Source: a virus. Taken from it: DNA of 64,000 bases. The position numbers were made by a program, and so were the translations under genes. Below the pieces are notes generated by a model. That model saw only the letters and a list, made by a program, of their open reading frames with translations, was not told the DNA's origin and made no database searches. Positions 1 through 64,000 of this stretch are shown piece after piece. Every line of letters starts with the position of its first letter. Position 1 is the stretch's first letter. The DNA lies in the IMG/VR virus record IMGVR_UViG_3300021142_002226, positions 64,001 through 128,000 of that record. One strand, given 5' to 3'.

Positions 1-319
1 CTCTCAAGAACTGATAGGCATCGTTAAGTGGTGATTCTTCTCCATCCTGAGCAGGATCATAGAGTTTTACATAATTTTTCCCAACTTTAATGTTGTTGAA
101 TCTTTTCTTTTCGTAGAATTTGTACGGATCATCTTGGTTAGGTAGAATCCTAACAATCACTTCTCCTTCGTTTACACCTTCTGGTAAACTTAATGAAAGG
201 TACTGTGTTAAATCAACTTTTTTACTTTGTGAAAAGTTTGAATTGTCCTTTGCTTTTGCATAATCTGTTGTTACGTCTTCGGTGGCTTTGCCCCAGTCTA
301 AATTTTTGTAGTCTAACAT
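1..319 (-). CDS. Single-stranded DNA-binding protein, gp32-like (partial, runs off window start)
   Basis: Not in the ORF track. Manual translation from ATG at 319: MLDYKNLDWGKATEDVTTDYAKAKDNSNFSQSKKVDLTQYLSLSLPEGVNEGEVIVRILPNQDDPYKFYEKKRFNNIKVGKNYVKLYDPAQDGEESPLNDAYQFLR. The 'VRILP...F...YDP...GE.SPL' pattern resembles gp32-like SSBs. Confidence 0.55.
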   Translation of the reverse strand, partial: MLDYKNLDWGKATEDVTTDYAKAKDNSNFSQSKKVDLTQYLSLSLPEGVNEGEVIVRILPNQDDPYKFYEKKRFNNIKVGKNYVKLYDPAQDGEESPLNDAYQFLR

Positions 320-339
320 AATGTTTTAATTTTATACTA

Positions 340-370
340 CAATAGTAAGCATTATCAAAACAAAAGTCAA
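340..370 (-). promoter_or_regulatory. Bacteroidota-type sigma70 promoter variant (TTG-N20-TACTATTG) for the SSB-like gene
   Basis: Minus strand reads TTG, 20 nt, TACTATTG, ending 20 nt upstream of the ATG at 319. Confidence 0.4.
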
Positions 371-387
371 GTTTTTTAAAAAATTTA

Positions 388-777
388 TTAGAACATTTGT
401 GTCTGGTAAGCCTTTCCGAATACTAAAACACCTGGATTTTGTGATACAGAACCGCTCGTACTATCTTGAGTAACATATGAACCACCAGCACCTAATAATG
501 TATAGTGATTTAATGTTATTGAACTAAATGGCATTGAAATCATATTACCGCAAGCAAGATCAAAAGTAACACCGTCAACTGTAACATTGATAATGTCACT
601 ACCAGTACCGCAACCGATAAAACCAATTAAACCAATATTCCATTTTGGTGTTGTTGAGGAACCTTGATATGGTGTATTTTGGGGTGTATTTCCTTGTAGG
701 AAACTATTTGTTGAATCTGTATTACTGTCTGTTAAAGTTTGACCCAAAGTCAAACGTTGCATAAAATTTTGTATCAT
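388..777 (-). CDS. Hypothetical protein, possibly virion-associated
   Basis: 129 aa ORF, G/S/T-rich, tightly packed with its neighbours. Confidence 0.6.
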   Translation of the reverse strand: MIQNFMQRLTLGQTLTDSNTDSTNSFLQGNTPQNTPYQGSSTTPKWNIGLIGFIGCGTGSDIINVTVDGVTFDLACGNMISMPFSSITLNHYTLLGAGGSYVTQDSTSGSVSQNPGVLVFGKAYQTQMF

Positions 778-779
778 TA

Positions 780-1523
780 TTAAAAAGTTTTTGCTTCTCT
801 TGCATCTTCATCATCATTATCAATATAGAAACTCTTTTTAACATCGTTTCTATCATAATTTGACATTAATGCGTCCATCATGGACATTTTATCTGGCTTA
901 CCTTCAAGTTCGGTTTGGTTCTTATAACCATTACCTTCCAAATAATCATCATCTGTTAAATTATAAGGATATGACTTTGCAGCCATTGCTTTTCTTCTTT
1001 CATCTTCTGTTGGTGGGCGCATTAATTCAACTTGCTTTTCAAGATCATTCATTTTCTGAATAATTCCATCCATTTTGTTTAATTTACCATCAATGTCGTT
1101 AATCTTGTCAAATACCATTTGTAATCTATTCAAACTTCTGTGAGTTTGTTTTACAAGTTCTTTTGTATCATTTACAATATCAGTAACATCGATTTCAACG
1201 TCAGGTTCGCCACCCATCTCTGGTTGAGCAGTCATATCTGGAGCTACTGGAGCTGCGGCATTAGGATCAGCTGTACCAGCATCTGGCATAGGTGTTGCAT
1301 TTGGATCTGTCATACCAGCATTAGGGTCTGCTGAAGCATCTGGTGCCATTGCAGTTGTGTCACCAGCTGCATTAGGATCAGTAGCTGGTTCAGCTGGTTG
1401 TTCCTCATCAGCTTCATAAAACTTATAAACAGTTTCCTTCAAAAGATTATCATTATAACCAAGAATTTGCTTATATCTCTTAACCTCATTTTCAAGTAAC
1501 TTTTCCGAAATATTCTTTCTCAT
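780..1523 (-). CDS. Acidic low-complexity protein with DPNA repeats and coiled coil (possible head/scaffold-type protein)
   Basis: 247 aa. Four DPNA repeats in a P/A/D-rich linker, followed by a heptad-like segment (LNRLQMVFDKINDIDGKLNKMDGIIQKMNDLEKQV). Confidence 0.6.
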   Translation of the reverse strand: MRKNISEKLLENEVKRYKQILGYNDNLLKETVYKFYEADEEQPAEPATDPNAAGDTTAMAPDASADPNAGMTDPNATPMPDAGTADPNAAAPVAPDMTAQPEMGGEPDVEIDVTDIVNDTKELVKQTHRSLNRLQMVFDKINDIDGKLNKMDGIIQKMNDLEKQVELMRPPTEDERRKAMAAKSYPYNLTDDDYLEGNGYKNQTELEGKPDKMSMMDALMSNYDRNDVKKSFYIDNDDEDAREAKTF

Positions 1524-1531
1524 ATTATAAA

Positions 1532-1759
1532 TTATCTAATATATGTTCTTCTTGTGTGGCTTATAGGCATATCTTCTCTAAGAAGTTCTCTACCATCTTC
1601 TACCACTAATTTTTTTTCAATAACGGTTCTTTCTATAAGTCCGTCCTGTGTTCTGATATAACATTTACCAGTAACTGCATCACAAACCTCTTCACCAACT
1701 TGATTATTTGCTGGAGTTTGATTTATGAAATTATTTAATTTGTTATCAAAATTGTTCAT
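1532..1759 (-). CDS. Hypothetical protein
   Basis: 75 aa ORF preceded by the recurrent TATTTATA motif (1775-1782). Confidence 0.65.
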   Translation of the reverse strand: MNNFDNKLNNFINQTPANNQVGEEVCDAVTGKCYIRTQDGLIERTVIEKKLVVEDGRELLREDMPISHTRRTYIR

Positions 1760-1774
1760 AACAGTATTATTTAC

Positions 1775-1782
1775 TATAAATA
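1775..1782 (-). promoter_or_regulatory. Putative late promoter TATTTATA
   Basis: Recurrent octamer, 15 nt upstream of the ATG at 1759. Confidence 0.5.
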
Positions 1783-1800
1783 GTTATAATTTAACTAAAG

Positions 1801-4800
1801 TTAGGCTATATTAGTATTAGTATTTAATATGTTTGCCGCATATTTTGCTTTATCTGCCCAACCTGATTGCGGTGACCCTTCATATATTCTGAAAACCCAA
1901 TCATTTGTATAATTAATATCAGTACTTGTTTTAAAAGTATTAAAATTTTTATATGATGGTAATTCGAGAAGGGTATATTCTAATTGTACCTGCAATGTCA
2001 TATTAGAAAATGCGGCTGTAATAAGGTTTTGAGTATTTTCTGTTTTAGGTATTTCTACTAATTTACTAACACCACATCTACTTAATAAATCAAGCCAAAA
2101 TTTATCTTTATTTGGATTCCAATTAGAATATGTACCAGCGGCTTGTTCAAAGTTAGGTATTTCAATACCTTTACTTTTTGCATAGATAAGTACTTTAGAT
2201 CTTCTACCGTCAGCACCTACCCATTGAACTATACCAGCAGCATAAGTTTGTTTTGGGTCATTATAACTTAACTTTTTATTATATTTTGTTACAATTTTCG
2301 GATTGAAATTAGATTCCACTTTAAAGTTTCCAACTAATGATGCCGCCGCTTCTTTACTAAATCCATTTTGGATATAAAAATTATATGCCAATATAGCTGA
2401 GTTTTTATCATCAGAAACATTGGTATCTTGTGGTACACCTGCAAATGGTGGAAGTTCTTTCATGTTCGGTGCAATAGTTTTTCCATAACTAATATTATTT
2501 TCGTTATTATTTATACCATAAAACACAATTCCATTTTTTTGGTCATAACAACCTAAATATCTATAATTTGCCCCAGCAAGTGTATCAAATTTTAAATCAT
2601 TGTTTGAGCTAACATTTAGAAAAACATATTCTTCAGAATTTTCATTATTAACCGTTATCGTATAAATATTATTCGTATCACTTGCAGTTTGTGATACGTT
2701 TTTATAGTACAACATATAATATGCTTGCCATATATTACTCTTACTATAATCTATAGCATCGGTGTAATCATTTATAAAATTGATTTTAGGGGTTGTTTTT
2801 TTGTTTGGGTCAAATAAATCTGAACCATATGTTGATGCGGCATCTGAAACCAATAATTTTTGCTGTTTTAATTTATTACTTGGCGTTAACAATTTCAAAA
2901 CATCGTCATTAGTCTTAGCTAAACCCAAGGCTGTAATTGTTTTACCTATTTCATTTGTTGATAAATCATCTTTATGAGCATTTAAAAGGTCTTGTAATGA
3001 GTCAGTTGCTGGGTTGAAAAAATATGTTGTTTCTTGTCCTTCCCAATTAGCTTTCAACTGTAATACTATATCAACCATATATATCCTTATCACAGAAGGA
3101 TCTGGATTAGCAGTTGCACCATTAGCAAAATATTTTGCTCTATTATAAACCATAATTAAAACAATCTTATAAATCTCATTTGTTAATGAAAAATGAGATA
3201 CAAGCCAAGAATAAAGTATTTGCATACCATCAAAAGACACATACGTTCTGTTAGCATTCGATTTTTGATAGAATGTACCAAATCCAGAACCAACATTGTT
3301 TCTATCATTATATATTTGCCCAGTAGTAGTATTGTTTGATGTGTTTTGTGCCGAAGTTTTAGTTAAACCTGTCAAAGTTAATTGTAAACTATTCAGAATA
3401 TCACTTTTATTTGTTGTTTTCTTATTAAATGGTTGTCTTACACCCTTAAATGTGGTTGTCATATTATTCGCCGTAATATTGTGCTCAACGTTAGTTATCC
3501 AATAACTACCATAAAATAAAGGTACATTTTTAAGATAAAAATATGTGAGAGGTTGTATCATAACATTACCCATTGATTCTACTTGACAAGTATATGAACG
3601 TGTCTCCATCAAGGAAAATAAATTACCAGAAGCAACTTTTTGTGATGTTTCAGAACCATTATTGGTCAAATTAATTGCAGCTTTTATTGATTCTTCGGTA
3701 TTACTAAATTCACTCGTATCTAATCTAACTTTACTGAACATATTCTGGTTTTTGTTACCAAAATCAACAATAAATGATGTTATTTTACCTGTTTTAACAT
3801 CATCAGGTACTAAATTTTTATTATCATTGAAATAAGGTTTGATTGGTTGTAAATCCAATGGAAATGAACCTGAATATGATGGTTTAGAGTTGCTCGTTAA
3901 TTTTTTACTATCAACGCTTGATGTATGATTGATCCATTGTAAAATAAATGAAGGGTTTGAATCTATTCTATCTATATCTAAATGTGTTCCAAAAATATTA
4001 TTTGCATATTTATCAAGTTCATTGTTAACGTTTGTAATTGGTGATAAATAATCAACATATGTATTCACTGGATGTAAAATAAAATCATTGTGTTGTGCAA
4101 TATCACTGAATAAACCGAATACAGCTTTATTTGTTATCTCTGAATTTATTACATCGTTATCTGAATTGTTTGTTGTCGAAAATTTAAGTTGTAAACTATC
4201 AGACAAAGCTATCAAATCAATTAATATTTCACTACCAATATCGTTATTAGATCGGTCAACTATATTAATATATTCTATTAAATGTTTAGATTGATCTTTA
4301 TCAAAAACACTATTTTCACCTGTATAAGAATTAATTGTTGTATCACAAACGGATATATCTTTGAACAAGTAATTATAAAATAAACCATTATTAATTTTAC
4401 CCAATTCATCTAAAACATTAATAGAATCATATGGGACTTCTAATATTTTATTTGATTTATTATTGAATGCTATATATTTGTCAAAAAGATTTTTTACATT
4501 ATAATATGTTTTAGATTTTAATTCATCAATAGTATTTTCTTTCTGAATTTGTTTTAGTAAAGATGATGCGGCATTAGAATTAAGGAAGTTAGAATTTATA
4601 GAATTTTTTATTGTATCAAGATATAAGTTTATATATTTTACATTTTTATAGTAAAACGTACTTACAAATCCTGTCAAATAATTAGTAATTTCTTTTGTAA
4701 GCAAATTTTTATTTTTTTCAAAGTATTGACCAGCACCAACTATTTGCCATAAGTATGAATCATTACTACTATTATAATTCAAAGTTGTATGAAGATTACT

Positions 4801-7776
4801 TACGGAATCACCAAAAGGATCATTCACAATGGAAGAATCTGAAGAATCTGAAAATATCCAAACATTTACAATACTTTTTAAATAATCTGTAATTAAATTG
4901 AACATCAATACTAAATTATCCTCGTCAAATTTAACGTTCAAGTAGTTGAAAAACTCATTAATCAAAAAATTATAGTAATATACACCAAAATTATAATTGT
5001 TGTTTTCACCATAATATAATTTTTTTGCTTTAGCTGCAACTGAATCACTATAGTATTTGAAAGCATCGTCATAGAAATATTTTTTGACTAAATTTGTTGT
5101 TTCGATTGACGTATCAGCATTATTTGCTGGGTCAATAATGTAATCCCCAAATACAAGTTTTCTGGTATAATATTTTACCTGACCAGCATCAGGATTAGAA
5201 TTATCATCAGTTAATATACTCAATGGTTTAATCCCATATATTTCACCAGCATAAGAATCTGAAACCGTTAACTCGCTTGGACTAACTTTGAAAATAACAT
5301 CAGGTCTAAATATAAAATTTTGATAGTTTGTATATAAAGAATCCTCTTGACCAGGTACTGCAACAGAACCAACGGTGCTGTAATTATTGATTGGTAATTT
5401 TTGCGCAGAAAATTCTTCTAATACTTTTTTATTGCGTATATATTGAGCATTTGTTAATACCGCATTGATTTTTGCGCTGATATAAAAATAGTCACAAAAA
5501 TAATAATTATAACTCGAATAACCTACCAATAACATTTGTGCATCTTCTTGAGTTAGTTCGAATTGATCTGTTTTGTAACCTTGTATGTCATTTTCATCTA
5601 ATGTCATTATACCCTTCATCAAAGTCTCAAAGTTATAATTACCATCATATTTTTTGAAATAATCTTGTGTCGAGTTTGGTTGATAGACTTTATATGAAGA
5701 TGCAAAATCTAAAAATATTGACTCAAATGTTTTAAATTTTTGAATATCTATTGCGTCATACAAATCATATAATCTTAATCTTAATGGGTCATTCGATGTA
5801 TTTAAATTTGAATAACCATCGACTGATTTATATATGTTGGTTGTCAAATTTTGTCCAATTTCACTTATTGATAATTCAGATGTCAAATTATCACGATTTT
5901 CACCATTTCCTATATATGTATCTTTTGTACCAAGTTGTAAACCTCCCATACCAGTATCGTACCACAAAAACCTTGACGTGTTCATCATTACTGATCTATT
6001 ATCAAAAATAATACTATCTATATTACCGCTTTTGTTAAATAAATAAAGATTATCTGCATCATAAATATCTGAATTATTAACATCTAAATTTATATATTTT
6101 TTTGCCAAATTTCCTGATTCAAAAGCATACTTTTGAATAACATATGTTTTAGGTTTATAATTTATAGGTAAATATTCATTAATATTTTTTTGTCTATCAC
6201 TACTATTATATGCTGCTTCTTCACCATTATAACCTTTGATTAATTCGTATTTATTATTTGTTATAATCTTAGTGTTATTCTCTTTTTTGTTTTGAGTTAA
6301 TAACTTATTTGGGTAAAAAAAACCTCCAGCAGATGGATATAATAATACCACCAATTGTCCACTAACATTATTACTATCGAACTCATTAGTATCTTTATAA
6401 GTTTTTTCAGAATCCCAAAATTTTAATAAAAAATCTGTTACAACAGATATACTATCTAATAATGCATTATTAAATAAACCATTTCCAATAATTGCACCAA
6501 AATCATTCGTAAGATCATCATAAACAACGGATTCTAATGTATTTGTTATACTTGTACCAAATTTTGAAACCGATTCTTCTCCAAAAAATCTACCAAATAA
6601 AATTTTATAAATAAAATAAGATATTGGACTTATATCTTGAGTTTTTGATAGAGCATTATTTTTCGCAGTAAATTTCAATAGCTTTATAAGCGGTATATTT
6701 CCAACAAATGATATACTCATATCTAACATAAGTGTATTCATTTGTGTTAAAATTGATAGAATATCAGCTTTTTCTAAACCACCTCTCAAATATGAATATT
6801 TCATTCTACATATACACATGTAGAATTTATACATAAATTGATCGTTCTTATCAAACGTTATATTTTTAACTTGTTTGAAGTAATTAATTATATTATTACT
6901 TGTTGTTAATGTTGATGAACCTAATGAATCTTTTATAATACTATAGTGACCCATGAAATTAATACCGTCATTGTATGATTTAAATGATTTTACAAACCCA
7001 TTTTCAGCACCATAATGGTGGAATAATGTGTTAGTATCATATTTTGTGTCTGAAAAATATCCTTCAGTTGCACCTATTTGATTATTTACACCATTTTTAT
7101 CAATCATGAAATTATAATAATCTTTCATGAAGTTAGAAAATGTACCGTAACCAAATTTAGGAATAAATGTATTGTTTATACCAGTTACAAATTTATCATT
7201 GATAATTGGTATACTTGCAAACTCAACAATATTGTTTTTTTGATCATAACCCCCATAGATTGGTGATGTATTAGAATTTAAATTTAGATTAACTTTTAAT
7301 ACTTTATCTAAATCAATATTTAATGTATATGTGTTTTTACCAAATAATCTATTATTATAATTGTCCGAATGAAAATGATATAATGCCCCAAGATATAAAA
7401 TCAATGGCATTGGTAATTCTGTAATACCAACATTAGATTTAAATAGTGCAACTATATTATCTTTTGAAAATAAAAATTTATTGGATTCTGTTTGTAAAGA
7501 TGAAATTATATAGTGAGCAGCTTCTTTAAAATTACCTGTGATATCACTATTTGTTCCAATAGAAAATGATTCAGCAAAACAAATATTGTTAAGTGGAGTA
7601 GCATAATATGAGATTCTATCTGTATTTTTTGTAATTCTACTTGTTATACCGTATTCTAAATACGTTGAAAATAAACCTTTTTGATAATCTGTATAATCAC
7701 TAAATTGATTTTTAGTATAATTATCTATTACACTCGGATTTGTCAAATATTCATTTGTAATGTTCTTAATATCCAT
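1801..7776 (-). CDS. Large baseplate hub-like virion protein with C-terminal phage tail lysozyme domain
   Basis: 1991 aa. gp27/gpD-like segment (RSYTCQVESMGNVMIQPLTYFYLKNVPLFYGSYWITNVEHNI...FKGVRQP). The C-terminus (GFSKEAAASLVGNFKVESNFNP...GIVQW...QLEYTLLEL) is typical of phage tail lysozyme (lysozyme2-like). Confidence 0.7.
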   Translation of the reverse strand: MDIKNITNEYLTNPSVIDNYTKNQFSDYTDYQKGLFSTYLEYGITSRITKNTDRISYYATPLNNICFAESFSIGTNSDITGNFKEAAHYIISSLQTESNKFLFSKDNIVALFKSNVGITELPMPLILYLGALYHFHSDNYNNRLFGKNTYTLNIDLDKVLKVNLNLNSNTSPIYGGYDQKNNIVEFASIPIINDKFVTGINNTFIPKFGYGTFSNFMKDYYNFMIDKNGVNNQIGATEGYFSDTKYDTNTLFHHYGAENGFVKSFKSYNDGINFMGHYSIIKDSLGSSTLTTSNNIINYFKQVKNITFDKNDQFMYKFYMCICRMKYSYLRGGLEKADILSILTQMNTLMLDMSISFVGNIPLIKLLKFTAKNNALSKTQDISPISYFIYKILFGRFFGEESVSKFGTSITNTLESVVYDDLTNDFGAIIGNGLFNNALLDSISVVTDFLLKFWDSEKTYKDTNEFDSNNVSGQLVVLLYPSAGGFFYPNKLLTQNKKENNTKIITNNKYELIKGYNGEEAAYNSSDRQKNINEYLPINYKPKTYVIQKYAFESGNLAKKYINLDVNNSDIYDADNLYLFNKSGNIDSIIFDNRSVMMNTSRFLWYDTGMGGLQLGTKDTYIGNGENRDNLTSELSISEIGQNLTTNIYKSVDGYSNLNTSNDPLRLRLYDLYDAIDIQKFKTFESIFLDFASSYKVYQPNSTQDYFKKYDGNYNFETLMKGIMTLDENDIQGYKTDQFELTQEDAQMLLVGYSSYNYYFCDYFYISAKINAVLTNAQYIRNKKVLEEFSAQKLPINNYSTVGSVAVPGQEDSLYTNYQNFIFRPDVIFKVSPSELTVSDSYAGEIYGIKPLSILTDDNSNPDAGQVKYYTRKLVFGDYIIDPANNADTSIETTNLVKKYFYDDAFKYYSDSVAAKAKKLYYGENNNYNFGVYYYNFLINEFFNYLNVKFDEDNLVLMFNLITDYLKSIVNVWIFSDSSDSSIVNDPFGDSVSNLHTTLNYNSSNDSYLWQIVGAGQYFEKNKNLLTKEITNYLTGFVSTFYYKNVKYINLYLDTIKNSINSNFLNSNAASSLLKQIQKENTIDELKSKTYYNVKNLFDKYIAFNNKSNKILEVPYDSINVLDELGKINNGLFYNYLFKDISVCDTTINSYTGENSVFDKDQSKHLIEYINIVDRSNNDIGSEILIDLIALSDSLQLKFSTTNNSDNDVINSEITNKAVFGLFSDIAQHNDFILHPVNTYVDYLSPITNVNNELDKYANNIFGTHLDIDRIDSNPSFILQWINHTSSVDSKKLTSNSKPSYSGSFPLDLQPIKPYFNDNKNLVPDDVKTGKITSFIVDFGNKNQNMFSKVRLDTSEFSNTEESIKAAINLTNNGSETSQKVASGNLFSLMETRSYTCQVESMGNVMIQPLTYFYLKNVPLFYGSYWITNVEHNITANNMTTTFKGVRQPFNKKTTNKSDILNSLQLTLTGLTKTSAQNTSNNTTTGQIYNDRNNVGSGFGTFYQKSNANRTYVSFDGMQILYSWLVSHFSLTNEIYKIVLIMVYNRAKYFANGATANPDPSVIRIYMVDIVLQLKANWEGQETTYFFNPATDSLQDLLNAHKDDLSTNEIGKTITALGLAKTNDDVLKLLTPSNKLKQQKLLVSDAASTYGSDLFDPNKKTTPKINFINDYTDAIDYSKSNIWQAYYMLYYKNVSQTASDTNNIYTITVNNENSEEYVFLNVSSNNDLKFDTLAGANYRYLGCYDQKNGIVFYGINNNENNISYGKTIAPNMKELPPFAGVPQDTNVSDDKNSAILAYNFYIQNGFSKEAAASLVGNFKVESNFNPKIVTKYNKKLSYNDPKQTYAAGIVQWVGADGRRSKVLIYAKSKGIEIPNFEQAAGTYSNWNPNKDKFWLDLLSRCGVSKLVEIPKTENTQNLITAAFSNMTLQVQLEYTLLELPSYKNFNTFKTSTDINYTNDWVFRIYEGSPQSGWADKAKYAANILNTNTNIA

Positions 7777-7777
7777 T

Positions 7778-10453
7778 TTAAAAATTATATAGATTTACGT
7801 TTCTTGTTTGTCCATTATTTGCATCATTTTTAAAACCAATCAATGCTAATAATGTGTCTTTATTATTTATTGTATATGTTAAAGTTGGTGTAATATCTGT
7901 ATAACTTTTTAAATTAGAATCAACGTTTATGTTGCTCACCACGGTAGTGTTACTTACAACTTTTATTTCTTCGTCAAATCTTTGGCCATATATGAAACAA
8001 TTTGTTTCGCCAGATATAACTATATTTTTAGTTAATGTACTATAATCTATTTTAGAAATATTAGCTTTTACGTTTGGTGGTACAAAAAAACTTGACTGAT
8101 TACCATATGCACTTATATCATAATAGGGTGTTTGGGTTATATTGTTATAAATCAAAGGTGAATTATTATTATAAAATTGTTGTAAAAATTTTATATTTAA
8201 ACCTGGCGCAAAATTTTTATTATTTGTAATAAATGAATTAATTTTATTTATGTTTTTAGTTAATTGTTTTGTCGTATAAGAACCATTAATTAAGGATATT
8301 TCATTAGTTATTACTTTATCCAAGTCAGTTGTAGTTACAGTACCATTATTAATAATTTTACTTTTTATAATACCGTAGTAACCATTACTATCAGATGTGT
8401 CCAACAATTGTTTGATATTACTAAATATCGATAATTGTAACTTAGGATCTGTTGTTTTTAAACCTATATTTGTAAAAATATCTAATTCAAAATTAGCAAA
8501 ATTTTTGATAATTGATACGTAATCATTTGTAGTATAGTTTTTGAATAACAAACCAGAATATATCATATTAAGATTAAAACTATTAATCATATTATATATA
8601 ATATCATATTGTGTTTGTTTATCTGAATTATAATATATATTATTAACACCACTATAAAAAGTATTAGATGTTACAGCTGGGATTGTACCTATTTGTGTGT
8701 TTTCGGTTGAAGGTTCAACTATTTTTTTGATAGCATCAATTGACTTATATATTTCATCAACAAATTGTACTTCAGACCAATTTTTATTAGATTGTACCAA
8801 GCCTGGATATTTTCTTTCAAAAACTTTTTTTTGTGTGTCATTTTGATCATATGAAACAAAGAAATAGTTTGGAAATGGATAAAATTTTTGTGTTACCCCT
8901 TGCGGTGTTGTTACATTTTCATACTCACCACTTTCTTTTTGTACACTATTTCTATCTTTGTTTGTATCAAATTCATGTAAAGCTTTTTTACCAGCAATAT
9001 TCAATAATATAAGAAATGTTTGAATATTGTTGAATAATATTCTATATATGTTATATGTGTTAGGTTGGAAACCAATCTTGTTTTGTATAACAGTTAGTTC
9101 TTCATCTATCAATGCATTATTTTTATCTGATTTAATTTTTGCTATATTATCAATCAACTTATTATATAATTCGGTAAACTGTGTATACCCATTATTATTT
9201 ATTTTTGTATCATAAAATGTAGCCGATGGATCCGAAACATTCGTAGGATAAAGTGATATAAATGTTTGATTAGATAACGCAGATTTTAATTTGTTTTGTG
9301 TATCCGTATCAGTTATTTCATTTATTGAATTATCAATATGTTGTAAACCATTATTAAGTATCTCTTGACTTTTACCTATCTCATTAGTAACAATATTGGC
9401 ATATTCAGCATCAGAAATAGTTTTCAGAATATCTAACGAATTTATTATATCTTTGATACCTAATAAACTGGTTGAATCAAACATATTCTTATCTAAATTA
9501 TCTTTAATTTTATATAGATAAGGTAATGTTGGTGCTTGTTTGCTTAAATCTATTATATATTTATTTAGTTTTTTTTGGTCGTTACTGTATTGTTTAGTAA
9601 AGTAATCATTCTGTGTTTTATATAATTGTTCTAAAATTTCATATCCAAGGTATTTACCATTTTTCTTTTTAAACATAAATGGTGCCACATAAGCATATAT
9701 CAATAAGAATGAATTAAATATAGAAAAGGTTCTGGAAACAAATTCTGCATCAACAGTATAGTTACCTGTTTCTGGTTCAAATTTTGTATTAGATTTTACT
9801 AAATTCAAAGGATAATCAATAGCTTTACCGTAAAAACCTTTAACTGTTAATACAAATGTTGGGTATGGAAATGTATAAAATAAATTATAAGGATTATCAA
9901 TATCATTACCTCTTTCAAATAATGTTCTACCTTGTACATCAGTAAATTGTATTTTTACAATAGATGATGTACTTGGATTTTGACTGATAGAAATACTATC
10001 TATACCAAATGTTTCTGGATCTTGTATATTACTTGTACTCTTAAATTCTCCAGTGGCAGCATCAAGTGTTTTGTTACTTGAAAAAAAATCAGTATAATCA
10101 GTTGTTAATTTATTTTTATATATAACAACTGAATTACCATCTGAATTTGACCCAAATGATTTGATGGGGTTGAGCATATTTATATTGATAGATCCAACTG
10201 TTATTGGTTTACCATTATTTTGTGTCTCACCAAAAAAAACAGATGTTGCTGGTCTTTTAAACGCTTTTAAATTAGCATACATCACCAAGTTTTCTTGTGC
10301 GACATATCTATCAGCTACTTGACCATTTTTTATGATTTTATTTGGATCAATAATAATTACACCATCATTATTTTTAGTGTTTGTGGTAGTGTCAGTAACA
10401 ATATACTTATCAATAAATATGTTTTCACTGGTATCTAATAAATTATTCGCCAT
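7778..10453 (-). CDS. Baseplate hub-like structural protein
   Basis: 891 aa. N-terminal FGIDSISI...KIQFTDVQGRTLF...YPTFVLTVKGFYG pattern resembles hub/tube-fold baseplate proteins. Lies in the tail module. Confidence 0.55.
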   Translation of the reverse strand: MANNLLDTSENIFIDKYIVTDTTTNTKNNDGVIIIDPNKIIKNGQVADRYVAQENLVMYANLKAFKRPATSVFFGETQNNGKPITVGSININMLNPIKSFGSNSDGNSVVIYKNKLTTDYTDFFSSNKTLDAATGEFKSTSNIQDPETFGIDSISISQNPSTSSIVKIQFTDVQGRTLFERGNDIDNPYNLFYTFPYPTFVLTVKGFYGKAIDYPLNLVKSNTKFEPETGNYTVDAEFVSRTFSIFNSFLLIYAYVAPFMFKKKNGKYLGYEILEQLYKTQNDYFTKQYSNDQKKLNKYIIDLSKQAPTLPYLYKIKDNLDKNMFDSTSLLGIKDIINSLDILKTISDAEYANIVTNEIGKSQEILNNGLQHIDNSINEITDTDTQNKLKSALSNQTFISLYPTNVSDPSATFYDTKINNNGYTQFTELYNKLIDNIAKIKSDKNNALIDEELTVIQNKIGFQPNTYNIYRILFNNIQTFLILLNIAGKKALHEFDTNKDRNSVQKESGEYENVTTPQGVTQKFYPFPNYFFVSYDQNDTQKKVFERKYPGLVQSNKNWSEVQFVDEIYKSIDAIKKIVEPSTENTQIGTIPAVTSNTFYSGVNNIYYNSDKQTQYDIIYNMINSFNLNMIYSGLLFKNYTTNDYVSIIKNFANFELDIFTNIGLKTTDPKLQLSIFSNIKQLLDTSDSNGYYGIIKSKIINNGTVTTTDLDKVITNEISLINGSYTTKQLTKNINKINSFITNNKNFAPGLNIKFLQQFYNNNSPLIYNNITQTPYYDISAYGNQSSFFVPPNVKANISKIDYSTLTKNIVISGETNCFIYGQRFDEEIKVVSNTTVVSNINVDSNLKSYTDITPTLTYTINNKDTLLALIGFKNDANNGQTRNVNLYNF

Positions 10454-10763
10454 AATATGCTAATTTCAATTTCATAACTGCCTTATAATCGGACATACTC
10501 TGGTCTAAAGGGTATGGTACTCTTATAGAAGCATTATCTGGTATATTCCATTCCAAACCACCATATTCTGGGTTAGCTAACAAGATTAACCAACCAAAAT
10601 ATGGTGTACCATATTTATCTTGGCTTACTTTATCCATTCTTGATCTACCTACCTTATAAACAACAAATAAATCTGTTTCTTTTTCAGGTAAATGTACATA
10701 TGGAACGGTAATACCATTACCGTTATTTGTGAATTGATTATATCTGTTATAATATGAGCTCAT
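10443..10763 (-). CDS. Baseplate wedge protein, gp53/LysM-like
   Basis: 106 aa. 'RMDKVSQDKYGTPYFGWLILLANP...IPDNASIRVPYP' matches the LysM-like gp53/tail X pattern. Confidence 0.7.
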   Translation of the reverse strand: MSSYYNRYNQFTNNGNGITVPYVHLPEKETDLFVVYKVGRSRMDKVSQDKYGTPYFGWLILLANPEYGGLEWNIPDNASIRVPYPLDQSMSDYKAVMKLKLAYYGE

Positions 10764-10776
10764 ATAAGTTATTTAA

Positions 10777-10784
10777 TATAAATA
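10777..10784 (-). promoter_or_regulatory. Putative late promoter TATTTATA
   Basis: Recurrent octamer, 13 nt upstream of the ATG at 10763. Confidence 0.5.
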
Positions 10785-10807
10785 TATTTTGATAGAAAAT
10801 CAACAGT

Positions 10808-13800
10808 TTATTTTACAGGAGGAACAATACTTGAATATTGATATGTTAAAATATTATTCGTAGCATTATTTATTGCATTAATTGTAGTACCTGATGGACT
10901 ATTATTAATAGAACTATTAATTTTGGTATTTATTTGACTATAATTTTTCAATCTAACCTTAACACTATAATCAGAATCACCACCTTTTAACATTGTTCCA
11001 GATGATAATTTTAATTTTTGTGGTGTTGATGGATTTGAGTTAGCCAATGAATTAAAAGCTGTATTTGCATATGTTGTGTATGGTGCTGTTAATTTATTCA
11101 AATAAACAGCATTTAAATTATTAAATTCAGTCAGTATACTTTGATTATATTTATCAACATTATTGAAAAAATCGTTTAATATTTTTTTAATATTATCCAG
11201 TTTTTTAGATTTTTGTTTGTCAGTTAAATCAAGTTTATTAATATTTGTTGTATACGATGTCATCATAGCATTTACATGTGTATCTTTGTTTACAAATAAT
11301 GTATTAAAAAAATCCATCATGCTTGCTTCGGATAATGAACTCATAAGATAACCATTTACTTGACCTTTCAATGAATTTAAATTCATTTTAGTTGTTATAT
11401 CTGGGGTTGTGCCTGACAAAATATAATCAATATATGAATCAGTCAAACTGATTGTATAATTTAACACACTGGATAAATTATTCACATTTGTATTGAATTC
11501 CGAATCATTTGAATTAACTGATATTACATTATAATAATCATAGGATGATACACCATTTGCTGTACTGTTTGCTGGAAAAAGCAAATTATAAAGATCTTCA
11601 GTAACACTTGGTGTGTTTTTTTCCATTCTTACTTTTAAAGAATCTTGAGTACTTTTGATTGTAATTTGGTAATTTTGTGAATAATCATTCAAAATTAAAC
11701 CCAGAGTTTTGTTTGAAAATTCCAAAAATTCATGTGATAATTTTTCAAAAACATAAGTCAACTGGTATTTGTTTTGTAAATATGTTCCTTGACTATTAAC
11801 ATTTTTTAATGAAGGTATCAACCCTTGAAATTGGTAATCTACCACATTAGTTTGTTGGTCAAATTGGATTTGAGGTGTGGTAATTGAAAGATCAAAACTT
11901 TTTAATTCATAATTCGTTATATCACCTGTAGTAGTAATATTATTATCAATATCATCATTTTTTGGTAAAACCATATTTGCATCTATAGTTTTGAAATTTG
12001 TGTTATTCAATAACAATGGTGAATCAATAAACGTATTATCATTTGAAATTTGTCTAAAATAGTAGTAACCATTACCTAACATAAATTTAGTATTATCGTC
12101 CGATTTATAATTATAAACACGGCTCAAATCTATAATACTGTTAGATGATGTTCCAGTGTAATTATATATTGTTAAATATTGAGAAAAAGGATCATAACCA
12201 AACAATTGTGATACAGGTGTTTTTATTTTATTTTCGTTTCTAATAATCTCATATAATTGATTAACTTTACTATTTGTTGTTGTACCATCATACCCTGACA
12301 ACACAGCATTAATTCCTGAAAGATAGGTGTTAAATGAATATATATTGTTTGTTTGATCAATATTTTTTTGTTGTTTGGTTAATAATAAATTATTTGTATA
12401 ATTACTAAGTTGTGTTGAAATGTAATTTTGAAAGATTATTTTTAAATCTTTAGAATTCAATTCCTTATTATATCTATCAAATAAACCAGTGTCTATAAAC
12501 CAATATACAAGTAAATCATTATACAATTTATTTGTTATATCTATATTAAAATGTGTGATCAAAGCTTTTGTGTAATCATAATTTGTTGGTTTTTTCAAAT
12601 ACAAACCTGCTACATCTGAAGAATCGTATTCACCATCCGTCATATATCCTGGATTATATGATTGTCCAGTAAATACTGAAGATATTTTTGCTGTTGGGTT
12701 AAATCTTGGTGTTGTATAATACAGCATCTGAGGGTATAAATGTAATTGAGTTCCATAAAGATTATTAAAACTTGAACCACCAAACTGGCTATAATCACAA
12801 TAATCTTTTACATTAACATAGTTACTATATTTTGCTTTAGAACCAAAAAAACTATTAACAGTTGTTGTATCCGTTGTTCCACCAGTAACAATATTTTTAA
12901 TTATATTGTCCATGAATGTTTTATCATCATTATCTGTCGCTCCAGTATAATTTATATTCAATATTTTTGATAATAAAAATGATGATTGATTTGATGAATC
13001 AAATACTAATGAATCAGAATAATTCAAAACATTAGTTATAAACGAATCATAAAAGTTAGTGAATAGTTTTTTATAATTAACATTAAATATTTCAATTGAT
13101 GCGTTCTGACCATATTCTGATATATAACTCGCTTCACCAAAATTTGTGTTAGTCAATAAAGTCCATGCTGTGGTATAAATTAATGGTTTACCAGCAACGT
13201 TTAATTGTGCATTATTATTAACTTTATCATCGAATAGTCTTTGATAATAATTTTGTCCATAAATACCTGGATTTTCCGTTGGGTCGTAAGAAAATGCATA
13301 TGGTTGAAATACAATAGAAATATCATAAATAATACCAACACTCTTAGCCAATGAATAATTATTACCAGACAAATCTATCAAATCTTTTGTTGTTGTATCT
13401 GGAACACCAATGGTGCCTTTTGGAACATCGTATGTAGAATCTGGTATTTGGTATTCTTTAGCTTTTTGTACAATCGGTATTAAATCGAGAGTATTATTAT
13501 CAAAAAATGATGTTTCTTGATTTACTAATTGTCTTTCTACTGGATCAATATTAGCGGAAGTTCTTGAATCATATACATCAGCATTTGCATAATAATTGAA
13601 TGATAATGCATTTTGTAATTCATTTATAGGTGTTCTTAAACCTGATCCACCAATATATTTAAAACTTAAACTGACGTTAGCGATCATTGGTTGTACACCT
13701 ATACCTTCTGGATTTAAATCAAAAACCAAAGGTTCATATGATATATTACAAGAATTTATCAAAATTTTTGTGTTATAGAAATCGCCAATTCTTAATACGC

Positions 13801-16800
13801 AAACAGGTGGTTTACCAAAAACTGTATTTGTTGCGTCACATGATTCATTCTGTGAATTTAATATTGTATCACCAGGTCTAAGACACTGTTGTAAAAAAGT
13901 TAAACGTGAGTTCAACCCTTCTGGAGTCATAGAGTGAAATGCTGGTGTAAAATATTTCAATTTTTCTTTCACCGAATTATATACAGTTGGGGTATTCGCT
14001 TGTAAATATTCAAAATAATCCGCCTCAGTGATTAACCTATTAAGAATTCTTTGCGCTATTTCTCTTTTAGTTATATTTGTGGCGTTTGTCGGTTGTTGGC
14101 TTGATACCTGCGTTGGATTTGCATTAGTTTTTGTTTCAGTTTTTGGTGGATCTGGATTAACTTCCAATGATACTTTTAGGTTAACCTTTCTTGAATACGA
14201 AGCTTGTATTGACAAAACAGAACAAACTATATCAGCTTGACTGTATGATTGTATTTTAGGTTGCAAACAACCAACAAGATCACTTGTAACATTACTATAT
14301 GTTTTACCCTCAGCAGTAGTTATATTACCACCGAAAAAATTTATAGCTGTTAATAAAAGTTTTCTATTATCTTCTGTGTCAGTACAATAATATGTAACTG
14401 TATTTGGAGCTTTACCATATGGTATCCTTACCATAGGTATTGTAGTAAATGAAGCAGTCAATACATTTTCAGGTGTACTAACAGCTTTCATGGAATCTAT
14501 CGCACTTATTTGTGTTGGCGAATTTAAAACAAATATCACCTTATCTTTCTTATTCTCACCATTAGAAGGTCTAACAAAACTTACTTTTGTACCAGTCAAG
14601 TATTTTTCAATATTATCTGGTGTTAAAACATCGTTGGTAGTTTCAACAGTCAAATCTTTAAAAATGTTAAATGCTAACCATTTTATAACACTTTTAAATT
14701 TTCTGATACCAAGTTTTGTATTGAAATCAACATCTTGACTATCCAGAGCACTTGTGAATGAATCAACAGTAATTGTTATATTATTACCTCTGTTGTTTGC
14801 ATAACTTGTTATTTGATCTCTAAAATTTGTAAAACTTTGATATAGTTGATAATATGGTGCAGAACCTTTCGGTAATTGGCTAAAATATCCGTCTTCACTA
14901 TTAGAACCTATAACCTGATCATATTTTACGAAATAAGCATATGATTTACCTTTTTTAGATTCAGCAGATTGAACAGATGGGTCAGCAATAGATAGTTTAT
15001 AATAAGTATCAAAATATGTATCGTATGTATTAACATTAGCATCCTCAGTATCCAATGGTGTTTGATTTTCGAAAAATAAATCAGCTTGGATAGTTGGAAT
15101 AATTGGTGGCGTAGTTGTATCCTGAGTTACTTGTGCTGTGGGTTCTTTAGCATCACTTTGATCAAGTTTTGATTTGATATCAGCATTAGCTTTTGTTGTT
15201 TGAATTTCACCAATTACTCTTTCAAAATATGCAATATCTTTATTACTAAAAACACCCCAGATTCTTGCTAATTCAAATATATCAAAATTCGTGCAACCAG
15301 CCCAGAATGAATCAAGTATCTCATCCACTACAGTGTCTGGATAATTCTTTAATTCTTTTTGAGTTAATATATTTAGTATTGATGGATGGTCAACAACAAT
15401 TTTGAATGAAAGGGTACCTTGTCTTTCAGTATTATTATATGTATATATTGGTTCTGGTCTTCCTAAAAATTGATGTGAAGTCCAATTCACAGATGTATCA
15501 TCTGTGAATTTAATATCGTATGGTGGAAACCACATTATTCTACCACCGTTAGGCCCAACTTCAAATGGTTTGAGGTCATAATCCCCTTTCCATTTATTTT
15601 GTCCCCTCCAAGCAAGATTCTCAATTGAGAACATATATTTTTTAGCATTTCCAGCTGATTTATCTGATTTTGTATAATTTATGTTCGTTTCTGATGGGAA
15701 AATACTATAATTGTTATATCTATCCAAAACAGAATTTCTTTCAAGTCTTAATAATTCCGTAAATCTCATCAAATTTAACGTACCAGAATAAGGTCTTACT
15801 TTAGTCCAAGTTCTACAAAATTCTGCATTGTCTCGCATATTATTAACATCATCTCTGGTACCATTATATAATCCAGGTACAGAATAATTATTACCTATTA
15901 CATTACCAGCATCATCCTTTCTTTGTGTTTTTGCAGTAGCTAAAACACCACTACCTTTAGAGTATAGACTATAACCATCAAACAATTTAGTTTTTGTTTG
16001 GTCTATCACCAAATTTATTGGATTACTATTATCATCTGCCTTTTCAAGAAGTCTTTGTGTTTTAAATAATATCGAGCATTCTCTGAAACGGTCATAATAA
16101 TTATCACTACCAGCTTTCGAAAGAATTCTTTCAGCATCGTTATTGTTACTGTCAATTTTACTTACCGTATCGTAATTTATATTACCCTTAGAATCAGATG
16201 ATACTGTTTGAGGATCATAAAATGTTTCTTGATAATCTGTTTTGTGCCATATAAAATCAGTATTTAATGAACCATATTTTGCCGTTTCATTCAACCCTGG
16301 TTCATAATATGTGGTTCCATCAAGATAGTTTGTTGATATAATTTTTGTAATTTCTTCAGGACTCTTAACTTGATCACCCTCAGAATCTTGTAAAGCAAAA
16401 AATGGTGCTGATTTAATATCTCCAAAATAATATCTTGATTGCGGTTTTTTACCGCCAGTCATACCAAGGAAACCTGTAACACCACCGATAGCTTGCAATG
16501 TTTTATCTATCGCTTGGAAAATACCACTTTGGTATTGTGGGTCATAATTGGGTGCATATTTATTGAAATAAATGTTTGAAAATAATTGGAATTTTTGCCC
16601 ACTACCAGTATTACTCAAAAATGCTACATCTTCAGAATTATCATATCCTTGTTTGGACATACCAAAAGCATCATTAAGCAATTTACCTAAAGCTGATTTA
16701 TCTGTTGTTGTAACACTTTGATCTGAAGTATTAAAACATCCTGGTGTAAGTGTAGGTTTACTTTTTAAATTCAAATACGTTATAATATCTGTGGCTCCAA

Positions 16801-17713
16801 CTAACGAACTTGTAAATAATGCTGCATATCCGATTGGATTATTTGGAACTGTTATATTATAGTTTTTAGCAATAAGATTATTTGATGGGTCTTTTAATAT
16901 ATTAATTGCTTGTGCTGGGTCAGCTAACGCATCATTAATATTTGTTAATGGAGAATCTGAAAGTATATTTTGTTGTATTCTTGTTTCGAAAGCAGATTTT
17001 AATTCTAATGCAGCAATATTCATCAATAACGTTTCGTTTTGAAGAACCTTACCAGAATAATTTATATAACTTACAGGGTCAATTGTGAAATCAATAGCAG
17101 AGTTTTTATTTACATTTATTCCAAGGATATCTTGTGGTGTATATTGCGTAACATAATAATCTCTACTTAATTGACCATTATCGTCAACATACGGTGTTTG
17201 TGGTGCATTAGGTTTTAATGTATTTGTATTAAATACATCAAATGTTTGTGGAATATATTTATTTAAATTAGCATTTAGTTTTAATGAATAATCTGAAGAT
17301 AAATCATATAAACTTGAAACAGATTGTAATGTTGGTATTGAATAGTCACTAATCACAGCAAGTTTACCAATACCATCGGCCAAAGCTTGGTACGTATAAC
17401 CTAAACTATCGTTTCCTTCAGTTATAGCTGAAAAATCACTTTTATTTAGAGGTCTATTTCTATTCAAAATTTTATTTCTAACTTTATCAGCTTCACTGGT
17501 TATATCCCCTGGATTTTTTACGCTGAAATTATCAATAACAGTATCCCTACCTAAAGAATATTCATAAGCTTGTAAAGCTCCGATTCCTTCAGTACTAACC
17601 AAACCGAGAACAATATCTGGTGGTGTTTTTAAATTCAATTTTAGAATATTATCTCTAAATTGTTGCGATGTGTTCTTTAAACCAAGTGAACTTTCTGGTG
17701 TTTGACTGCTCAT
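10808..17713 (-). CDS. Very large baseplate protein with two tube-initiator-like domains and a degenerate OmpA-like domain
   Basis: 2301 aa. Tube-like motifs WFPPYDIKFTDDTSVNWTSHQFLGRPEPIYTYNNTERQGTLSF and PPVCVLRIGDFYNTKILINSCNISYEP...ANVSLSFKYIGG. Lies directly downstream of the tape measure gene. Confidence 0.6.
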   Translation of the reverse strand: MSSQTPESSLGLKNTSQQFRDNILKLNLKTPPDIVLGLVSTEGIGALQAYEYSLGRDTVIDNFSVKNPGDITSEADKVRNKILNRNRPLNKSDFSAITEGNDSLGYTYQALADGIGKLAVISDYSIPTLQSVSSLYDLSSDYSLKLNANLNKYIPQTFDVFNTNTLKPNAPQTPYVDDNGQLSRDYYVTQYTPQDILGINVNKNSAIDFTIDPVSYINYSGKVLQNETLLMNIAALELKSAFETRIQQNILSDSPLTNINDALADPAQAINILKDPSNNLIAKNYNITVPNNPIGYAALFTSSLVGATDIITYLNLKSKPTLTPGCFNTSDQSVTTTDKSALGKLLNDAFGMSKQGYDNSEDVAFLSNTGSGQKFQLFSNIYFNKYAPNYDPQYQSGIFQAIDKTLQAIGGVTGFLGMTGGKKPQSRYYFGDIKSAPFFALQDSEGDQVKSPEEITKIISTNYLDGTTYYEPGLNETAKYGSLNTDFIWHKTDYQETFYDPQTVSSDSKGNINYDTVSKIDSNNNDAERILSKAGSDNYYDRFRECSILFKTQRLLEKADDNSNPINLVIDQTKTKLFDGYSLYSKGSGVLATAKTQRKDDAGNVIGNNYSVPGLYNGTRDDVNNMRDNAEFCRTWTKVRPYSGTLNLMRFTELLRLERNSVLDRYNNYSIFPSETNINYTKSDKSAGNAKKYMFSIENLAWRGQNKWKGDYDLKPFEVGPNGGRIMWFPPYDIKFTDDTSVNWTSHQFLGRPEPIYTYNNTERQGTLSFKIVVDHPSILNILTQKELKNYPDTVVDEILDSFWAGCTNFDIFELARIWGVFSNKDIAYFERVIGEIQTTKANADIKSKLDQSDAKEPTAQVTQDTTTPPIIPTIQADLFFENQTPLDTEDANVNTYDTYFDTYYKLSIADPSVQSAESKKGKSYAYFVKYDQVIGSNSEDGYFSQLPKGSAPYYQLYQSFTNFRDQITSYANNRGNNITITVDSFTSALDSQDVDFNTKLGIRKFKSVIKWLAFNIFKDLTVETTNDVLTPDNIEKYLTGTKVSFVRPSNGENKKDKVIFVLNSPTQISAIDSMKAVSTPENVLTASFTTIPMVRIPYGKAPNTVTYYCTDTEDNRKLLLTAINFFGGNITTAEGKTYSNVTSDLVGCLQPKIQSYSQADIVCSVLSIQASYSRKVNLKVSLEVNPDPPKTETKTNANPTQVSSQQPTNATNITKREIAQRILNRLITEADYFEYLQANTPTVYNSVKEKLKYFTPAFHSMTPEGLNSRLTFLQQCLRPGDTILNSQNESCDATNTVFGKPPVCVLRIGDFYNTKILINSCNISYEPLVFDLNPEGIGVQPMIANVSLSFKYIGGSGLRTPINELQNALSFNYYANADVYDSRTSANIDPVERQLVNQETSFFDNNTLDLIPIVQKAKEYQIPDSTYDVPKGTIGVPDTTTKDLIDLSGNNYSLAKSVGIIYDISIVFQPYAFSYDPTENPGIYGQNYYQRLFDDKVNNNAQLNVAGKPLIYTTAWTLLTNTNFGEASYISEYGQNASIEIFNVNYKKLFTNFYDSFITNVLNYSDSLVFDSSNQSSFLLSKILNINYTGATDNDDKTFMDNIIKNIVTGGTTDTTTVNSFFGSKAKYSNYVNVKDYCDYSQFGGSSFNNLYGTQLHLYPQMLYYTTPRFNPTAKISSVFTGQSYNPGYMTDGEYDSSDVAGLYLKKPTNYDYTKALITHFNIDITNKLYNDLLVYWFIDTGLFDRYNKELNSKDLKIIFQNYISTQLSNYTNNLLLTKQQKNIDQTNNIYSFNTYLSGINAVLSGYDGTTTNSKVNQLYEIIRNENKIKTPVSQLFGYDPFSQYLTIYNYTGTSSNSIIDLSRVYNYKSDDNTKFMLGNGYYYFRQISNDNTFIDSPLLLNNTNFKTIDANMVLPKNDDIDNNITTTGDITNYELKSFDLSITTPQIQFDQQTNVVDYQFQGLIPSLKNVNSQGTYLQNKYQLTYVFEKLSHEFLEFSNKTLGLILNDYSQNYQITIKSTQDSLKVRMEKNTPSVTEDLYNLLFPANSTANGVSSYDYYNVISVNSNDSEFNTNVNNLSSVLNYTISLTDSYIDYILSGTTPDITTKMNLNSLKGQVNGYLMSSLSEASMMDFFNTLFVNKDTHVNAMMTSYTTNINKLDLTDKQKSKKLDNIKKILNDFFNNVDKYNQSILTEFNNLNAVYLNKLTAPYTTYANTAFNSLANSNPSTPQKLKLSSGTMLKGGDSDYSVKVRLKNYSQINTKINSSINNSPSGTTINAINNATNNILTYQYSSIVPPVK

Positions 17714-17714
17714 A

Positions 17715-20279
17715 TTATCTTGCTATTGGTGCGATTGGCATTTTTTGGTTATTATATCCTGAGTTACCTTTACTTACCCCATCGGTTATACTGTTTATGT
17801 ATGTTCCCAAAGTGTATCTACCAATCTTTTCTAAATCGTTTATTGTTATTTCTTTACCGTCCTCAGATCTAACGGTTATTGTTCCGCTATGTTTTATTTC
17901 TCCAGAACTATTACCACTATTATTTGTTAATCCAGCTTGGTCAAATAAGACTCCAATATCACCTTTTCCACCTTTAAATACTCTTCCTCCTGGTGTCATT
18001 AATGCATCATTAGTTGGTTCTGGTAATGCATCATTAGTTGGTTCTGGTTTTGATGTTGCGAGACCGACAGCTCCGCCTATTCCAGCGCCTACGGCAGCTC
18101 CACCTTGCATAAGAGGTAATATTGTTCCTATTGTAGCTCCGCCTGAAAGAATTGCTCCACCAATACCAACAGCTAAACCAGCAGCTCCACCAATTATTGC
18201 ACCAGTTTTTGCACCTTTTATTGTATCCCAAATACTTTTTATTGATAAATCATCTTCATGTTCTTTTATATCACCAAGATATTTATTTTTTTCATCTGGG
18301 TTTACAACATTTTCAAAACCTTTTCTATTTTTATAATTTTTATCAACATCCAATAATAATTTTTCACCCATTCTACTTATACTATCAAAACCTGTAGCTT
18401 TACCAATTGACATTAATAAATTACCCATAGCTTGCTCAAGATATGGTGCAATTAAATCCCATACACCCTTAAGTAATGCTACAATACCTTCTTTTATTTT
18501 ATCCATAAAAGAAGCTTTACCAGAAAATATATCAATTAATGTACTCGAAATACTTTTTACTTTTTCTATCACATCATTTAACATTTTACCCATTCTTCCA
18601 CTATCCCCAAATAAATCCTTTATTTTCGGTATAATAAAATTGATAAAATCATCCGTAAATTTACTTACTGTGTCTATGAAACCGCTATCTTCAAGTTTAT
18701 TGAAAATTTCAGCAAACACCTGACTGAATGAATTATAAATCCTTTCTAAAGGTATTTTTAATCTTTCCATGAAATTCAAACGATCTTGTGCTGCTTTTTC
18801 ATCCTTTTTTCTTGATTCAATAATGCTTTCGAATTCGTCTTTGCTTGTTAATGATGTAAGTAATTTGTTTGCACCATCAGATGTTTTGATATAATATTGT
18901 TTATCCTTATCATTAAATGTTACTAAATTAGCTAATGCTTGTTTGTCTTCATCAGAAAACATACCACTCATACCAGCTTTAGTTAACGCACCCATCTTAT
19001 CAGCTAATTTAGCTTGTTCAAGCGCACCATTTTTAAGTTGTTCAAAATCCACTCCGAGATTTCCAGCAGCTTCTTTTAATAGTTTCATTTGTGCTGGTGG
19101 AATATAGAAAATACCTTGTGCGTTTTTAGTTGCAAGACCCTTAGTCATATCCATCAAGTCTTTCAATAATTCATCTGGAGAATTTTGTGCCTTAAACATT
19201 AACGTGAATGCATCACCAAATTTATCAGCAAATGAACCACCTAATACTTGCATTTTTGCTGCCGCTTCTACAGCACCCTCTGGATCAAAAAATGCATCCG
19301 ACATTTTTTCTGCAATACCAGTTAAATCCATTCTTAATTGTACAGCTTGTGTTGCTAATTTAGTCATATTTTCAAGGCCACTTTTCATAGCGAATCCTGT
19401 CAATCCGTTTACTAACGATGAATAACTATCGAGAACTTTTTTACTATTTAACCCAAGTTTTGCCGCTTCATTTGTTGCTTTATTTGTTATATCATTAACT
19501 TTTTTGATACTGACACCAATATTACTGAATTGTGCAGCCAATTCTGTAGCACCATCTATACCTAACGCTGTTGACCTACCTATTTTTTCAATCAAGTCAA
19601 CATCTTCTTTATCAAAAATTTTATTTTTACCTGTAGTATCACTAAAATTTTGCATCATGTTGGTGACATCTTCCATTGAACCACCATATTTTATAGCAAC
19701 ATCAGTAAGTTCAGTCATATTTAACAGAAGACCTTTGGATTCTGCCCTTGTTAAACCAATATCAGCTGCCATATTACCAACAGCTTTTTGCATGGCCATG
19801 TATCTATCAAAAGCTTGAGATAATATACTTTTAGCTAAAGACCATAAATTACCAAGAATACTATTAACCATTCCAGCTATAGAGCCAACAATATTTTTTG
19901 CCGCATCAAGAATACCTCCGAATATGTCTTTCAAACCTCCCAAAATATCACCTGAAAATAATTTTGCAACACCTGTAAATGTACTTTTAAATAAACCACC
20001 AGTTGCCATTGCAACGCTTCTCATACCTCCTAATAGAATTGGACCAATACCAAGTGTAACTTTATTTAATGACTCGCCAAAAGAAGCTGCACTACCTTTT
20101 AACTGACTTGTTAATGTATTAGTACCTGTACTTAAATCTGGTAACTTAATTTTACCCCTCTCACCATAGCTACCACCACCACCTTTTGATTTAGGCATTT
20201 TAGCTTCACCCTGTGTAACAAGTTTTTGTAATAAATTTACAATATCATTACTTTTATCATTATTTGTATTGTCAGCCAT
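17715..20279 (-). CDS. Tail tape measure protein
   Basis: 854 aa, helical and A/G/L/K-rich, with a glycine-zipper hydrophobic segment near the C-terminus. Lies between the tail chaperone and baseplate genes. Confidence 0.8.
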   Translation of the reverse strand: MADNTNNDKSNDIVNLLQKLVTQGEAKMPKSKGGGGSYGERGKIKLPDLSTGTNTLTSQLKGSAASFGESLNKVTLGIGPILLGGMRSVAMATGGLFKSTFTGVAKLFSGDILGGLKDIFGGILDAAKNIVGSIAGMVNSILGNLWSLAKSILSQAFDRYMAMQKAVGNMAADIGLTRAESKGLLLNMTELTDVAIKYGGSMEDVTNMMQNFSDTTGKNKIFDKEDVDLIEKIGRSTALGIDGATELAAQFSNIGVSIKKVNDITNKATNEAAKLGLNSKKVLDSYSSLVNGLTGFAMKSGLENMTKLATQAVQLRMDLTGIAEKMSDAFFDPEGAVEAAAKMQVLGGSFADKFGDAFTLMFKAQNSPDELLKDLMDMTKGLATKNAQGIFYIPPAQMKLLKEAAGNLGVDFEQLKNGALEQAKLADKMGALTKAGMSGMFSDEDKQALANLVTFNDKDKQYYIKTSDGANKLLTSLTSKDEFESIIESRKKDEKAAQDRLNFMERLKIPLERIYNSFSQVFAEIFNKLEDSGFIDTVSKFTDDFINFIIPKIKDLFGDSGRMGKMLNDVIEKVKSISSTLIDIFSGKASFMDKIKEGIVALLKGVWDLIAPYLEQAMGNLLMSIGKATGFDSISRMGEKLLLDVDKNYKNRKGFENVVNPDEKNKYLGDIKEHEDDLSIKSIWDTIKGAKTGAIIGGAAGLAVGIGGAILSGGATIGTILPLMQGGAAVGAGIGGAVGLATSKPEPTNDALPEPTNDALMTPGGRVFKGGKGDIGVLFDQAGLTNNSGNSSGEIKHSGTITVRSEDGKEITINDLEKIGRYTLGTYINSITDGVSKGNSGYNNQKMPIAPIAR
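18001..18048. repeat. Perfect 24-bp tandem duplication in the tape measure gene
   Basis: aatgcatcattagttggttctggt occurs twice in tandem, encoding PEPTNDAL-PEPTNDAL. Confidence 0.9.
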
Positions 20280-20295
20280 ACAATCGTTTCTTTTC

Positions 20296-20303
20296 TATAA
20301 ATA
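20296..20303 (-). promoter_or_regulatory. Putative late promoter TATTTATA for the tape measure gene
   Basis: Recurrent octamer, 16 nt upstream of the ATG at 20279. Confidence 0.5.
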
Positions 20304-20312
20304 GTTTATAAT

Positions 20313-20344
20313 AAAAAAAACCAATTACATATTATAATTGGTTT
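20313..20344 (-). terminator. Rho-independent terminator
   Basis: Stem aaaccaatta/taattggttt with a 7-nt loop and a T-run on the minus strand, at the stop codon of the small chaperone ORF. Confidence 0.6.
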
Positions 20345-20504
20345 AATTTGTATTTTTACTTGCTTGTTCAGCTCTTTCTTGTCTTTTTTCCGCTTCTGTA
20401 ATAAGATGATCTAACATTATTTTTCTTTCATAAACTGGCATTATCAATAAATCTGAATATGAAAATCTACCATGTTTTATCAAAAGATAAAACTCATAAA
20501 TCAT
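20343..20504 (-). CDS. Small tail assembly chaperone-associated ORF (T-like); frame is open upstream to 20630
   Basis: MIYEFYLLIKHGRFSYSDLLIMPVYERKIMLDHLITEAEKRQ... The 'S...LLIMPVYER' pattern is typical of the ORF between a tail chaperone and the tape measure gene. Confidence 0.65.
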   Translation of the reverse strand: MIYEFYLLIKHGRFSYSDLLIMPVYERKIMLDHLITEAEKRQERAEQASKNTN

Positions 20505-20511
20505 ATCATAC

Positions 20512-21273
20512 TTATACGTTGAGGTAGGGCCAAAGAAACTTGGTTGTGATGGGAAGTTCACCAAAAAAAAACTCACCACTCGGTGCTTCAACATTGATAC
20601 GTGTATCAAGTCCTGGTTCATTGTCAACAATGAATTTTCTTAGTTGGGAAGCTTCAATTGGCATCATATTGTTAACAAACTCAATTATTTGTTGTTTATC
20701 TCTAATACCATCAATCTCCATAACCTGAGCTTGCAATCTCTTTGTTAAAAGTTCCGATACAGCATTCACACCCATTTTTTTTCTCTTAGCTTCATCTTCT
20801 TTAGCAATAATATCTTCTTCATCAGATGTTAAATATCTATATTTTATAACTTTCTTAGTTTTTGGTAATTGGAAAGTTATTTCACCATTTTGGTCTGGCT
20901 CAACACTAATTTCTTTAGCTTGAAAAGTACTGATGTCAACTTCTGTTTCAAAATTTTCTTTGGTTTTTGGGTCTACCAATTCAACTGAATACATTTCACC
21001 ATACCCAGTAGCTCTTAACCAAAATAAGATAGCATTTCTGTCACAAGCAAGCATATCTTTAGGTCTCAAATCTTTATCCAATACTTTCTTATCCAATAAC
21101 ATATCCAATACTTTTCCAGATTGAATAAGATTTGGTGAAGTTAAAAGGTTTTCATCCGATGCTGTTAAATATGCAACTTTTACAGCAGCTTTTTTATTTT
21201 TGTAAAATAAACCACCTGAAGGTAAAGCAATTACATCATGTGCTGGTTCGATAATTTGTTGAAAATCATTCAT
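20512..21273 (-). CDS. Tail/baseplate assembly chaperone (T4 gp26-like)
   Basis: 253 aa. 'DVIALPSGGLFY...VAYLTASDENLLTSPNL...DRNAILFWLRATGYG' pattern and position upstream of the tape measure gene. Confidence 0.7.
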   Translation of the reverse strand: MNDFQQIIEPAHDVIALPSGGLFYKNKKAAVKVAYLTASDENLLTSPNLIQSGKVLDMLLDKKVLDKDLRPKDMLACDRNAILFWLRATGYGEMYSVELVDPKTKENFETEVDISTFQAKEISVEPDQNGEITFQLPKTKKVIKYRYLTSDEEDIIAKEDEAKRKKMGVNAVSELLTKRLQAQVMEIDGIRDKQQIIEFVNNMMPIEASQLRKFIVDNEPGLDTRINVEAPSGEFFFGELPITTKFLWPYLNV

Positions 21274-21602
21274 ATTTTTAGTCTTTTTAATATATAGTAG
21301 TTATTTTCTTTTTTTAATAATTCTATGTTATTAGTAATAGTAACACATCTTTGTTCGAAAGTCAATACTTCATCAATAGAAAGTTCAAACCATTCCCCAA
21401 TTAATTTTTTTGTTATAAATTCTCTATGAAGTGTTTTTTCAATCAAATTAGCATATTCAGATTCAAATACTTTCAATATTTCAACTTTTTCACTATTACC
21501 AGTCTGTAAATTTTTTACTCTGTTGTTAATATTTTTTGTCGTTGATACACCGATTTTGTATTTATCACCTGATCTAATCAAATAAATGATTTTTTTTGAC
21601 AT
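21270..21602 (-). CDS. GIY-YIG superfamily nuclease (T5orf172/MUG113-like)
   Basis: IYLIRSGDKYKIGVS...RVKNLQTGN...EKTLHREF...GEWFEL. Confidence 0.8.
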   Translation of the reverse strand: MSKKIIYLIRSGDKYKIGVSTTKNINNRVKNLQTGNSEKVEILKVFESEYANLIEKTLHREFITKKLIGEWFELSIDEVLTFEQRCVTITNNIELLKKENNYYILKRLKI

Positions 21603-21643
21603 ATATATAATATATACATAATATACATTAAAGTAAAGTTTAT

Positions 21644-22060
21644 ATGAAGAAAAAGAAAAAAATCAGTAGTTTTGGAAAAAAAATGAAAGAAATGAATGGT
21701 ACCTCAAAACTTGAGGTTAAATTTAGTCAATTATTAGACGAATTGAATATCAAATATATTACACATTATATCTTTAAGGATAGGGAATATGATTTTTTTC
21801 TGTTAGAGCACAATATATTGGTTGAAACCCATGGTTGTTTCTTTCATTGTTGTAAAGAAGACGGATTTAAACCAGAATATGCTTTTCAAAGAAAAAATAT
21901 AAAAAACGATCAATATAAAAGTAAAATAGTTAAATTTGATAAAGATTATAATCTATTAATTGTATGGGAACATGAAATGAAAGACAAGAAAGTGTTAACT
22001 GAGAAGATCAATAACTTTGTTGGAAAATATAGTAAAAATTTATTGATTGAAAAAAAGTAG
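21644..22060 (+). CDS. Vsr/DUF559-like PD-(D/E)xK endonuclease
   Basis: SKLEVKF...YDFFL...LVETHGCFFH...ND..K...LLIVWEHE motifs. Confidence 0.75.
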   Translation: MKKKKKISSFGKKMKEMNGTSKLEVKFSQLLDELNIKYITHYIFKDREYDFFLLEHNILVETHGCFFHCCKEDGFKPEYAFQRKNIKNDQYKSKIVKFDKDYNLLIVWEHEMKDKKVLTEKINNFVGKYSKNLLIEKK

Positions 22061-22088
22061 TAAGTACCAAGACTAATTTCAATTATTT

Positions 22089-22502
22089 TTAGTCTTTATT
22101 TTTGTTCATTTTACGATAAACAGTATCAAAACGTCTATCTAATTGTTTTTCAAGTTCCTTCTTTTCATCTTCAATTAAACGATATATTTCATTTAATTTT
22201 GTTTCTAAAGAATTATCTCGATTTTCGAAGTCTCTATCAGTATTATTGAATCTATCTTCAATAGTCCTGAATACATCTTCGATTTGTCTTGCAAGCTCTG
22301 TATTGAGCTCTTTTATTTTATCACCATGATTTCGATCCTGATCATCAAAATGACGATAAATTCCGTCAATTATACTTTCAGTTTCGTTACGCAAAACTTC
22401 TAATTTTGAAACCTTACGTGTTAACTTTACAATTGCCCAAGTCATTAAACCTAAGAATATCACACCAAGTGTGATTGATATTGTAGCTATTATTATTTCC
22501 AT
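22089..22502 (-). CDS. Membrane-anchored coiled-coil protein
   Basis: N-terminal hydrophobic helix (IIIATISITLGVIFLGLMTWAIV) followed by a charged heptad-rich helix. Confidence 0.7.
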   Translation of the reverse strand: MEIIIATISITLGVIFLGLMTWAIVKLTRKVSKLEVLRNETESIIDGIYRHFDDQDRNHGDKIKELNTELARQIEDVFRTIEDRFNNTDRDFENRDNSLETKLNEIYRLIEDEKKELEKQLDRRFDTVYRKMNKNKD

Positions 22503-22584
22503 ATATATTTTTTTTTAATTTATACGAAATTAATCATGATACTTACTAATACAATTATAATATTGAAATTCTTAAAATAAATAA

Positions 22585-22629
22585 AAAACCTTCAAATATC
22601 CAAAAATAATTGAATAAATTGAAGGTTTT
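22585..22629 (-). terminator. Possible terminator after the tail tube gene
   Basis: 11-bp inverted repeat aaaaccttcaa/ttgaaggtttt followed by a T-run on the minus strand. The 23-nt loop is unusually long. Confidence 0.4.
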
Positions 22630-22650
22630 AAGTATTTCAAATTTAAAATA

Positions 22651-23139
22651 TTAGTAAACTAATATAGCTCTATCAAAACGTAAGGTTATGTCAATCTCTG
22701 CAAGATCGTTAGAATCATAACCTAAATCTTTGAAATCACCTGAAGTTATAAATGCTCCTTGTAAAATCCATTTTTCAACAACAACTCCTGTAGGATCCAG
22801 CATTTCTAATTCAACGTCTTTTTTGTAACCTGCCGCATAACCCATTCTACCAGTTACAGATTCTGCACAAAGACGAATCCATTCCATGATAGCTTGTGAT
22901 GCTGAAGGACCAATTGGATCTCTCAAAGTAACTGTAATAGTTTCCCATACAAATCTACCAGCAACCCAAGTTGAAGTATTCAAAAAAGGAATTTCAGTTT
23001 CTGCTACTGTAATTTTAGGTCTTGAAGCCGTTTTGATAAACCACTCATTAATTCCTAATGAACTTGGAAATCTTAATATAAACCTATTCTTTTTCTTTGG
23101 TTCATACGGAACAGGCATTTTCATCAACAAATTAGCCAT
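22651..23139 (-). CDS. Tail tube protein (T4 gp19-like)
   Basis: 162 aa. YEPKKKNRFILRFP...RPK...IPFLN...VAGRFVWETITVTLRDPI...W..L...GRMGYAAGYKKDVELEMLDPTG..VEKWILQGAF. Follows the sheath gene. Confidence 0.9.
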   Translation of the reverse strand: MANLLMKMPVPYEPKKKNRFILRFPSSLGINEWFIKTASRPKITVAETEIPFLNTSTWVAGRFVWETITVTLRDPIGPSASQAIMEWIRLCAESVTGRMGYAAGYKKDVELEMLDPTGVVVEKWILQGAFITSGDFKDLGYDSNDLAEIDITLRFDRAILVY

Positions 23140-23176
23140 AATATATTTTTTTAAAATTTAATTTTATTTTCTTACT

Positions 23177-23184
23177 TATAAATA
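23177..23184 (-). promoter_or_regulatory. Putative late promoter TATTTATA for the tube gene
   Basis: Recurrent octamer upstream of the ATG at 23139. Confidence 0.45.
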
Positions 23185-23280
23185 GTTTAAAAGATGATTT
23201 CTACGCATTCAATTTAAAAATATTTGAAAATAATTTTAAAAAAACTTGTTTTTATCATTTTCTTTTCCTAATTTTATATA

Positions 23281-23395
23281 GGTCCTATATAATAATAGGA
23301 CCAATATATAATATATATAATATAATAAATAAGGACCTGGTCCTAATATAATATATAATATAATAATAAGGACCTAATATATATTAGGTCCTTAT
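23281..23395. repeat. AT-rich element with six AGGACC/GGTCCT boxes forming inverted repeats, including a 30-bp perfect palindrome
   Basis: GGWCC cores at 23281, 23298, 23333, 23339, 23370 and 23387, separated almost only by A/T. Palindrome ataaggacctaatatatattaggtccttat at 23366-23395. Confidence 0.85.
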
Positions 23396-23401
23396 ATTTT
23401 T

Positions 23402-26400
23402 TTACAAATTTTCAAATGAAACACTTGTTGGAGTTACATCAAACTCAAGTTCAATAAACTCTAATGCATCAATTGGTTTCAAGAATATTTTACCTGTTAA
23501 GGTATTTCTATCTGTATCAGAAGCTGGATCCAATTTGATTCTAAAATCACTTAGACCTCTTTCTTTTCTAATATTATCCAATATTGGATTAACTAATGAT
23601 AAGAATTGTGTTCTTACAATATCGTCATTTGGATCGAATAATAATCTATTAGAAACAGATATAATAAGTTTTCTTGCTTGAAGTAATAATCTTCTGATAT
23701 TCAATCTGTTAAGAGCTGAATCTCTTTCTTGTAAGTTTCTATTACCCCAAATTACTGTACCAACATCAGAGAAGGTTGCTATTGGGTTAACTCTTGAAGG
23801 ATAAAGAATATCTCTTGCGTCTTGGTCAAGAACAATTCTTGTTCTTTTACAGTTAACTAAACCTCTATTATAACCTGCGGTAGCAAACCAAGGGAATGCA
23901 ACGTTATCGGTATAAGCTAAGTTTCTTACTACTTCAAGAGTAGGTGGTAACCATAGGTAAGCATTGTTTTCAACGTCAGCTATTTGTAACCAAGGATAGA
24001 AAAGAGCTGTATAGTTTGAATCTAAGTTCAAATTATCCATCATATCAGAGATATCATTAGGGAACATCCATTGAGTTGTATCTGCTGGATTTGTATTGTT
24101 ATATACAGATATATCTGGTATTGTTGCGATATAGATTGAATCTAATCTTTTCTCTTCAACTATTGTTATTACCTCTTGTGCTAATTCATTGTTATTTACA
24201 ACATCAATACCTGGAGTTACTAATACATTTATATTAGTTTTTTCTGGGTTTTGGAATGTTTTATAACCATATAGGTAAGCATAGTAATCCGAAGAACCCC
24301 AAGTTTCGTCATATTCAGCATTAGTGAATGAAGCAAAATGTCCATTAACAAAGCTTGATTGTCCAATTCTGTATAAATCACCATTAGTTCTTGTATCTCT
24401 ATAGAAATCCCAACCATCAAATCCTCCAGACATAAGCGCTGTGAATTTTCTTGTTTTGATATCGTAATATGTTTGAGTTGTATCTGTAGCTAAAAGTACT
24501 GGGTCAGTGAATTGTCCATCTCCAACAGCATATAAAGAAGTATCAGCATTTACGTCAAGGTGGAAACCTTTTGTCATACCACCCCAAGGGTTACCTGTAT
24601 TATATGTAATTGTACCAATATTTTCAGCACCAATGAATGATGTTATATCAGCGTCAAAACCATAATCATAGTCACTGAAACCTAAGTAAGTTTTTCTAAC
24701 TTTATCTCCAGAAGATATCAAAGTAGTTCCCAAAGGATTAGTTTGCCATACATCACCAGGTTGATAATACTTAGTTTTGTATGCAATTTCTGGTATAGCC
24801 ACATCAGAATATGTTCTGAAAGAATAACCTTCGAAACCAGCTGGAACAGCATCAGAAGGTGCGTTTGGATCAACATCAATTATGATATATGAACTATTTA
24901 ATGTATATTTGTTATCAAGTGTACCAACTAATCTTCCGATAAAGTTAGAACTTGCTTCATCCATTGTACAATTCAAGTATCTTTCGAATATAACAGGCAC
25001 AGCATCAGTATCAGAGAACGATCTAACCAAAAGGTCAAATGTACCCTTAGCAAGATCTACGTTTGCAATAGAAACCTTAATTTCAGTATTTGCATGATTA
25101 CCATCAGATATAGAAACCACTCTGAATAGATTTTGTGCTTTTCCACCTCTTAACTCGGAAACAAAGAACGGAGTAGAAGGGGCTTGGTATTGGAACATAA
25201 AGTTATTCCAACCACCTGCACCAGCTGGGATATATTTCAATTCAGGATGAAGTCCTTTTATTTTACCATTTAACCAACCTTTTGCAAGTGTTGAATCATA
25301 TGTTTCTTCAACATACATTTCAGTAGTTTTATCGGTATTTGTAACACCAAGTACGTTTTTGATATAATTTCTTTTTGTTTCATCCAAAGAAAGATTATAT
25401 GTGAATGTAGTACTTGTTGTAGTTTTACCTGTTATTGTAATGTCAGCATAAGGATTTGATTCAGCGCTAACAATACTACCATATCCTACAGTTGAACCAC
25501 TAACTAAAAAGTCTAATGTATCATTCACATAAAGACCTTTTCCTCTAATTGTAGAAACCAACATATTATGATATTCTGCATATGGATCAGCAGCATATGA
25601 TGTAACGTATATTTTAACTTTACCAAAGATTGATGTACCGTTTTCATATACATGGTCTGTTGTCATTATGAATGAAACACCACTATATGTTTCAGTCATA
25701 GTATCGTATACAAACGTATCATTTATAAAGTAAGCATCTTCATCGCTTGAAGGTACAGTTGATGGATAAACATAAGAATCAACAGTAGATGGTGCATTAT
25801 TCACATACGTAGAAGTATTACCACCAGTCGTTTTAGCTGCATTTGTTACAGTTGTAACTGTTGCTGAAGGGTTAACACCCCATTTCATTATATCGTGCTT
25901 CCAATAGTTACCTGTAGTACCTGTAGCAGTAGTGTATTTTGCAAAGTAATTGTTATAAGCATTCACAATCAGTGATGAGTCAATACCTACCAAACTTGCT
26001 ATATTTGCAAGAACTGATGTTGATGTTCCTGTTACATTATAAACAGTATCAGTTGTTGTACCTGAGAAACCAAAAGTATAAGATGTTGTTGTAGGTACCA
26101 TTGTGGTTTGATCAACCGCACCGAGCGTTCTAATTGCCCAAGCATCTCCTTTATCGTAACCAGATAAACCAAGAATACGAGTTACGTACAATTGGTTTGA
26201 TTGACTCAAATAATTTTTTGCTATATATGAAAGTTCATATTTAACAATTTGGGTATTTCTAAATTTTTCAGGATTAATTCCACCAAAAACCTTAGAAAAT
26301 TGGTCATAATTTGCAATAGGAATTGGCTGAAATGCTGGGCCTTTTACGGTTTCGCCAGCCGCACCTAAAGTCGTTATACCAATCGTCTCAATGCTGTATG

Positions 26401-26455
26401 TTAAATCTTTCTCTGAAGTGTAAACACCAGGTGACGCATAAACTATATTTGCCAT
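23402..26455 (-). CDS. Contractile tail sheath protein
   Basis: 1017 aa. N-terminal SPGVYTSEKDLT...GETVKGPAFQP; C-terminal PWFATAGYNRG...RVNPIATF..VGTVIWGNRNL...LNRLNIRRLLL...LFDPND. Confidence 0.95.
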   Translation of the reverse strand: MANIVYASPGVYTSEKDLTYSIETIGITTLGAAGETVKGPAFQPIPIANYDQFSKVFGGINPEKFRNTQIVKYELSYIAKNYLSQSNQLYVTRILGLSGYDKGDAWAIRTLGAVDQTTMVPTTTSYTFGFSGTTTDTVYNVTGTSTSVLANIASLVGIDSSLIVNAYNNYFAKYTTATGTTGNYWKHDIMKWGVNPSATVTTVTNAAKTTGGNTSTYVNNAPSTVDSYVYPSTVPSSDEDAYFINDTFVYDTMTETYSGVSFIMTTDHVYENGTSIFGKVKIYVTSYAADPYAEYHNMLVSTIRGKGLYVNDTLDFLVSGSTVGYGSIVSAESNPYADITITGKTTTSTTFTYNLSLDETKRNYIKNVLGVTNTDKTTEMYVEETYDSTLAKGWLNGKIKGLHPELKYIPAGAGGWNNFMFQYQAPSTPFFVSELRGGKAQNLFRVVSISDGNHANTEIKVSIANVDLAKGTFDLLVRSFSDTDAVPVIFERYLNCTMDEASSNFIGRLVGTLDNKYTLNSSYIIIDVDPNAPSDAVPAGFEGYSFRTYSDVAIPEIAYKTKYYQPGDVWQTNPLGTTLISSGDKVRKTYLGFSDYDYGFDADITSFIGAENIGTITYNTGNPWGGMTKGFHLDVNADTSLYAVGDGQFTDPVLLATDTTQTYYDIKTRKFTALMSGGFDGWDFYRDTRTNGDLYRIGQSSFVNGHFASFTNAEYDETWGSSDYYAYLYGYKTFQNPEKTNINVLVTPGIDVVNNNELAQEVITIVEEKRLDSIYIATIPDISVYNNTNPADTTQWMFPNDISDMMDNLNLDSNYTALFYPWLQIADVENNAYLWLPPTLEVVRNLAYTDNVAFPWFATAGYNRGLVNCKRTRIVLDQDARDILYPSRVNPIATFSDVGTVIWGNRNLQERDSALNRLNIRRLLLQARKLIISVSNRLLFDPNDDIVRTQFLSLVNPILDNIRKERGLSDFRIKLDPASDTDRNTLTGKIFLKPIDALEFIELEFDVTPTSVSFENL

Positions 26456-26546
26456 ATTTGTCTTTTTTTCGTTTTATATTATTATCTTAATGATAAATAT
26501 TATAAAATAATCCAAAATACTTTACTTTTTGAGAATTATTTATATT

Positions 26547-27326
26547 TTAGCCGTTTTTTCCTTCCTTAAGAATTATCACTCTATTTATGGCTGGAACCAC
26601 TTGGAAATCTGCTGGGTCGAGAATGAACCCTTGTAGTGTAAAATTGTATAAATGGACATAAAATCTTCTCTGGTCTAAGTCTTGAACTTGACTTTCATCT
26701 GAATCATCTTCCAGTAGAATTGGGATATAATGCCCATTAACCATTGTATATGCTTGTAAGCTTCTGAATTCTTTCATTACTATTTTGTTAAATTCATTTA
26801 AATCAGCTTGTCTTGTAGAAAATAATCTAACTTCATAAATTATATCAATTGGTGTTGGCATAGGGATTTTATAAAGATCAACACCTTTTCTGTTACCATC
26901 CCAAGTAGGAACTTCAGAGTATGTGTATGTTCTGTTACCTGGAATATTGTGTAAAAGATTTGCATTTGTTCCTGGACGTGTATTTGGTTTACGAACAATT
27001 GTTATAAACGGCATCTCAATATTTTTATATTCATCTAACAAAGACCATGTTTGTGTAAACTCATTCCATTTTTGCAAACTAAGCATGATTACAGGCACTT
27101 TTTTGTTATCAATGACCGTTTGCATACTTTCAGTAACAAAGTTCTTAAAACCCTTGTCTAAATCGAAATGAAGAACACCTTTAGGTAGATAAACATCTTT
27201 ATCCACAATTAAATTTTTCATATCATCAGCAGCAGAACTTGCCATAGACTCAGACTGCGGATATTCCACATTTGGTCTTGGATGATACAAATTAACATTT
27301 TTTTTATATGTGCTTGGTAAACTCAT
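26547..27326 (-). CDS. Tail terminator / completion protein (gp15-like)
   Basis: 259 aa. 'MPFITIVR...PTPIDIIYEVRLFS..QADLNEF...' pattern; lies between the neck and sheath genes. Confidence 0.6.
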   Translation of the reverse strand: MSLPSTYKKNVNLYHPRPNVEYPQSESMASSAADDMKNLIVDKDVYLPKGVLHFDLDKGFKNFVTESMQTVIDNKKVPVIMLSLQKWNEFTQTWSLLDEYKNIEMPFITIVRKPNTRPGTNANLLHNIPGNRTYTYSEVPTWDGNRKGVDLYKIPMPTPIDIIYEVRLFSTRQADLNEFNKIVMKEFRSLQAYTMVNGHYIPILLEDDSDESQVQDLDQRRFYVHLYNFTLQGFILDPADFQVVPAINRVIILKEGKNG

Positions 27327-27330
27327 AAAC

Positions 27331-27345
27331 TATTTATAATAAATA
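27331..27345. promoter_or_regulatory. Overlapping divergent TATTTAT late-promoter-like motifs
   Basis: TATTTATA on + (27331-27338) and TATTTATT on - (27338-27345) within the 23-bp gap between divergent genes. Confidence 0.45.
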
Positions 27346-27349
27346 TATC

Positions 27350-27964
27350 ATGAGTTGCGTTTATATACATACAAGAAAAGATAATAATGAAGTTTTTTAT
27401 GTTGGTATAGGTAAAACCGAAAAAAGGGCTTATTCTAAGTTTAATAGAAATAAACATTGGTTAAATATTATAAATAAAGTAGATTATAATGTATTAATTT
27501 TGAAAAGTAATATTAGTTGGGTTGATGCTTGTTTGGAAGAAGAAAGGCTAATTACTTTATATGGTCGAATTGATTTAAATAGTGGTACCTTAGTTAATTT
27601 AACAAATGGTGGTGAGGGTAAAATTAATTTTATTGTTACTGATGATATAAAAAAGAAAATGTCTAAAGCTCAGAAAGGTAGAATTATAACTGTTGAACAT
27701 AGAGATAAAATATCCAAATCTATGAAAGGACGTATACCAGTAAATAAAGGTAAAAAACTAACTGATATTGAATTAGAAAAATTTAATAAACTATATTACA
27801 AACCAATATTACAATATAAATTAAATGGTGAGTTTATTAAGGAATACCCATCTGCTAAAATAGCATCTAAAGATGTTAATATATTAAGGACAAGTATTAA
27901 TAATTGTTGTTACGGTAGATCTAAATCCGCTGGTGGTTTTAAATGGGTATTTAAAACCAATTGA
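27350..27964 (+). CDS. Homing endonuclease, GIY-YIG with NUMOD3/NUMOD1 DNA-binding repeats
   Basis: VYIH...FYVGIGK..RAY...NLTNGGEG; KKKMSKAQKG...HRDKISKSMKGR (NUMOD3); KPILQYKLNGEFIKEYPSAK.AS...I..CC.GR.KSAGGFKW (NUMOD1). Opposite orientation to the flanking structural genes. Confidence 0.85.
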   Translation: MSCVYIHTRKDNNEVFYVGIGKTEKRAYSKFNRNKHWLNIINKVDYNVLILKSNISWVDACLEEERLITLYGRIDLNSGTLVNLTNGGEGKINFIVTDDIKKKMSKAQKGRIITVEHRDKISKSMKGRIPVNKGKKLTDIELEKFNKLYYKPILQYKLNGEFIKEYPSAKIASKDVNILRTSINNCCYGRSKSAGGFKWVFKTN

Positions 27965-27986
27965 AATTATGTACTTGGTGTTGCCA

Positions 27987-28505
27987 TTATATTCCTTTAA
28001 AATCTGCTTTGTCTATAACAATGCATCTAACTTTTTTATAATACGTTTTGTAATTATATAACATTTGGTTGGTATCTGGTATATAATTAGGATCTGTTAC
28101 AGAAAAATATACAATACTATCATTATCAAGTACATAACCAATTATATCACCATATGTTATATCCACATTTTTTCTTTTCAATTCATTCAAATAAACGATA
28201 AAGTCAAGGTTACCAAAATTTGATGTTCTTAAGGTACCGTTTTGGTTGTATGCTTTGTTAACAGCTTGTTCAAGAGTTAATAAAACATTTAATTCGACTG
28301 GTGGAAGATAGATTATTTGGTCTTTTTTTGTTTCACCATACACATCATCGTAATTCGTATTAACCCTATCTATTCTATAAAGAATTAATCTGAAATTACT
28401 ATCTTCATTAACAATATCGTCACCAATTCCAACATCTAAGTCAAAATCAGCCTGATCATACCATTTGGATAATCTTGTATTTGGAATCCTATTTCTTCTT
28501 TCCAT
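27987..28505 (-). CDS. Head closure / neck protein (gp14-like)
   Basis: 172 aa. 'LYRIDRVNT..DDVYGE...PPVEL...GNLDFIVY..EL...DITYGDIIG' pattern; lies next to the tail terminator gene. Confidence 0.6.
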   Translation of the reverse strand: MERRNRIPNTRLSKWYDQADFDLDVGIGDDIVNEDSNFRLILYRIDRVNTNYDDVYGETKKDQIIYLPPVELNVLLTLEQAVNKAYNQNGTLRTSNFGNLDFIVYLNELKRKNVDITYGDIIGYVLDNDSIVYFSVTDPNYIPDTNQMLYNYKTYYKKVRCIVIDKADFKGI

Positions 28506-28526
28506 ACTAATAAATAGTATAATATA

Positions 28527-28558
28527 TTTGCTTTTATCAACATTTATTATTAATATTG
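28527..28558 (+). promoter_or_regulatory. Bacteroidota-type promoter variant TTTG-N20-TAATATTG
   Basis: Exact 20-nt spacer; ends 5 nt before the ATG at 28564. Confidence 0.45.
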
Positions 28559-28563
28559 TAATT

Positions 28564-29064
28564 ATGTTAGATTTAAAAAAATTATCCGATATTATTGAAT
28601 ATCTGGAATTAATACCAGGTTATAACGATTGTATTTTGAATAAAACATGTTATAGAATTGGTGAATTTTGGTCATTAACCTATGATTTTGAAAAGTTTAG
28701 AAAAAAACTGAACGCAAATTGGGATGAAAACGAAGTTTTAAACTACATATATAAAAATTATAATTATAAAGATAATTTTTTTGTTAAAATTATAGAAAAC
28801 CCAACCAGAAAGAAAATTGCTAAATATGATAATAAAATGCTTTTTTGCGATGGTTTAGATGAAGCACTTATTGGTGTTAGATTTGGTTTTGATGAAAATA
28901 AAAATATAGCGGTTTATGATTACGATAGATGTATAGATTCTATCTTAGCTGAATCGGACGGAGAAATGGAAGAATGTGATGCTATAGAACATATGGAATA
29001 TAATGTTACTGGTGCATATGTTGGTGAATACACTCCATGTTTTTTAACAAATATTGATGAATAA
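28564..29064 (+). CDS. Conserved phage hypothetical protein
   Basis: The track ORF starts at 28465 and overlaps the neck gene; the in-frame ATG at 28564 is more plausible. C-terminal 'DGLDEALIG...AVYD...DAIEHMEYNVTGAYVGEYTP' is a recurrent phage domain. Confidence 0.65.
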   Translation: MLDLKKLSDIIEYLELIPGYNDCILNKTCYRIGEFWSLTYDFEKFRKKLNANWDENEVLNYIYKNYNYKDNFFVKIIENPTRKKIAKYDNKMLFCDGLDEALIGVRFGFDENKNIAVYDYDRCIDSILAESDGEMEECDAIEHMEYNVTGAYVGEYTPCFLTNIDE

Positions 29065-31948
29065 TATACCAATTGAAATACAAGCTAAAGAAATTCTAAT
29101 AAATTACCAAGGATCCAATGATTATTTACTGGAAATAAAAGGTTATTTATTAAGCAAAAAAGCGTTTCCGTTAACTTCAAATATATGTAAATACATAATA
29201 TCTAATCAGAAAGTAAAACCTATTGTTTTGAATAAAAAATATGTTTTACATAAAAGTATTAGAGGTTTTTTAAAAAGCCAATATAAATTAGATTTTATAC
29301 CTGAAGAAATTTTTATTAATAAATTATTAACACGAAAAGTCGATAACCTTCACCTTTGGGCTTGTTTTAATCAAGATTGTAAATACTATTTTTCAGTTTA
29401 TTTGGATAAAAATTGTATCAAAAATAGTAAAACTATTGAATTACCTTCTTTTGATCAGTATGATAGGCCGCCAAAAAAACACCAATTAACAGCAATCAAA
29501 ACTTTATTGGAAAATGATAAATTTATCTTGGCTGATGATATGGGTTTGGGTAAAATGGAATTTGTTGATAACCAATTGTTTACACCATTTGGTAGGAAAA
29601 GAATTGGTGATATAATTGTCGGTGATAAAGTTATTGGTTCAGATGGTAAACCATATAATGTTGTTGGTGTTTTTCCACAAGGTAATAAAGAATTATTTAA
29701 GGTAACCTTTAATGATGGTTATTCTATTTTAGTCGGTGGTGAACACCTTTGGTCTGTTTCAACTAATTGTAATGGTGAAAATAATAAAAATAGAAAAAAT
29801 AGATATATTACATTAAGTACAAATCAAATGCTTGATAAAAATTTGATTTTACAACAAAATGGTTCGGATTGGAATGAAAAAAGACCCTACAAATACTCAA
29901 CATACTATAAAAAAAATAATGGCGCATCTAAATGGCAGATACCTATCGTTAAACCTATAGAATTTTACAATAATTATGAATTACCTATTGAACCATATTT
30001 ATTAGGTGTTTGTTTGGGTGATGGTAACATAAAAAATTCATCAGTAAAATTTGAGATACATAAAGATGATTTTGAAGAATTATTTACAGGTGTTGAATTT
30101 AATGAATTATCACCTGTTGGCAATAGACGATCATGTAATTTAAACTTCGGTAATAAATTACAATTATTAAATATTAATAATAAAACTTCAGATACTAAAT
30201 TTATACCAGATAAATATAAATATAGTTCAATAGTTAATAGAATTGCGATTTTGCAAGGTTTGATGGATACTGATGGTCATTGCATGAAATCAAAAAAAGG
30301 TTTGTTTGCTGGTACGGAATACGCTACGGTATCTGAAAAATTAGCTGACGATATTGCTGAGATAGTTCATAGTTTGGGTGGTATTGTGCGTAAAAAAAGT
30401 AAAATTGGTTCCTATAGAAAGCCAGATGGAACTAAGGTTATTTGTAAAAAATGTTATCGTTTAAATATAAAGATGCCTACAGGTATTAATCCTTTTAGAT
30501 TAAAACGTAAAGCTATATTATATAAAGAACCTGAAAAATATAAAGTTGGTAGATATATTAAGGATATCCAACCTTGTGGTACTGGTGAAGCTGTTTGTAT
30601 ATCAGTAGATAGTCCAGATAAATTATATGTTACAGAACACGCAATTGTAACACATAATACAACATCTACCATTCTTGCTGCGATAACTGGTGGATATAAA
30701 AGGATTTTGGTTGTCTGCCCAGCATCTCTTAAATTGAACTGGAAAAAAGAAATAAGTTTGTATGATAACCCAAACGATATTAGTATTGTAGAAGGTTCTG
30801 ATTTTACATTCAAAAAATGGACTATTGTAAACTATGATATCCTTAAAAACTTCCATAATTTGAAAGAAAAAGGTCAAGATCCAGAAGATGTAAAAGAATC
30901 AATAATCGATTTTTATAAATTTGATTTAGTTATAGCTGATGAAGCACATTACCTTAAAAATGCTACCGCAAATAGAACAAAATTATTTAATGATTTTGCG
31001 ATGAAAATTGGTACCAGATGGTTACTAACTGGTACACCAATAACTAATAAACCAATTGATTTATATAATTTATTATATCTTTGTGAATCCCCACTTAGTA
31101 CAAATTGGGTTGGGTATGTTAGGCGTTATTGTGCTGGTAGACAATTCAAAAGAAAAGGGTCAACACAAAAATATTGGGTAACTGATGGTGCAACAAATCT
31201 TGAAGAATTAAAAGAATTTACAGACGATTTGATCCTTAGAAGGCTTAAAAAAGATGCTGTTGATTTACCACAAAAGACAATAAAACCAATATATTTACCA
31301 TTATCCTCTTCAAGAAGATATCAGGATTATATGGAAGAATATCAAAATTGGTATGATGAACAAGTAGAAAATGGGATTGAACCTAAACCAACAGAACATC
31401 TTACACAATTGATAAAGGTTAGACAATTACTATCTGAAGACAAATTAAGTACAACAATCAATCTTGTAGAAGATATAATTGAAAGTGGTAGAAAAGTTAT
31501 TATTTTTTCATGTTTTTCTAATAGTATTAGAACAATTCATGACCATTTTGGTAAAAAGTCTGTTTTAATTGATGGTGCTGTAAGCGCTAAAAATAGAGAT
31601 ATTGCCGTTGAAAAGTTTCAAAACGATGATAAAATCAAAGTTTTTTGTGGTAACATTGTTGCGGCAGGTGTTGGTTTAACTTTAACTGAAGGTTCTGTGG
31701 TGATATTCAACGATGTTGATTGGACACCAGCAAATCACTTACAAGCTGGTGATCGTGCACATAGAATGGGACAAACGAATGAAGTACACATAATTTATCC
31801 TTTAATAGATGGTACTTTAGATACGGTTATGTACAACAAACTACAGGAGAAAATTAAAAATATTAGTACTGTAATGGGAGATGAAAATAATGATATTTTC
31901 AATGATACATCTATGATTTCTGATGTTATAAAGTCTTTAAAAGATTAG
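29054..31948 (+). CDS. SNF2/SWI2-family helicase containing an intein
   Basis: LADDMGLGK|intein|TT (motif I), VCPASLKLNW, DEAHYLKN, LTGTPITN, ILRRLKKD, GVGLTLT, QAGDRAHRMGQ. Confidence 0.9.
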   Translation: MMNNIPIEIQAKEILINYQGSNDYLLEIKGYLLSKKAFPLTSNICKYIISNQKVKPIVLNKKYVLHKSIRGFLKSQYKLDFIPEEIFINKLLTRKVDNLHLWACFNQDCKYYFSVYLDKNCIKNSKTIELPSFDQYDRPPKKHQLTAIKTLLENDKFILADDMGLGKMEFVDNQLFTPFGRKRIGDIIVGDKVIGSDGKPYNVVGVFPQGNKELFKVTFNDGYSILVGGEHLWSVSTNCNGENNKNRKNRYITLSTNQMLDKNLILQQNGSDWNEKRPYKYSTYYKKNNGASKWQIPIVKPIEFYNNYELPIEPYLLGVCLGDGNIKNSSVKFEIHKDDFEELFTGVEFNELSPVGNRRSCNLNFGNKLQLLNINNKTSDTKFIPDKYKYSSIVNRIAILQGLMDTDGHCMKSKKGLFAGTEYATVSEKLADDIAEIVHSLGGIVRKKSKIGSYRKPDGTKVICKKCYRLNIKMPTGINPFRLKRKAILYKEPEKYKVGRYIKDIQPCGTGEAVCISVDSPDKLYVTEHAIVTHNTTSTILAAITGGYKRILVVCPASLKLNWKKEISLYDNPNDISIVEGSDFTFKKWTIVNYDILKNFHNLKEKGQDPEDVKESIIDFYKFDLVIADEAHYLKNATANRTKLFNDFAMKIGTRWLLTGTPITNKPIDLYNLLYLCESPLSTNWVGYVRRYCAGRQFKRKGSTQKYWVTDGATNLEELKEFTDDLILRRLKKDAVDLPQKTIKPIYLPLSSSRRYQDYMEEYQNWYDEQVENGIEPKPTEHLTQLIKVRQLLSEDKLSTTINLVEDIIESGRKVIIFSCFSNSIRTIHDHFGKKSVLIDGAVSAKNRDIAVEKFQNDDKIKVFCGNIVAAGVGLTLTEGSVVIFNDVDWTPANHLQAGDRAHRMGQTNEVHIIYPLIDGTLDTVMYNKLQEKIKNISTVMGDENNDIFNDTSMISDVIKSLKD
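29555..30658 (+). mobile_element. Class-3-like intein (368 aa) with LAGLIDADG homing endonuclease
   Basis: Inserted in Walker A (GLGK|T). Starts MEFVDNQLFTPFG and ends IVTHN before Thr+1. LAGLIDADG blocks PYLLGVCLGDG and LQGLMDTDG. WCT triplet: EHLW, AVCISV, VTHN. Confidence 0.9.
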
Positions 31949-33048
31949 TGTTCAGTATGTATTATTTTCTTAACATCTGATCTATAAACAGCATCGTCAC
32001 CATCATCTGGTGTTATAATAACATAATATTTTGGAACACCTTTATCTTTTGTACTCATCATTTCGTCATAAGAAAGTATATTATCTATGTTAGTTATACC
32101 ATAGTATTCGGCAACTCTTTCCTTTAAGATTTCAAAATCATCTAATCTCGATAAATCTAAATCTCTGAATTGACTATAAGGTAATCTATCAGAAATTTTT
32201 TGTTTTTCAGGATTGATTTTACTTAATTCCTTTTTGTTAGCGTCAGCAGAAAAACTGGTTGAATCGAAATCTGGGTTTTTAGTAACAGCAGCAATTTTAG
32301 TATGAGCGGCGCTAATAATATTGTAACCCTCAGATTTCAATCGATTCATTACGTTATTTGCTATTTTTACATATTTTTCAGTAAAAAAATCACCAGAATC
32401 ATTCCATCTGAACATAACTCTATGTTTATATCCTTTGACAGCCTTATGTTCAACACATTTTTCCTTTAATTCGATATATAACCTTTCTTCATATTCTTTT
32501 GGAAAGTTCAATAAATAATTTAATCTTCTTGTCATACTATCATATGACGCTGGATATTGAATATAATTTCCAGATAATGCATAACAACCTTGCCTGCATT
32601 TACCAGCGCCTGGACAAGTGTTAATTATATAGAACTTTTTACTTTGAATATCATAAGCTAATCCTCTAAATGCTGGTAAACCAGTTTTATAAACAAAATC
32701 ATTTCTACCACCACTTTTTAACATTTTATCGTTGGTATTCACCAAATTATTAGGTGGTGTAGTCATTCTTTCAATAAATGTTGGGATATCCACTTCCTCA
32801 AATTCTGTACCAATCAATCTTGATTTTGCGTGTACAAATGGCATACCTGTACTAAATTTTTCTCTATCTGCGGTACTTAATTCTCTGTTAGCTATTACAC
32901 GATTTAAATAATTAACAACTTCTGGTAAAGGCATACATGTAGCCTTTACATCCTTGAAATCCTTTTTCCAATCAATTTCATCTATCTGAATTCCAGATAT
33001 TTTTTTGATTTTATCAATTGACTCTTGAAGAGATAAAGCTTTTTTCAT
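31945..33048 (-). CDS. Gp88-like Cys-cluster protein
   Basis: 367 aa. GLPA...TCPGAGKCRQGCYA..GNY...FRWNDSGDFF motifs. Confidence 0.6.
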   Translation of the reverse strand: MKKALSLQESIDKIKKISGIQIDEIDWKKDFKDVKATCMPLPEVVNYLNRVIANRELSTADREKFSTGMPFVHAKSRLIGTEFEEVDIPTFIERMTTPPNNLVNTNDKMLKSGGRNDFVYKTGLPAFRGLAYDIQSKKFYIINTCPGAGKCRQGCYALSGNYIQYPASYDSMTRRLNYLLNFPKEYEERLYIELKEKCVEHKAVKGYKHRVMFRWNDSGDFFTEKYVKIANNVMNRLKSEGYNIISAAHTKIAAVTKNPDFDSTSFSADANKKELSKINPEKQKISDRLPYSQFRDLDLSRLDDFEILKERVAEYYGITNIDNILSYDEMMSTKDKGVPKYYVIITPDDGDDAVYRSDVKKIIHTEH

Positions 33049-33058
33049 ATAATATTGT

Positions 33059-33078
33059 TATAAATAGAAGTATTTATA
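33059..33078. promoter_or_regulatory. Back-to-back divergent TATTTATA motifs
   Basis: TATTTATA on - (33059-33066) before the ATG at 33048 and on + (33071-33078) before the ATG at 33097. Confidence 0.55.
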
Positions 33079-33096
33079 GATATAAATATAATAAAC

Positions 33097-34188
33097 ATGA
33101 GAATAAGTCCAACCGAAAGGCAAAAAATATACACGCAAGCCAAGCATAGATTAGGAGCACCAACCAGAAAAATACAGTTGGAGACCGAAACTATGGATAG
33201 TTTATTGGAAATTGCAACTGAAGACTATGTCGAATATATACAAAATTATTTAATAGAACAACAGTGGCCTTCACTTGTTGGTGTAAATGTTACAGAAGCA
33301 GATCTTACCAGAGCTTTTGTGAGCAGAAATTATGATCTTTTGACACAATACACTTACTCCTACTCAAAAATAGTTGGTTTGGGGGCTGGAGAAGGTGGAT
33401 ATATATTAAAAAAAGATTATGTGACTTTACAGTCTGGTGTACAAATGTATGAAATTCCAGCTAATCGTGAAATTAACGAAGTTCTTTGGTATAACCCAGC
33501 AACTTTGGATCAATCGGTTATTGATCCTTTTTTAGGTGTTTGGAACAATCAATTTGGCGCAGAATATATTGGATTAGGTTCATATTATATATTACCTGCA
33601 TTTGATATTTTAATGAGGGCTTCAGACAGAAATTTAAAAAACCGTTTGGTTAAGGGTGAATTATTATATAAAATCACAAACGCACCAAATGGAAAAAAAT
33701 ATTTACACCTTTTAAATACACCTGGTGGTCAATATGACCAAAACCAGGAAATATTACAATATGGTAGGGTTTGGTATTGGTATTACGATATTAATGGAAA
33801 TAAAGAAGATTGCCTGGAAAAAAATAAAGATATTATTAAGACACCGTCTGACGTTCCTCTTGATAATTTATCTTTTGATGATTTAAATGATCCATCTAAA
33901 GTTTGGATAAGACGTTATTTTGTTGCATTATGTAAAGAAACCTTGGGTAGAATTCGTGGTTATGCAAACGGAAAAATTCCTTCAGGAGAACAGCAAGCTT
34001 TAGAACTTGAATACCAATCTTTATACACTGAAGCTAAAGATGAAATGAGTATACTTAAAAAAGAGTTGGAAGATAGATTAATTAAATTCCACCCAACAGC
34101 AACATTAGAAAGAATGTCGAAAGAGGCTGAATTTATTAACACTGGTCTTAAATACAGACCAATGCCAAGACCAATTAGATTGATATAA
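33097..34188 (+). CDS. Neck / head-tail adaptor protein (gp13-like)
   Basis: 363 aa. 'KHRLGAPTRKIQL...LLEIA', 'W.RRYFVALCKETLGRIRG...LYTEAKDE...L..EL' pattern. Confidence 0.7.
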   Translation: MRISPTERQKIYTQAKHRLGAPTRKIQLETETMDSLLEIATEDYVEYIQNYLIEQQWPSLVGVNVTEADLTRAFVSRNYDLLTQYTYSYSKIVGLGAGEGGYILKKDYVTLQSGVQMYEIPANREINEVLWYNPATLDQSVIDPFLGVWNNQFGAEYIGLGSYYILPAFDILMRASDRNLKNRLVKGELLYKITNAPNGKKYLHLLNTPGGQYDQNQEILQYGRVWYWYYDINGNKEDCLEKNKDIIKTPSDVPLDNLSFDDLNDPSKVWIRRYFVALCKETLGRIRGYANGKIPSGEQQALELEYQSLYTEAKDEMSILKKELEDRLIKFHPTATLERMSKEAEFINTGLKYRPMPRPIRLI

Positions 34189-34189
34189 C

Positions 34190-36346
34190 ATGTATAAAGT
34201 ATTTTTAGTTGAAAATGATTTCGATTTTGAACTTGCGGACGATGTTACAGAATACAGTCGTGATTATAGTTCATATGAAGCATTTTATATTGATGTGACA
34301 AAATCTTTATATTCAACAGGCGGAACTACTCAACAAACAAGTGTTTTACTAAATAATATTAGTTTAACTGGTTTTGATAATGGATTTTTGGGTGATGATA
34401 TACCCAAACAATATCAAGGAATTGTAGTTGCAAATAGTTATACATCTTATACACTTTCTGGTGACATGAATTGGGCATATATATTTAATGATTATACATA
34501 TGATTATACAGGATATACAGGACAAAAAGATTTATTAATAGAATTTAAACCACCTATTATCAGAAATACTTACGATTCATTAGTTTTTGTTGTTTATGAT
34601 AATAATAGTTCCTTTTATGAATATATACCATTTGCATACGAAGATGGTATATCAAATTTTTATACTTGCTATGATAATAATGGTTCTTTAAATGGTATAA
34701 TAAATTCAGGTGATACTATATCTTTTTATATCAGCAACAACACACTATATGTGCAAGTTAATGGTACAACAATTAGGGTAAATAATAACCCAAATACCAA
34801 TAATGACTATAGATTTGAATTTGGCGCATTAGCTACTGTCAGCGGTGAAACGTATACAGTTAATGATTTTTCCATATATTCACAAAGAATAATTTATACT
34901 GGAACATCAAACAATATTACAGACTTAAATCCTCAATTAACAGGAACAACTTATACTTGGGGTAAAACCAAATTTAAATTACTACCTGTTTCAACTTTAA
35001 ATATTGGGCAAAATAACAATATAAAATATGATATAATTCCTCAATATGATTACAAAGAATTGAATGGTGGATTCTATCAAGGTGCTTTTAAACTATACAA
35101 CTACCCTGTCCAATACTTCAAAACGAGAGCAAATAAAGGTTGGACAATTAATACTTTGATAACAAATCCTTCTGTTGTAACTGGTTCAACTAATTACTTG
35201 AATTTTTTACATCCTGATAATAGCGGAATTATATTTTATATCGGAACAAGAGCTGAAAATAAATATTGGTCAGTTACAGGTTCCGCAATAAATGTAATGA
35301 AAACCCAATATAAATTACCTACAAGTGGTGATACTGCAAGTGTCTTTAATTATAATAATAATTACAATAATACAGATTATCAGAACACTTACTACTATGA
35401 AGTACCAAATGATATTTCAAATAATGTTATAACTGGAATCACGGAACCAATTAGTAAAATCAATGACGAAATTGACCATGGTTTGATTGATGAAAATAAT
35501 ATGTACACCGTTGACGCTATTTTCACCTTAAATAATCAACCTTATTCTGGATATTATAATAGTAAAAATGGTTTATATTATTCTGGTAGAACATATGACG
35601 GAACAGGCAATGGTTTATTAAAGAAGATTAATTTTTATAAAGATGTTATTGATAATTCATTTGGAATCTTTTTAGATAAACATGGTAATATAGGATATAA
35701 GTTGATTTATGCTACAGATCCTTGTTATACTGGAACATGTCAAGACCCATTAACAATCACTAATAATAGTTTCATAGATTACACAACTGATTCAGATACG
35801 AATAAAATTCAAGAAATTAGAACAAAGTATTTTTCGATAAAAAAGGTTACTTCTAAAACACCAATTATAAATACTGGTGATACAATGAATAGATTTATAT
35901 ATTTGACAACAATTTTTGAAAGAGATTTTACTTATGACACTGATTGTATGTTAAAATATGGAAAGTATAAAAATGGTACTTTGAGTATATTCATTAACGG
36001 TAAAAAAGTTTTCGAAGATAAAAATTGTAATGAAATTATCCCACATGAGTTAGATACCGATTCGTTTTACCAAGAAGGTGTCCCATTCAACATATCATTT
36101 GGGGGTGGTACTCAAGGATTAATAAACTCCGTAGATATTTTAGGTAATTATACAAGTCCATATAATAAACTTATAATTGATGAATTTTTTAGTGGTACAT
36201 ATTTTGGTGGTGTCAAATCTATACAAATGTTAATGGTGCCGCTTGATGTGACAGAAATAAAATCAAATGTGGATAAAATAAAAAATATATATAATTTACC
36301 AACAATAACTGGTGGTAGATATGTTAAATTAAAACAATTATACTAA
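34190..36346 (+). CDS. Virion structural protein, possibly with a lectin/LamG-like beta-sandwich
   Basis: 718 aa, rich in Y/N/T/G, with 'LSIFINGKKVF...FNISFGGGTQGL...F.GTYFGGV' and many [ST]Gx[ST] motifs. Confidence 0.55.
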   Translation: MYKVFLVENDFDFELADDVTEYSRDYSSYEAFYIDVTKSLYSTGGTTQQTSVLLNNISLTGFDNGFLGDDIPKQYQGIVVANSYTSYTLSGDMNWAYIFNDYTYDYTGYTGQKDLLIEFKPPIIRNTYDSLVFVVYDNNSSFYEYIPFAYEDGISNFYTCYDNNGSLNGIINSGDTISFYISNNTLYVQVNGTTIRVNNNPNTNNDYRFEFGALATVSGETYTVNDFSIYSQRIIYTGTSNNITDLNPQLTGTTYTWGKTKFKLLPVSTLNIGQNNNIKYDIIPQYDYKELNGGFYQGAFKLYNYPVQYFKTRANKGWTINTLITNPSVVTGSTNYLNFLHPDNSGIIFYIGTRAENKYWSVTGSAINVMKTQYKLPTSGDTASVFNYNNNYNNTDYQNTYYYEVPNDISNNVITGITEPISKINDEIDHGLIDENNMYTVDAIFTLNNQPYSGYYNSKNGLYYSGRTYDGTGNGLLKKINFYKDVIDNSFGIFLDKHGNIGYKLIYATDPCYTGTCQDPLTITNNSFIDYTTDSDTNKIQEIRTKYFSIKKVTSKTPIINTGDTMNRFIYLTTIFERDFTYDTDCMLKYGKYKNGTLSIFINGKKVFEDKNCNEIIPHELDTDSFYQEGVPFNISFGGGTQGLINSVDILGNYTSPYNKLIIDEFFSGTYFGGVKSIQMLMVPLDVTEIKSNVDKIKNIYNLPTITGGRYVKLKQLY

Positions 36347-36747
36347 TGGTTTTTACAATCAGAAAAAATGCGACTCTACCTATATTGAAATTGAAAGTAT
36401 ATAAAGATGGTAGAAATGATTTTTATAAATTGATGGACTTATTGCCAACAGCATCTATAACTTTTGCTATGAAGGATAATATTACTGGTATCTATAAGGT
36501 TGCAAATAGAGCCGCTCAGATATATCTCAAAGACCCTTCAGTTACAGATGGTGTAAAGGAATATTATATAGGTTATCAATTTACATCTGAAGATACAGAT
36601 ACACCAGGAGTTTATACTGGAAGTTTTAAGATAAATTGTTTTAATTCAGATAATTCATTATACGGTGAATTGGTAGTCCCAATTAGAGAAGAATTATATA
36701 TTCATGTTATAGATAACTTTGTCAAATCTGACGTAGTCTATATTTAA
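36346..36747 (+). CDS. Ig-like/BppU N-terminal-like structural protein
   Basis: 133 aa. FTIRKNATLPILK...TFAMKD...YQFTSEDTDTPGVYTGSFKI. Confidence 0.5.
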   Translation: MVFTIRKNATLPILKLKVYKDGRNDFYKLMDLLPTASITFAMKDNITGIYKVANRAAQIYLKDPSVTDGVKEYYIGYQFTSEDTDTPGVYTGSFKINCFNSDNSLYGELVVPIREELYIHVIDNFVKSDVVYI

Positions 36748-36779
36748 TTTGTTTTTTGACTTTATTTTTATTATATTTG
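36748..36779 (+). promoter_or_regulatory. Bacteroidota sigma70 consensus promoter TTTG-N20-TATATTTG for the DNA polymerase gene
   Basis: TTTG at 36748-36751, a 20-nt spacer, TATATTTG at 36772-36779, then the ATG at 36796. Confidence 0.65.
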
Positions 36780-36795
36780 TGCTCAAAATAGTGTT

Positions 36796-39700
36796 ATGAG
36801 TGAATATAGTATCCCAATGGAGTCTGTGGAAAAGTTTCTTTCTGGTCATGGTGAAGAGAAATATATTGTAAATATTGAATATGAATCTGACACAAATACA
36901 ATATATAAAATCAAAGATATACCAGAACAAGGGATTGTTATTGAGAAAGAATTCTTAAAATCTTTCATGTGGATTAAAAACCTTAATGAAGTTAAAAAGA
37001 TTTGCAACTTTTATCATAACAACGATCTTACCATTAAACTCAAAATGAAGGAGTATGGCATCCAAATTAAAAAGCTAAGACACGATGACCACCCAAGATT
37101 AGTGAATGGTTACACATATTTAGTTACATGTGAACAAGGACACAAAAGAATGCTATCATTTTTTGCTGATGGTGGTATAAATTTCTACAACAAGTTTGAA
37201 AAGAGAATTAATTTAAAGGAATATTTTACAATATTATCCCCAATTGAACAGTATTTTATCAGTACTGGTAATCGTTTATATAAAGGTATTGAAGATTATA
37301 ATGAGTTGACAAAACTTATTTTTGACTTGGAAACAACAGGCTTGGATCCAAATATAGAAAAAATATTTTTGATTGGTTGTAAAACTAATAAAGGATATGA
37401 AAAATTGATTGAAATCGACATAAACGACCCTGAATCTGAAAAAAATGGGATTATACAATTCTTCAATGAAATCGATGCAATAAAACCAACTATCATTGGT
37501 GGTTACAATAGTGCAAACTTTGACTGGTATTTCATATTCAAAAGATGTCAAATTCTTGGTATTGATATTGAAAATATCGCAAAGACTCTGAAAAAAGATA
37601 AACAAATATACGTTACTGAACAAATACTAAAACTTGGTAACGAGGTTGAAAGATATATCCAAACAAATATGTTCGGATATAGTATTATCGATATTAACCA
37701 CTCAACCAGAAGAGCACAAGCTATTGATTCTGATATGAAATTTACCAGATTGAAATATGTTTGTAAATATAATGATGTTGCTAAATCAAATCGTGTATAC
37801 ATCGTTGGTGAAAATATTGGAAAATATTGGAAAAGCGACAAGAAATATTATTTTGATGATAAAAGTGGTTCATATTCTGAAATTAAACCAAAAGTTGAGT
37901 ATATGGATTTTATCACGAGACAGATTGTTAAAGATAATCCAGACAAAATATTTATTTTCGGTGATAATGATCTAAGAGAAGGTTTTGGTGGTCAGGCCAA
38001 AGAAATGAGAAACGAAAAAAACTCTATTGGTATTGTCACAAAAAAAGCGCCAGGTACAACTGATGATTGTTATTATAATGATGATGAGTTTGAATTAAAT
38101 AAAAAGAAAATAAATCTCGACCTAAAAATTATAATTAACGAAATAAAGAAAGGTAAATGTATTGTTATACCTTCTTCTGGTATTGGTACAGGTTTAGCTA
38201 AATTACAGGAAAAAGCTCCAAAAACCTTCAAATTTTTACAAAATTCTTTAAACTTATTAAAGGTTTATTGTGATAGTTTTGTAGAATGTGATGGTAAATA
38301 TATTGTTAACAGATACTTGATGGATGACCTTTGGGAAACACTCGAAGTTGATAATATTTACAATCAATCATCATTTATGTTGGCTAAATTAATACCAACA
38401 AGTTATCAAAGAGTATCTACAATGGGTACTGCTGGACTATGGAAAATGTTGATGTTAACATGGTCTTATGAAAATGATTTAGCAATTCCAATAAATGATG
38501 AAAAACGAGATTTCGTTGGTGGATTATCAAGACTGTTTAAAGTTGGTTTTTCTAAGAAATTAAGAAAGATGGACTATTCATCTCTTTATCCTTCTATACA
38601 GCTTGCACATGAGGTGTTCCCATCTTGTGATATAACACATGTAATGAAATCTTTACTTAAATATTTTCACTCTGAACGTTTTAAAGCAAAGAATCTCGCT
38701 AAGAAATACGGTAAAGCTGGTGATAAACAAATGAAAAGTTTTTATGACCGTAAACAATTACCTCTGAAAATATTCATCAACTCAATGTTCGGTGCCCTTG
38801 GAGCACCAACAGCATTTAACTGGGCTGAAATGGATGTTGCTGAAGGTATTACTGCGAGAGCAAGACAATACTTAAGGATAATGGTTAAATTTTTTATGGC
38901 TAAAGGTTATGAACCATTAGTACTTGATACGGATGGTGTTAACTTTATGGCACCAGAATCTGGAGAGGAAAATTTTAGATACATTGGTCTGGGTAATAAT
39001 GAAGCTGTAATTAAAGATAAAGAATACACAGGAGTTGATGCAGTGATTGCTGAATTTAATGATTTATTCATGAAAGGTGAAATGGCATTAAGTTTGGATG
39101 GTACATGGCCGTCAACCATAAATCTTGCTCGTAAAAACTATGCCTTACTTGAAGATAGTGGTAAAGTAAAATTGACTGGTAATAGTATCAAATCTAAAAA
39201 AATGCCAGCCTATATTGAAGAATTTTTGGATAAAGCCTTGGTTTTACTATTAAATGAAAAAGGTTCTGAATTTGTTAACTACTACAATACCTACGTTCAA
39301 AAAATATATAATAAAGAAATTCCACTTTCAAAAATTGCAACAAAAGCAAGAGTTAAAAAAACTTTAGAAGATTATAAAAATCGTGGGCTTAACAAGAACG
39401 GTAAACCATTACCAAAGCAAGCTCATATGGAATTAGCCATAATCAATAAATTAAATATTAATCTTGGAGATACTTTATATTACGTTAATAATGGTACAAA
39501 ATTAACTCAAGGCGATATTCAAACAGTAAAAGTTACAAAAAAAGGTTGGTCAGAAAAAGATATAGAAGATCATATAACTCATTATGGTAAATCACCAGTG
39601 GGTCTAACATCGATAAATAAATTAAATTGTTATATGTTAGATAGCAAAGAATTGGAAGATAAACCAGATATGTTAGGTGAGTACAATGTAGCAAAATATT

Positions 39701-40002
39701 TGGATGCTTTCAACAAGAGAATCAAACCGCTTTTAGTTGTCTTTAGTGAAGATATTAGAGCTGGTTTACTATTAAAAAACCCTTCAGATAAAAAGGATTA
39801 TTTAAAAAATGAGTTGAAGCTAATCAATGGTATACCATATAAAGAGGCTGACCAAGATACTATACAAGATTTATTTACACCATCGGAACTTGAAAATGTT
39901 TACTGGAAAAAAATGAATTATAATCCAAATTTCTGGTTTAATGATAAAATAAACTTTACTGTTCCAGGGTTAGATAGGGTGGTTGAGATAGAAAATATAT
40001 AA
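36796..40002 (+). CDS. polB: Family B DNA polymerase with a macrodomain-like insertion in the exonuclease domain
   Basis: ExoI FDLETTG, ExoII GYNSANFD, ExoIII YLMDD; polymerase motifs MDYSSLYPSI, K..INSMFG, LDTDG. Extra domain of about 120 aa at roughly 37903-38270. Confidence 0.95.
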   Translation: MSEYSIPMESVEKFLSGHGEEKYIVNIEYESDTNTIYKIKDIPEQGIVIEKEFLKSFMWIKNLNEVKKICNFYHNNDLTIKLKMKEYGIQIKKLRHDDHPRLVNGYTYLVTCEQGHKRMLSFFADGGINFYNKFEKRINLKEYFTILSPIEQYFISTGNRLYKGIEDYNELTKLIFDLETTGLDPNIEKIFLIGCKTNKGYEKLIEIDINDPESEKNGIIQFFNEIDAIKPTIIGGYNSANFDWYFIFKRCQILGIDIENIAKTLKKDKQIYVTEQILKLGNEVERYIQTNMFGYSIIDINHSTRRAQAIDSDMKFTRLKYVCKYNDVAKSNRVYIVGENIGKYWKSDKKYYFDDKSGSYSEIKPKVEYMDFITRQIVKDNPDKIFIFGDNDLREGFGGQAKEMRNEKNSIGIVTKKAPGTTDDCYYNDDEFELNKKKINLDLKIIINEIKKGKCIVIPSSGIGTGLAKLQEKAPKTFKFLQNSLNLLKVYCDSFVECDGKYIVNRYLMDDLWETLEVDNIYNQSSFMLAKLIPTSYQRVSTMGTAGLWKMLMLTWSYENDLAIPINDEKRDFVGGLSRLFKVGFSKKLRKMDYSSLYPSIQLAHEVFPSCDITHVMKSLLKYFHSERFKAKNLAKKYGKAGDKQMKSFYDRKQLPLKIFINSMFGALGAPTAFNWAEMDVAEGITARARQYLRIMVKFFMAKGYEPLVLDTDGVNFMAPESGEENFRYIGLGNNEAVIKDKEYTGVDAVIAEFNDLFMKGEMALSLDGTWPSTINLARKNYALLEDSGKVKLTGNSIKSKKMPAYIEEFLDKALVLLLNEKGSEFVNYYNTYVQKIYNKEIPLSKIATKARVKKTLEDYKNRGLNKNGKPLPKQAHMELAIINKLNINLGDTLYYVNNGTKLTQGDIQTVKVTKKGWSEKDIEDHITHYGKSPVGLTSINKLNCYMLDSKELEDKPDMLGEYNVAKYLDAFNKRIKPLLVVFSEDIRAGLLLKNPSDKKDYLKNELKLINGIPYKEADQDTIQDLFTPSELENVYWKKMNYNPNFWFNDKINFTVPGLDRVVEIENI

Positions 40003-40044
40003 TTTTTACCTTTTCTTTGATATTTATAATAAATATATTTATAA

Positions 40045-40593
40045 ATGCAAAAAAAGGTTTTAAAAGAGTTTATAGATGGCGATGGTAATATTCCAGACTC
40101 TAAAATACCGCCAGGACTTAATGCTAAATCAACCTCGCATATAACATCTGACAAGATGATGAGGATGGTTGCACAGCCATTTGTGTTCGTTAACTACAGA
40201 CGTTATTATGGTGAATCTGAACTCCCATATAATGAGGAGGCTGATAAACACGCTAAAGATCCTAAAAAATTCTACGAGTTTTTGAAAACTAAAGGTGCTG
40301 AAGCTACCTTTGAAGAATATTTTACTAAAGACGAAAAATCCCTTCAAGAAACTTTAAAAGACATTAGAAAACAAAAAGCTATTGATCTTATCGAAGACAT
40401 ATTAACAAAAAGACAAATATATAATGATGTTTTTGCTAAACAAGCTGAAAACACAAAAAGTATCGATGAAATCAAAAATGATAATAAACTAATTTTTGGT
40501 CAACTTGACAAAATATTAGAATTTATTAAATATAATATGGATACAGGTGAAAAACATTTGATTTTATCTCATATTATGGAAAATCTAAAATAA
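40045..40593 (+). CDS. Hypothetical protein
   Basis: 182 aa ORF with TATTTATA at 40021 and 40036 immediately upstream. Confidence 0.7.
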   Translation: MQKKVLKEFIDGDGNIPDSKIPPGLNAKSTSHITSDKMMRMVAQPFVFVNYRRYYGESELPYNEEADKHAKDPKKFYEFLKTKGAEATFEEYFTKDEKSLQETLKDIRKQKAIDLIEDILTKRQIYNDVFAKQAENTKSIDEIKNDNKLIFGQLDKILEFIKYNMDTGEKHLILSHIMENLK

Positions 40594-41069
40594 TGGCAAA
40601 TTCTCAGTTAAGAGGTATGGTTTTCAACATACCTGAAAAAATATACTTAGAATTGACTGGAATATACAACAAATATCCAGACAGAAAAGATACGTCTGGT
40701 TACAAAAGATTACAATTTTTGTTGAAAAATCGTTCCTGTACTTATGAACAAATGAAAAGGATTAAAAACTTTTTTGACCATTTCATTCCTGACCAAAATA
40801 ACAGTGTTGAATACGAATTAAATGGTGGCCAGAATTTTAGGAATTGGGTTGAAAGAACCTTAGCAGATGCAAGAGGTGAAATTAAGGATAGGAAAACTCA
40901 CCATACCAATGCTGGATTAACAAATCAATTCAGACAACATTCAGACAACAATAAATTAATAAATGCTATAAAACCTCCACAAGTTAGAGCTTATCCAGAT
41001 ATAATGACTAATAGCGCATTGATGGAGCAAATTAATAAAATAAAAAAAATAATATATTTAATTGATTAA
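40593..41069 (+). CDS. Hypothetical protein
   Basis: 158 aa ORF, translationally coupled to the previous gene (TAATG overlap). Confidence 0.7.
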   Translation: MANSQLRGMVFNIPEKIYLELTGIYNKYPDRKDTSGYKRLQFLLKNRSCTYEQMKRIKNFFDHFIPDQNNSVEYELNGGQNFRNWVERTLADARGEIKDRKTHHTNAGLTNQFRQHSDNNKLINAIKPPQVRAYPDIMTNSALMEQINKIKKIIYLID

Positions 41070-41071
41070 TT

Positions 41072-41299
41072 ATGGATAATAGAACACCAGCGTCAACTCA
41101 ACTTAGAGATACCGCTAAAATTCAAGAAAACACACTTGAAGCTGTAAATAAATTCAAGCCAAACTCAAATGAGTATGGTGCAACAAATAATGAGGTAATT
41201 AGTGAAGGTAACGGTACACCAATTGATATTCAACAAAGAAACACCCTCGAAGCTATCAATTATTACGGTGCAAACAACGAATATAAAACCCCAGAATAA
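41072..41299 (+). CDS. Hypothetical protein with internal NTLEAxN repeat
   Basis: 75 aa. QENTLEAVN...NEYG and QRNTLEAIN...NEY. Confidence 0.65.
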   Translation: MDNRTPASTQLRDTAKIQENTLEAVNKFKPNSNEYGATNNEVISEGNGTPIDIQQRNTLEAINYYGANNEYKTPE

Positions 41300-41336
41300 C
41301 TTTACAAATTAATAAAAACTATTAATATTATAGATA

Positions 41337-42056
41337 ATGAATAATACAATACCAACTGATAAAGAGGCTTTATTACAATTTGCCATAGAACGTGGTATTG
41401 AAATTGTGTTTTTTTATAAAGGTGTTGATTTTGCTCAAAGGCAGAAAAGAAACGCTGACCGAAAAGAACAAGGTTTACGATATGTGCAACCCACACAATT
41501 GTTTATTCATAAAAATAGTAAAAATATGTTATTATCTGCTTTTCAGTGGGGTGGTATTACAAATACAGATACAAAAGCTGTTGGTAGTACAACCAAAGGT
41601 GGTAAACCACACTGGAAAAGTTTCAGACTTGACGAAATGAGTAATGTTCAGTTGAGATATAAAGGTAATAATGAATTTGATTATTTTGATGTTCCAAGTA
41701 AAAAGGGTGCTACTGGAAATAATGTGTCAAGTGGTTTTCCTGTTGGAAATTATACTGGACAAAGTAATATAAATGCGCTTGGCGGTAAAGCTTTAGTTTA
41801 TTTTGATTTAAATAAAGCTAAGGTATTAAGACAACAAGACAAATCATTAGAGGAACCAAAAGAACCACAAGAACCTAATTTACAGAAGGAACCTGAAAAA
41901 CCTAATCAACCAAAGAAACAAGGTTTATATACACCAGATGAAATTAAAAAGGTTCAAAAAATAAAACAAAACCTTGATAGCTATGAGCCTATAGAGGAAA
42001 GCTATAGCTCAGGGTTCTTTAAATGGGTACAAAATTTGTATGGAAAGACAAGATAA
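41337..42056 (+). CDS. WYL-like domain protein
   Basis: 'IVFFYKG...RYVQPTQL...MLLSAFQ...WKSFRLDEM' matches the WYL signature (R.VEP..L...YL.A...R.FRLDRI). Confidence 0.65.
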   Translation: MNNTIPTDKEALLQFAIERGIEIVFFYKGVDFAQRQKRNADRKEQGLRYVQPTQLFIHKNSKNMLLSAFQWGGITNTDTKAVGSTTKGGKPHWKSFRLDEMSNVQLRYKGNNEFDYFDVPSKKGATGNNVSSGFPVGNYTGQSNINALGGKALVYFDLNKAKVLRQQDKSLEEPKEPQEPNLQKEPEKPNQPKKQGLYTPDEIKKVQKIKQNLDSYEPIEESYSSGFFKWVQNLYGKTR

Positions 42057-42723
42057 AATAGATTTTATTGCTCAAAGTATAGCAAAAGCAAAAAAAGTTA
42101 TGGAAAAAACTGAAACCATCTCACCAACAGGTAATAAATCTATTGGTGGTGGTAGACAAGTATATACTGAAGAACAGTATGATAATATGGATGTTGATAA
42201 TACACAATATCTTACTGAAGATCAAGTTAGACGTATGGGTGCACCAGCTCCTAAACAACAAAGATATGATTTGTATGAAGATAACGAAAGAGAAATACCA
42301 ATGATACCTCAACAATCATCTCAACAAAACGCACAATATAGACCTTATAAAAATTTAAATAGCACAAGCATGCCAAAAGAAATAGTAGAGTCTTTTCTCA
42401 AGAAACCAATGATTGATCCGACTCAACCACTTGGTATGGAAACAATTTTTGAAAAGGTTCATCAAAAAGAACAATCTGCTCGACCAGCACCATCATATGA
42501 ACAAAAACCAAAAGCTAAACCACAACCAGTATATGAAGAAAGAACAACACAATCTGGGGGCGGTATGGATATGCAATTACTTGAGTTTGTAATTAAAAAA
42601 ACTGTTGAAGAAACATTGAAACAAGTGAGTGAGCAAACCAATATCAATGAAAATATTCAAATTAAAATCGGAGAAAAAACCTTTGGTGGTACAATAAAAA
42701 GTTTAAAAACAATAAAAAAATAA
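42040..42723 (+). CDS. Hypothetical protein, Q/P/E-rich
   Basis: 227 aa ORF in the operon. Confidence 0.7.
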   Translation: MERQDKIDFIAQSIAKAKKVMEKTETISPTGNKSIGGGRQVYTEEQYDNMDVDNTQYLTEDQVRRMGAPAPKQQRYDLYEDNEREIPMIPQQSSQQNAQYRPYKNLNSTSMPKEIVESFLKKPMIDPTQPLGMETIFEKVHQKEQSARPAPSYEQKPKAKPQPVYEERTTQSGGGMDMQLLEFVIKKTVEETLKQVSEQTNINENIQIKIGEKTFGGTIKSLKTIKK

Positions 42724-42724
42724 T

Positions 42725-42913
42725 ATGAGTAAGACTATCACTTTTTGCAAAGCAAAATGTTGCCCAGTTGTTGAAATTTATGAAAATGAAATTAAACTTG
42801 GTGACGAAAAAGGCCCTGAAGGCGTAACAACCTGGTCAAAAAAACAATTTAAAGATTTTATCGATGCCGCCAAAGAAGGAAAATTCGATGAAGCTGTAAA
42901 AGATGTAAATTAA
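42725..42913 (+). CDS. Small protein, DUF397-like
   Basis: CCPVVEI...IKLGDEKGPEGVTTWSKKQFKDFIDAAKEGKFD resembles the DUF397 consensus CVEVA...VRDSKDP.GP.L.F...W..F...VK.GEFD. Confidence 0.5.
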   Translation: MSKTITFCKAKCCPVVEIYENEIKLGDEKGPEGVTTWSKKQFKDFIDAAKEGKFDEAVKDVN

Positions 42914-42914
42914 T

Positions 42915-42944
42915 AAAAAGGAGCCTTTAAAGCTCCTTTTTTTT
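42915..42944 (+). terminator. Rho-independent terminator (possibly bidirectional)
   Basis: aaaaaggagc, a 7-nt loop, then gctcctttttttt, directly after the stop at 42913. Confidence 0.8.
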
Positions 42945-42996
42945 ATACAAAACTTGTTTTTTACGTATTTTTTTATTACTATTATTAAAAGTAATT

Positions 42997-44223
42997 ATGA
43001 GTACGTATAAAATATTAGTTGCCCCTGGCGATAATGCTGGATCTGGTAAATATAGATGTGTAGACCCACATATTAAATTACAAGAATTATTTCCGAATGA
43101 TTTTTTCGTAGAAATAAATAACGCTGTTGATTTCAGTGATTTCACATATTTGAAACAATTTAGCGCTGTGTTTATACACAGGGTTCCCCAACACAATTAT
43201 AAAGATGCTATCAACATCATTACCAATTTAAAAAAACTTGGCATAAAAGTTATTATTGATATTGATGACTATTGGCATCTTGACCCTTCTCACGGTTTGT
43301 ATGAACAAGTGAAAAGAGAGGGTATTCCACAAATATCTATAAACTGTTTAAAATTAGCTGATTTGGTTGTTGTACCAACAAGTATATTAGCTAACGAAGT
43401 TAAACAATTCAACCAGAATGTTGTTGTCTTAGCCAATGCTTTAGATCCAACAGAGGAACAATTCAAAAGTAAACCATCAGAAAGTGAGAAATTAAGAATT
43501 GGTTGGTTAGGTGGTAGCTCACATATCAAGGATTTAGAATTAATAAAAGGTATATCATCAATTGGTGAATACAATAATAAATCACAAATTGTTTTATGTG
43601 GTTTTGATACAAGAGGTAGCGTAAGGCAAATCGACCCTCAAACAGGTCAAGTACAAGAAAGACAAATGAATCCAACAGAAACTGTTTGGTTCATGTACGA
43701 GTTATTCATGACAGATAATTATCGTATGTTAGAGTCATATCCTGATTATGTAAAATTCCTTGTACAATTTAAAGAGGATAAATCTTTTGATGATTCCAAT
43801 ATGCCTTATAGAAGAGTTTGGACTAAATCCATCAACCAATATGCTAAGAACTATAATCTTTTTGATGTATCATTAGCTCCACTTGTAGATAATAAATTCA
43901 ACTTATATAAATCTCAACTTAAAGTTATTGAAGCTGGATTCCATAAGAAAGCAATTATTGCTCAAAATTACGGCCCTTATACTATCGATTTAGTAAGTGC
44001 AATAAAATCAGGTGGTGAAATAGACCCTAATGGTAATTGTTTACTTGTTGACCCATCTAAAAATCATAAACAGTGGCAAAAATATGTTAAGAAGTTAATC
44101 GATAACCCACAAATGGTTAAAGATCTTGGTGAAAAATTATATGAAACCGTAAAAGATAAATACAACCTTAATAATGTTACTAAAACAAGAGGTGAAATAT
44201 ATTTAAATTTATTAAATAAATAA
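42997..44223 (+). CDS. Glycosyltransferase, GT-B fold (GT4-like)
   Basis: IIDIDDYW, RIGWLGGSSH..DL, FDVSLAPL..NKFN..KSQLKVIEAG. Confidence 0.85.
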   Translation: MSTYKILVAPGDNAGSGKYRCVDPHIKLQELFPNDFFVEINNAVDFSDFTYLKQFSAVFIHRVPQHNYKDAINIITNLKKLGIKVIIDIDDYWHLDPSHGLYEQVKREGIPQISINCLKLADLVVVPTSILANEVKQFNQNVVVLANALDPTEEQFKSKPSESEKLRIGWLGGSSHIKDLELIKGISSIGEYNNKSQIVLCGFDTRGSVRQIDPQTGQVQERQMNPTETVWFMYELFMTDNYRMLESYPDYVKFLVQFKEDKSFDDSNMPYRRVWTKSINQYAKNYNLFDVSLAPLVDNKFNLYKSQLKVIEAGFHKKAIIAQNYGPYTIDLVSAIKSGGEIDPNGNCLLVDPSKNHKQWQKYVKKLIDNPQMVKDLGEKLYETVKDKYNLNNVTKTRGEIYLNLLNK

Positions 44224-44224
44224 T

Positions 44225-44818
44225 ATGAAAAGGAAGAACGATAAAAAAACATTTTTAGCAATAGCTAACAAATATAATGTATGCTCAAAAGATTTATTGG
44301 ATTTTTTGGAATTAAATGGTTTATTTGAATGCCCAGCATCAACAACCACATCTATGCATTATGCATATGAAGGTGGTCTTGTTGATCATATAATAGAAAC
44401 AACAAAAATTGCTTTAAACCTTTTAAATGGTATACCAGAACCTTTAAGACCATCTAAAGAAAGCGTTGTAAAAGTTTGTTTTTTACATGATTTAGGTAAA
44501 TTAAATTTATACACACCAAACAAGAGTGAATGGCACAAAAAGAATCTTGGTAAAATGTATGAATTTAACGAAGATCTTGTATCTATGACAAATGGTGAAA
44601 GATCTTTATGGTATATCTATAATTGTGGAAATAACGATAAACTAACACAGGAAGAACATCAAGCAATACTTAGTTTTGATAAAAATGATAATTCAGATTT
44701 GATGGTTAAATGGCACTCTGAATCACTTTCAAGATTATTGAGACACTCTCTTGAATGGGCTATTATGCTTGAAAAAAAAGAATATAAAGATTCAACCAAA
44801 CCTAATACAAATGAGTAA
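44225..44818 (+). CDS. HD-domain phosphohydrolase (YhaM-like)
   Basis: PAS...HYAYEGGLVDH...FLHDLGK...HG/NGERS motifs. Confidence 0.8.
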   Translation: MKRKNDKKTFLAIANKYNVCSKDLLDFLELNGLFECPASTTTSMHYAYEGGLVDHIIETTKIALNLLNGIPEPLRPSKESVVKVCFLHDLGKLNLYTPNKSEWHKKNLGKMYEFNEDLVSMTNGERSLWYIYNCGNNDKLTQEEHQAILSFDKNDNSDLMVKWHSESLSRLLRHSLEWAIMLEKKEYKDSTKPNTNE

Positions 44819-45038
44819 TTTTTTAAACGCTTTAATTGAAAAAAGACCAGAATTAGAATTGAAAGTCAAAGAGTTCGAGCACCCATTGGATAAACAAAAT
44901 AAATACTTTTCTTTGTATATTAATGGTATCGATTCAAGATTTATATTACCTGAAACTGAACTTAATATTGAAGATCCTCAAGAAATTAATGAATTAGTTA
45001 ACATAACTTTAATGTATATAAATAAAAATGGAAAATAA
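44811..45038 (+). CDS. Hypothetical protein
   Basis: The track ORF starts at 44751; the in-frame ATG at 44811 (MSNFLNALIEK...) minimises overlap with the HD gene. Confidence 0.55.
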   Translation: MSNFLNALIEKRPELELKVKEFEHPLDKQNKYFSLYINGIDSRFILPETELNIEDPQEINELVNITLMYINKNGK

Positions 45039-45582
45039 TTTAGATGAATTTAATATCTTAGATCAAGATATCAAAAAAATACTTGAAAACGCAAATAATT
45101 TAGTCAAAGACTGGGTTTATGTTGACAATGTAATGAAACTTAAGATTAGATTTGTAAATCAGTCAACAAATCAGGATCCAGCTTACGCTAAACAAGGTGA
45201 TAGTGGTTTTGATTTGAGAGCATTCTTAAAAGAGGATGCTGTTTTGAAGCCATTTCAAAGAGCTTTAGTGCCAACTGGTTTGTATTTTCAAATCCCAGAA
45301 AACTTTGAGTTACAAGTTAGACCAAGAAGTGGTTTAGCTTTGAAAAATGGTATTACTGTATTAAATACTCCAGGTACAGTTGACTCTGGATATCGTGGTG
45401 AAATTTGTGTAATACTAATTAATCTTGGTTCTGAAGATTTCATAATCAAAAACGGTGATAGAATTGCTCAAGCTGTTATTGCCCCAGTTCAAACAAATAA
45501 TAACCTCGTATTTATGAAGTCTTCTTCGTTAGAATCAAGCGAAAGAGGTGATACAGGATTCGGAAGTAGCGGTGTCAAATAA
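45028..45582 (+). CDS. dut: dUTP diphosphatase (trimeric dUTPase)
   Basis: All five motifs: SGFDL, VRPRSGLA, GTVDSGYRGE, GDRIAQAVI, RGDTGFGSSG. Confidence 0.95.
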   Translation: MENNLDEFNILDQDIKKILENANNLVKDWVYVDNVMKLKIRFVNQSTNQDPAYAKQGDSGFDLRAFLKEDAVLKPFQRALVPTGLYFQIPENFELQVRPRSGLALKNGITVLNTPGTVDSGYRGEICVILINLGSEDFIIKNGDRIAQAVIAPVQTNNNLVFMKSSSLESSERGDTGFGSSGVK

Positions 45583-45878
45583 TGGAATGTTTTAACCAAC
45601 AAATAAGAGCGTATAAAGCCGTAACTGCTGATATATACGACCAAATAATGTATAAAAGAGTATGGTCTGGAGATATGATTCAAGTTGGGGATAAAGTACT
45701 TTATGCATTTGTATTTGACCCAACAGACGATGCTCTGAAATTAATATCTGTGTTAGATAGAGAGTTGGGTTTGATTCAAAACACCTTTGATTTTGTTGCT
45801 TTCAAAAATAAAATAATACCAGTTTTAAAATTTAAAACGGATGCAAAGAATAGGCAATATACAGAGCAAGAAGATTAG
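45582..45878 (+). CDS. Hypothetical protein
   Basis: 98 aa ORF coupled to dut (TAATG overlap). Confidence 0.6.
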   Translation: MECFNQQIRAYKAVTADIYDQIMYKRVWSGDMIQVGDKVLYAFVFDPTDDALKLISVLDRELGLIQNTFDFVAFKNKIIPVLKFKTDAKNRQYTEQED

Positions 45879-46533
45879 TGTTGTTTTTTCTACCAGAGCT
45901 TTGGATGAAGAATATATTGATCATATAAAAATGACATCTGGCCTTGGGAATAAAATTGAGATTTTACCCTTTGTGAATAATGGTGAAAAATCGTTAACAC
46001 AAATATATAACGAAGGTTTAGAAAAAGCAAAAAATGATATTGTTGTTTTTTGTCATGATGATTTAATATTTCATACAGAAAATTGGGGAATGGCAATAGG
46101 TGACCATTTTACAAGGAATCCTGGATTCGGTATAATCGGTATAGCTGGAACTAATAAGTTAGTCAATGGAAGATGGTGGGAAATAAAAGAGAACATGCAT
46201 GGTATTGTTAATCACTCAGATGGTAAAAAAATTTGGGTTAGCGAATATTCTAAACCACAAGGAATTACCCTCAAAAAAATGATCACAATTGATGGTTTAT
46301 TTTTTGCTGTACATAAAAATAGAATTAGATGTACTTTTGATGAAAATGTTAAGGGTTTCCATTTCTACGAATTAACATTTTGTATGGACAATCATATTAA
46401 TGGTGTTAAGATAGGATTATGTACAAATATACGTGTTACACACCTTTCAATTGGCGAAACTAACGACCTTTGGGAAGAAAATAAATTAGTATTTGAAGAA
46501 AAATATGGGCATTTATTACCCTTAGAAGTATGA
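45841..46533 (+). CDS. Glycosyltransferase, GT-A fold (GT2-like)
   Basis: SLTQIYNEGL...DIVVFCHDD...GIIGIAG...TIDGLF...FDE...GFHFY. Confidence 0.8.
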   Translation: MQRIGNIQSKKISVVFSTRALDEEYIDHIKMTSGLGNKIEILPFVNNGEKSLTQIYNEGLEKAKNDIVVFCHDDLIFHTENWGMAIGDHFTRNPGFGIIGIAGTNKLVNGRWWEIKENMHGIVNHSDGKKIWVSEYSKPQGITLKKMITIDGLFFAVHKNRIRCTFDENVKGFHFYELTFCMDNHINGVKIGLCTNIRVTHLSIGETNDLWEENKLVFEEKYGHLLPLEV

Positions 46534-47195
46534 TCAAGTCAATTAAAGAATTAAAAGATATCCATAGAGATGAAGATATTTATGTAATCGGTGCTGGAGC
46601 AAGTGTTGATTATATTAATGAATCTTTTTTTGATGGTAAGATAACAATAGGTACAAATCAAGTTTATAAGAAAATTAAATGTGATTATCTTGTTAGAAAA
46701 GAAACTAAATTTTTGAAACAAGCTTTGAATACTGGTTCAAAAGTTATTGTATCTGAATACGATAGCGGTAATCTTGATACTGGGCAATTTAAATTAAACA
46801 CCAATAAAATTGATCACGAAAACCTTTATTATTTTGAACATCTTGATAATCTACATGATAAGGTTGATACATCTGTTATTGGAACAGATAAATTAGTTGT
46901 TAGTTATTCAACGATTACATCTGCGTTACATCTTGCTGCATATATGGGTGCATTCAATATTTACCTTGTTGGTCATGATTGTGGTTCATTGAATGGTAAA
47001 ATGACATTTGATAAATATTATGATTCAATCAACGATACACCATGGCAAAATTGGAACCAATATAAATCCTGGTTAAAAATCATTGAGTCACAAACTGTTT
47101 CTGTTAGAAATAAACTTGTTGAAGTTTATGAATGTAATGTGGTGTCAATAAATCCTTTTGTTTCATTAAATTTAGAAAACAACCTTTTCATGTAA
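46530..47195 (+). CDS. DUF115/Maf-like putative nonulosonic acid transferase
   Basis: IYVIGAGASV...TIGTN...STITSALHLAAYMGAFNIYLVGHDC is the Maf/DUF115 signature. Adjacent to the neuA-like gene. Confidence 0.65.
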   Translation: MIKSIKELKDIHRDEDIYVIGAGASVDYINESFFDGKITIGTNQVYKKIKCDYLVRKETKFLKQALNTGSKVIVSEYDSGNLDTGQFKLNTNKIDHENLYYFEHLDNLHDKVDTSVIGTDKLVVSYSTITSALHLAAYMGAFNIYLVGHDCGSLNGKMTFDKYYDSINDTPWQNWNQYKSWLKIIESQTVSVRNKLVEVYECNVVSINPFVSLNLENNLFM

Positions 47196-47196
47196 T

Positions 47197-47856
47197 ATGA
47201 GTTTTAAATTTATTATACCAGCCAGAAGAAATTCAAAAGGTTTACCATTTAAGAATCGTAAATTATTTGATATATTTTTAGATAAAACACCTGAAAATCT
47301 ATTAACAGGATTAATTCATTCTCATTCTTTGATTGTATCTACAGATGATGAATCAATCATTGAAAAATGTGTATCAAAGAGTATAAATTATCTTAATAGA
47401 GATAGTAATTTAGCTTTAGACACAACCTCAACTAAAGAAGTTATGATTGATTTATATAACAAGAATTACATTTTTAATGATGATATTGTTGTTATGTTAT
47501 ATTTGACATATCCTGAAAGAAATTGGGATGATATAGGAAATGCTATTGATACTTTTGTCAAAAATGGCTCAAGATCTCTTTTATGTAAAAAAGAAATCAC
47601 AAGTACCCACCCATACCTTTACATGCTTGAAATCGATAAAAATAAAGGTAAACAACTTGTTGCACACGACCTTTATCGTAGACAAGATTATCCAAAGGTA
47701 TTCGAAATTTCACACTATATTTGTATTTTTAAAGGTGGTGAATTAAAAAATTTGAATAACAATCTTTACAACGAGGATACATTTTTTTTACCAATTAACT
47801 CTGTTATAGATGTTGATACTGAAAATGATTTATTAAAATATAATGGGAATTTATGA
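47197..47856 (+). CDS. neuA: CMP-nonulosonic acid synthetase (acylneuraminate cytidylyltransferase)
   Basis: IIPARRNSKGLPFKNRK, VSTDD, RDSNLALD, LTYPER, IDVDTEND. Confidence 0.9.
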   Translation: MSFKFIIPARRNSKGLPFKNRKLFDIFLDKTPENLLTGLIHSHSLIVSTDDESIIEKCVSKSINYLNRDSNLALDTTSTKEVMIDLYNKNYIFNDDIVVMLYLTYPERNWDDIGNAIDTFVKNGSRSLLCKKEITSTHPYLYMLEIDKNKGKQLVAHDLYRRQDYPKVFEISHYICIFKGGELKNLNNNLYNEDTFFLPINSVIDVDTENDLLKYNGNL

Positions 47857-48608
47857 AATGTATATTAGGTATAACAACATATAATAGGAGAAAATATTTA
47901 GAACATCTTTTAGATAGTTTTACACCAACTCATAACACAAATTATGAATGGGTAATCATTATCAATGATGACTGTTCAACAGATGACACAGTTAAATTCA
48001 TTGAAAACTATAATTTTCCATGTGAATATCATTTAATCAAAAATGAGAACAGAAAGGGTGTTTCATGGGGAACAAATAATATTTTTTACTTATCTCAAAA
48101 GATTGGATTTGATGTTTTATTCAGAAGTGATGATGATAATTTTTTCTTGAATAATGGTTGGGATGATCTTTATATTAATGCTATGAATAATTCTGGATTT
48201 AAACACCTAAGTTATTATAATAGTAGATGGAAAGGGGAAAATAAAAAAATAATAGAGAATGATGGTTTAATTGCCGCTTCTAATGTTATGGAATCTATGG
48301 GTAATTTCTACACAATAACACCTGAAATCTTAGAAAAAGTTGGTTACATGGATTATCAAAACATGGGTATGTGGGGTGTTGAACATATTGATTATTCATT
48401 AAGATGTTGTAGGCTCAATTATAACAATCCACAAACATTTTGGTGCCCAAAGGATTGTAAAAAATTTATTGGTATGAAAGCTGGAAATACCTATACAAGC
48501 TCAATGAGTACAATTGAGTTAGCTAATGAAAGGAGCAGAGATTATCAAAAAAGAATGATAGCAAATAATAATAATAGAATTTATATACCGAATCAGAATG
48601 CTCAATAA
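47853..48608 (+). CDS. Glycosyltransferase family 2
   Basis: ITTYNR...INDDCSTDDT...GVS..TN...SDDD...WGVEHIDYSLR. Confidence 0.85.
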   Translation: MKCILGITTYNRRKYLEHLLDSFTPTHNTNYEWVIIINDDCSTDDTVKFIENYNFPCEYHLIKNENRKGVSWGTNNIFYLSQKIGFDVLFRSDDDNFFLNNGWDDLYINAMNNSGFKHLSYYNSRWKGENKKIIENDGLIAASNVMESMGNFYTITPEILEKVGYMDYQNMGMWGVEHIDYSLRCCRLNYNNPQTFWCPKDCKKFIGMKAGNTYTSSMSTIELANERSRDYQKRMIANNNNRIYIPNQNAQ

Positions 48609-49212
48609 TTATTTTGAAAAAATATATTGTATAAACCTTGAAAAAAGAAAAGATAGGTGGAATGAGGTTAGTAAAGAATTTCAAAAAATTAATTGCAATG
48701 TTGAAAAATTTGTAGCAATTGATGGTGAAAAATTGGAACCCAGTCCATACATTTATAGAGGTGAACTTGGTTGTTACATGTCACACATGGTAATCTTAAA
48801 AGACATGATTAATAATAACTATAGTAAAATTTTAGTTTTTGAGGATGATGTTGTTTTCAACGATGATTTTAACGAAAAATTTGATTACTATTATAATCAA
48901 TTACCTAATGATTGGGATATTGTTTATATGAGTGGAAATCATACAACAAGTTTAGAAAAAATTACTGATAACATATATAAAACTAATGGTACTTTAGCTA
49001 TGCATAGTTATTTCATTAGCTTGGAAGGTGCAAAAAAATTATACAACTTATTAGTCGCTAAAAATATGACAGACCCAATAGATGTTATAGGTATAGAGTA
49101 TCAAAAAAATAATAATTGTTATACGTTTAGGCCACACCTTACGTATCAAAAAGAAGGATTTAGTGATATACAGAAAAAAATTGTTAATTACGACCACCTA
49201 TTAAAACGTTAA
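48598..49212 (+). CDS. Glycosyltransferase family 25
   Basis: IYCINLEKRKDRW...AIDG...GELGCYMSH...LVFEDD...SYFISLEGAKKL. Confidence 0.85.
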   Translation: MLNNYFEKIYCINLEKRKDRWNEVSKEFQKINCNVEKFVAIDGEKLEPSPYIYRGELGCYMSHMVILKDMINNNYSKILVFEDDVVFNDDFNEKFDYYYNQLPNDWDIVYMSGNHTTSLEKITDNIYKTNGTLAMHSYFISLEGAKKLYNLLVAKNMTDPIDVIGIEYQKNNNCYTFRPHLTYQKEGFSDIQKKIVNYDHLLKR

Positions 49213-49215
49213 TAA

Positions 49216-50058
49216 ATGAATAAAGTAAAAATTATAGCCGAAATAGGACTTAATCACAATGGGGATATAGATATCGCCAAACAACTTATAATGGTTGCTA
49301 AAGCTGCTGGTTGTGATTATGTTAAATTTCAAAAAAGAAATCCTGATGTTTGTGTACCTGAAGATCAAAAATCTAAAATAAGGCAAACACCTTGGGGTGA
49401 GATGACCTATATTGATTATAGATGGAGAGTTGAGTTTAATCAAGAACAATATCAACAAATACATAATTTTTGTCAAAGTATTGGAATTAAATGGTTCGCT
49501 TCAGTTTGGGACAAAGATTCGGTTGATTTTATACAAAAGATCAACTTGGATAATAACTATCATAGTATAATGAAAATACCATCAGCTCTTATAACCGATA
49601 CCGAATTATGCAAATACGCATCAACAAGATGTAATCAATTACTGATTTCTACAGGAATGAGCACCGAAGAAGAAATTGAAAATTGTGTACGTACTTGTAA
49701 TCCAGATGTTATAATGCATACAAATTCAACATATCCCTGTCCTGTTGAGGAATTAAACTTAAACTATATTTTATGGTTGAAGAATAAATATAGAGATAAA
49801 GAAATAGGGTATAGTGGCCATGAATATGGTTTAGTTACAACATTTGCAACAATACCTATGGGAGCTACTTGGATCGAAAGACACATAACGCTTGACCGTA
49901 ATATGTGGGGTTCAGACCAATCATCATCAATCGAGCCATCTGGGGTTTTTAAATTGGTTAAGGGGATAAGAGATATTGAAAAATCTTTGTCCTTTGCACC
50001 AAGTGAAAGATATGTATTAGGAGGAGAGTTGCAAAAAAAACAAACGCTTAGAAAATAA
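49216..50058 (+). CDS. neuB: Nonulosonic acid synthase (NeuB family) lacking the C-terminal AFP/SAF domain
   Basis: IIAEIGLNHNGD...GCDYVKFQKR, KIPSA, ISTGMS, MHTNSTYP, IGYSGHE, IERHITLDR.MWGSD. Only 280 aa. Confidence 0.92.
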   Translation: MNKVKIIAEIGLNHNGDIDIAKQLIMVAKAAGCDYVKFQKRNPDVCVPEDQKSKIRQTPWGEMTYIDYRWRVEFNQEQYQQIHNFCQSIGIKWFASVWDKDSVDFIQKINLDNNYHSIMKIPSALITDTELCKYASTRCNQLLISTGMSTEEEIENCVRTCNPDVIMHTNSTYPCPVEELNLNYILWLKNKYRDKEIGYSGHEYGLVTTFATIPMGATWIERHITLDRNMWGSDQSSSIEPSGVFKLVKGIRDIEKSLSFAPSERYVLGGELQKKQTLRK

Positions 50059-50064
50059 ATATAT

Positions 50065-50388
50065 ATGAAAATATTTGTAGATATTGATAATACAATTTGT
50101 CATACCGAAGGTACTGATTATAAAAATGCTAAGCCGTATTATGAAAAAATAAATATTATTAATGATCTTTTTGATCAGGGGCATGAAATAACCTATTGGA
50201 CTGCAAGAGGATCTGGGTCTGGTATTGACCATAGTTTTTTAACTATGTTTCAGCTGAAAGAATGGGGTGCAAAATATCATGAACTTAGGTTTAAGAAACC
50301 AGTTTTTGATATATTTATTGATGATAAAACAATCAATTCTATTGACAAATTAGGACTATGGGTTCAAGAACAAGAAAAAAGAAGCTAA
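50065..50388 (+). CDS. HAD-superfamily phosphatase (capsule-biosynthesis type)
   Basis: VDIDNTIC (DxDxT), TARG, KP..D.FIDDK motifs. Confidence 0.85.
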   Translation: MKIFVDIDNTICHTEGTDYKNAKPYYEKINIINDLFDQGHEITYWTARGSGSGIDHSFLTMFQLKEWGAKYHELRFKKPVFDIFIDDKTINSIDKLGLWVQEQEKRS

Positions 50389-51104
50389 CGCACGAGGAAA
50401 TAAACGATGCGTATGTGGATATCGAAACATCACATAATGAAAATATCCTCAAATCAATTCACTTTAATCTAAAGGCAAAAACACAAAATCAAAAGGAATT
50501 AATCAAATTAATTCGTGAGAAAGACATTATCATTTGTTCTGGATTTCCAGGTACAGGTAAAACATATGTCGCATGTGCTATGGCTTTAGAACTATTGAAA
50601 AAAGATCCTAAATACAAGAAAATTGTAATAGTTAAGTCTGTTACACCTTTAAAAGATGAAGAGGTTGGATATCTTAAAGGAACTCTCAGGGAAAAATTGG
50701 AACCATTTATGTATTCTTTTATCCATAATTTCGAAAAAATTATTGGTAAAGATATGGTTGAAAAATTAAAAATTAATGGTTTTTTAGAAGAAATGCCATT
50801 AACTTATATGAGAGGTATCAATATTGATAACGCTATTGTTATTATAGATGAAGCCCAAAATATCAAGAAAACAAACATGAAGACTATCATGACTCGTTTG
50901 GGTGAAGATTCTAAAATGATATTCTTAGGTGATGAAGGTCAAATTGACTTGAAAAACCCACAAGAAAGTTCATTATCATTTATCATTAAAAGATTTAAAG
51001 AAAAAGATTTTTTTGGTACAATTGCTTTTGGAGAAGAAGATATTGTTAGACATCACCTCATCAAAATCATAGAGCAAGGTTTTGATGAAATAAATTATCC
51101 ATAA
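50358..51104 (+). CDS. phoH: PhoH-family ATPase
   Basis: GFPGTGKT, GYLKGTL.EKLEP, MRGINI, IDEAQN, RLGEDSKMIFLGDEGQID, DIVRH. Confidence 0.92.
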   Translation: MGSRTRKKKLTHEEINDAYVDIETSHNENILKSIHFNLKAKTQNQKELIKLIREKDIIICSGFPGTGKTYVACAMALELLKKDPKYKKIVIVKSVTPLKDEEVGYLKGTLREKLEPFMYSFIHNFEKIIGKDMVEKLKINGFLEEMPLTYMRGINIDNAIVIIDEAQNIKKTNMKTIMTRLGEDSKMIFLGDEGQIDLKNPQESSLSFIIKRFKEKDFFGTIAFGEEDIVRHHLIKIIEQGFDEINYP

Positions 51105-51156
51105 ATAGTTTATTTTCGTACAAAGGTTTCATAAATTTATTTAAAATAATAAATTT

Positions 51157-51810
51157 ATGGTTATTGGTATTACAATAAATAATATAATTAGGGATCATAT
51201 TTCTAAGTTATGTGAAGCTTACGAAATCATTACGGAACAACAACCGATAATGCCTATAAACCCTTATGATCTTGAAAAATCATTTCCTGACAAAGCTCCA
51301 CAGGAATTCGAAACTGTTGAGTTATCGGCATCTAATATAGATAATGAGTATGAACTGACACCAATGGATGTTGAAGAAACAAATTTCAACGTAATCGAGT
51401 TTATGTATATGGACGCATCCTTTGAAGTATTTGGTAGGGCTGGTCAATTAGAAAACAATTTAATCACAAAACTTGCTGAACTACAATCTGATGATGTAGA
51501 TATTATTCTTTTAAACAAAGAATCAACAAGGTCAAAAAACGCAACTTTATTCTTTTTGTCCAAGAATAATTTCGACTTGAAACAAATAGTATTTCCTGAC
51601 AAATACGAAGATTTTTACATGTATTGTGATGTCCTTATCACAGATAATCCTAAATTGATGGATATCAAACCAAAAGACAAGATATTAATTAAGGTTGAAA
51701 ACGAATTTAATATTGATTATATATCAGATTTTACTATTATTAAAGTATCTGATATATTTGAATTAATTGAAGAAATAAAAAATAAACATAATTCATTAAA
51801 AAATAGTTAA
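51157..51810 (+). CDS. HAD-fold 5'-nucleotidase-like protein with degenerate catalytic motif
   Basis: N-terminal IGITINNIIRD aligns with IGIDIDGVLRD; C-terminal CDVLITDNP...IKVENEFN resembles the NT5C-like tail. Confidence 0.45.
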   Translation: MVIGITINNIIRDHISKLCEAYEIITEQQPIMPINPYDLEKSFPDKAPQEFETVELSASNIDNEYELTPMDVEETNFNVIEFMYMDASFEVFGRAGQLENNLITKLAELQSDDVDIILLNKESTRSKNATLFFLSKNNFDLKQIVFPDKYEDFYMYCDVLITDNPKLMDIKPKDKILIKVENEFNIDYISDFTIIKVSDIFELIEEIKNKHNSLKNS

Positions 51811-51811
51811 A

Positions 51812-52873
51812 ATGGCTAAAAAACAAGAAGTTCTACAAAATATTGATTCGTCAATAGAAAAAATTAAGAACAAAGAACAAAAAATAATTTTCTTAATACC
51901 AGATACAAAAGGTAATGCGAGAGCAAGTGTTAGTGTTTTGTATAGACAAGCTATGTCTCTTAAAAATTTAGGTTATAGTGTTGCAATGCTAAACGAAAAG
52001 AAAGACTCTATAAATGCATCAACATGGTTGGGTTCTGAGTATGATACTTTGGATCATTTTTCAATTGAAGAAAATAATCTAACAATGGGGCCTCAAGACT
52101 TCTTAATAGTACCAGAAATTTTTGGTAATGTTTTTGAACAACTTGAAAAATTACCGATGGAAAAGATTTTATTTGTACAATCATTTGAATATATGTTAGA
52201 CGCATATGCACCAGGTAAAAGTTTTATTGATTTTGGTGTAACTGAATGTATGACAACAAGTGATACACTTTCTAAATTGATTACAGATGTTTTACCTTTA
52301 AATACGGTACAAGTTATACCAATTGGTATTCCTGACCTTTTTAAACCAACAGAAAATCTTACAAAACCTATTGTAGCAATACATTGTAGAGATGCGAGAA
52401 AAGCTGCTAAAATTATTAAAACTTTTTATTTGAAATACCCAATCTACAGATTCGTATCATTCAAAGATATGCATACTATGACCGAGGTTGATTTCGCTAA
52501 TAACCTTAAAGATTGTTGTTTGTCTATATGGGTTGATGATGATTCATCATTTGGAACTTTCCCAGTTGAATCAATCAAATGTAATGTTCCAGTTATAGGT
52601 AAAGTACCAAACATTATAGGTGAGTGGATGGATGATAATAATGGTATGTGGGTTTACGATGAGAATCAGATTGTTGATTTAACCTCTGCATATGTTAAAA
52701 ATTGGTTGGAAGATAATATTCCTGAAAATTTACAAAACGTATCAACAACTCTTGATGGAAAATATGGTATGGTTGAATTTGAAGAAAAAACTAAGCTGGT
52801 TTATGAATATTATTTCCAAAACAGAATTGACAAGTTGGAAAAAATAAAAGAGGATTATATGAAAACAGCTTAA
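51812..52873 (+). CDS. Glycosyltransferase, GT-B fold
   Basis: LIVPEIF...LFVQS...D.SSFGTFPVESIKCNVPVIG. Confidence 0.75.
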   Translation: MAKKQEVLQNIDSSIEKIKNKEQKIIFLIPDTKGNARASVSVLYRQAMSLKNLGYSVAMLNEKKDSINASTWLGSEYDTLDHFSIEENNLTMGPQDFLIVPEIFGNVFEQLEKLPMEKILFVQSFEYMLDAYAPGKSFIDFGVTECMTTSDTLSKLITDVLPLNTVQVIPIGIPDLFKPTENLTKPIVAIHCRDARKAAKIIKTFYLKYPIYRFVSFKDMHTMTEVDFANNLKDCCLSIWVDDDSSFGTFPVESIKCNVPVIGKVPNIIGEWMDDNNGMWVYDENQIVDLTSAYVKNWLEDNIPENLQNVSTTLDGKYGMVEFEEKTKLVYEYYFQNRIDKLEKIKEDYMKTA

Positions 52874-52874
52874 T

Positions 52875-53576
52875 ATGGATAAATTAATAGAAATATTAAA
52901 AATTATTGGGGGTGACGATTACACAAAACCTCTACCTAATTTATTAAGTTTACCTGAAGAAACACGTTCTCAAATTTTAATAGAATTAAAAAAACTACCA
53001 CAATTTGAAGATACAAAAAATTTTATTTTTTTGGATAGTCCAATTATTATCAAAGATGGTGAAGCGTCAAGCGTACCGACTATGGTTTTAATGAGTCAAG
53101 AACAATTTGATAAAGAAAGTAGTACTCTCAAAATGGAAATGAAATGGAAAGTTATTGATGGTGACAAAGTTGAATTATATCCTTCAACAATGAAATCTGA
53201 AATTTTAATGATGAATGAAACAGTTAAAATTTATTCCATAGGTCTTACCCCAACAACATATACTCCAATTGATGCTCATGAATATGAAGATGTATTGGTT
53301 ACACCATCATTATATGACCCAACTAATTTTGAACCTTTCAGGGAAATCAGGTTGAAATTTTCACCAGAAAAACGTCAAGATATAGCCGCAAAAACAAGTA
53401 CAGAAGATGAGATCGAAAGTTTCAAAAAAGAAATGTATGAAAAATTGGACAAGGCTATAGAAATTTTACTAACTAAGGGTACAAATTATAAACAAAATAA
53501 AAACATTATTGTAAGAATATCTGATGATTCATACGCAAAAAAAACTATAAAACAAAGAGAATTTAAAACTATATAA
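52875..53576 (+). CDS. Hypothetical protein
   Basis: 233 aa ORF in the operon. Confidence 0.7.
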   Translation: MDKLIEILKIIGGDDYTKPLPNLLSLPEETRSQILIELKKLPQFEDTKNFIFLDSPIIIKDGEASSVPTMVLMSQEQFDKESSTLKMEMKWKVIDGDKVELYPSTMKSEILMMNETVKIYSIGLTPTTYTPIDAHEYEDVLVTPSLYDPTNFEPFREIRLKFSPEKRQDIAAKTSTEDEIESFKKEMYEKLDKAIEILLTKGTNYKQNKNIIVRISDDSYAKKTIKQREFKTI

Positions 53577-53577
53577 T

Positions 53578-54423
53578 ATGGCAGAAAATACTAAAACACT
53601 TGACATTACCGTAATTATACCAATACATTCGGTAGCAAATGAAAAAACTGGTGAATACCTTGATATTGCTTTGAATAGCATATCTGTTAATGAAGTAAAA
53701 CCTAAAGAAGTTTTGATTGTTAGATGCGGCTGCGGAGATGTGAGAGAATTTTTGAATGAGTTTGACCTCACCAAATATAACTTGAACGCTCGTGTAATCG
53801 AAAACATAACTGGTAAATCATTCCAGAATCAAATGAATTACGCTGTATCTCAGGTTACAACCGAATATTTCAGCTTACTTGAATTTGATGATGAGTATGC
53901 TTCGAATTGGTTCAAAAATGTTGGTAAATACATGGAGAAAAACCCTGATATCGATATGTTCCTACCTATCGTATCTGATGTTGATCAAAATAATAAATTT
54001 TTGATGATGACAAATGAAGCTGCGTGGGCATATAATTTCTCAGAAGAAATGGGTGTTATTGATAACGAAACTTTAATGAACTTCCCTAATATCAATATTG
54101 ATGGTATGGTTACAAAGAAAGAATCATATTTAGCAGCTGGTGGTATAAAACCTTCAATAAAATTAAGTTTCAATTACGAATTTCTTTTAAGATTTACAAA
54201 GAATGGTTATAAAATCATGGTTGTGCCAAAAATTGGTTACAAACATGTGAACATGAGGACAGATTCTCTGTTTTGGAATTATAAAAATGATCCAGTTGAA
54301 AAAATTTCACCAGATGAAGCGAAATTTTGGATGGAATTAGCGCAAAAAGAATATTACTACAAACAAGATAGAAATGTTATCTATGCGCCAACAACACAAG
54401 ACACAGAAGTAAGTAATGGTTAA
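53578..54423 (+). CDS. Glycosyltransferase family 2
   Basis: ITVIIPIH...Q.NYAV...FSLLEFDDEY...YEFLLR...MVVPKIGYKH. Confidence 0.8.
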   Translation: MAENTKTLDITVIIPIHSVANEKTGEYLDIALNSISVNEVKPKEVLIVRCGCGDVREFLNEFDLTKYNLNARVIENITGKSFQNQMNYAVSQVTTEYFSLLEFDDEYASNWFKNVGKYMEKNPDIDMFLPIVSDVDQNNKFLMMTNEAAWAYNFSEEMGVIDNETLMNFPNINIDGMVTKKESYLAAGGIKPSIKLSFNYEFLLRFTKNGYKIMVVPKIGYKHVNMRTDSLFWNYKNDPVEKISPDEAKFWMELAQKEYYYKQDRNVIYAPTTQDTEVSNG

Positions 54424-55123
54424 TAAAAAAAACAAGAACTATTATGATATCGACCAAGAACAGGCCGTTTTATTATTCTTAAAATCAAAATCTAATGAAG
54501 AAAGAACTAAAATCTATAGAGAACATCTCCAGGATCCAATCAATAAAATGATTGAAATTATCATCAGAAGATATAAACTGGAAAGAAAATCTGAAAATTT
54601 TCCTGATATTCATGCTGACGCTTTATCATTTTTGATGACCAAATTTGATAAATTCAAACCAGAGAGAAACAAAAAATCGTACTCATATTTTGGAACGATT
54701 TGCAGAAATTACCTAAAAGGTGAATTGATTAAAGAATATAAAAAAAATAGGTTACATAAAGATATCGAAACAGCTGAGAGTGAATTACTTGAGAGAGCTG
54801 ACCAAAAATACAGAATTGATGATGACGGATTTAACACCAGCGTTTTTCTCGAAAAATTGATGGATAAGTTAAAAGAAGAGATAAATTCTGAAAATTTGAA
54901 CGATAATGAGTTCAAAGTAGGCCATTCATTAATTAAAATTTTAGAGGATTGGGAAGAACTTTTTGCTGATGCCAGTAACAAAAGTCACACTAAATTCAAT
55001 AAAAATCTAATATTGCTATATATTAGAAATATGACTGGACTATCAACAAAAGAGATAAGAAACAGCATGAAAAGGTTCAAAACTCTTTATTTTATTTTCA
55101 AAAACGATTTTATAGAAGAGTAA
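54416..55123 (+). CDS. Phage RNA polymerase sigma factor (T4 gp55-like, late)
   Basis: Region-2-like 'DALSFLMTKFDKFKPE...KSYSYFGTICRNYL' (compare F..E...NPFAYFT....N.F). Confidence 0.65.
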   Translation: MVNKKNKNYYDIDQEQAVLLFLKSKSNEERTKIYREHLQDPINKMIEIIIRRYKLERKSENFPDIHADALSFLMTKFDKFKPERNKKSYSYFGTICRNYLKGELIKEYKKNRLHKDIETAESELLERADQKYRIDDDGFNTSVFLEKLMDKLKEEINSENLNDNEFKVGHSLIKILEDWEELFADASNKSHTKFNKNLILLYIRNMTGLSTKEIRNSMKRFKTLYFIFKNDFIEE

Positions 55124-55131
55124 TATTTATA
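55124..55131 (+). promoter_or_regulatory. Putative late promoter TATTTATA
   Basis: Recurrent octamer, 11 nt upstream of the ATG at 55143. Confidence 0.5.
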
Positions 55132-55142
55132 TTAAAAGAGCT

Positions 55143-55523
55143 ATGAACATGATTAACAGAAAGAAAAAGGTAGATATCAGTGAGGATTCATTGAAAGATC
55201 TTATGCAAGAAACTTATAATGAGATTGTTGATGAAAGAAATAGAGCTTTAAGCGCTTATAAGAAGTTCACAAAGGATATTAATGAGAATACTGACATAGC
55301 CTTGGTTGGTAAGATAACTAACGAACTTCTTAAAATAATGGATGCTGCCACTGAGAAAAAACTTAGATTAATCAAACTACAAGGCGATTATCTATATAAA
55401 AATGGTAAACCTTCTGATTCTACTTCTTCTGATTTTGGCCTTAGTGATGATGACAAAAAATGGATTCAATCACAGGTTAAAAACGGTAGTGTTGAAGAAA
55501 ATACAAAAGAATATGATGAATAA
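55143..55523 (+). CDS. Hypothetical helical protein
   Basis: 126 aa ORF following the sigma factor gene. Confidence 0.7.
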   Translation: MNMINRKKKVDISEDSLKDLMQETYNEIVDERNRALSAYKKFTKDINENTDIALVGKITNELLKIMDAATEKKLRLIKLQGDYLYKNGKPSDSTSSDFGLSDDDKKWIQSQVKNGSVEENTKEYDE

Positions 55524-57484
55524 TGGGTGCACAAAGTGAAATATTTGCAAGATATCGTTCATTATACGATGATTCGGTAATACAACCAACAGAAAGTCCA
55601 ACAAGTAAGAAAATTGACAACCTTAGCTTTGTCGATTTTTTGTTTGAGATAATCAAATCAACCAAAGGTCAAACTCAATTCAAAGATTTGATATTGAAGG
55701 GTTGTATGAGCGAATTAAAAAAAGGTGATGAGATTAATAAAGAAATAATTAATATTTTAATCCAAGATTTTGGTTGTAATAGCAATTTGTTAATTCCCAC
55801 AAATCTTACTGAATTATCTGTTAATGGTATTGAGTTGTCAAAAACGGAAATAGATTTGTTTGGTCTACTTAGTTTAGACCCTAATCAATCTCCAGGTAAA
55901 TATCTTTATGAAGGAAATGACATAACTAAACATGTAAATTTCTTTTTATATAAAGGACAAACTACAAACGAGAATTCACCAATATCTTTTAAATATAATA
56001 ATAACACTTTGTTCACAATATATGCAGAAGATAGTTCAACATTTGTTTTTAAATTTGGTAGTTTTTACAAGAATAAATTGTTTGGTGTATGGTTGGAAGA
56101 CTATTTAACAGCAATTTCACCAATATTTAATTTTGCTTTATTTTTATCAACAATCACAGATTTAGTAACTGGTGCCTTATCATTTGGTAGTTCCAAAACC
56201 GAAATACAATTAAGTCAACAAAATAGCATACTTGCGGCATTACAAAAGATTTTTGGGTTTTGTAGTGAATCAAATACTGGAAATAATAATACGAACGGAT
56301 CTCCTACAGGTTATCTTAATAATCAAAACGGTAATTTAAGTAATTCAAATAATGACGGTGCCATAACAACAAATTTTGGTGATACACAAACAAATGATTT
56401 GAATAATGGTGATACAACAGATTATTTTGCATTTGATGCACCAACACTTGATGAAATTAATACGCAAGCACAATTACAATCTGATAATTTAGTAAGATTT
56501 TCAACTTGTGATAACTTAGATGTTCCAGTTGATTCAGCGGCTGTTATCAATGCATTAGATAGCTTGTTCAACATTTCAAAAAATGATACACAAATTGTTG
56601 ATTACACTAAAGGTAATTCAGCATTATCTGATCCATCTTTAAAATTACCAGTTAATGCTGATCCAACAGCATACGATAACACAAATGTTAAACCAAATGT
56701 TGACCAGGCTACAGAATTGTTATCATCATCTATAAGTCAAGGATTAACAGATTTATTAAATGGTGGTGAAATTACTTTACAGGTAGATTTACCAAATATA
56801 AATGCTGAGTTTCAATTAAACATTTTAAAATCAATACCATATGCAGCAATGCAAATGATGCTTTCACCTAAACTATTACTTATACCTAAATTGTATGGTT
56901 ATTTATCTGGTGATACGTCAACAAAAGCTTCAACTGAAGTTGTTAATCAATTGTCTGTTATTATTGCAAAAATTGGGGAAGTAATTGTAAAACTTATTAT
57001 TGACAACATATTCAATTCGATCAAAAATGATTTGATCAATCTCGCTAAAAATCTTGCGTTGAATTATTTAAAACAAAGAGGTATAGATTATTTAGCTTGT
57101 CTTTCATCATTACTCGGTTTACTTGGTATATTTAACGGTTTTAGTAGTAACTGTACAAGTATCCTTGACCAGTTATTAAAGATTTTAAAATTGGCAAATC
57201 TGGCAACACCAATGCCACCAATTCCTCCACCGTTGATTCTTGTTGCAGGAGCTTTGAAACCTGGTATGAACCATGTTGCACTTATGGGTGATATAAAATC
57301 TGCTTTAGAACAAAAAGGAATTGTGACCGCACCAACTTTACCAGACGGCTCACCAAATAATATGATGATTGCTATTGAAGAAACCATGAAAGCAACCATA
57401 ACACACATAAAAACAAATGCTAATATTTCAGTTGCCGTTTCTGGTAGCCCAGTATTACAATTTGGTTACGGTCAAATTCAATAA
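55523..57484 (+). CDS. Probable virion structural protein
   Basis: 653 aa, N/S/T-rich, upstream of the spike-like gene. Confidence 0.55.
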   Translation: MGAQSEIFARYRSLYDDSVIQPTESPTSKKIDNLSFVDFLFEIIKSTKGQTQFKDLILKGCMSELKKGDEINKEIINILIQDFGCNSNLLIPTNLTELSVNGIELSKTEIDLFGLLSLDPNQSPGKYLYEGNDITKHVNFFLYKGQTTNENSPISFKYNNNTLFTIYAEDSSTFVFKFGSFYKNKLFGVWLEDYLTAISPIFNFALFLSTITDLVTGALSFGSSKTEIQLSQQNSILAALQKIFGFCSESNTGNNNTNGSPTGYLNNQNGNLSNSNNDGAITTNFGDTQTNDLNNGDTTDYFAFDAPTLDEINTQAQLQSDNLVRFSTCDNLDVPVDSAAVINALDSLFNISKNDTQIVDYTKGNSALSDPSLKLPVNADPTAYDNTNVKPNVDQATELLSSSISQGLTDLLNGGEITLQVDLPNINAEFQLNILKSIPYAAMQMMLSPKLLLIPKLYGYLSGDTSTKASTEVVNQLSVIIAKIGEVIVKLIIDNIFNSIKNDLINLAKNLALNYLKQRGIDYLACLSSLLGLLGIFNGFSSNCTSILDQLLKILKLANLATPMPPIPPPLILVAGALKPGMNHVALMGDIKSALEQKGIVTAPTLPDGSPNNMMIAIEETMKATITHIKTNANISVAVSGSPVLQFGYGQIQ

Positions 57485-57486
57485 AT

Positions 57487-57699
57487 ATGAAAAATAAAAT
57501 ATTGGAAGAAATTTGTAAAACATATAAAGATAAATCTAACAAAGACTTATCTAAAATTGCTGTTAATTTGAATAATGACTTTAATGTTATGAAAGAAACA
57601 TTATTAGAATTAACGATTGCTTTAGGTGAGATTGAGGAAACTTATGATAAGGTTTATAATGAGTTACAAAAACGTTTAAAATTTAAGGATAATGGCTAA
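57487..57699 (+). CDS. Small coiled-coil hypothetical protein
   Basis: 70 aa ORF, tightly packed. Confidence 0.6.
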   Translation: MKNKILEEICKTYKDKSNKDLSKIAVNLNNDFNVMKETLLELTIALGEIEETYDKVYNELQKRLKFKDNG

Positions 57700-59317
57700 T
57701 ATTGAAGTATTATATGGTGTATGTGTTTTTAATGATGATCCTGATAATTCAGAAAGGATCCGTTTTTATGATGTTTCTTTATTAGAAAATGCAACAAGAA
57801 CAGTTAAAGATATTGAAGCTATAATAGGTACTAATGATAATACTAATACCTATTTACCGTGGAGATATTCCACAGGAAACAAAAAAACAGATCCATATCT
57901 GTCAGAACCCTTTTTACCAAAATTTTTCAATATTGTACCAAATCCTGGCCAATTAGTTAAACTAATCAAATACAATACACAACCTGAAAAATATGAATAT
58001 GTTGGACCTATCACAACGGATATAATACAATCAAAGCAAGGTTATTACATGGGACTTCAAAAGTCCAGACCAAATAATAATGGCGCATCTGGTATTGTTC
58101 CAGACCCTTCTAAATTTACAATAAACGGTAAAGATAATGAACAAATTATACTTGGTGGTAATAGTATAATACAAAGATTAGATTATTTTACATCACAAAA
58201 ACAAAAAAAAGATAATTATCCTTTTATACAATTTGTTGAATTTCCTTCAAAATCAACTATTGATACTGTAACAAGTACACAAGTAAAAGAAATAGATTTT
58301 AGTATAGATTTTGTCGTTTCGGTAAAATTTGACTATAAACAAGCAACTTCAGCTGATGATAAAAATCTAACTTGTTATATACAAATTTATGACTCAAAAA
58401 AAATTATTAATCCAAACGGTTTGTCTGGACTAAAAAAATCTATGGTTACCTTCACGGATGGTTTTAGATCTACATTAAATAATCCAGTCATAACTTTTAC
58501 AATAACAACTAAATCTGCTAATAAATTAATCGAAACATTTACTGATGTTTTAACATCAATGAAAAATCAGTTAATATACAAGTACCCTTCAAACTATAAC
58601 ATCGAAGATTTTACCTATACTGATAGCACTCAAAATATTAACATTGTTAATCAATTTGGATTTTTACCCAATGATGGTGGTGCGTTACCAGAAACACCTA
58701 ATACCATAGTAAATAATAATTTTGTTGTTATAGGTGATATTACCCAAGTAGCTTTTACAACATTGAGTCAAGCCACATTAAGCTCAACATACGGTGTTAA
58801 GAATATTTCTGACGATCCTGAATTTCTCACTATAGCAAATTTTGTATCTCAAAGAACTTATGAAAATTTTGTAACCAAATTACAAAATACGTCTAAAGTT
58901 GAAACAACAACATCAGATACTAATAGTTTTCAAAACACAACCGATAGTGTACATATACAACATGTAGATAAAATATTACTTTATTCTACAGAGAATGATA
59001 TACCACTTGTGGAAAAAACAGCGTCAGTAGACGGCACAACACAACAAAAAATTGCTGAAATATTCAAAAATTCTGGCTCACAAGAAGAAAGATTCAAATT
59101 AGCATCCCCAGCAGTTCGAGGTGACAAATTATTAAATATTTTAATACGTCTAATTGGTTTATTATTAAATCATGGTCACGTTGCTGGTGTTAATGTATCC
59201 GATTCTTTAGATGAAACATCAAGGCAAGAATTGGCAAGCATAATACAAGACCTACAAAAAGATTTACAGGACGATAAAAATAGTGTAACTCTTAACCATT
59301 ATATACGATTAAATTAA
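57692..59317 (+). CDS. Baseplate central spike-like protein (gp5/gpV OB-fold N-terminus)
   Basis: GVCVFNDDPDNSERIR...PFLPKFFNIVPNPGQLVK at the N-terminus; AVRGDKL...L.NHGH at the C-terminus (His pair typical of spike tips). Confidence 0.6.
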   Translation: MANIEVLYGVCVFNDDPDNSERIRFYDVSLLENATRTVKDIEAIIGTNDNTNTYLPWRYSTGNKKTDPYLSEPFLPKFFNIVPNPGQLVKLIKYNTQPEKYEYVGPITTDIIQSKQGYYMGLQKSRPNNNGASGIVPDPSKFTINGKDNEQIILGGNSIIQRLDYFTSQKQKKDNYPFIQFVEFPSKSTIDTVTSTQVKEIDFSIDFVVSVKFDYKQATSADDKNLTCYIQIYDSKKIINPNGLSGLKKSMVTFTDGFRSTLNNPVITFTITTKSANKLIETFTDVLTSMKNQLIYKYPSNYNIEDFTYTDSTQNINIVNQFGFLPNDGGALPETPNTIVNNNFVVIGDITQVAFTTLSQATLSSTYGVKNISDDPEFLTIANFVSQRTYENFVTKLQNTSKVETTTSDTNSFQNTTDSVHIQHVDKILLYSTENDIPLVEKTASVDGTTQQKIAEIFKNSGSQEERFKLASPAVRGDKLLNILIRLIGLLLNHGHVAGVNVSDSLDETSRQELASIIQDLQKDLQDDKNSVTLNHYIRLN

Positions 59318-59330
59318 ACTATTTATCAAT

Positions 59331-60722
59331 ATGGGTATTTATAGAACATATTTTGATAAAAATAATACGATTGTTAAGAATAGTTATGTAAACACGGCTA
59401 AAAACCCTGTTTCAGAACTATATTGCGGCGCAAATATTAGTCGATTTCTTTTCTTTTGTAATTTTTCTGAGCTATCGAGCATGGCTGCCGATAAGAGTGT
59501 AATTTTAGATAGTAACACAAGACATATATTAAAAATTAAAAATACATCTGATTTTGATGTAAAAGATTATCTCAATATTGATAATAATCTTGCTATTGGT
59601 GATGGTGAAAGAGCAACATCAATAGATCTGGAGCTCAGACCAATGACACAATTTTGGGATGAGGGTACAGGTTATGATTTTAATCCAGTATTACTTCTGG
59701 GTGATCAAAGTTTTAAATCCGAAGCATCTAATTGGTACCAAGCGACAATAAATAATCGCTTTCATGTTAGTGGTGCAACAGACACCAACATGGTTATTGG
59801 TACACAACATATGGATAACGGAGATGAAAATATTGAGATAGATATTACTAATTATATTAATGCTATTTTGACAACTGGTGTTACGGTTACAACATATACA
59901 GGAGTTTCACACAACTACCAAGGTTTTTGTTTGAAATATACAGATCAAACCGAAAATGCTATGACTGGTATTACAAGAACCCTCGGTTTATATACAAAAT
60001 ATACCCAAACATTTTTCGAACCTTTTATAGAAACTTATTACGATGATTTGATAAAAGATGATCGTGTAAATTTTTACCCAAATAAGGATAATAATTTATT
60101 TTTATATGTTAATGTTAGAGGTAATGCGACTAATTTAGATAGTTTACCTACATGTACCATAAGTGGTATCACATATACGGTACAACAAAAGAATAAAGGT
60201 GTATATTTTGTAACGGTACCAGCTGCAACAAGCAATATGTTCGATACTTATACCCAATATAACGATATTTGGTCTGGTTTGGTTGTAAATGGTGTTAGTT
60301 TACCAAACGTTTCACTTAAATTTATACCGCTGGATAATTCAAGTTATTATCAGATAGGTTCAAACACTTCAGAACCAGTTAAATATGCGGTTTCATTGAG
60401 TGGAATTAAATTTGGGGAAGTTCTTGACCAAGGAAATATTAGAAGAGTTAATGTATTATTGAGAAAGCCATATACCTTAAATGATTACGACTTTGTTGAT
60501 AACGTATTCTATAGATTATATGTAAAACAAGGTAATAATTTGGTAGAAGTATTAGATTGGCAAGAAATAGGTAAGTCTTATGATAGCCATTTTTTTAATA
60601 TTAATACAACTTGGATGATACCACAAACTTATTATATTGACATCAAAACTGTTATAGCTGGCGAAGTGAATATTTATAATGAGGAATTAAAATTCACAGT
60701 TAACAGTAAAATTTTTAATTAA
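59331..60722 (+). CDS. Virion structural protein (beta-sandwich, DNRLRE-like N-terminus)
   Basis: 463 aa. YFDKNNTI...SRFLFF...WDEGTGYD...IEIDITNY. TATTTATC motif at 59320 upstream. Confidence 0.5.
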   Translation: MGIYRTYFDKNNTIVKNSYVNTAKNPVSELYCGANISRFLFFCNFSELSSMAADKSVILDSNTRHILKIKNTSDFDVKDYLNIDNNLAIGDGERATSIDLELRPMTQFWDEGTGYDFNPVLLLGDQSFKSEASNWYQATINNRFHVSGATDTNMVIGTQHMDNGDENIEIDITNYINAILTTGVTVTTYTGVSHNYQGFCLKYTDQTENAMTGITRTLGLYTKYTQTFFEPFIETYYDDLIKDDRVNFYPNKDNNLFLYVNVRGNATNLDSLPTCTISGITYTVQQKNKGVYFVTVPAATSNMFDTYTQYNDIWSGLVVNGVSLPNVSLKFIPLDNSSYYQIGSNTSEPVKYAVSLSGIKFGEVLDQGNIRRVNVLLRKPYTLNDYDFVDNVFYRLYVKQGNNLVEVLDWQEIGKSYDSHFFNINTTWMIPQTYYIDIKTVIAGEVNIYNEELKFTVNSKIFN

Positions 60723-60724
60723 TT

Positions 60725-61120
60725 ATGTATTTAGTTTATATCAACCCATTAGGTAGAAATTACAAAGGTGAATTTATATATGAATTTATTTTTAGTGACT
60801 CAAAAGAAATAGAACTTGGTGAAGATTGGATGGTTAATCCAGCATCAAGTGGTCAACTTACACCACCACCAATTTCTGAAATAAAAAATGTTGAGGTATT
60901 ACAAAACGAAAATATCGAATTAGAATTAGTTATATATTCAGATAATTTTTCTATGCTTGAGGCTGTTGAAAATATCATAGCTTTGGGTTGGGAAAAAGAA
61001 ACACCTGATAATGACACCAGATTAGTGTTTCATTTTGGAGAGGAACAAAGAAGTGTTATAGATAAACTATACGAAAGAGATATAGCCTTCAACAATAAAA
61101 AAACAGTAAAAACAACATAA
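60725..61120 (+). CDS. Hypothetical protein
   Basis: 131 aa ORF in the operon. Confidence 0.7.
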   Translation: MYLVYINPLGRNYKGEFIYEFIFSDSKEIELGEDWMVNPASSGQLTPPPISEIKNVEVLQNENIELELVIYSDNFSMLEAVENIIALGWEKETPDNDTRLVFHFGEEQRSVIDKLYERDIAFNNKKTVKTT

Positions 61121-61122
61121 TC

Positions 61123-61962
61123 ATGACAAAACAAGAAATATTAAAAGAGCTTCAATCAAAACAACCAGTTTTAAATTTGAATGCGGTAAATAAACAAAAT
61201 TTGCCAAAAATAACTCAGAGTCTACAAAAAGTTATTCAAGCTCAAGACAATTTAAATAAACAGAACCAAACATTAGTACAGACAGCATCTGGTATGAAAG
61301 GGCAACAATCACAACAGACTTCTGGCGCACCAATATCAGAGGATGATGAAAATACAGGTTCACCGTACCCTGGTACCGTTGACGGTACAGGTGAAAGTCA
61401 TGCCTATGAACCTAAAGGTGTTCCTGAAGCTGGAGTACCTCCAATCGGTGCTGCATCAACACCTATGGGAATGAAAGATATGGCTGCTGATAGCATACCT
61501 GTAATGGAAAATGAGGATGACAGTGAGGAACCAACAAGAAGATATGAAATTGAAGACCATATCAATGACTTATTAAAATCTATGTTTGGTTTTAAATATT
61601 ATTTCGGCTCTGAGCAAGAAGAACCACCAACAATTATTCAAAAGAAAGATATACAAGGTTCATTATTTCCAATGAAACCTGTGGCTAAAGAAGAATACCC
61701 ATATTTTGACAACTTGAGTAATAATAGAAAAAACGAATTATTAAGTGACCGTGAGTTTGTTCAAGTAATGAAACTATTAGATTTTGATAAATTTCCTGAA
61801 GCATTAAACGCTTTGATTCGTATGAAAGAAAAAATGTTATCTGAAAATTTGGTAAATTCTAAAATGTTTAGTATTATTGCTGAAAATGAAATCCCAACAA
61901 TATCAAAAGGTGATTTTATATCATATTTAAAATCAAAGAAAGATGAAAAATTTAACAGCTAA
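61123..61962 (+). CDS. Acidic low-complexity hypothetical protein
   Basis: 279 aa ORF, Q/E/P-rich. Confidence 0.7.
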   Translation: MTKQEILKELQSKQPVLNLNAVNKQNLPKITQSLQKVIQAQDNLNKQNQTLVQTASGMKGQQSQQTSGAPISEDDENTGSPYPGTVDGTGESHAYEPKGVPEAGVPPIGAASTPMGMKDMAADSIPVMENEDDSEEPTRRYEIEDHINDLLKSMFGFKYYFGSEQEEPPTIIQKKDIQGSLFPMKPVAKEEYPYFDNLSNNRKNELLSDREFVQVMKLLDFDKFPEALNALIRMKEKMLSENLVNSKMFSIIAENEIPTISKGDFISYLKSKKDEKFNS

Positions 61963-62068
61963 CGCTCCGATTACTACACCAACAATTACTCCCACGATCA
62001 CACCAACACAAGATCCGAGTAAGATTAACATTGAAAAACCAAGTGTTGACCCAGCTCCAAAAGCTTAA
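61943..62068 (+). CDS. Small Thr/Pro-rich peptide (41 aa)
   Basis: Manual translation MKNLTANAPITTPTITPTITPTQDPSKINIEKPSVDPAPKA. Overlaps the previous stop by 20 nt and fills an otherwise empty gap. Confidence 0.5.
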   Translation: MKNLTANAPITTPTITPTITPTQDPSKINIEKPSVDPAPKA

Positions 62069-62073
62069 AAATA

Positions 62074-62105
62074 TTTGGTTTTTCCAAAATTATTTATTAA
62101 ATTTG
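62074..62105 (+). promoter_or_regulatory. Bacteroidota sigma70 consensus promoter TTTG-N20-TAAATTTG
   Basis: TTTG at 62074-62077, a 20-nt spacer, TAAATTTG at 62098-62105, then the ATG at 62134. Confidence 0.6.
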
Positions 62106-62133
62106 CCTTGTCTAATAAAACAAGGCTTTTTTT
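62105..62133 (+). terminator. Rho-independent terminator abutting the next start codon
   Basis: gccttgt, an 8-nt loop, acaaggc, then T7 and the ATG at 62134. Confidence 0.65.
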
Positions 62134-63276
62134 ATGCGTAAATCTGGTATCAAAATTGAGGGTTACCCAAATTTCATTCACCCTAAAAATATCTCAAACC
62201 TATCATCAAGAAAACATCCTTTAGGTAATTTGCCAATCTATTCCGATAATGATAAAAATTCTCATCAAGAAGAATTACTTGCTTCAGATAGATATAAGTT
62301 TTTAATTGACGAATATTGTCGTACACATAATTGTCAAATTAATGAAATAAAACCTATAAATATTATGATGGAAGCCAGTTTAGGTGGTCATCAATTGATG
62401 AGTTTAGAACAATCCCACAGAACCGAATTAATCAAAATTGCTGAAGAAATTGTTAGGTCTGAATATAATTTGGATAAATCTGAATTATTGTTTGACCTTG
62501 AAATTTTGGATACACCAACAACTAATTTTCCTGAAGGTATGAATTCTGAAGATAAATTTGATTTTGAATCAGAAAGTGATATACCAGATAATATAAAAGA
62601 TGAAATTGTAAAAAGAAGAATTGTTAATTCTCTATGTCAGGGTGCCGCAAAAAAAGGTCACTTTATGTTTCATTTAGCTGGTGATAAATTGAATGATTTA
62701 ATCCCAGGAATAGTAGATAGTTATCAAAAAATAGTACTATCTAACGATATTCTTTATTACATGATGTCAGATGATGATTTTAATAACTTCATTGAAAACG
62801 ACCAAACATCATCATATGTTAAATTGAATTTTGATGGTGATATTCCTGTAATAGAAGCAAAAGCGTTTTCTTTTCCTATACTTGTTCATGAAATGGTTAA
62901 AGGTGTAATTGAATTACTCGCAACTCAAGGTTACCCAAAAGATAAAGATATTGCAAAACAAGTTATCGAAACATGTGACGTTGTACGTGACGAAATGTGG
63001 GGTATCAGAATTGGCCCTGAACTATGGGTTAAATTTCATGAATTAATTCATCCATCAGATTATCATATAAAAAAACTAATCATACGTGACGTGTTCAAAC
63101 TGCCAGCGGATGAGTTTATTAATTTCTTCTATGATGTTTTAAATGACACAAAATCTGCTGAAAAAAAGGTTAAATATATTACATACAATATATTAGAAAA
63201 GATCTCAGAATATGAATTAAATAAAGATTCTGACGAGGATTTACCAGAAGTCGACTTCTCGCAATTTGACATTTAG
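62134..63276 (+). CDS. Conserved phage hypothetical protein
   Basis: 380 aa acidic ORF upstream of the terminase gene. Confidence 0.75.
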   Translation: MRKSGIKIEGYPNFIHPKNISNLSSRKHPLGNLPIYSDNDKNSHQEELLASDRYKFLIDEYCRTHNCQINEIKPINIMMEASLGGHQLMSLEQSHRTELIKIAEEIVRSEYNLDKSELLFDLEILDTPTTNFPEGMNSEDKFDFESESDIPDNIKDEIVKRRIVNSLCQGAAKKGHFMFHLAGDKLNDLIPGIVDSYQKIVLSNDILYYMMSDDDFNNFIENDQTSSYVKLNFDGDIPVIEAKAFSFPILVHEMVKGVIELLATQGYPKDKDIAKQVIETCDVVRDEMWGIRIGPELWVKFHELIHPSDYHIKKLIIRDVFKLPADEFINFFYDVLNDTKSAEKKVKYITYNILEKISEYELNKDSDEDLPEVDFSQFDI

Positions 63277-63315
63277 TCTTTACATTAACTATTTATCTAT
63301 ATATTATTATAATAT

Positions 63316-64000
63316 ATGGATAAAAAAGAATTATTAATTGAGTATAGTAAATGTGTTGCTGACCCATGTTATGTTATTGAAAATTACTATGTAACATTCG
63401 ATAAAACAAGGGAAAGTTATGTCCCATTCAAATTATTCGAAAGACAAAAAGAGCTCATAAGAAACTATGAAGCTAACAGGTATAACATTGTCTTAAAATA
63501 CAGACAAGCAGGTATTACAACTGTAACTGCTGCTTATGCGGCGGTTAAAGCGGTAATGGCAAACGCTGAAAACCCTGAAAGAATATTGATTCTTGCTAAT
63601 AAGCAAGAAACGGCAATAGAGTTTCTTACAAAGATAACCGACTTTATTAAACAATCACCTAATTGGTTGTTGACAAATATCGGAACATTTAATAAAGAGG
63701 GTAAAATTGATTTTACAAAGGGTGCCTCTAAACACGTTAAGTTTAAAAATGGTTCTGAAATCAAAGCGGTTGCAACATCTAAAGATGCCTTGCGTGGTTA
63801 CACACCAACAATCATGATTCTGGATGAGGGTGCGTTCATTGAGGGTGGTCAAGAATTATGGTCAGCATGTCTGGCCTCAGTTTCAACAGGTGGTAAAGTA
63901 TATCTTATCTCAACACCTAATGGTATGGATGAAATATACTACGAAGCTTATGAAGGTTCTGTTGACGGTACAAACAAATTCAAAATTACAGCGATCAAAT
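63316..64000 (+). CDS. terL: Terminase large subunit (partial, runs off window end)
   Basis: Not in the ORF track. Manual translation MDKKELLIEYSKCVADPCYVIENY...PFKLFERQ...VLKYRQAGITT...LRGYTPTIMILDEGAFI...LISTPNG (gp17-like ATPase). TATTTATC motif at 63290 upstream. Confidence 0.92.
   Translation, partial: MDKKELLIEYSKCVADPCYVIENYYVTFDKTRESYVPFKLFERQKELIRNYEANRYNIVLKYRQAGITTVTAAYAAVKAVMANAENPERILILANKQETAIEFLTKITDFIKQSPNWLLTNIGTFNKEGKIDFTKGASKHVKFKNGSEIKAVATSKDALRGYTPTIMILDEGAFIEGGQELWSACLASVSTGGKVYLISTPNGMDEIYYEAYEGSVDGTNKFKITAIK

Follow-up and report, generated by a model that had tools for sequence, protein, structure and literature searches.

The family-B DNA polymerase (PolB) of an uncultured jumbo myovirus contains a whole domain of about 120 amino acids, belonging to the Pfam family DUF7831, nested between motifs ExoII and ExoIII of an otherwise intact enzyme. 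The gene lies in the window, a stretch of 64,000 nucleotides covering positions 64,001 to 128,000 of IMG/VR record IMGVR_UViG_3300021142_002226. The sequence and models of DUF7831 are most readily interpreted as those of a macrodomain-like alpha/beta domain in reduced form, with three strands. As a whole, the observations are best explained, tentatively and at somewhat less than even confidence, if the macrodomain-like domain in this PolB acts on an ADP-ribose-type DNA adduct and counters DarT-like toxins.

The ORF hosting the insert is a complete PolB. A profile search against the PDB recovered the archaeal PolBs Pfu, KOD and Tgo (E ~1e-30), with YLMDD pairing with the ExoIII helix of the Pfu and KOD polymerases. 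The AF2 model of the full-length protein (pLDDT 86.8, pTM 0.77) matched the 9N and KOD polymerases in Foldseek (E 1e-31, target-normalised TM ~0.7). As in a proofreading PolB, the fold was complete, and it came with the exonuclease carboxylates (D177/E179, D243 and Y507/D511) as well as both polymerase motifs, A and C.

Table 1. Positions in the window of the polymerase gene, its catalytic motifs and the conserved regions of the inserted domain.
Feature	Position (nt)	Strand	Residues and remarks
Family-B DNA polymerase gene hosting the insert	36796..40002	+	1068 aa; Pfam DNA_pol_B, DNA_pol_B_exo1, RNase_H_2; phrog_262 DNA polymerase
ExoI FDLETTG	37321..37341	+	aa 176-182; D177, E179 invariant (alignments A2, A4)
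ExoII GYNSANFDW	37501..37527	+	aa 236-244; N238, D243; invariant columns (A2, A4)
DUF7831 domain (Pfam envelope)	37897..38244	+	aa 368-483; PF25176, phrog_2072
Loop 1 region FGDND...GFGGQA	37957..37998	+	aa 388-401; N391, G396 invariant
Strand ending T-K-K	38032..38046	+	aa 413-417; conserved Lys K416 (nt 38041-38043)
Loop 2 region SSGIGTGLAKL, then KAPKTF helix	38173..38229	+	aa 460-478
ExoIII YLMDD	38314..38328	+	aa 507-511; Y507, D511 invariant (A2, A4)
Polymerase motif A DYSSLYPS	38572..38595	+	aa 593-600; D593, S596, L597, Y598, P599 invariant (A2, A4)
Polymerase motif C DTDG	38926..38937	+	aa 711-714; D711, T712, D713, G714 invariant (A2, A4)

DUF7831 occupies a loop on the surface of the 3'-5' exonuclease domain, ~15 residues ahead of the ExoIII helix. 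The insert matched Pfam PF25176 (DUF7831) with an E-value of 1.8e-42 and 144-149 bits over model positions 2-117/118 and, since the gathering cut-off of this profile is 27 bits, it is a real domain and not a chance match. Sister PolBs devoid of the insert (~929 aa) aligned continuously on both sides, with a single gap opposite ~aa 372-489 (~nt 37909-38262). A preliminary description of this DNA had reported an insert of ~120 aa between ExoII and ExoIII of an intact PolB, and the profile match, the gap in the sister enzymes and the location of the motifs all agree with it. The family name given there, macrodomain, has to be replaced by DUF7831, for which a literature search returned no paper naming it and no described function. 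The interval 37903-38270 (+), in the frame of the ORF, encodes 122 residues starting with MDFITRQ; its end coordinate in that description, 38270, falls 2 nt into codon 492.

Other accounts of the extra block were considered and rejected. An intein or intron was discarded on the basis of the continuous frame and the absence of any Hint/intein Pfam match; as had been remarked before, the sequence is without intein ends, as it begins M-D-F, with neither a Cys/Ser/Thr start nor an H-N-[CST] junction. One relative, P0092, contains intein and LAGLIDADG Pfam domains elsewhere in its polymerase. Recent acquisition was rejected on the similar GC content of the insert (0.283) and the whole gene (0.297). 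An internal translation start at the insert's own Met was also rejected, given that no clear ribosome-binding site was found upstream and that polymerases of the distant clade do not keep this Met.

The DUF7831 family comprised at least 2,723 sequence clusters (E ≤ 1e-3) in phages, bacteria and giant viruses, including giant viruses of amoebae. Most members either stood alone, at ~130 aa, or formed part of giant multi-domain proteins. Fused ADP-ribose-type partners were NADAR (in giant proteins), ADP-ribosylglycohydrolase, DUF4326 and DUF488-N3; SLOG partners were of the YAcAr, cpYpsA and YpsA types; and nucleic-acid enzyme partners were SF1 helicase, XRN (also with DUF7831 as a nested insert) and MutL_C. 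Fusions to RanBP zinc fingers, a eukaryote-type module, and to a GT90 glycosyltransferase were found as well. The neighborhood of a stand-alone homologue in phage phiM9 consisted of hypothetical genes only and was uninformative. Work by the Aravind group assigns fusions of DUF4326, SLOG, Macro and NADAR to the viral NAD+/ADP-ribose network and connects them with replication and restriction-modification components (PMC9503650, PMC7824862); a Macro-PolB fusion is not mentioned in the searched text of that group's jumbo-phage and NAD-ADPr surveys. The fusion context thus supports an ADP-ribose role for DUF7831.

The AF2 model of the isolated domain (pLDDT 94.2) contained, according to DSSP, five helices and, with a minimum length of 3 residues, three strands (15-22, 41-47 and 86-88). 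The same three-strand pattern was seen in the full-length model, in which elements of the insert had pLDDT values of 85-93 and two short strands (367-370 and 496-499) flanked the insert. An exhaustive structure search of 48,161 chains returned macrodomains as all of the top 13 matches, with modest Z-scores of 5.1-6.9; Poa1p, DarG and TARG1, which form the TARG1-like group, ranked 2, 3 and 5, and DarG structures 5m3i and 7omu were among the best structural matches. Structure search of the Atlas gave a 'Macro domain-containing protein' cluster (TM 0.63), while a language-model search of the Atlas, used as a lead only, gave a cluster named 'A1S_2505 family phage non-structural protein' (0.88) and one with 11% Macro (0.79). 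When the domain model was compared using Foldseek, Macro/Tk.4 appeared among viral models only at E > 3 (TM ~0.5), and there was no match in the PDB at E ≤ 0.001, the best rows being TIM-barrel and phosphatase noise. Among solved folds, macrodomains are thus the ones to which the predicted structure comes closest in the exhaustive search, although at modest Z-scores. The canonical macrodomain core is a six- or seven-stranded mixed beta-sheet, and with three strands the elements that hold adenine in canonical macrodomains may be missing.

At the sequence level, Pfam Macro profiles (PF01661 and relatives) gave no match in the host protein at E ≤ 1, and the NCBIfam DarG model NF048014 gave none at E ≤ 10 in four DUF7831 proteins, its positive controls PhiKZ gp104 (4.9e-40) and T4 Tk.4 (2.5e-7) being matched. 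PADLOC returned no match for the DUF7831 proteins, and the DUF7831 profile gave a single chance match (E 3.7) among PDB sequences. Comparison by hhalign with T4-AdfM-like (P 0.022) and DarG/PhiKZ-AdfM-like (P 0.05) profiles, with probabilities of 1-2%, was not significant. When filters were switched off, 22 members of a set of 109 DarG/AdfM-like macrodomains scored >5 bits with the DUF7831 HMM (top score 13.3), against 0.15 per replicate for shuffled and 0 for reversed controls, and these weak matches were in register over a helix, a strand and the P-x-x-G-x-G loop. The elements F-G-D-N...G-x-G-G-Q-A, the T-K-K strand and P-x-x-G-x-G-T-G-L-A follow one another as do, in macrodomains, loop 1, the Lys strand of DarG/TARG1 and loop 2. 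Of the cleft between these loops that holds ADP-ribose in macrodomains, the sequence shows the two Gly-rich loops. The earlier suggestion of a TARG1/DarG-like macrodomain, to be seen as a macro fold upon AlphaFold modelling, was partly supported, by the 13 best matches and the ranks of Poa1p, DarG and TARG1, but not by the number of strands nor by the Pfam Macro, NCBIfam DarG, hhalign and Foldseek-PDB comparisons.

The same results can be read as a generic Rossmann-like arrangement, in which case DUF7831 would act on nucleic-acid ends or nucleotides with no link to ADP-ribose, for example in a phosphoesterase or transferase step with DUF488/DUF4326-type enzymes. The lack of a significant profile match to any Macro family, the three strands and the GT90 fusion would fit such chemistry, as would the assignment of the frequent partners DUF488-N3 and DUF4326 to a phosphatase-like superfamily (PMC9503650). 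We nevertheless regard it as unlikely, because all 13 of the closest structures in the set of 48,161 chains were macrodomains, the order of three motifs follows that of the macrodomain loops, the HMM scores higher on real macrodomains than on shuffles, and DUF7831 co-occurs with NADAR and ADP-ribosylglycohydrolase.

DUF7831 would most likely recognize, and probably cleave, an ADP-ribose-type adduct on DNA met by the polymerase. Acting in cis at the replication fork, it would offset the ADP-ribosylation of DNA by defence toxins of the DarT kind, as AdfM does in trans. An ADP-ribose adduct appears the most likely target on account of the repeated fusion of DUF7831 both to ADP-ribose-processing domains and to nucleic-acid enzymes. 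An anti-DarT eraser role for the insert is plausible by analogy, since stand-alone phage macrodomains do this: AdfM (PhiKZ gp104, T4 Tk.4) takes the ADP-ribose attached by DarT2 off DNA, and the phage is protected (PMC13309987, PMC13716836). As a counter-argument, DarT lesions are on the template, while it is the primer end that the exonuclease domain deals with. The occurrence of the family in giant viruses further argues against a purely anti-DarT function for DUF7831 overall: DarT is not known to operate in eukaryotic hosts, so with members in giant viruses and fused to RanBP modules the general substrate cannot be DarT products only.

That occurrence in giant viruses would also suit a soluble substrate. 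DUF7831 might act on an NAD+/ADP-ribose derivative (a defence second messenger, ADPr-1''-phosphate or an O-acyl-ADPr-like product) and not on DNA adducts, its nesting in the polymerase only securing early, stoichiometric expression or localization at replication sites. Consistent with this, the majority of members are stand-alone proteins of ~130 aa, the second-best structural match, Poa1p, is a small-molecule ADPr-1''-phosphatase, and the Aravind group propose that, in phages, the main substrates of SLOG, DUF4326, NADAR and Nudix-type networks are ADPr derivatives of low molecular weight (PMC9503650). Nesting in an essential enzyme is costly, yet intact motifs persist in 74 polymerase clusters, and the independent nesting in or fusion with XRN, SF1 helicase and MutL_C points to a polymer-linked substrate, which makes an exclusively soluble target rather improbable.

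Conservation within the insert bears on whether the proposed eraser would be catalytic. The residues invariant in the family are G, N, G-x-G-G, N, G, K, G-x-G-x-G-L and A-P, and the copy in the window has all 13 invariant columns of a 31-sequence DUF7831 alignment. The three motifs singled out in the preliminary description coincide with family-invariant positions, and its candidate catalytic lysine, K416, is the invariant Lys (K47 in domain alignment A1, where it is invariant); the column is K in 72 and R in 2 of the 74 intact polymerase inserts. Across those 74, whose polymerases range from 47 to 99% identity, N391, G396, R405, N409 and G464 were always kept, as were L470, A474, P475 and T477, and both N391 and G396 were also invariant in stand-alone homologues. 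In a global hhalign alignment that is not statistically significant, K416 lies opposite P-T-K of DarG/AdfM-like macrodomains, and loop 2 pairs with their P-P-L-G-C-G-N-G-G both in hmmsearch and in hhalign, the latter again not significant. The loss of the Asp of TARG1 'GLD', noted earlier for this copy, extends across the family, the column being Ala in 48 and Ser in 26 of the 74 polymerase inserts.

With the Asp partner of the TARG1 catalytic Lys replaced in this way, and with the fold reduced to three strands, the domain could instead be a non-catalytic reader. It would bind modified DNA, a nucleotide or a ligand of the ADP-ribose type and alter stalling, pol/exo site switching or partner recruitment without removing any adduct. 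The closest solved relatives of the host enzyme, the archaeal PolBs, do sense damaged template bases and stall. A purely binding function is nonetheless judged a poor candidate, as the invariant polar residues N391, R405, N409, K416 and Q400 resemble a catalytic constellation and not a mere binding surface. The T4 AdfM sequence also lacks both Lys and Asp, yet this protein protects T4 against DarTG2 (PMC13309987, PMC13716836), so that a missing Asp is no sign of inactivity.

Comparison of 121 related polymerases revealed 74 with an intact insert, 5 with a decayed insert and 42 without one, the latter forming a single clade. The insert, whose sporadic occurrence among related PolBs had been raised as a check, is thus not sporadic but conserved across a large polymerase clade, and its motifs were retained in 74 of the 79 insert-bearing enzymes. 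Its conservation was about that of the rest of the enzyme, usually slightly lower but higher in the most distant clade. The five decayed inserts had at least 3 independent origins; all motifs were lost, with the loop 1 region gone, and length was kept. There was no sign that the insert is replaced in trans in the insert-less sister phages, five records of which (three of them ≥93% complete) carried neither a stand-alone DUF7831 nor a canonical Macro domain elsewhere, and the function must therefore be dispensable. Given one sister clade without the domain and several lineages with decayed motifs, the function of the insert is accessory to polymerization. Neither a canonical Macro or NADAR domain nor DarT was found in the present phage record, and a first scan of a collection of genome contigs with PhiKZ gp104 gave no match. 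The five decayed copies, the clade that works without the insert and its gene-like GC content might suggest a functionless relic, left by a gene that once entered a polymerase loop able to tolerate it. For this phage such a reading is very improbable: every family-invariant residue is present in its copy, N391, G396, R405, N409 and G464 are kept in all 74 clusters, and the insert is about as conserved as the catalytic polymerase body.

A broader proposal, which we consider doubtful, is that DUF7831 would represent a minimal macrodomain class, as yet undescribed, whose task is to free nucleic acids of ADP-ribose-type adducts. It would have been built into the replicase of this clade of jumbo phages to clear or read DarT-type lesions on the DNA being copied, and XRN nucleases, helicases and the giant injected proteins found in phages and giant viruses would have acquired it independently. 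Phage macrodomains that undo DNA ADP-ribosylation by DarT were shown only in 2026 (AdfM), and as free proteins. If the eraser reading were true, this would be a replicase with an on-board anti-defence eraser, a solution unlike that of AdfM, in which counter-defence or repair reaches the very site of the replication-blocking lesion. DUF7831, found in thousands of proteins of phages, giant viruses and bacteria, would gain a first function, which would help in reading the NADAR, SLOG, DUF4326 and DUF488 fusion proteins that contain it. The intact, decayed and absent inserts of closely related polymerases are natural controls for experiments.

Compared with other members of DUF7831 (phrog_2072), the insert is a full-length, high-scoring representative with all invariant residues, but it is nested in the exonuclease domain of a replicative polymerase, whereas the others are mostly stand-alone or parts of giant proteins. 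It shares with AdfM and DarG a small alpha/beta domain, which is phage-encoded as in AdfM, and a collinear arrangement of an N after strand 1 with a Gly-rich loop, a T-K strand end (PhiKZ gp104 and DarG) and P-x-x-G-x-G-x-G; by analogy, it may plausibly help to protect phage DNA during replication (PMC13309987, PMC13716836). AdfM matches the NCBIfam DarG model and DUF7831 does not; DUF7831 is ~30-40 residues shorter than AdfM/DarG, with three predicted strands against six or seven, and is without the Asp after loop 2 (G-L-D in TARG1, G-G-L-D in DarG). AdfM is a free protein acting in trans, while DUF7831 is here part of the polymerase. TARG1 (C6orf130/OARD1) and Poa1p differ from it in the absence of shared sequence-family membership, in the catalytic Asp column, here Ala/Ser, and in the reduced sheet.

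The host protein agrees with the archaeal PolBs (Pfu, KOD, 9N and Tgo) throughout its fold and in every Exo and Pol motif, although the aligned blocks of ExoII and ExoIII are ~67 residues apart in these enzymes, which have no inserted domain, and ~235 apart here. Archaeal PolBs inspect template bases ahead of the active site through a uracil read-ahead pocket; this pocket is in the N-terminal domain and stalls synthesis only. Like the inteins of phage and archaeal PolB genes, the insert is an in-frame extra block in a polymerase gene, but it is a conserved folded domain of a different family.

The family-B DNA polymerase of this phage is a complete replicase whose proofreading domain contains a nested DUF7831 domain, folded and conserved. 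The family-B motif set was complete, with every motif invariant among relatives. The nearest solved relatives in a profile search were archaeal PolBs (E ∼1e-30), and a full-length model (pLDDT 86.8) retrieved archaeal PolBs with Foldseek (E 1e-31, target-normalised TM ∼0.7), in agreement with the preliminary description of a PolB intact apart from the insert. The insert residues quoted there were confirmed in frame with the polymerase ORF at 37903-38270, and no intein signature was found in the polymerase by sequence or Pfam, consistent with the claim that intein termini are lacking. The insert also matched PHROG phrog_2072 (unknown function), and its G+C agreed with the rest of the gene. The ExoII and ExoIII blocks were ∼235 residues apart, compared with ∼67 in Pfu and KOD, and sister polymerases of ∼929 aa aligned continuously on both sides, with a single gap facing ∼aa 372-489. 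In the full-length model, DUF7831 kept the secondary structure of the domain model (pLDDT 85-93), and the short strands on either side of it, at 367-370 and 496-499, look like the two-stranded stalk of a nested domain.

Location of the polymerase gene, its motifs and the nested domain
Feature	Position	Strand	Basis
Family-B DNA polymerase, 1068 aa	36796-40002	+	Pfam DNA_pol_B + exonuclease domains
ExoI FDLETTG	aa 176-182		motif located in polymerase
ExoII GYNSANFDW	aa 236-244		motif located in polymerase
DUF7831 (PF25176)	aa 368-483		Pfam E 1.8e-42, model positions 2-117 of 118, full copy
ExoIII YLMDD	aa 507-511		motif located in polymerase
Motif A DYSSLYPS	aa 593-600		motif located in polymerase
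Motif C DTDG	aa 711-714		motif located in polymerase

The IMG/VR virus record is 190,177 bp long and rated 64% complete, the window being its positions 64001-128000, and the phage DNA has a G+C content of ∼29%. Because the window codes for a tail sheath protein and for a giant protein with tail lysozyme, the gene content identifies the source as an uncultured jumbo myovirus. The sheath protein (23402-26455(-)) had 1017 aa, an unusual length for a sheath. Two giant ORFs at 1801-7776(-) and 10808-17713(-) encoded 1991 and 2301 aa; the first had a phage tail lysozyme domain close to its end, and the second had no Pfam match. The C-terminal half of a 964-aa protein (29054-31948(+)) was SF2 helicase-like, and the protein also had a P-loop region with resemblance to a helicase loader or primase; its PHROG matches were mixed (DNA helicase, terminase-like P-loop, primase).

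DUF7831 is a large family, catalogued only as a DUF, with matches (E ≤ 1e-3) in 2,723 clusters at 50% identity; its name was not found in a literature search. A stand-alone gene of ∼130 aa occurred in ∼100 cultured phages, including those of Caulobacter, Rhizobium and Ruegeria, and giant viruses and crAss-like phages also have the domain. The AlphaFold model, built with 31 homologues, was confident (pLDDT 94.2) and had three strands and five helices; against the macro fold expected earlier, its sheet is reduced.

The comparison set for macrodomains comprised T4 Tk.4 and PhiKZ gp104, anti-DarT factor macrodomains (AdfM) that are experimentally proven phage ADP-ribose erasers (PMC13309987, PMC13716836), their viral relatives and 80 bacterial DarG-like loci. 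Both controls matched the NCBIfam DarG model (2.5e-7 and 4.9e-40, respectively), and none of four DUF7831 proteins did so at E ≤ 10. Alignment of DUF7831 with AdfM/DarG by hhalign was non-significant (P 0.02-0.05, probability 1-2%), pairing F-G-D-N...G-G-Q-A with H-G-C-N-C...G-S-G-I-A, T-K-K with P-T-K, and P-x-x-G-x-G-T-G with P-P-L-G-C-G-N-G. Of 109 real macrodomains, 22 scored >5 bits with the DUF7831 HMM when filters were off (best 13.3), against 0.15 per replicate for shuffled and none for reversed sequences; because the 109 are mutually related, these matches amount to a few observations, not 22 independent ones. Of the TARG1/DarG-class assignment proposed initially, the collinear motifs stood, as did the absence of the Asp of TARG1 'GLD', but by the sequence comparisons DUF7831 lies outside the DarG and TARG1 sequence families. 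We read it as a reduced macro-like core, likely though not provably homologous to macrodomains.

Whether the insert is sporadic was addressed with 121 related polymerase clusters: it was absent from 42 and decayed in five, yet intact in 74. N391, G396, R405, N409, G464, L470, A474, P475 and T477 were unvarying in all intact inserts, and K416 was Lys in 72. Conservation was similar to the rest of the polymerase, usually slightly lower but higher in the most distant clade. The decayed inserts (proteins P0098, P0100, P0101, P0106 and P0092) lay at the same site and kept most of their length (102-128 residues); the N, Gly-loop and Lys motifs were gone, while the C-terminal A-P-x-T helix motif was largely retained. 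Their polymerases were 17-40% identical to the 1068-aa polymerase in the insert and 53-65% elsewhere, and represent natural loss-of-function controls. In a tree built from the polymerase without the insert columns, decay had at least three origins within intact clades, and the insert-less polymerases grouped as a single clade (support 1.0), whose sister was a sequence carrying an intact insert; since the root is not fixed, one gain and one clean loss are both compatible with the tree. Together, this conservation and the insert-less and decayed relatives argue that DUF7831 is selected for its own function and is dispensable to the polymerase. Neither DUF7831 nor Macro was found in five insert-less sister phages examined. 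Some insert-less sister polymerases in IMG/VR (loci L149, L152, L160-L163 and others) gave matches ∼48 residues longer (∼977 vs 929 aa), which suggests that these genes carry, at some position, a further small insertion specific to their lineage.

Elsewhere, DUF7831 was fused with DUF4326 and YAcAr SLOG, with cpYpsA SLOG, YpsA SLOG and an ADP-ribosylglycohydrolase, with NADAR (two of the three scanned giant proteins), and with DUF488-N3 in ∼1,500-aa proteins, all of them ADP-ribose-network domains. Fused nucleic-acid enzymes were an SF1/PIF1-like helicase, MutL_C and XRN. This context places DUF7831 in a viral NAD+/ADP-ribose conflict network, leaning to nucleic acids. In the 693-aa protein P0254, the domain was nested between XRN_N and XRN_M of an XRN 5'-3' exonuclease, a second instance of this module within a nuclease. 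The giant proteins P0180 (3535 aa) and P0264 (2393 aa) had NADAR, which removes ADP-ribose from guanine, beside DUF7831, and one also had cpYpsA SLOG; this may be a two-eraser arrangement. No Macro, NADAR, DUF4326, cpYpsA or DarT was found in the phage's record. Outside the window, at G000:C1:179416-179604(-) of that record (L316:1429-1725(-)), a 98-aa open frame adjoining a GNAT acetyltransferase ORF matched Pfam ART-PolyVal, the ADP-ribosyltransferase of phage polyvalent proteins, over N-terminal positions 7-63 of 140 only (E 5.7e-8, 34 bits). The frame may come from a gene that is truncated or has a frameshift, and given this match the phage may also write ADP-ribose marks.

From its fold, motifs and context, DUF7831 in the polymerase would bind an ADP-ribose-type group and, by analogy with AdfM (PMC13309987, PMC13716836), would clear adducts of this type from the DNA at the fork, thereby countering DarT-type defence. 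We put this whole chain at a little below an even chance. Three features disfavor a narrow anti-DarT role: the family also occurs in giant viruses, the Asp is missing and the sheet is reduced. Alternatively, DUF7831 may act on a soluble ligand, be a non-catalytic reader or perform unrelated chemistry; an inert remnant in the polymerase is hard to reconcile with the conservation of intact inserts. No description of a polymerase-embedded phage macrodomain eraser was found in the literature, phage macrodomain erasers being, to our knowledge, known only as free proteins; DUF7831 in the polymerase is an attractive, directly testable case.

Follow-up and report, generated by a model that had tools for sequence, protein, structure and literature searches.

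The window is a 64,000-nucleotide stretch (positions 64,001 to 128,000) of IMGVR_UViG_3300021142_002226, the 190-kb record of a large, uncultured T4-like phage whose completeness is estimated by CheckV at 64%. Between positions 46530 and 50388 of the window, six co-oriented genes overlap or almost abut one another (Table 1). A sequence-only reading had described them as a contiguous cassette for the synthesis, activation and transfer of a nonulosonic acid, and we recovered all six at those positions with the expected domain or fold matches. From the dUTPase gene (45028) through the PhoH gene (51104) the intergenic gaps range from -38 to +6 nt, an operon-like packing, and the 3' end of the HAD gene overlaps phoH by 31 nt. 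The Glyco_tranf_2_5 gene directly upstream, outside the span of that reading, overlaps the Maf-like gene by 4 nt and holds the same upstream position in 16 related loci. The GT2 protein has a DDD motif at residue 93 and the GT25 protein a DWD motif at residue 105. No membrane spans are predicted in any cassette protein, so the proteins would all be cytoplasmic, and the acceptor would then be either a protein of the virion or, in the host, a glycolipid or a protein that is glycosylated on the cytoplasmic face.

Table 1. Genes of the cassette and the adjoining upstream glycosyltransferase gene, in window coordinates.
Feature	Length (aa)	Coordinates	Strand	Matches
GT-A glycosyltransferase (Glyco_tranf_2_5)	230	45841..46533	+	PF13712, 90.6 bits
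Minimal Maf/DUF115-fold protein	221	46530..47195	+	PF01973 (MptE-like/DUF115), 22.8 bits, below the cut-off of 34.6; phrog_4603, 5.7e-6
NeuA-like CMP-nonulosonate synthetase (cytidylyltransferase)	219	47197..47856	+	CTP_transf_3 PF02348, 35.4 bits (cut-off 22.6)
GT2 glycosyltransferase	251	47853..48608	+	PF00535, 46.1 bits; phrog_2456, 8e-23
GT25 glycosyltransferase (LOS/LPS-type family)	204	48598..49212	+	PF01755, 87.6 bits; phrog_2835, 6e-19
SAF-less NeuB-family PEP-condensing synthase	280	49216..50058	+	PF03102, 213 bits
Capless HAD phosphatase	107	50065..50388	+	PDB 9iqw, 6.4e-13; phrog_1238, 8.8e-26; TIGR01689, 27.6 bits (below cut-off)

The NeuB-family synthase retains intact active-site motifs (IAEIG-NH-G, KFQ, KIPS, STG, NSTYP, SGHE and ERH), and its KFQK, GYSGHE and ERHITLD...GSD..S.EP block presumably resemble those of animal NANS. 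It scores 203.9 against NCBIfam TIGR03569 (cut-off 399.65) and 154.4 against TIGR03586 (cut-off 340.25), and its top PDB match is a pseudaminic acid synthase. As had been noticed from the letters of the window, it has no AFP/SAF domain, and there is no SAF match anywhere else in the 190-kb record. The SAF domain supplies Arg314, which is essential in N. meningitidis NeuB. R314 is a conserved SAF residue (PMC8208679). A NeuB phylogeny, to which the sequence-only reading had looked for the class of sugar, places the window protein, one of a 'VKFQKR / GYSGHE' clade, in a clade made up mainly of viral sequences (SH-aLRT 99%); no characterised enzyme anchors that clade. The closest cellular relative is a SAF-less NeuB of Bacteroidia (49% identity) that adjoins a KdsC-family HAD; the closest Bacteroidia homologues have a fatty-acid hydroxylase as partner, and the roughly 5-7 kb covered on each side of them showed no NeuA. 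In every phosphatase-linked NeuB examined, those adjoining true KDN-9-P phosphatase orthologues included, the K-x-Q/T motif is followed by K-R (KFQKR or K[LF]TKRD). This signature is absent from SAF-less PDB 6ncs and from the SAF-bearing, SDH-type paralogues of the same Pelagibacter and SAR202 genomes, which hold several SAF-type NeuB paralogues. We regard the window NeuB as a candidate nonulosonate-9-phosphate synthase.

The NeuA-like enzyme is encoded by the sole CTP_transf_3 gene of the 190-kb record and has an N-terminal IPARxxSKGxxxKN and a C-terminal DVDT motif. Its best PDB matches are CMP-Neu5Ac synthetases (6ifd, 5.8e-9; 1eyr, 2.6e-8), while its best NCBIfam model is PseF, at 43.9 bits far under the cut-off of 205.7. 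The small HAD protein is a candidate nonulosonate-9-phosphate phosphatase in which motifs I-IV can be read as DIDNT, T45, K77/78 and DD86-87. Its family is found in 391 phage isolates, from T4-like coliphages and Acinetobacter phages to cyanophages, and just three of the 391 have a NeuB match. The HAD is therefore not specific to the pathway, and its adjacency to NeuB in close relatives may partly be inherited synteny. The cyanophage members sit in heptose-type nucleotide-sugar clusters.

We measured linkage around NeuB relatives in 80 IMG/VR loci, each spanning ±6 kb. Within this distance a HAD gene was found in 63 loci, a NeuA gene in 55, either one in 75 and all three genes together in 43, with HAD and NeuA always on the NeuB strand. 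Gene order varies: HAD is adjacent downstream of NeuB in 24 loci and upstream in 6, and NeuA is adjacent upstream in 21 and downstream in 9. NeuB/HAD/NeuA is thus a recurrent module, common in uncultured phages. Among cells, SAF-less NeuB relatives are directly followed by CTP_transf_3+HAD fusion proteins (L089, L096, L102 and L108), and in a SAR202 genome (L091) NeuB, NeuA and HAD form an operon in that order, the HAD sharing 48% identity with that of the phage. FkbM methyltransferases and other tailoring genes also lie next to relatives. The recurrence of the module and the cellular NeuA-HAD fusions favour a 9-phosphate route to a CMP-nonulosonate, and the self-contained logic of synthase, phosphatase, CMP activation and transferase that had been proposed for the cassette is supported by its reappearance in varied orders in viruses and cells.

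The earlier statement that the window lacks NeuC and Pse/Leg precursor genes extends to the whole record, at its 64% completeness. We found no NeuC, DegT, SDR, NanE, ROK or type II PMI in these 190 kb, and no match to PF02350, PF01041 or PF01370. NeuC and intact DegT are also absent from two 100%-complete relatives, although one of them (G405) contains a DegT-like fragment, which is weak and interrupted by a stop. The flanks of about 5 kb examined around cellular NeuB + NeuA-HAD pairs contain no enzyme that makes ManNAc-6-P.

For the first gene of the cassette, named from the sequence as a Maf/DUF115-like transferase, the structural model agrees as to the fold. In VIA-align, the AF2 model (pLDDT 88) matches Maf 5mu5 at Z 13.2 (Maf residues 260-508), the M. 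jannaschii MptE HPPK at Z 13.1, Cst-I/II at Z about 11 and GT29 at Z about 9; GT42/GT29 sialyltransferases occupy the ranks down to Z 8.6, and unrelated folds drop to Z 4.4. Most of the 442 homologues carry PF01973, and phrog_4603 is annotated 'alpha-2,3-sialyltransferase'. The phage protein shares a GT-A-variant fold and NeuB and NeuA partners with the Maf transferases that add nonulosonates to flagellin (DUF115, PDB 5mu5) and with the Campylobacter jejuni GT42 sialyltransferases Cst-I/Cst-II. It differs from Maf (about 630 aa) in being the 221-aa core domain alone and in having invariant motifs of its own (H104, H134 and GHDCG at 148-152), and neither flagellin nor another known acceptor is apparent for it. 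The gene was present in 21 of the 80 related viral loci, and small soluble GT29 proteins, akin to bacterial GT29-like sialyltransferases, are encoded next to NeuA-NeuB in 26; only 3 loci had both. The Maf-like gene is no more than 6 kb away from NeuB in 21/21 loci, which themselves span only ±6 kb around NeuB, and among the 18 that gave a BLASTP match it adjoins NeuA in 13 and HAD in 5. GT29 genes are carried by close relatives (NeuB 70-77% identity), and none is present in the window's genome. To our knowledge, characterised GT29 enzymes use CMP-sialic acids. The GT29 proteins would thus stand in functionally for the Maf-like protein of the window, and this interchange supports the view that the latter is a transferase and that the sugar is truly of the sialic-acid type; the Maf-like protein is a candidate CMP-nonulosonate transferase.

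Our preferred reading, to which we give a probability of roughly 0.6, is that with this cassette the phage brings its own, self-sufficient pathway to a sialic-acid-type nonulosonate in activated form, together with enzymes for its attachment. That a CMP-nonulosonate is made and transferred is likely, and that the route runs through a 9-phosphate is more likely than not. The SAF-less NeuB would condense PEP with a host hexose-6-phosphate to a nonulosonate-9-phosphate, the small HAD would remove the 9-phosphate, and the NeuA-like enzyme would convert the nonulosonate to its CMP-sugar. The minimal Maf/GT42-fold protein would then pass the sugar to an acceptor, on the virion or a host glycan, built with the help of the soluble GT-A enzymes (GT2_5, GT2 and GT25). 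The most economical guess for the NeuB substrate is mannose-6-P, giving KDN-9-P, with ManNAc-6-P, giving Neu5Ac-9-P, as the alternative; KDN as the product is a parsimonious guess, at somewhat less than even odds, and not a call.

The KDN pathway of Bacteroides thetaiotaomicron (Wang et al. 2008, as cited in PMC6200933) consists of the KDN-9-P phosphatase BT1713, the KDN-9-P synthase BT1714 and a CMP-KDN synthetase. The proposed phage route follows the same three steps: a NeuB-family enzyme would join PEP to a sugar 6-phosphate, a HAD enzyme would remove the phosphate and a CMP-transferase would activate the product, with no epimerase needed. Both kinds of NeuB have K-R after K-x-Q/T. The equivalence of the two sets of enzymes that the sequence-only reading implied is not supported. 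Bacteroidia NeuBs adjoining an equivalog-level KDN-9-P phosphatase (NF058599) are 344-350 aa long, contain SAF, are of the GYSDH type, have extra residues inserted behind helix 1 and share only 32% identity with the phage NeuB; the absence of SAF is therefore no signature of KDN. The phage HAD, too, is of another kind than the KdsC/KDN9PP-type C0 HAD of Bacteroides: it is a 107-aa TIGR01689-like protein of a family widespread in T4-like phages, hardly any of which have a NeuB match. Of the earlier proposal that the phage makes and attaches an activated 9-carbon sugar from host metabolites, the cassette logic and the linkage stand, while orthology to the Bacteroides KDN enzymes does not.

A host might instead supply an unphosphorylated precursor (ManNAc or 2,4-diacetamido-2,4,6-trideoxyhexose) for Neu5Ac, legionaminic or pseudaminic acid. 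The phage would then do no more than boost the final two steps, and its HAD would be a general phosphatase of T4-like phages with an unrelated task. The breadth of the HAD family and its cyanophage heptose-type clusters, the PseF model (far below cut-off as it is), the pseudaminic acid synthase match and the SAF-type NeuB paralogues of Pelagibacter and SAR202, since hosts of this sort may supply precursors, all point this way. We consider it unlikely, however, given that the NeuB-HAD linkage persists across many gene orders and distant viral clades, that HAD is fused to NeuA directly after the same NeuB type in cells, that the phage NeuB has the K-R signature in common with phosphatase-linked NeuBs, and that it lacks the domain that is the source of Arg314; GT29 in relatives also points to a Neu/KDN-type sugar rather than Pse/Leg. 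A ManNAc-6-P substrate leading to Neu5Ac through its 9-phosphate, as in animal NANS/NANP/CMAS, is slightly less probable still. It would fit the NANS-like motifs (a likeness we assume), the CMP-Neu5Ac synthetase matches and the GT29 enzymes, but the record lacks a NeuC/GNE-type epimerase, a ROK kinase and NanE, the two complete relatives have no NeuC, and the cellular flanks of about 5 kb have no source of ManNAc-6-P, which is not known to be a general bacterial metabolite.

Equal Z-scores for MptE (an archaeal pterin pyrophosphokinase) and Maf, the sub-cut-off Pfam score, the lack of Maf's flanking domains in only 221 aa, and a thymidylate synthase encoded by the same phage, which brings folate-linked metabolism, would suit an MptE-like pyrophosphokinase or other nucleotide-binding enzyme, the CMP-sugar being used by an island GT-A enzyme or a host transferase. 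The proximity of the Maf-like gene to NeuB in all of the ±6 kb loci where it was detected and its place beside NeuA or HAD, its near mutual exclusion with GT29 genes in the same island, the PHROG annotation and the sialyltransferases filling the structural ranks make this improbable. Least probable of all is that the clade turns some other sugar phosphate, such as heptose-7-phosphate or aminohexose-6-phosphate, into a non-canonical ulosonic acid: the uncharacterised NeuB clade, the heptose-type clusters of cyanophage HAD relatives and the neighbouring FkbM and tailoring genes are compatible with it, but partners of the GT29 and NeuA types hint at a sugar near the sialic acids, and no kinase or isomerase of a heptose pathway stood out among the annotated neighbours of the cassette.

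Our literature search found no paper describing a NeuB/HAD/NeuA phage module. Animal NANS/NANP/CMAS and the Kdn-9-P and CMP-Kdn synthetases of Prymnesium parvum (PMC6200933) share with the proposed route a 9-phosphate intermediate, its dephosphorylation and CMP activation; a dedicated phosphatase has not been identified in P. parvum (PMC6200933), and the phage NeuB differs from these synthases in lacking the SAF/AFP domain. Petit et al. 2018, a phylogenomic survey of the GT29 family, makes no mention of phages or viruses (PMC5811610). The cyanomyovirus P-SSM2 has LPS clusters (PMC1079782), and the Lake Biwa viral genome LBVG_26 has neuA/neuB/neuC (bioRxiv 10.1101/655167). These too are lytic T4-like or uncultured phages with sugar-synthesis and transferase genes, read as remodelling the cell surface. 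Those reports are at the level of annotation and involve NeuC/Pse-type precursor genes, whereas the module in the window lacks an epimerase, has a phosphatase linked to it and brings its own sialyltransferase-fold enzyme.

The most far-reaching reading of the cassette, to which we assign a probability of roughly 0.3, is that large T4-like phages of environmental origin produce a sialic acid of their own (KDN or a relative) by means of a virus-specific lineage of synthases lacking the C-terminal antifreeze-like (SAF) domain, and cap their own virion proteins using stripped-down Maf-like or GT29 sialyltransferases. Sialic acids and their kin are best known as sugars of animals and pathogens that serve in host mimicry and recognition. 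Binding or cleaving these sugars is known from phages; making them is not.

The source record (190,177 bp, 64% complete by CheckV, GC approximately 29%) encodes a contractile-tail T4-like phage, with a tail sheath protein (phrog_23, 3e-53), a family-B DNA polymerase, a helicase and PhoH. All six genes of the sequence-only reading were recovered as one co-oriented run, which forms the core of a larger glyco-island (see table). From the dUTPase gene to PhoH, the gaps between successive genes range from -38 to +6 nt, and the additional glycosyltransferase gene GT2_5 overlaps the first cassette gene by 4 nt. No hydrophobic spans were found in any cassette product. Scans for promoters, terminators and the T4 late promoter (TATAAATA) gave counts equal to the shuffled expectation and so carry no timing signal. 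The block PhoH-217-353-GT2b-235 is kept in relatives; the genes lying between dUTPase and NeuB differ. This variation of the dUTPase-PhoH island among close relatives resembles the variable gene content of surface-antigen loci, and lipooligosaccharide assembly is the typical context of GT25 enzymes according to the Pfam description; neither point discriminates between virion and host targets.

Positions of the features discussed (window coordinates unless a locus, L, or the whole record, G000, is named)
Feature	Position	Strand	Size	Remarks
Glyco-island	42997-55123			cassette at its core
Glycosyltransferase			408 aa	phrog_7162; in island, before HD-domain protein
HD-domain protein				5' of cassette, followed by dUTPase
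dUTPase	45028			5' of cassette, followed by GT2_5
GT2_5	45841-46533	+		extra GT-A gene
Six-gene cassette	46530-50388	+
Maf-like	46530-47195	+	221 aa
NeuA-like	47197-47856	+	219 aa
GT2	47853-48608	+	251 aa	PF00535 46.1 bits, above Pfam cut-off; DDD at 93
GT25	48598-49212	+	204 aa	PF01755 87.6 bits, above Pfam cut-off; DWD at 105
NeuB-like	49216-50058	+	280 aa
HAD phosphatase	50065-50388	+	107 aa
PhoH	51104			3' of cassette
Three unknown proteins			217, 353, 233 aa	3' of cassette, after PhoH
Second GT2	53578-54423			in island
Unknown protein			235 aa	last in listed island order
Second NeuB-like gene in viral relatives	L021:8406-9140; L023:2230-2979; L063:7445-8197		244-250 aa
GT29 examples in viral relatives	L027:4782-5381; L025:7442-8110; L021:302-1045; L003:97-1248
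Bacteroidia NeuB and hydroxylase loci	L121:5374-7193; L122:5054-7546
Thymidylate-synthase-family gene	G000:C1:147043-148251		402-aa reading frame	outside window

We scanned IMG/VR for relatives of the synthase and found 90 loci with a NeuB relative at 49-100% identity, 80 of which were retained. Within 6 kb either side of NeuB, profile searches of these 80 loci found a small HAD gene in 63, a NeuA-like gene in 55, one or the other in 75, and all three genes together in 43. Every linked HAD or NeuA gene lies on the NeuB strand, and gene order varies: the HAD gene immediately follows NeuB in 24 loci, lies further downstream in another 32 and precedes it in 6, and NeuA directly precedes NeuB in 21 and directly follows it in 9. 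Because the NeuB-HAD-PhoH order is syntenic among the close relatives of the window, those loci are not independent evidence, and what carries the case for linkage is the variety of arrangements among distant viral clades, together with fusions in cellular genomes. In four cellular loci (L089, L096, L102 and L108) the gene directly after NeuB is a fusion of CTP_transf_3 and HAD domains of 383-414 aa, and in a SAR202 locus (L091) the order is NeuB, NeuA and a 105-aa HAD sharing 48% identity with the phage protein.

The synthase lineage is very abundant in metagenomic data: at E <= 1e-10, at least 8000 proteins of the database match, and the best 120 NeuB clusters are all 269-299 aa long with PF03102 alone. 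Protein-atlas clusters that match the phage NeuB best are 65-100% viral. Among phages that have been isolated or deposited the lineage is nearly absent, with a NeuB match in 3 of 50,697 records; the Maf-like protein had no match among the same records. In a maximum-likelihood tree (quick search), 63 viral NeuBs form one clade with 99% SH-aLRT support within the SAF-less group, and paralogues of the SDH type, which bear a SAF domain, branch outside that group.

The phage synthase scores 213.1 bits on PF03102 (cut-off 22.1), spanning profile positions 1-236 of 241. Its translation retains the blocks IAEIGLNHNG, VKFQK, MKIPS, ISTGMS, HTNSTYP, YSGHE and IERHIT intact, and in alignments to NeuB, PseI and SpsE from PDB these fall on metal-binding His residues and PEP/sugar-binding motifs. 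We take the roles of the active-site residues (the metal-binding His pair and the PEP/sugar contacts) to be those of the N. meningitidis structure. The equivalog cut-offs for N-acetylneuraminate synthase (TIGR03569, 203.9 versus 399.65) and pseudaminic acid synthase (TIGR03586, 154.4 versus 340.25) were not reached. Canonical bacterial NeuB, PseI and LegI carry a C-terminal SAF domain, whereas the phage protein, already noted from its sequence to lack one, stops 22 residues past the barrel, and PF08666 (SAF) has no match in NeuB or anywhere else in the 190-kb record.

Two motifs, VKFQKR and G[YF]SGH[EH], are common to the viral NeuBs and their SAF-less cellular relatives; the SAF-bearing paralogues that Pelagibacter and SAR202 genomes encode alongside them read K[FL]Q[TCL]x and GLSDH instead. 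A K-R pair immediately follows the K-x-Q/T motif in every phosphatase-linked NeuB that we examined, including the set resembling BT1714 (the KDN-9-P synthase of Bacteroides thetaiotaomicron), and is absent from the SDH-type paralogues and from PDB 6ncs. We propose the pair as a candidate phosphate-binding element of phosphatase-linked NeuBs. A 'TYxxxR' loop was dropped as a signature of phosphate substrates on account of its inconsistent presence, and PDB 6ncs was rejected as a structural stand-in for the phage clade because, although SAF-less, it is of the KFQAY/GYSDH type. Some viral loci have a second NeuB-like gene beside the main one; it is 21-26% identical, is missing the usual motifs and sits on a long separate branch of the tree.

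The NeuA-like protein matches PF02348 (35.4 bits, cut-off 22.6), its N-terminal IPARxxSK...KN motif reads IIPARRNSKGLPFKN, and a DVDT motif is present too. Its best solved relatives in PDB are CMP-Neu5Ac synthetases (6e-9 and 3e-8), with no KdsB match at or below 0.01, and the PseF equivalog cut-off was not reached (43.9 versus 205.7). No other CTP_transf_3 gene is found in the record. The small HAD protein has motifs I-IV in its translation (DIDNT at 6-10, T45, K77/K78 and D86-D87) and matches PDB 9iqw at 6.4e-13, an entry for which we found no paper. At E <= 0.01 it matches neither the KdsC nor the KDN-9-P phosphatase model (TIGR01670, NF058599), and its sole NCBIfam matches are to TIGR01689 (27.6 bits, cut-off 162) and NF046079 (17.2 bits). 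This family of HAD proteins is not specific to the nonulosonate pathway, since 391 deposited phages carry it (177 of them Escherichia phages) and any NeuB match occurs in only three deposited records. Carriers include T4-like coliphages, Acinetobacter phages and cyanophages; in the last, the gene is clustered with heptose-type pathway genes for a kinase, a nucleotidyltransferase and epimerases. The family is widely annotated as 'phosphoheptose isomerase' in phage records (for example, NC_047838.1 168012-168320), a label that does not fit a HAD phosphatase.

The candidate transferase scores 22.8 bits on PF01973, below the cut-off of 34.6, and matches PHROG 4603, 'alpha-2,3-sialyltransferase', at 5.7e-6. 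Its tight family comprises 442 proteins in the database, mostly with PF01973, and in it H104, H134 and GHDCG are invariant; close homologues at 44-84% identity mostly have a precomputed PF01973 match. We modelled the protein with AlphaFold from 28 sequences (mean pLDDT 88.2) and searched for structural matches using VIA-align. The highest scores were to the Maf central domain 5mu5 (Z 13.2, 176 aligned residues, rmsd 3.9) and the MptE pterin pyrophosphokinase (HPPK, Z 13.1), followed by Cst-I 2p2v (Z 11.6), Cst-II (Z 11.5) and animal GT29 enzymes (Z approximately 9), with the nearest unrelated fold at Z 4.4; Foldseek was concordant. The model thus predicts a Maf/GT42 sialyltransferase fold (GT-A variant 2). 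Given the tie with MptE, the fold by itself cannot tell a transferase from a pyrophosphokinase; it is the genomic context that favours a transferase. The Maf-like gene was found in 21 loci, always at most 6 kb from NeuB in loci that consist of 6-kb flanks on either side, and among the 18 with a BLASTP match NeuA was a neighbor in 13 and HAD in 5.

The second type of transferase appears in the relatives. GT29-family genes, which are small and encode soluble products, are present beside NeuA-NeuB in 26 of the 80 viral loci, and 9 of 10 tested pass the Pfam cut-off with scores of up to 117 bits; the genome of the window has none. Maf-like and GT29 genes occur together in only 3 loci. Among relatives whose NeuB is 70-77% identical, some have GT29, others have the Maf-like gene and two have both. 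That one kind nearly always excludes the other speaks for the two being functional alternates. The characterised GT29 enzymes known to us act with CMP-sialic acids, which makes a Neu/KDN-type sugar more likely than a Pse/Leg-type one.

The absence of NeuC and Pse/Leg precursor genes, described for the window, extends to the whole 190-kb record at its 64% completeness. Record-wide searches found no UDP-GlcNAc 2-epimerase (NeuC/LegG type), DegT aminotransferase, SDR dehydratase/epimerase, NanE, ROK kinase or type II PMI. Because the record is incomplete, five large relatives were searched as well, two of them 100% complete (G405, 299 kb, with a NeuB 77% identical, and G406, 380 kb). NeuC is missing from both and DegT from G406, and the DegT match in G405 is a weak, stop-interrupted fragment. 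A further relative (G407) does have a NeuC-like gene; we rejected it as a gene for Neu5Ac synthesis because its CapE/FnlA-like and RmlD-like neighbors suit a FucNAc-type trio better. In sum, no step making ManNAc-6-P was found in the phage, in the complete relatives (searched for NeuC and DegT) or among the flanking genes examined in cellular loci. Mannose-6-phosphate as substrate, with KDN as product, would be an economical guess from this gene content.

The more specific proposal, that the cassette is equivalent to the KDN enzymes of B. thetaiotaomicron, found no support at the level of orthology. We represented the BT1714 lineage by NeuBs adjacent to equivalogs of NF058599, the model for the KDN-9-P phosphatase BT1713. 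This model scored above its cut-off in B. thetaiotaomicron only among 14 control genomes and in 22 of 401 sampled Bacteroidia genomes, and in 11 of 12 loci examined the adjoining gene was a NeuB homologue with GYSDH. The three full-length examples are 344-350 aa and carry a SAF domain. The Bacteroides-type lineage has K[LF]TKRD, GYSDH, an insertion after helix 1 and a KdsC-type phosphatase as neighbor, whereas the phage NeuB has KFQKR, GYSGHE and no insertion, at 32% identity. In other words, the lineage that includes the characterised KDN-9-P synthase does have the SAF domain, the phage enzyme is no orthologue of that lineage, and the notion that a missing SAF domain marks a KDN synthase was discarded since the NF058599-linked enzymes carry one. 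A role for the glycosyltransferases in modifying DNA sugars was considered and dropped: the thymidylate-synthase-family gene of the record gives an ordinary ThyA-type match (286.8 bits), and we obtained no sign of a hydroxymethylase or of hypermodification. In that gene, approximately 130 nt lie between the two parts matched by the Pfam profile, which suggests an insertion.

Under the best-supported reading of the cassette, the synthase would condense PEP with a host hexose-6-phosphate, the HAD enzyme would remove the phosphate from the product, and the NeuA-like enzyme would activate the sugar with CTP. The Maf-like enzyme would then transfer it, with the acceptor glycan built or extended by GT2_5, GT2 and GT25. 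Since all components are soluble, glycosylation would have to be cytoplasmic, with phage proteins or lipid-linked or protein acceptors of the host as its targets. Such a module would provide a lytic phage with an activated nonulosonate from central metabolites. If the more far-reaching reading, with capped virions, is right, aquatic viromes would commonly contain 'sialylated' phage particles, and the clade would be an uncharacterised family of nonulosonate-9-phosphate synthases. An active module would bear on how particles or infected cells appear to grazers, other phages and immune lectins, as well as on the origin of GT29 sialyltransferases and the function of the large SAF-less NeuB group. 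Because the enzymes are small and soluble, the pathway is open to direct in vitro testing.

Phage genomes with neuA/neuB/neuC (bioRxiv 10.1101/655167) or LPS clusters (PMC1079782) have been noted in metagenome papers. SAF-less NeuBs of environmental bacteria were noted, with function unassigned, in a large survey that did not cover viruses (PMC8208679), and a paper on bacterial GT29 is silent on phages (PMC5811610). We found no description in the literature of a phage module of the 9-phosphate type (a sugar-6-phosphate condensed to a nonulosonate-9-phosphate) that carries its own sialyltransferase-fold enzyme.

In a scan of cellular genomes, one per species, SAF-less relatives at 33-44% identity were found in Pelagibacteraceae, SAR202 Chloroflexota, Bdellovibrionota, Nitrosomonas and many proteobacterial MAGs. 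Their neighbors are polysaccharide export and tailoring genes, and no ManNAc-making gene is among the flanking genes. Three NeuBs from bins assigned to Planctomycetota, an Alphaproteobacteria SAG and Woesearchaeota share 52-65% identity and nest within the viral clade; their contigs are probably phage DNA that ended up in MAG or SAG bins, or derive from single cells sampled during infection. The closest cellular relative found is a SAF-less Bacteroidia NeuB (297 aa, 49% identity) directly downstream of a 173-aa KdsC-family HAD, whose matches to the KdsC model (140.9 bits) and the KDN-9-P phosphatase model (131.9 bits) both stay under cut-off. The next gene encodes a fatty-acid hydroxylase. Two Bacteroidia loci, L121 and L122, have a SAF-less KFQKR-type NeuB followed by an OlsE-like fatty-acid hydroxylase; a KdsC-family HAD precedes NeuB in one of them, and NeuA was not detected within approximately 5-7 kb either side of NeuB in either. 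This pairing may mean that a nonulosonate is used in lipid-linked form, or that the product is another one. Finally, a 20-kb contig from a Pelagibacteraceae SAG has three NeuB paralogues, two of the SAF type (340 and 354 aa) and one SAF-less and KFQKR-type (286 aa), from which one SAR11-type cell may be able to make several different nonulosonates.
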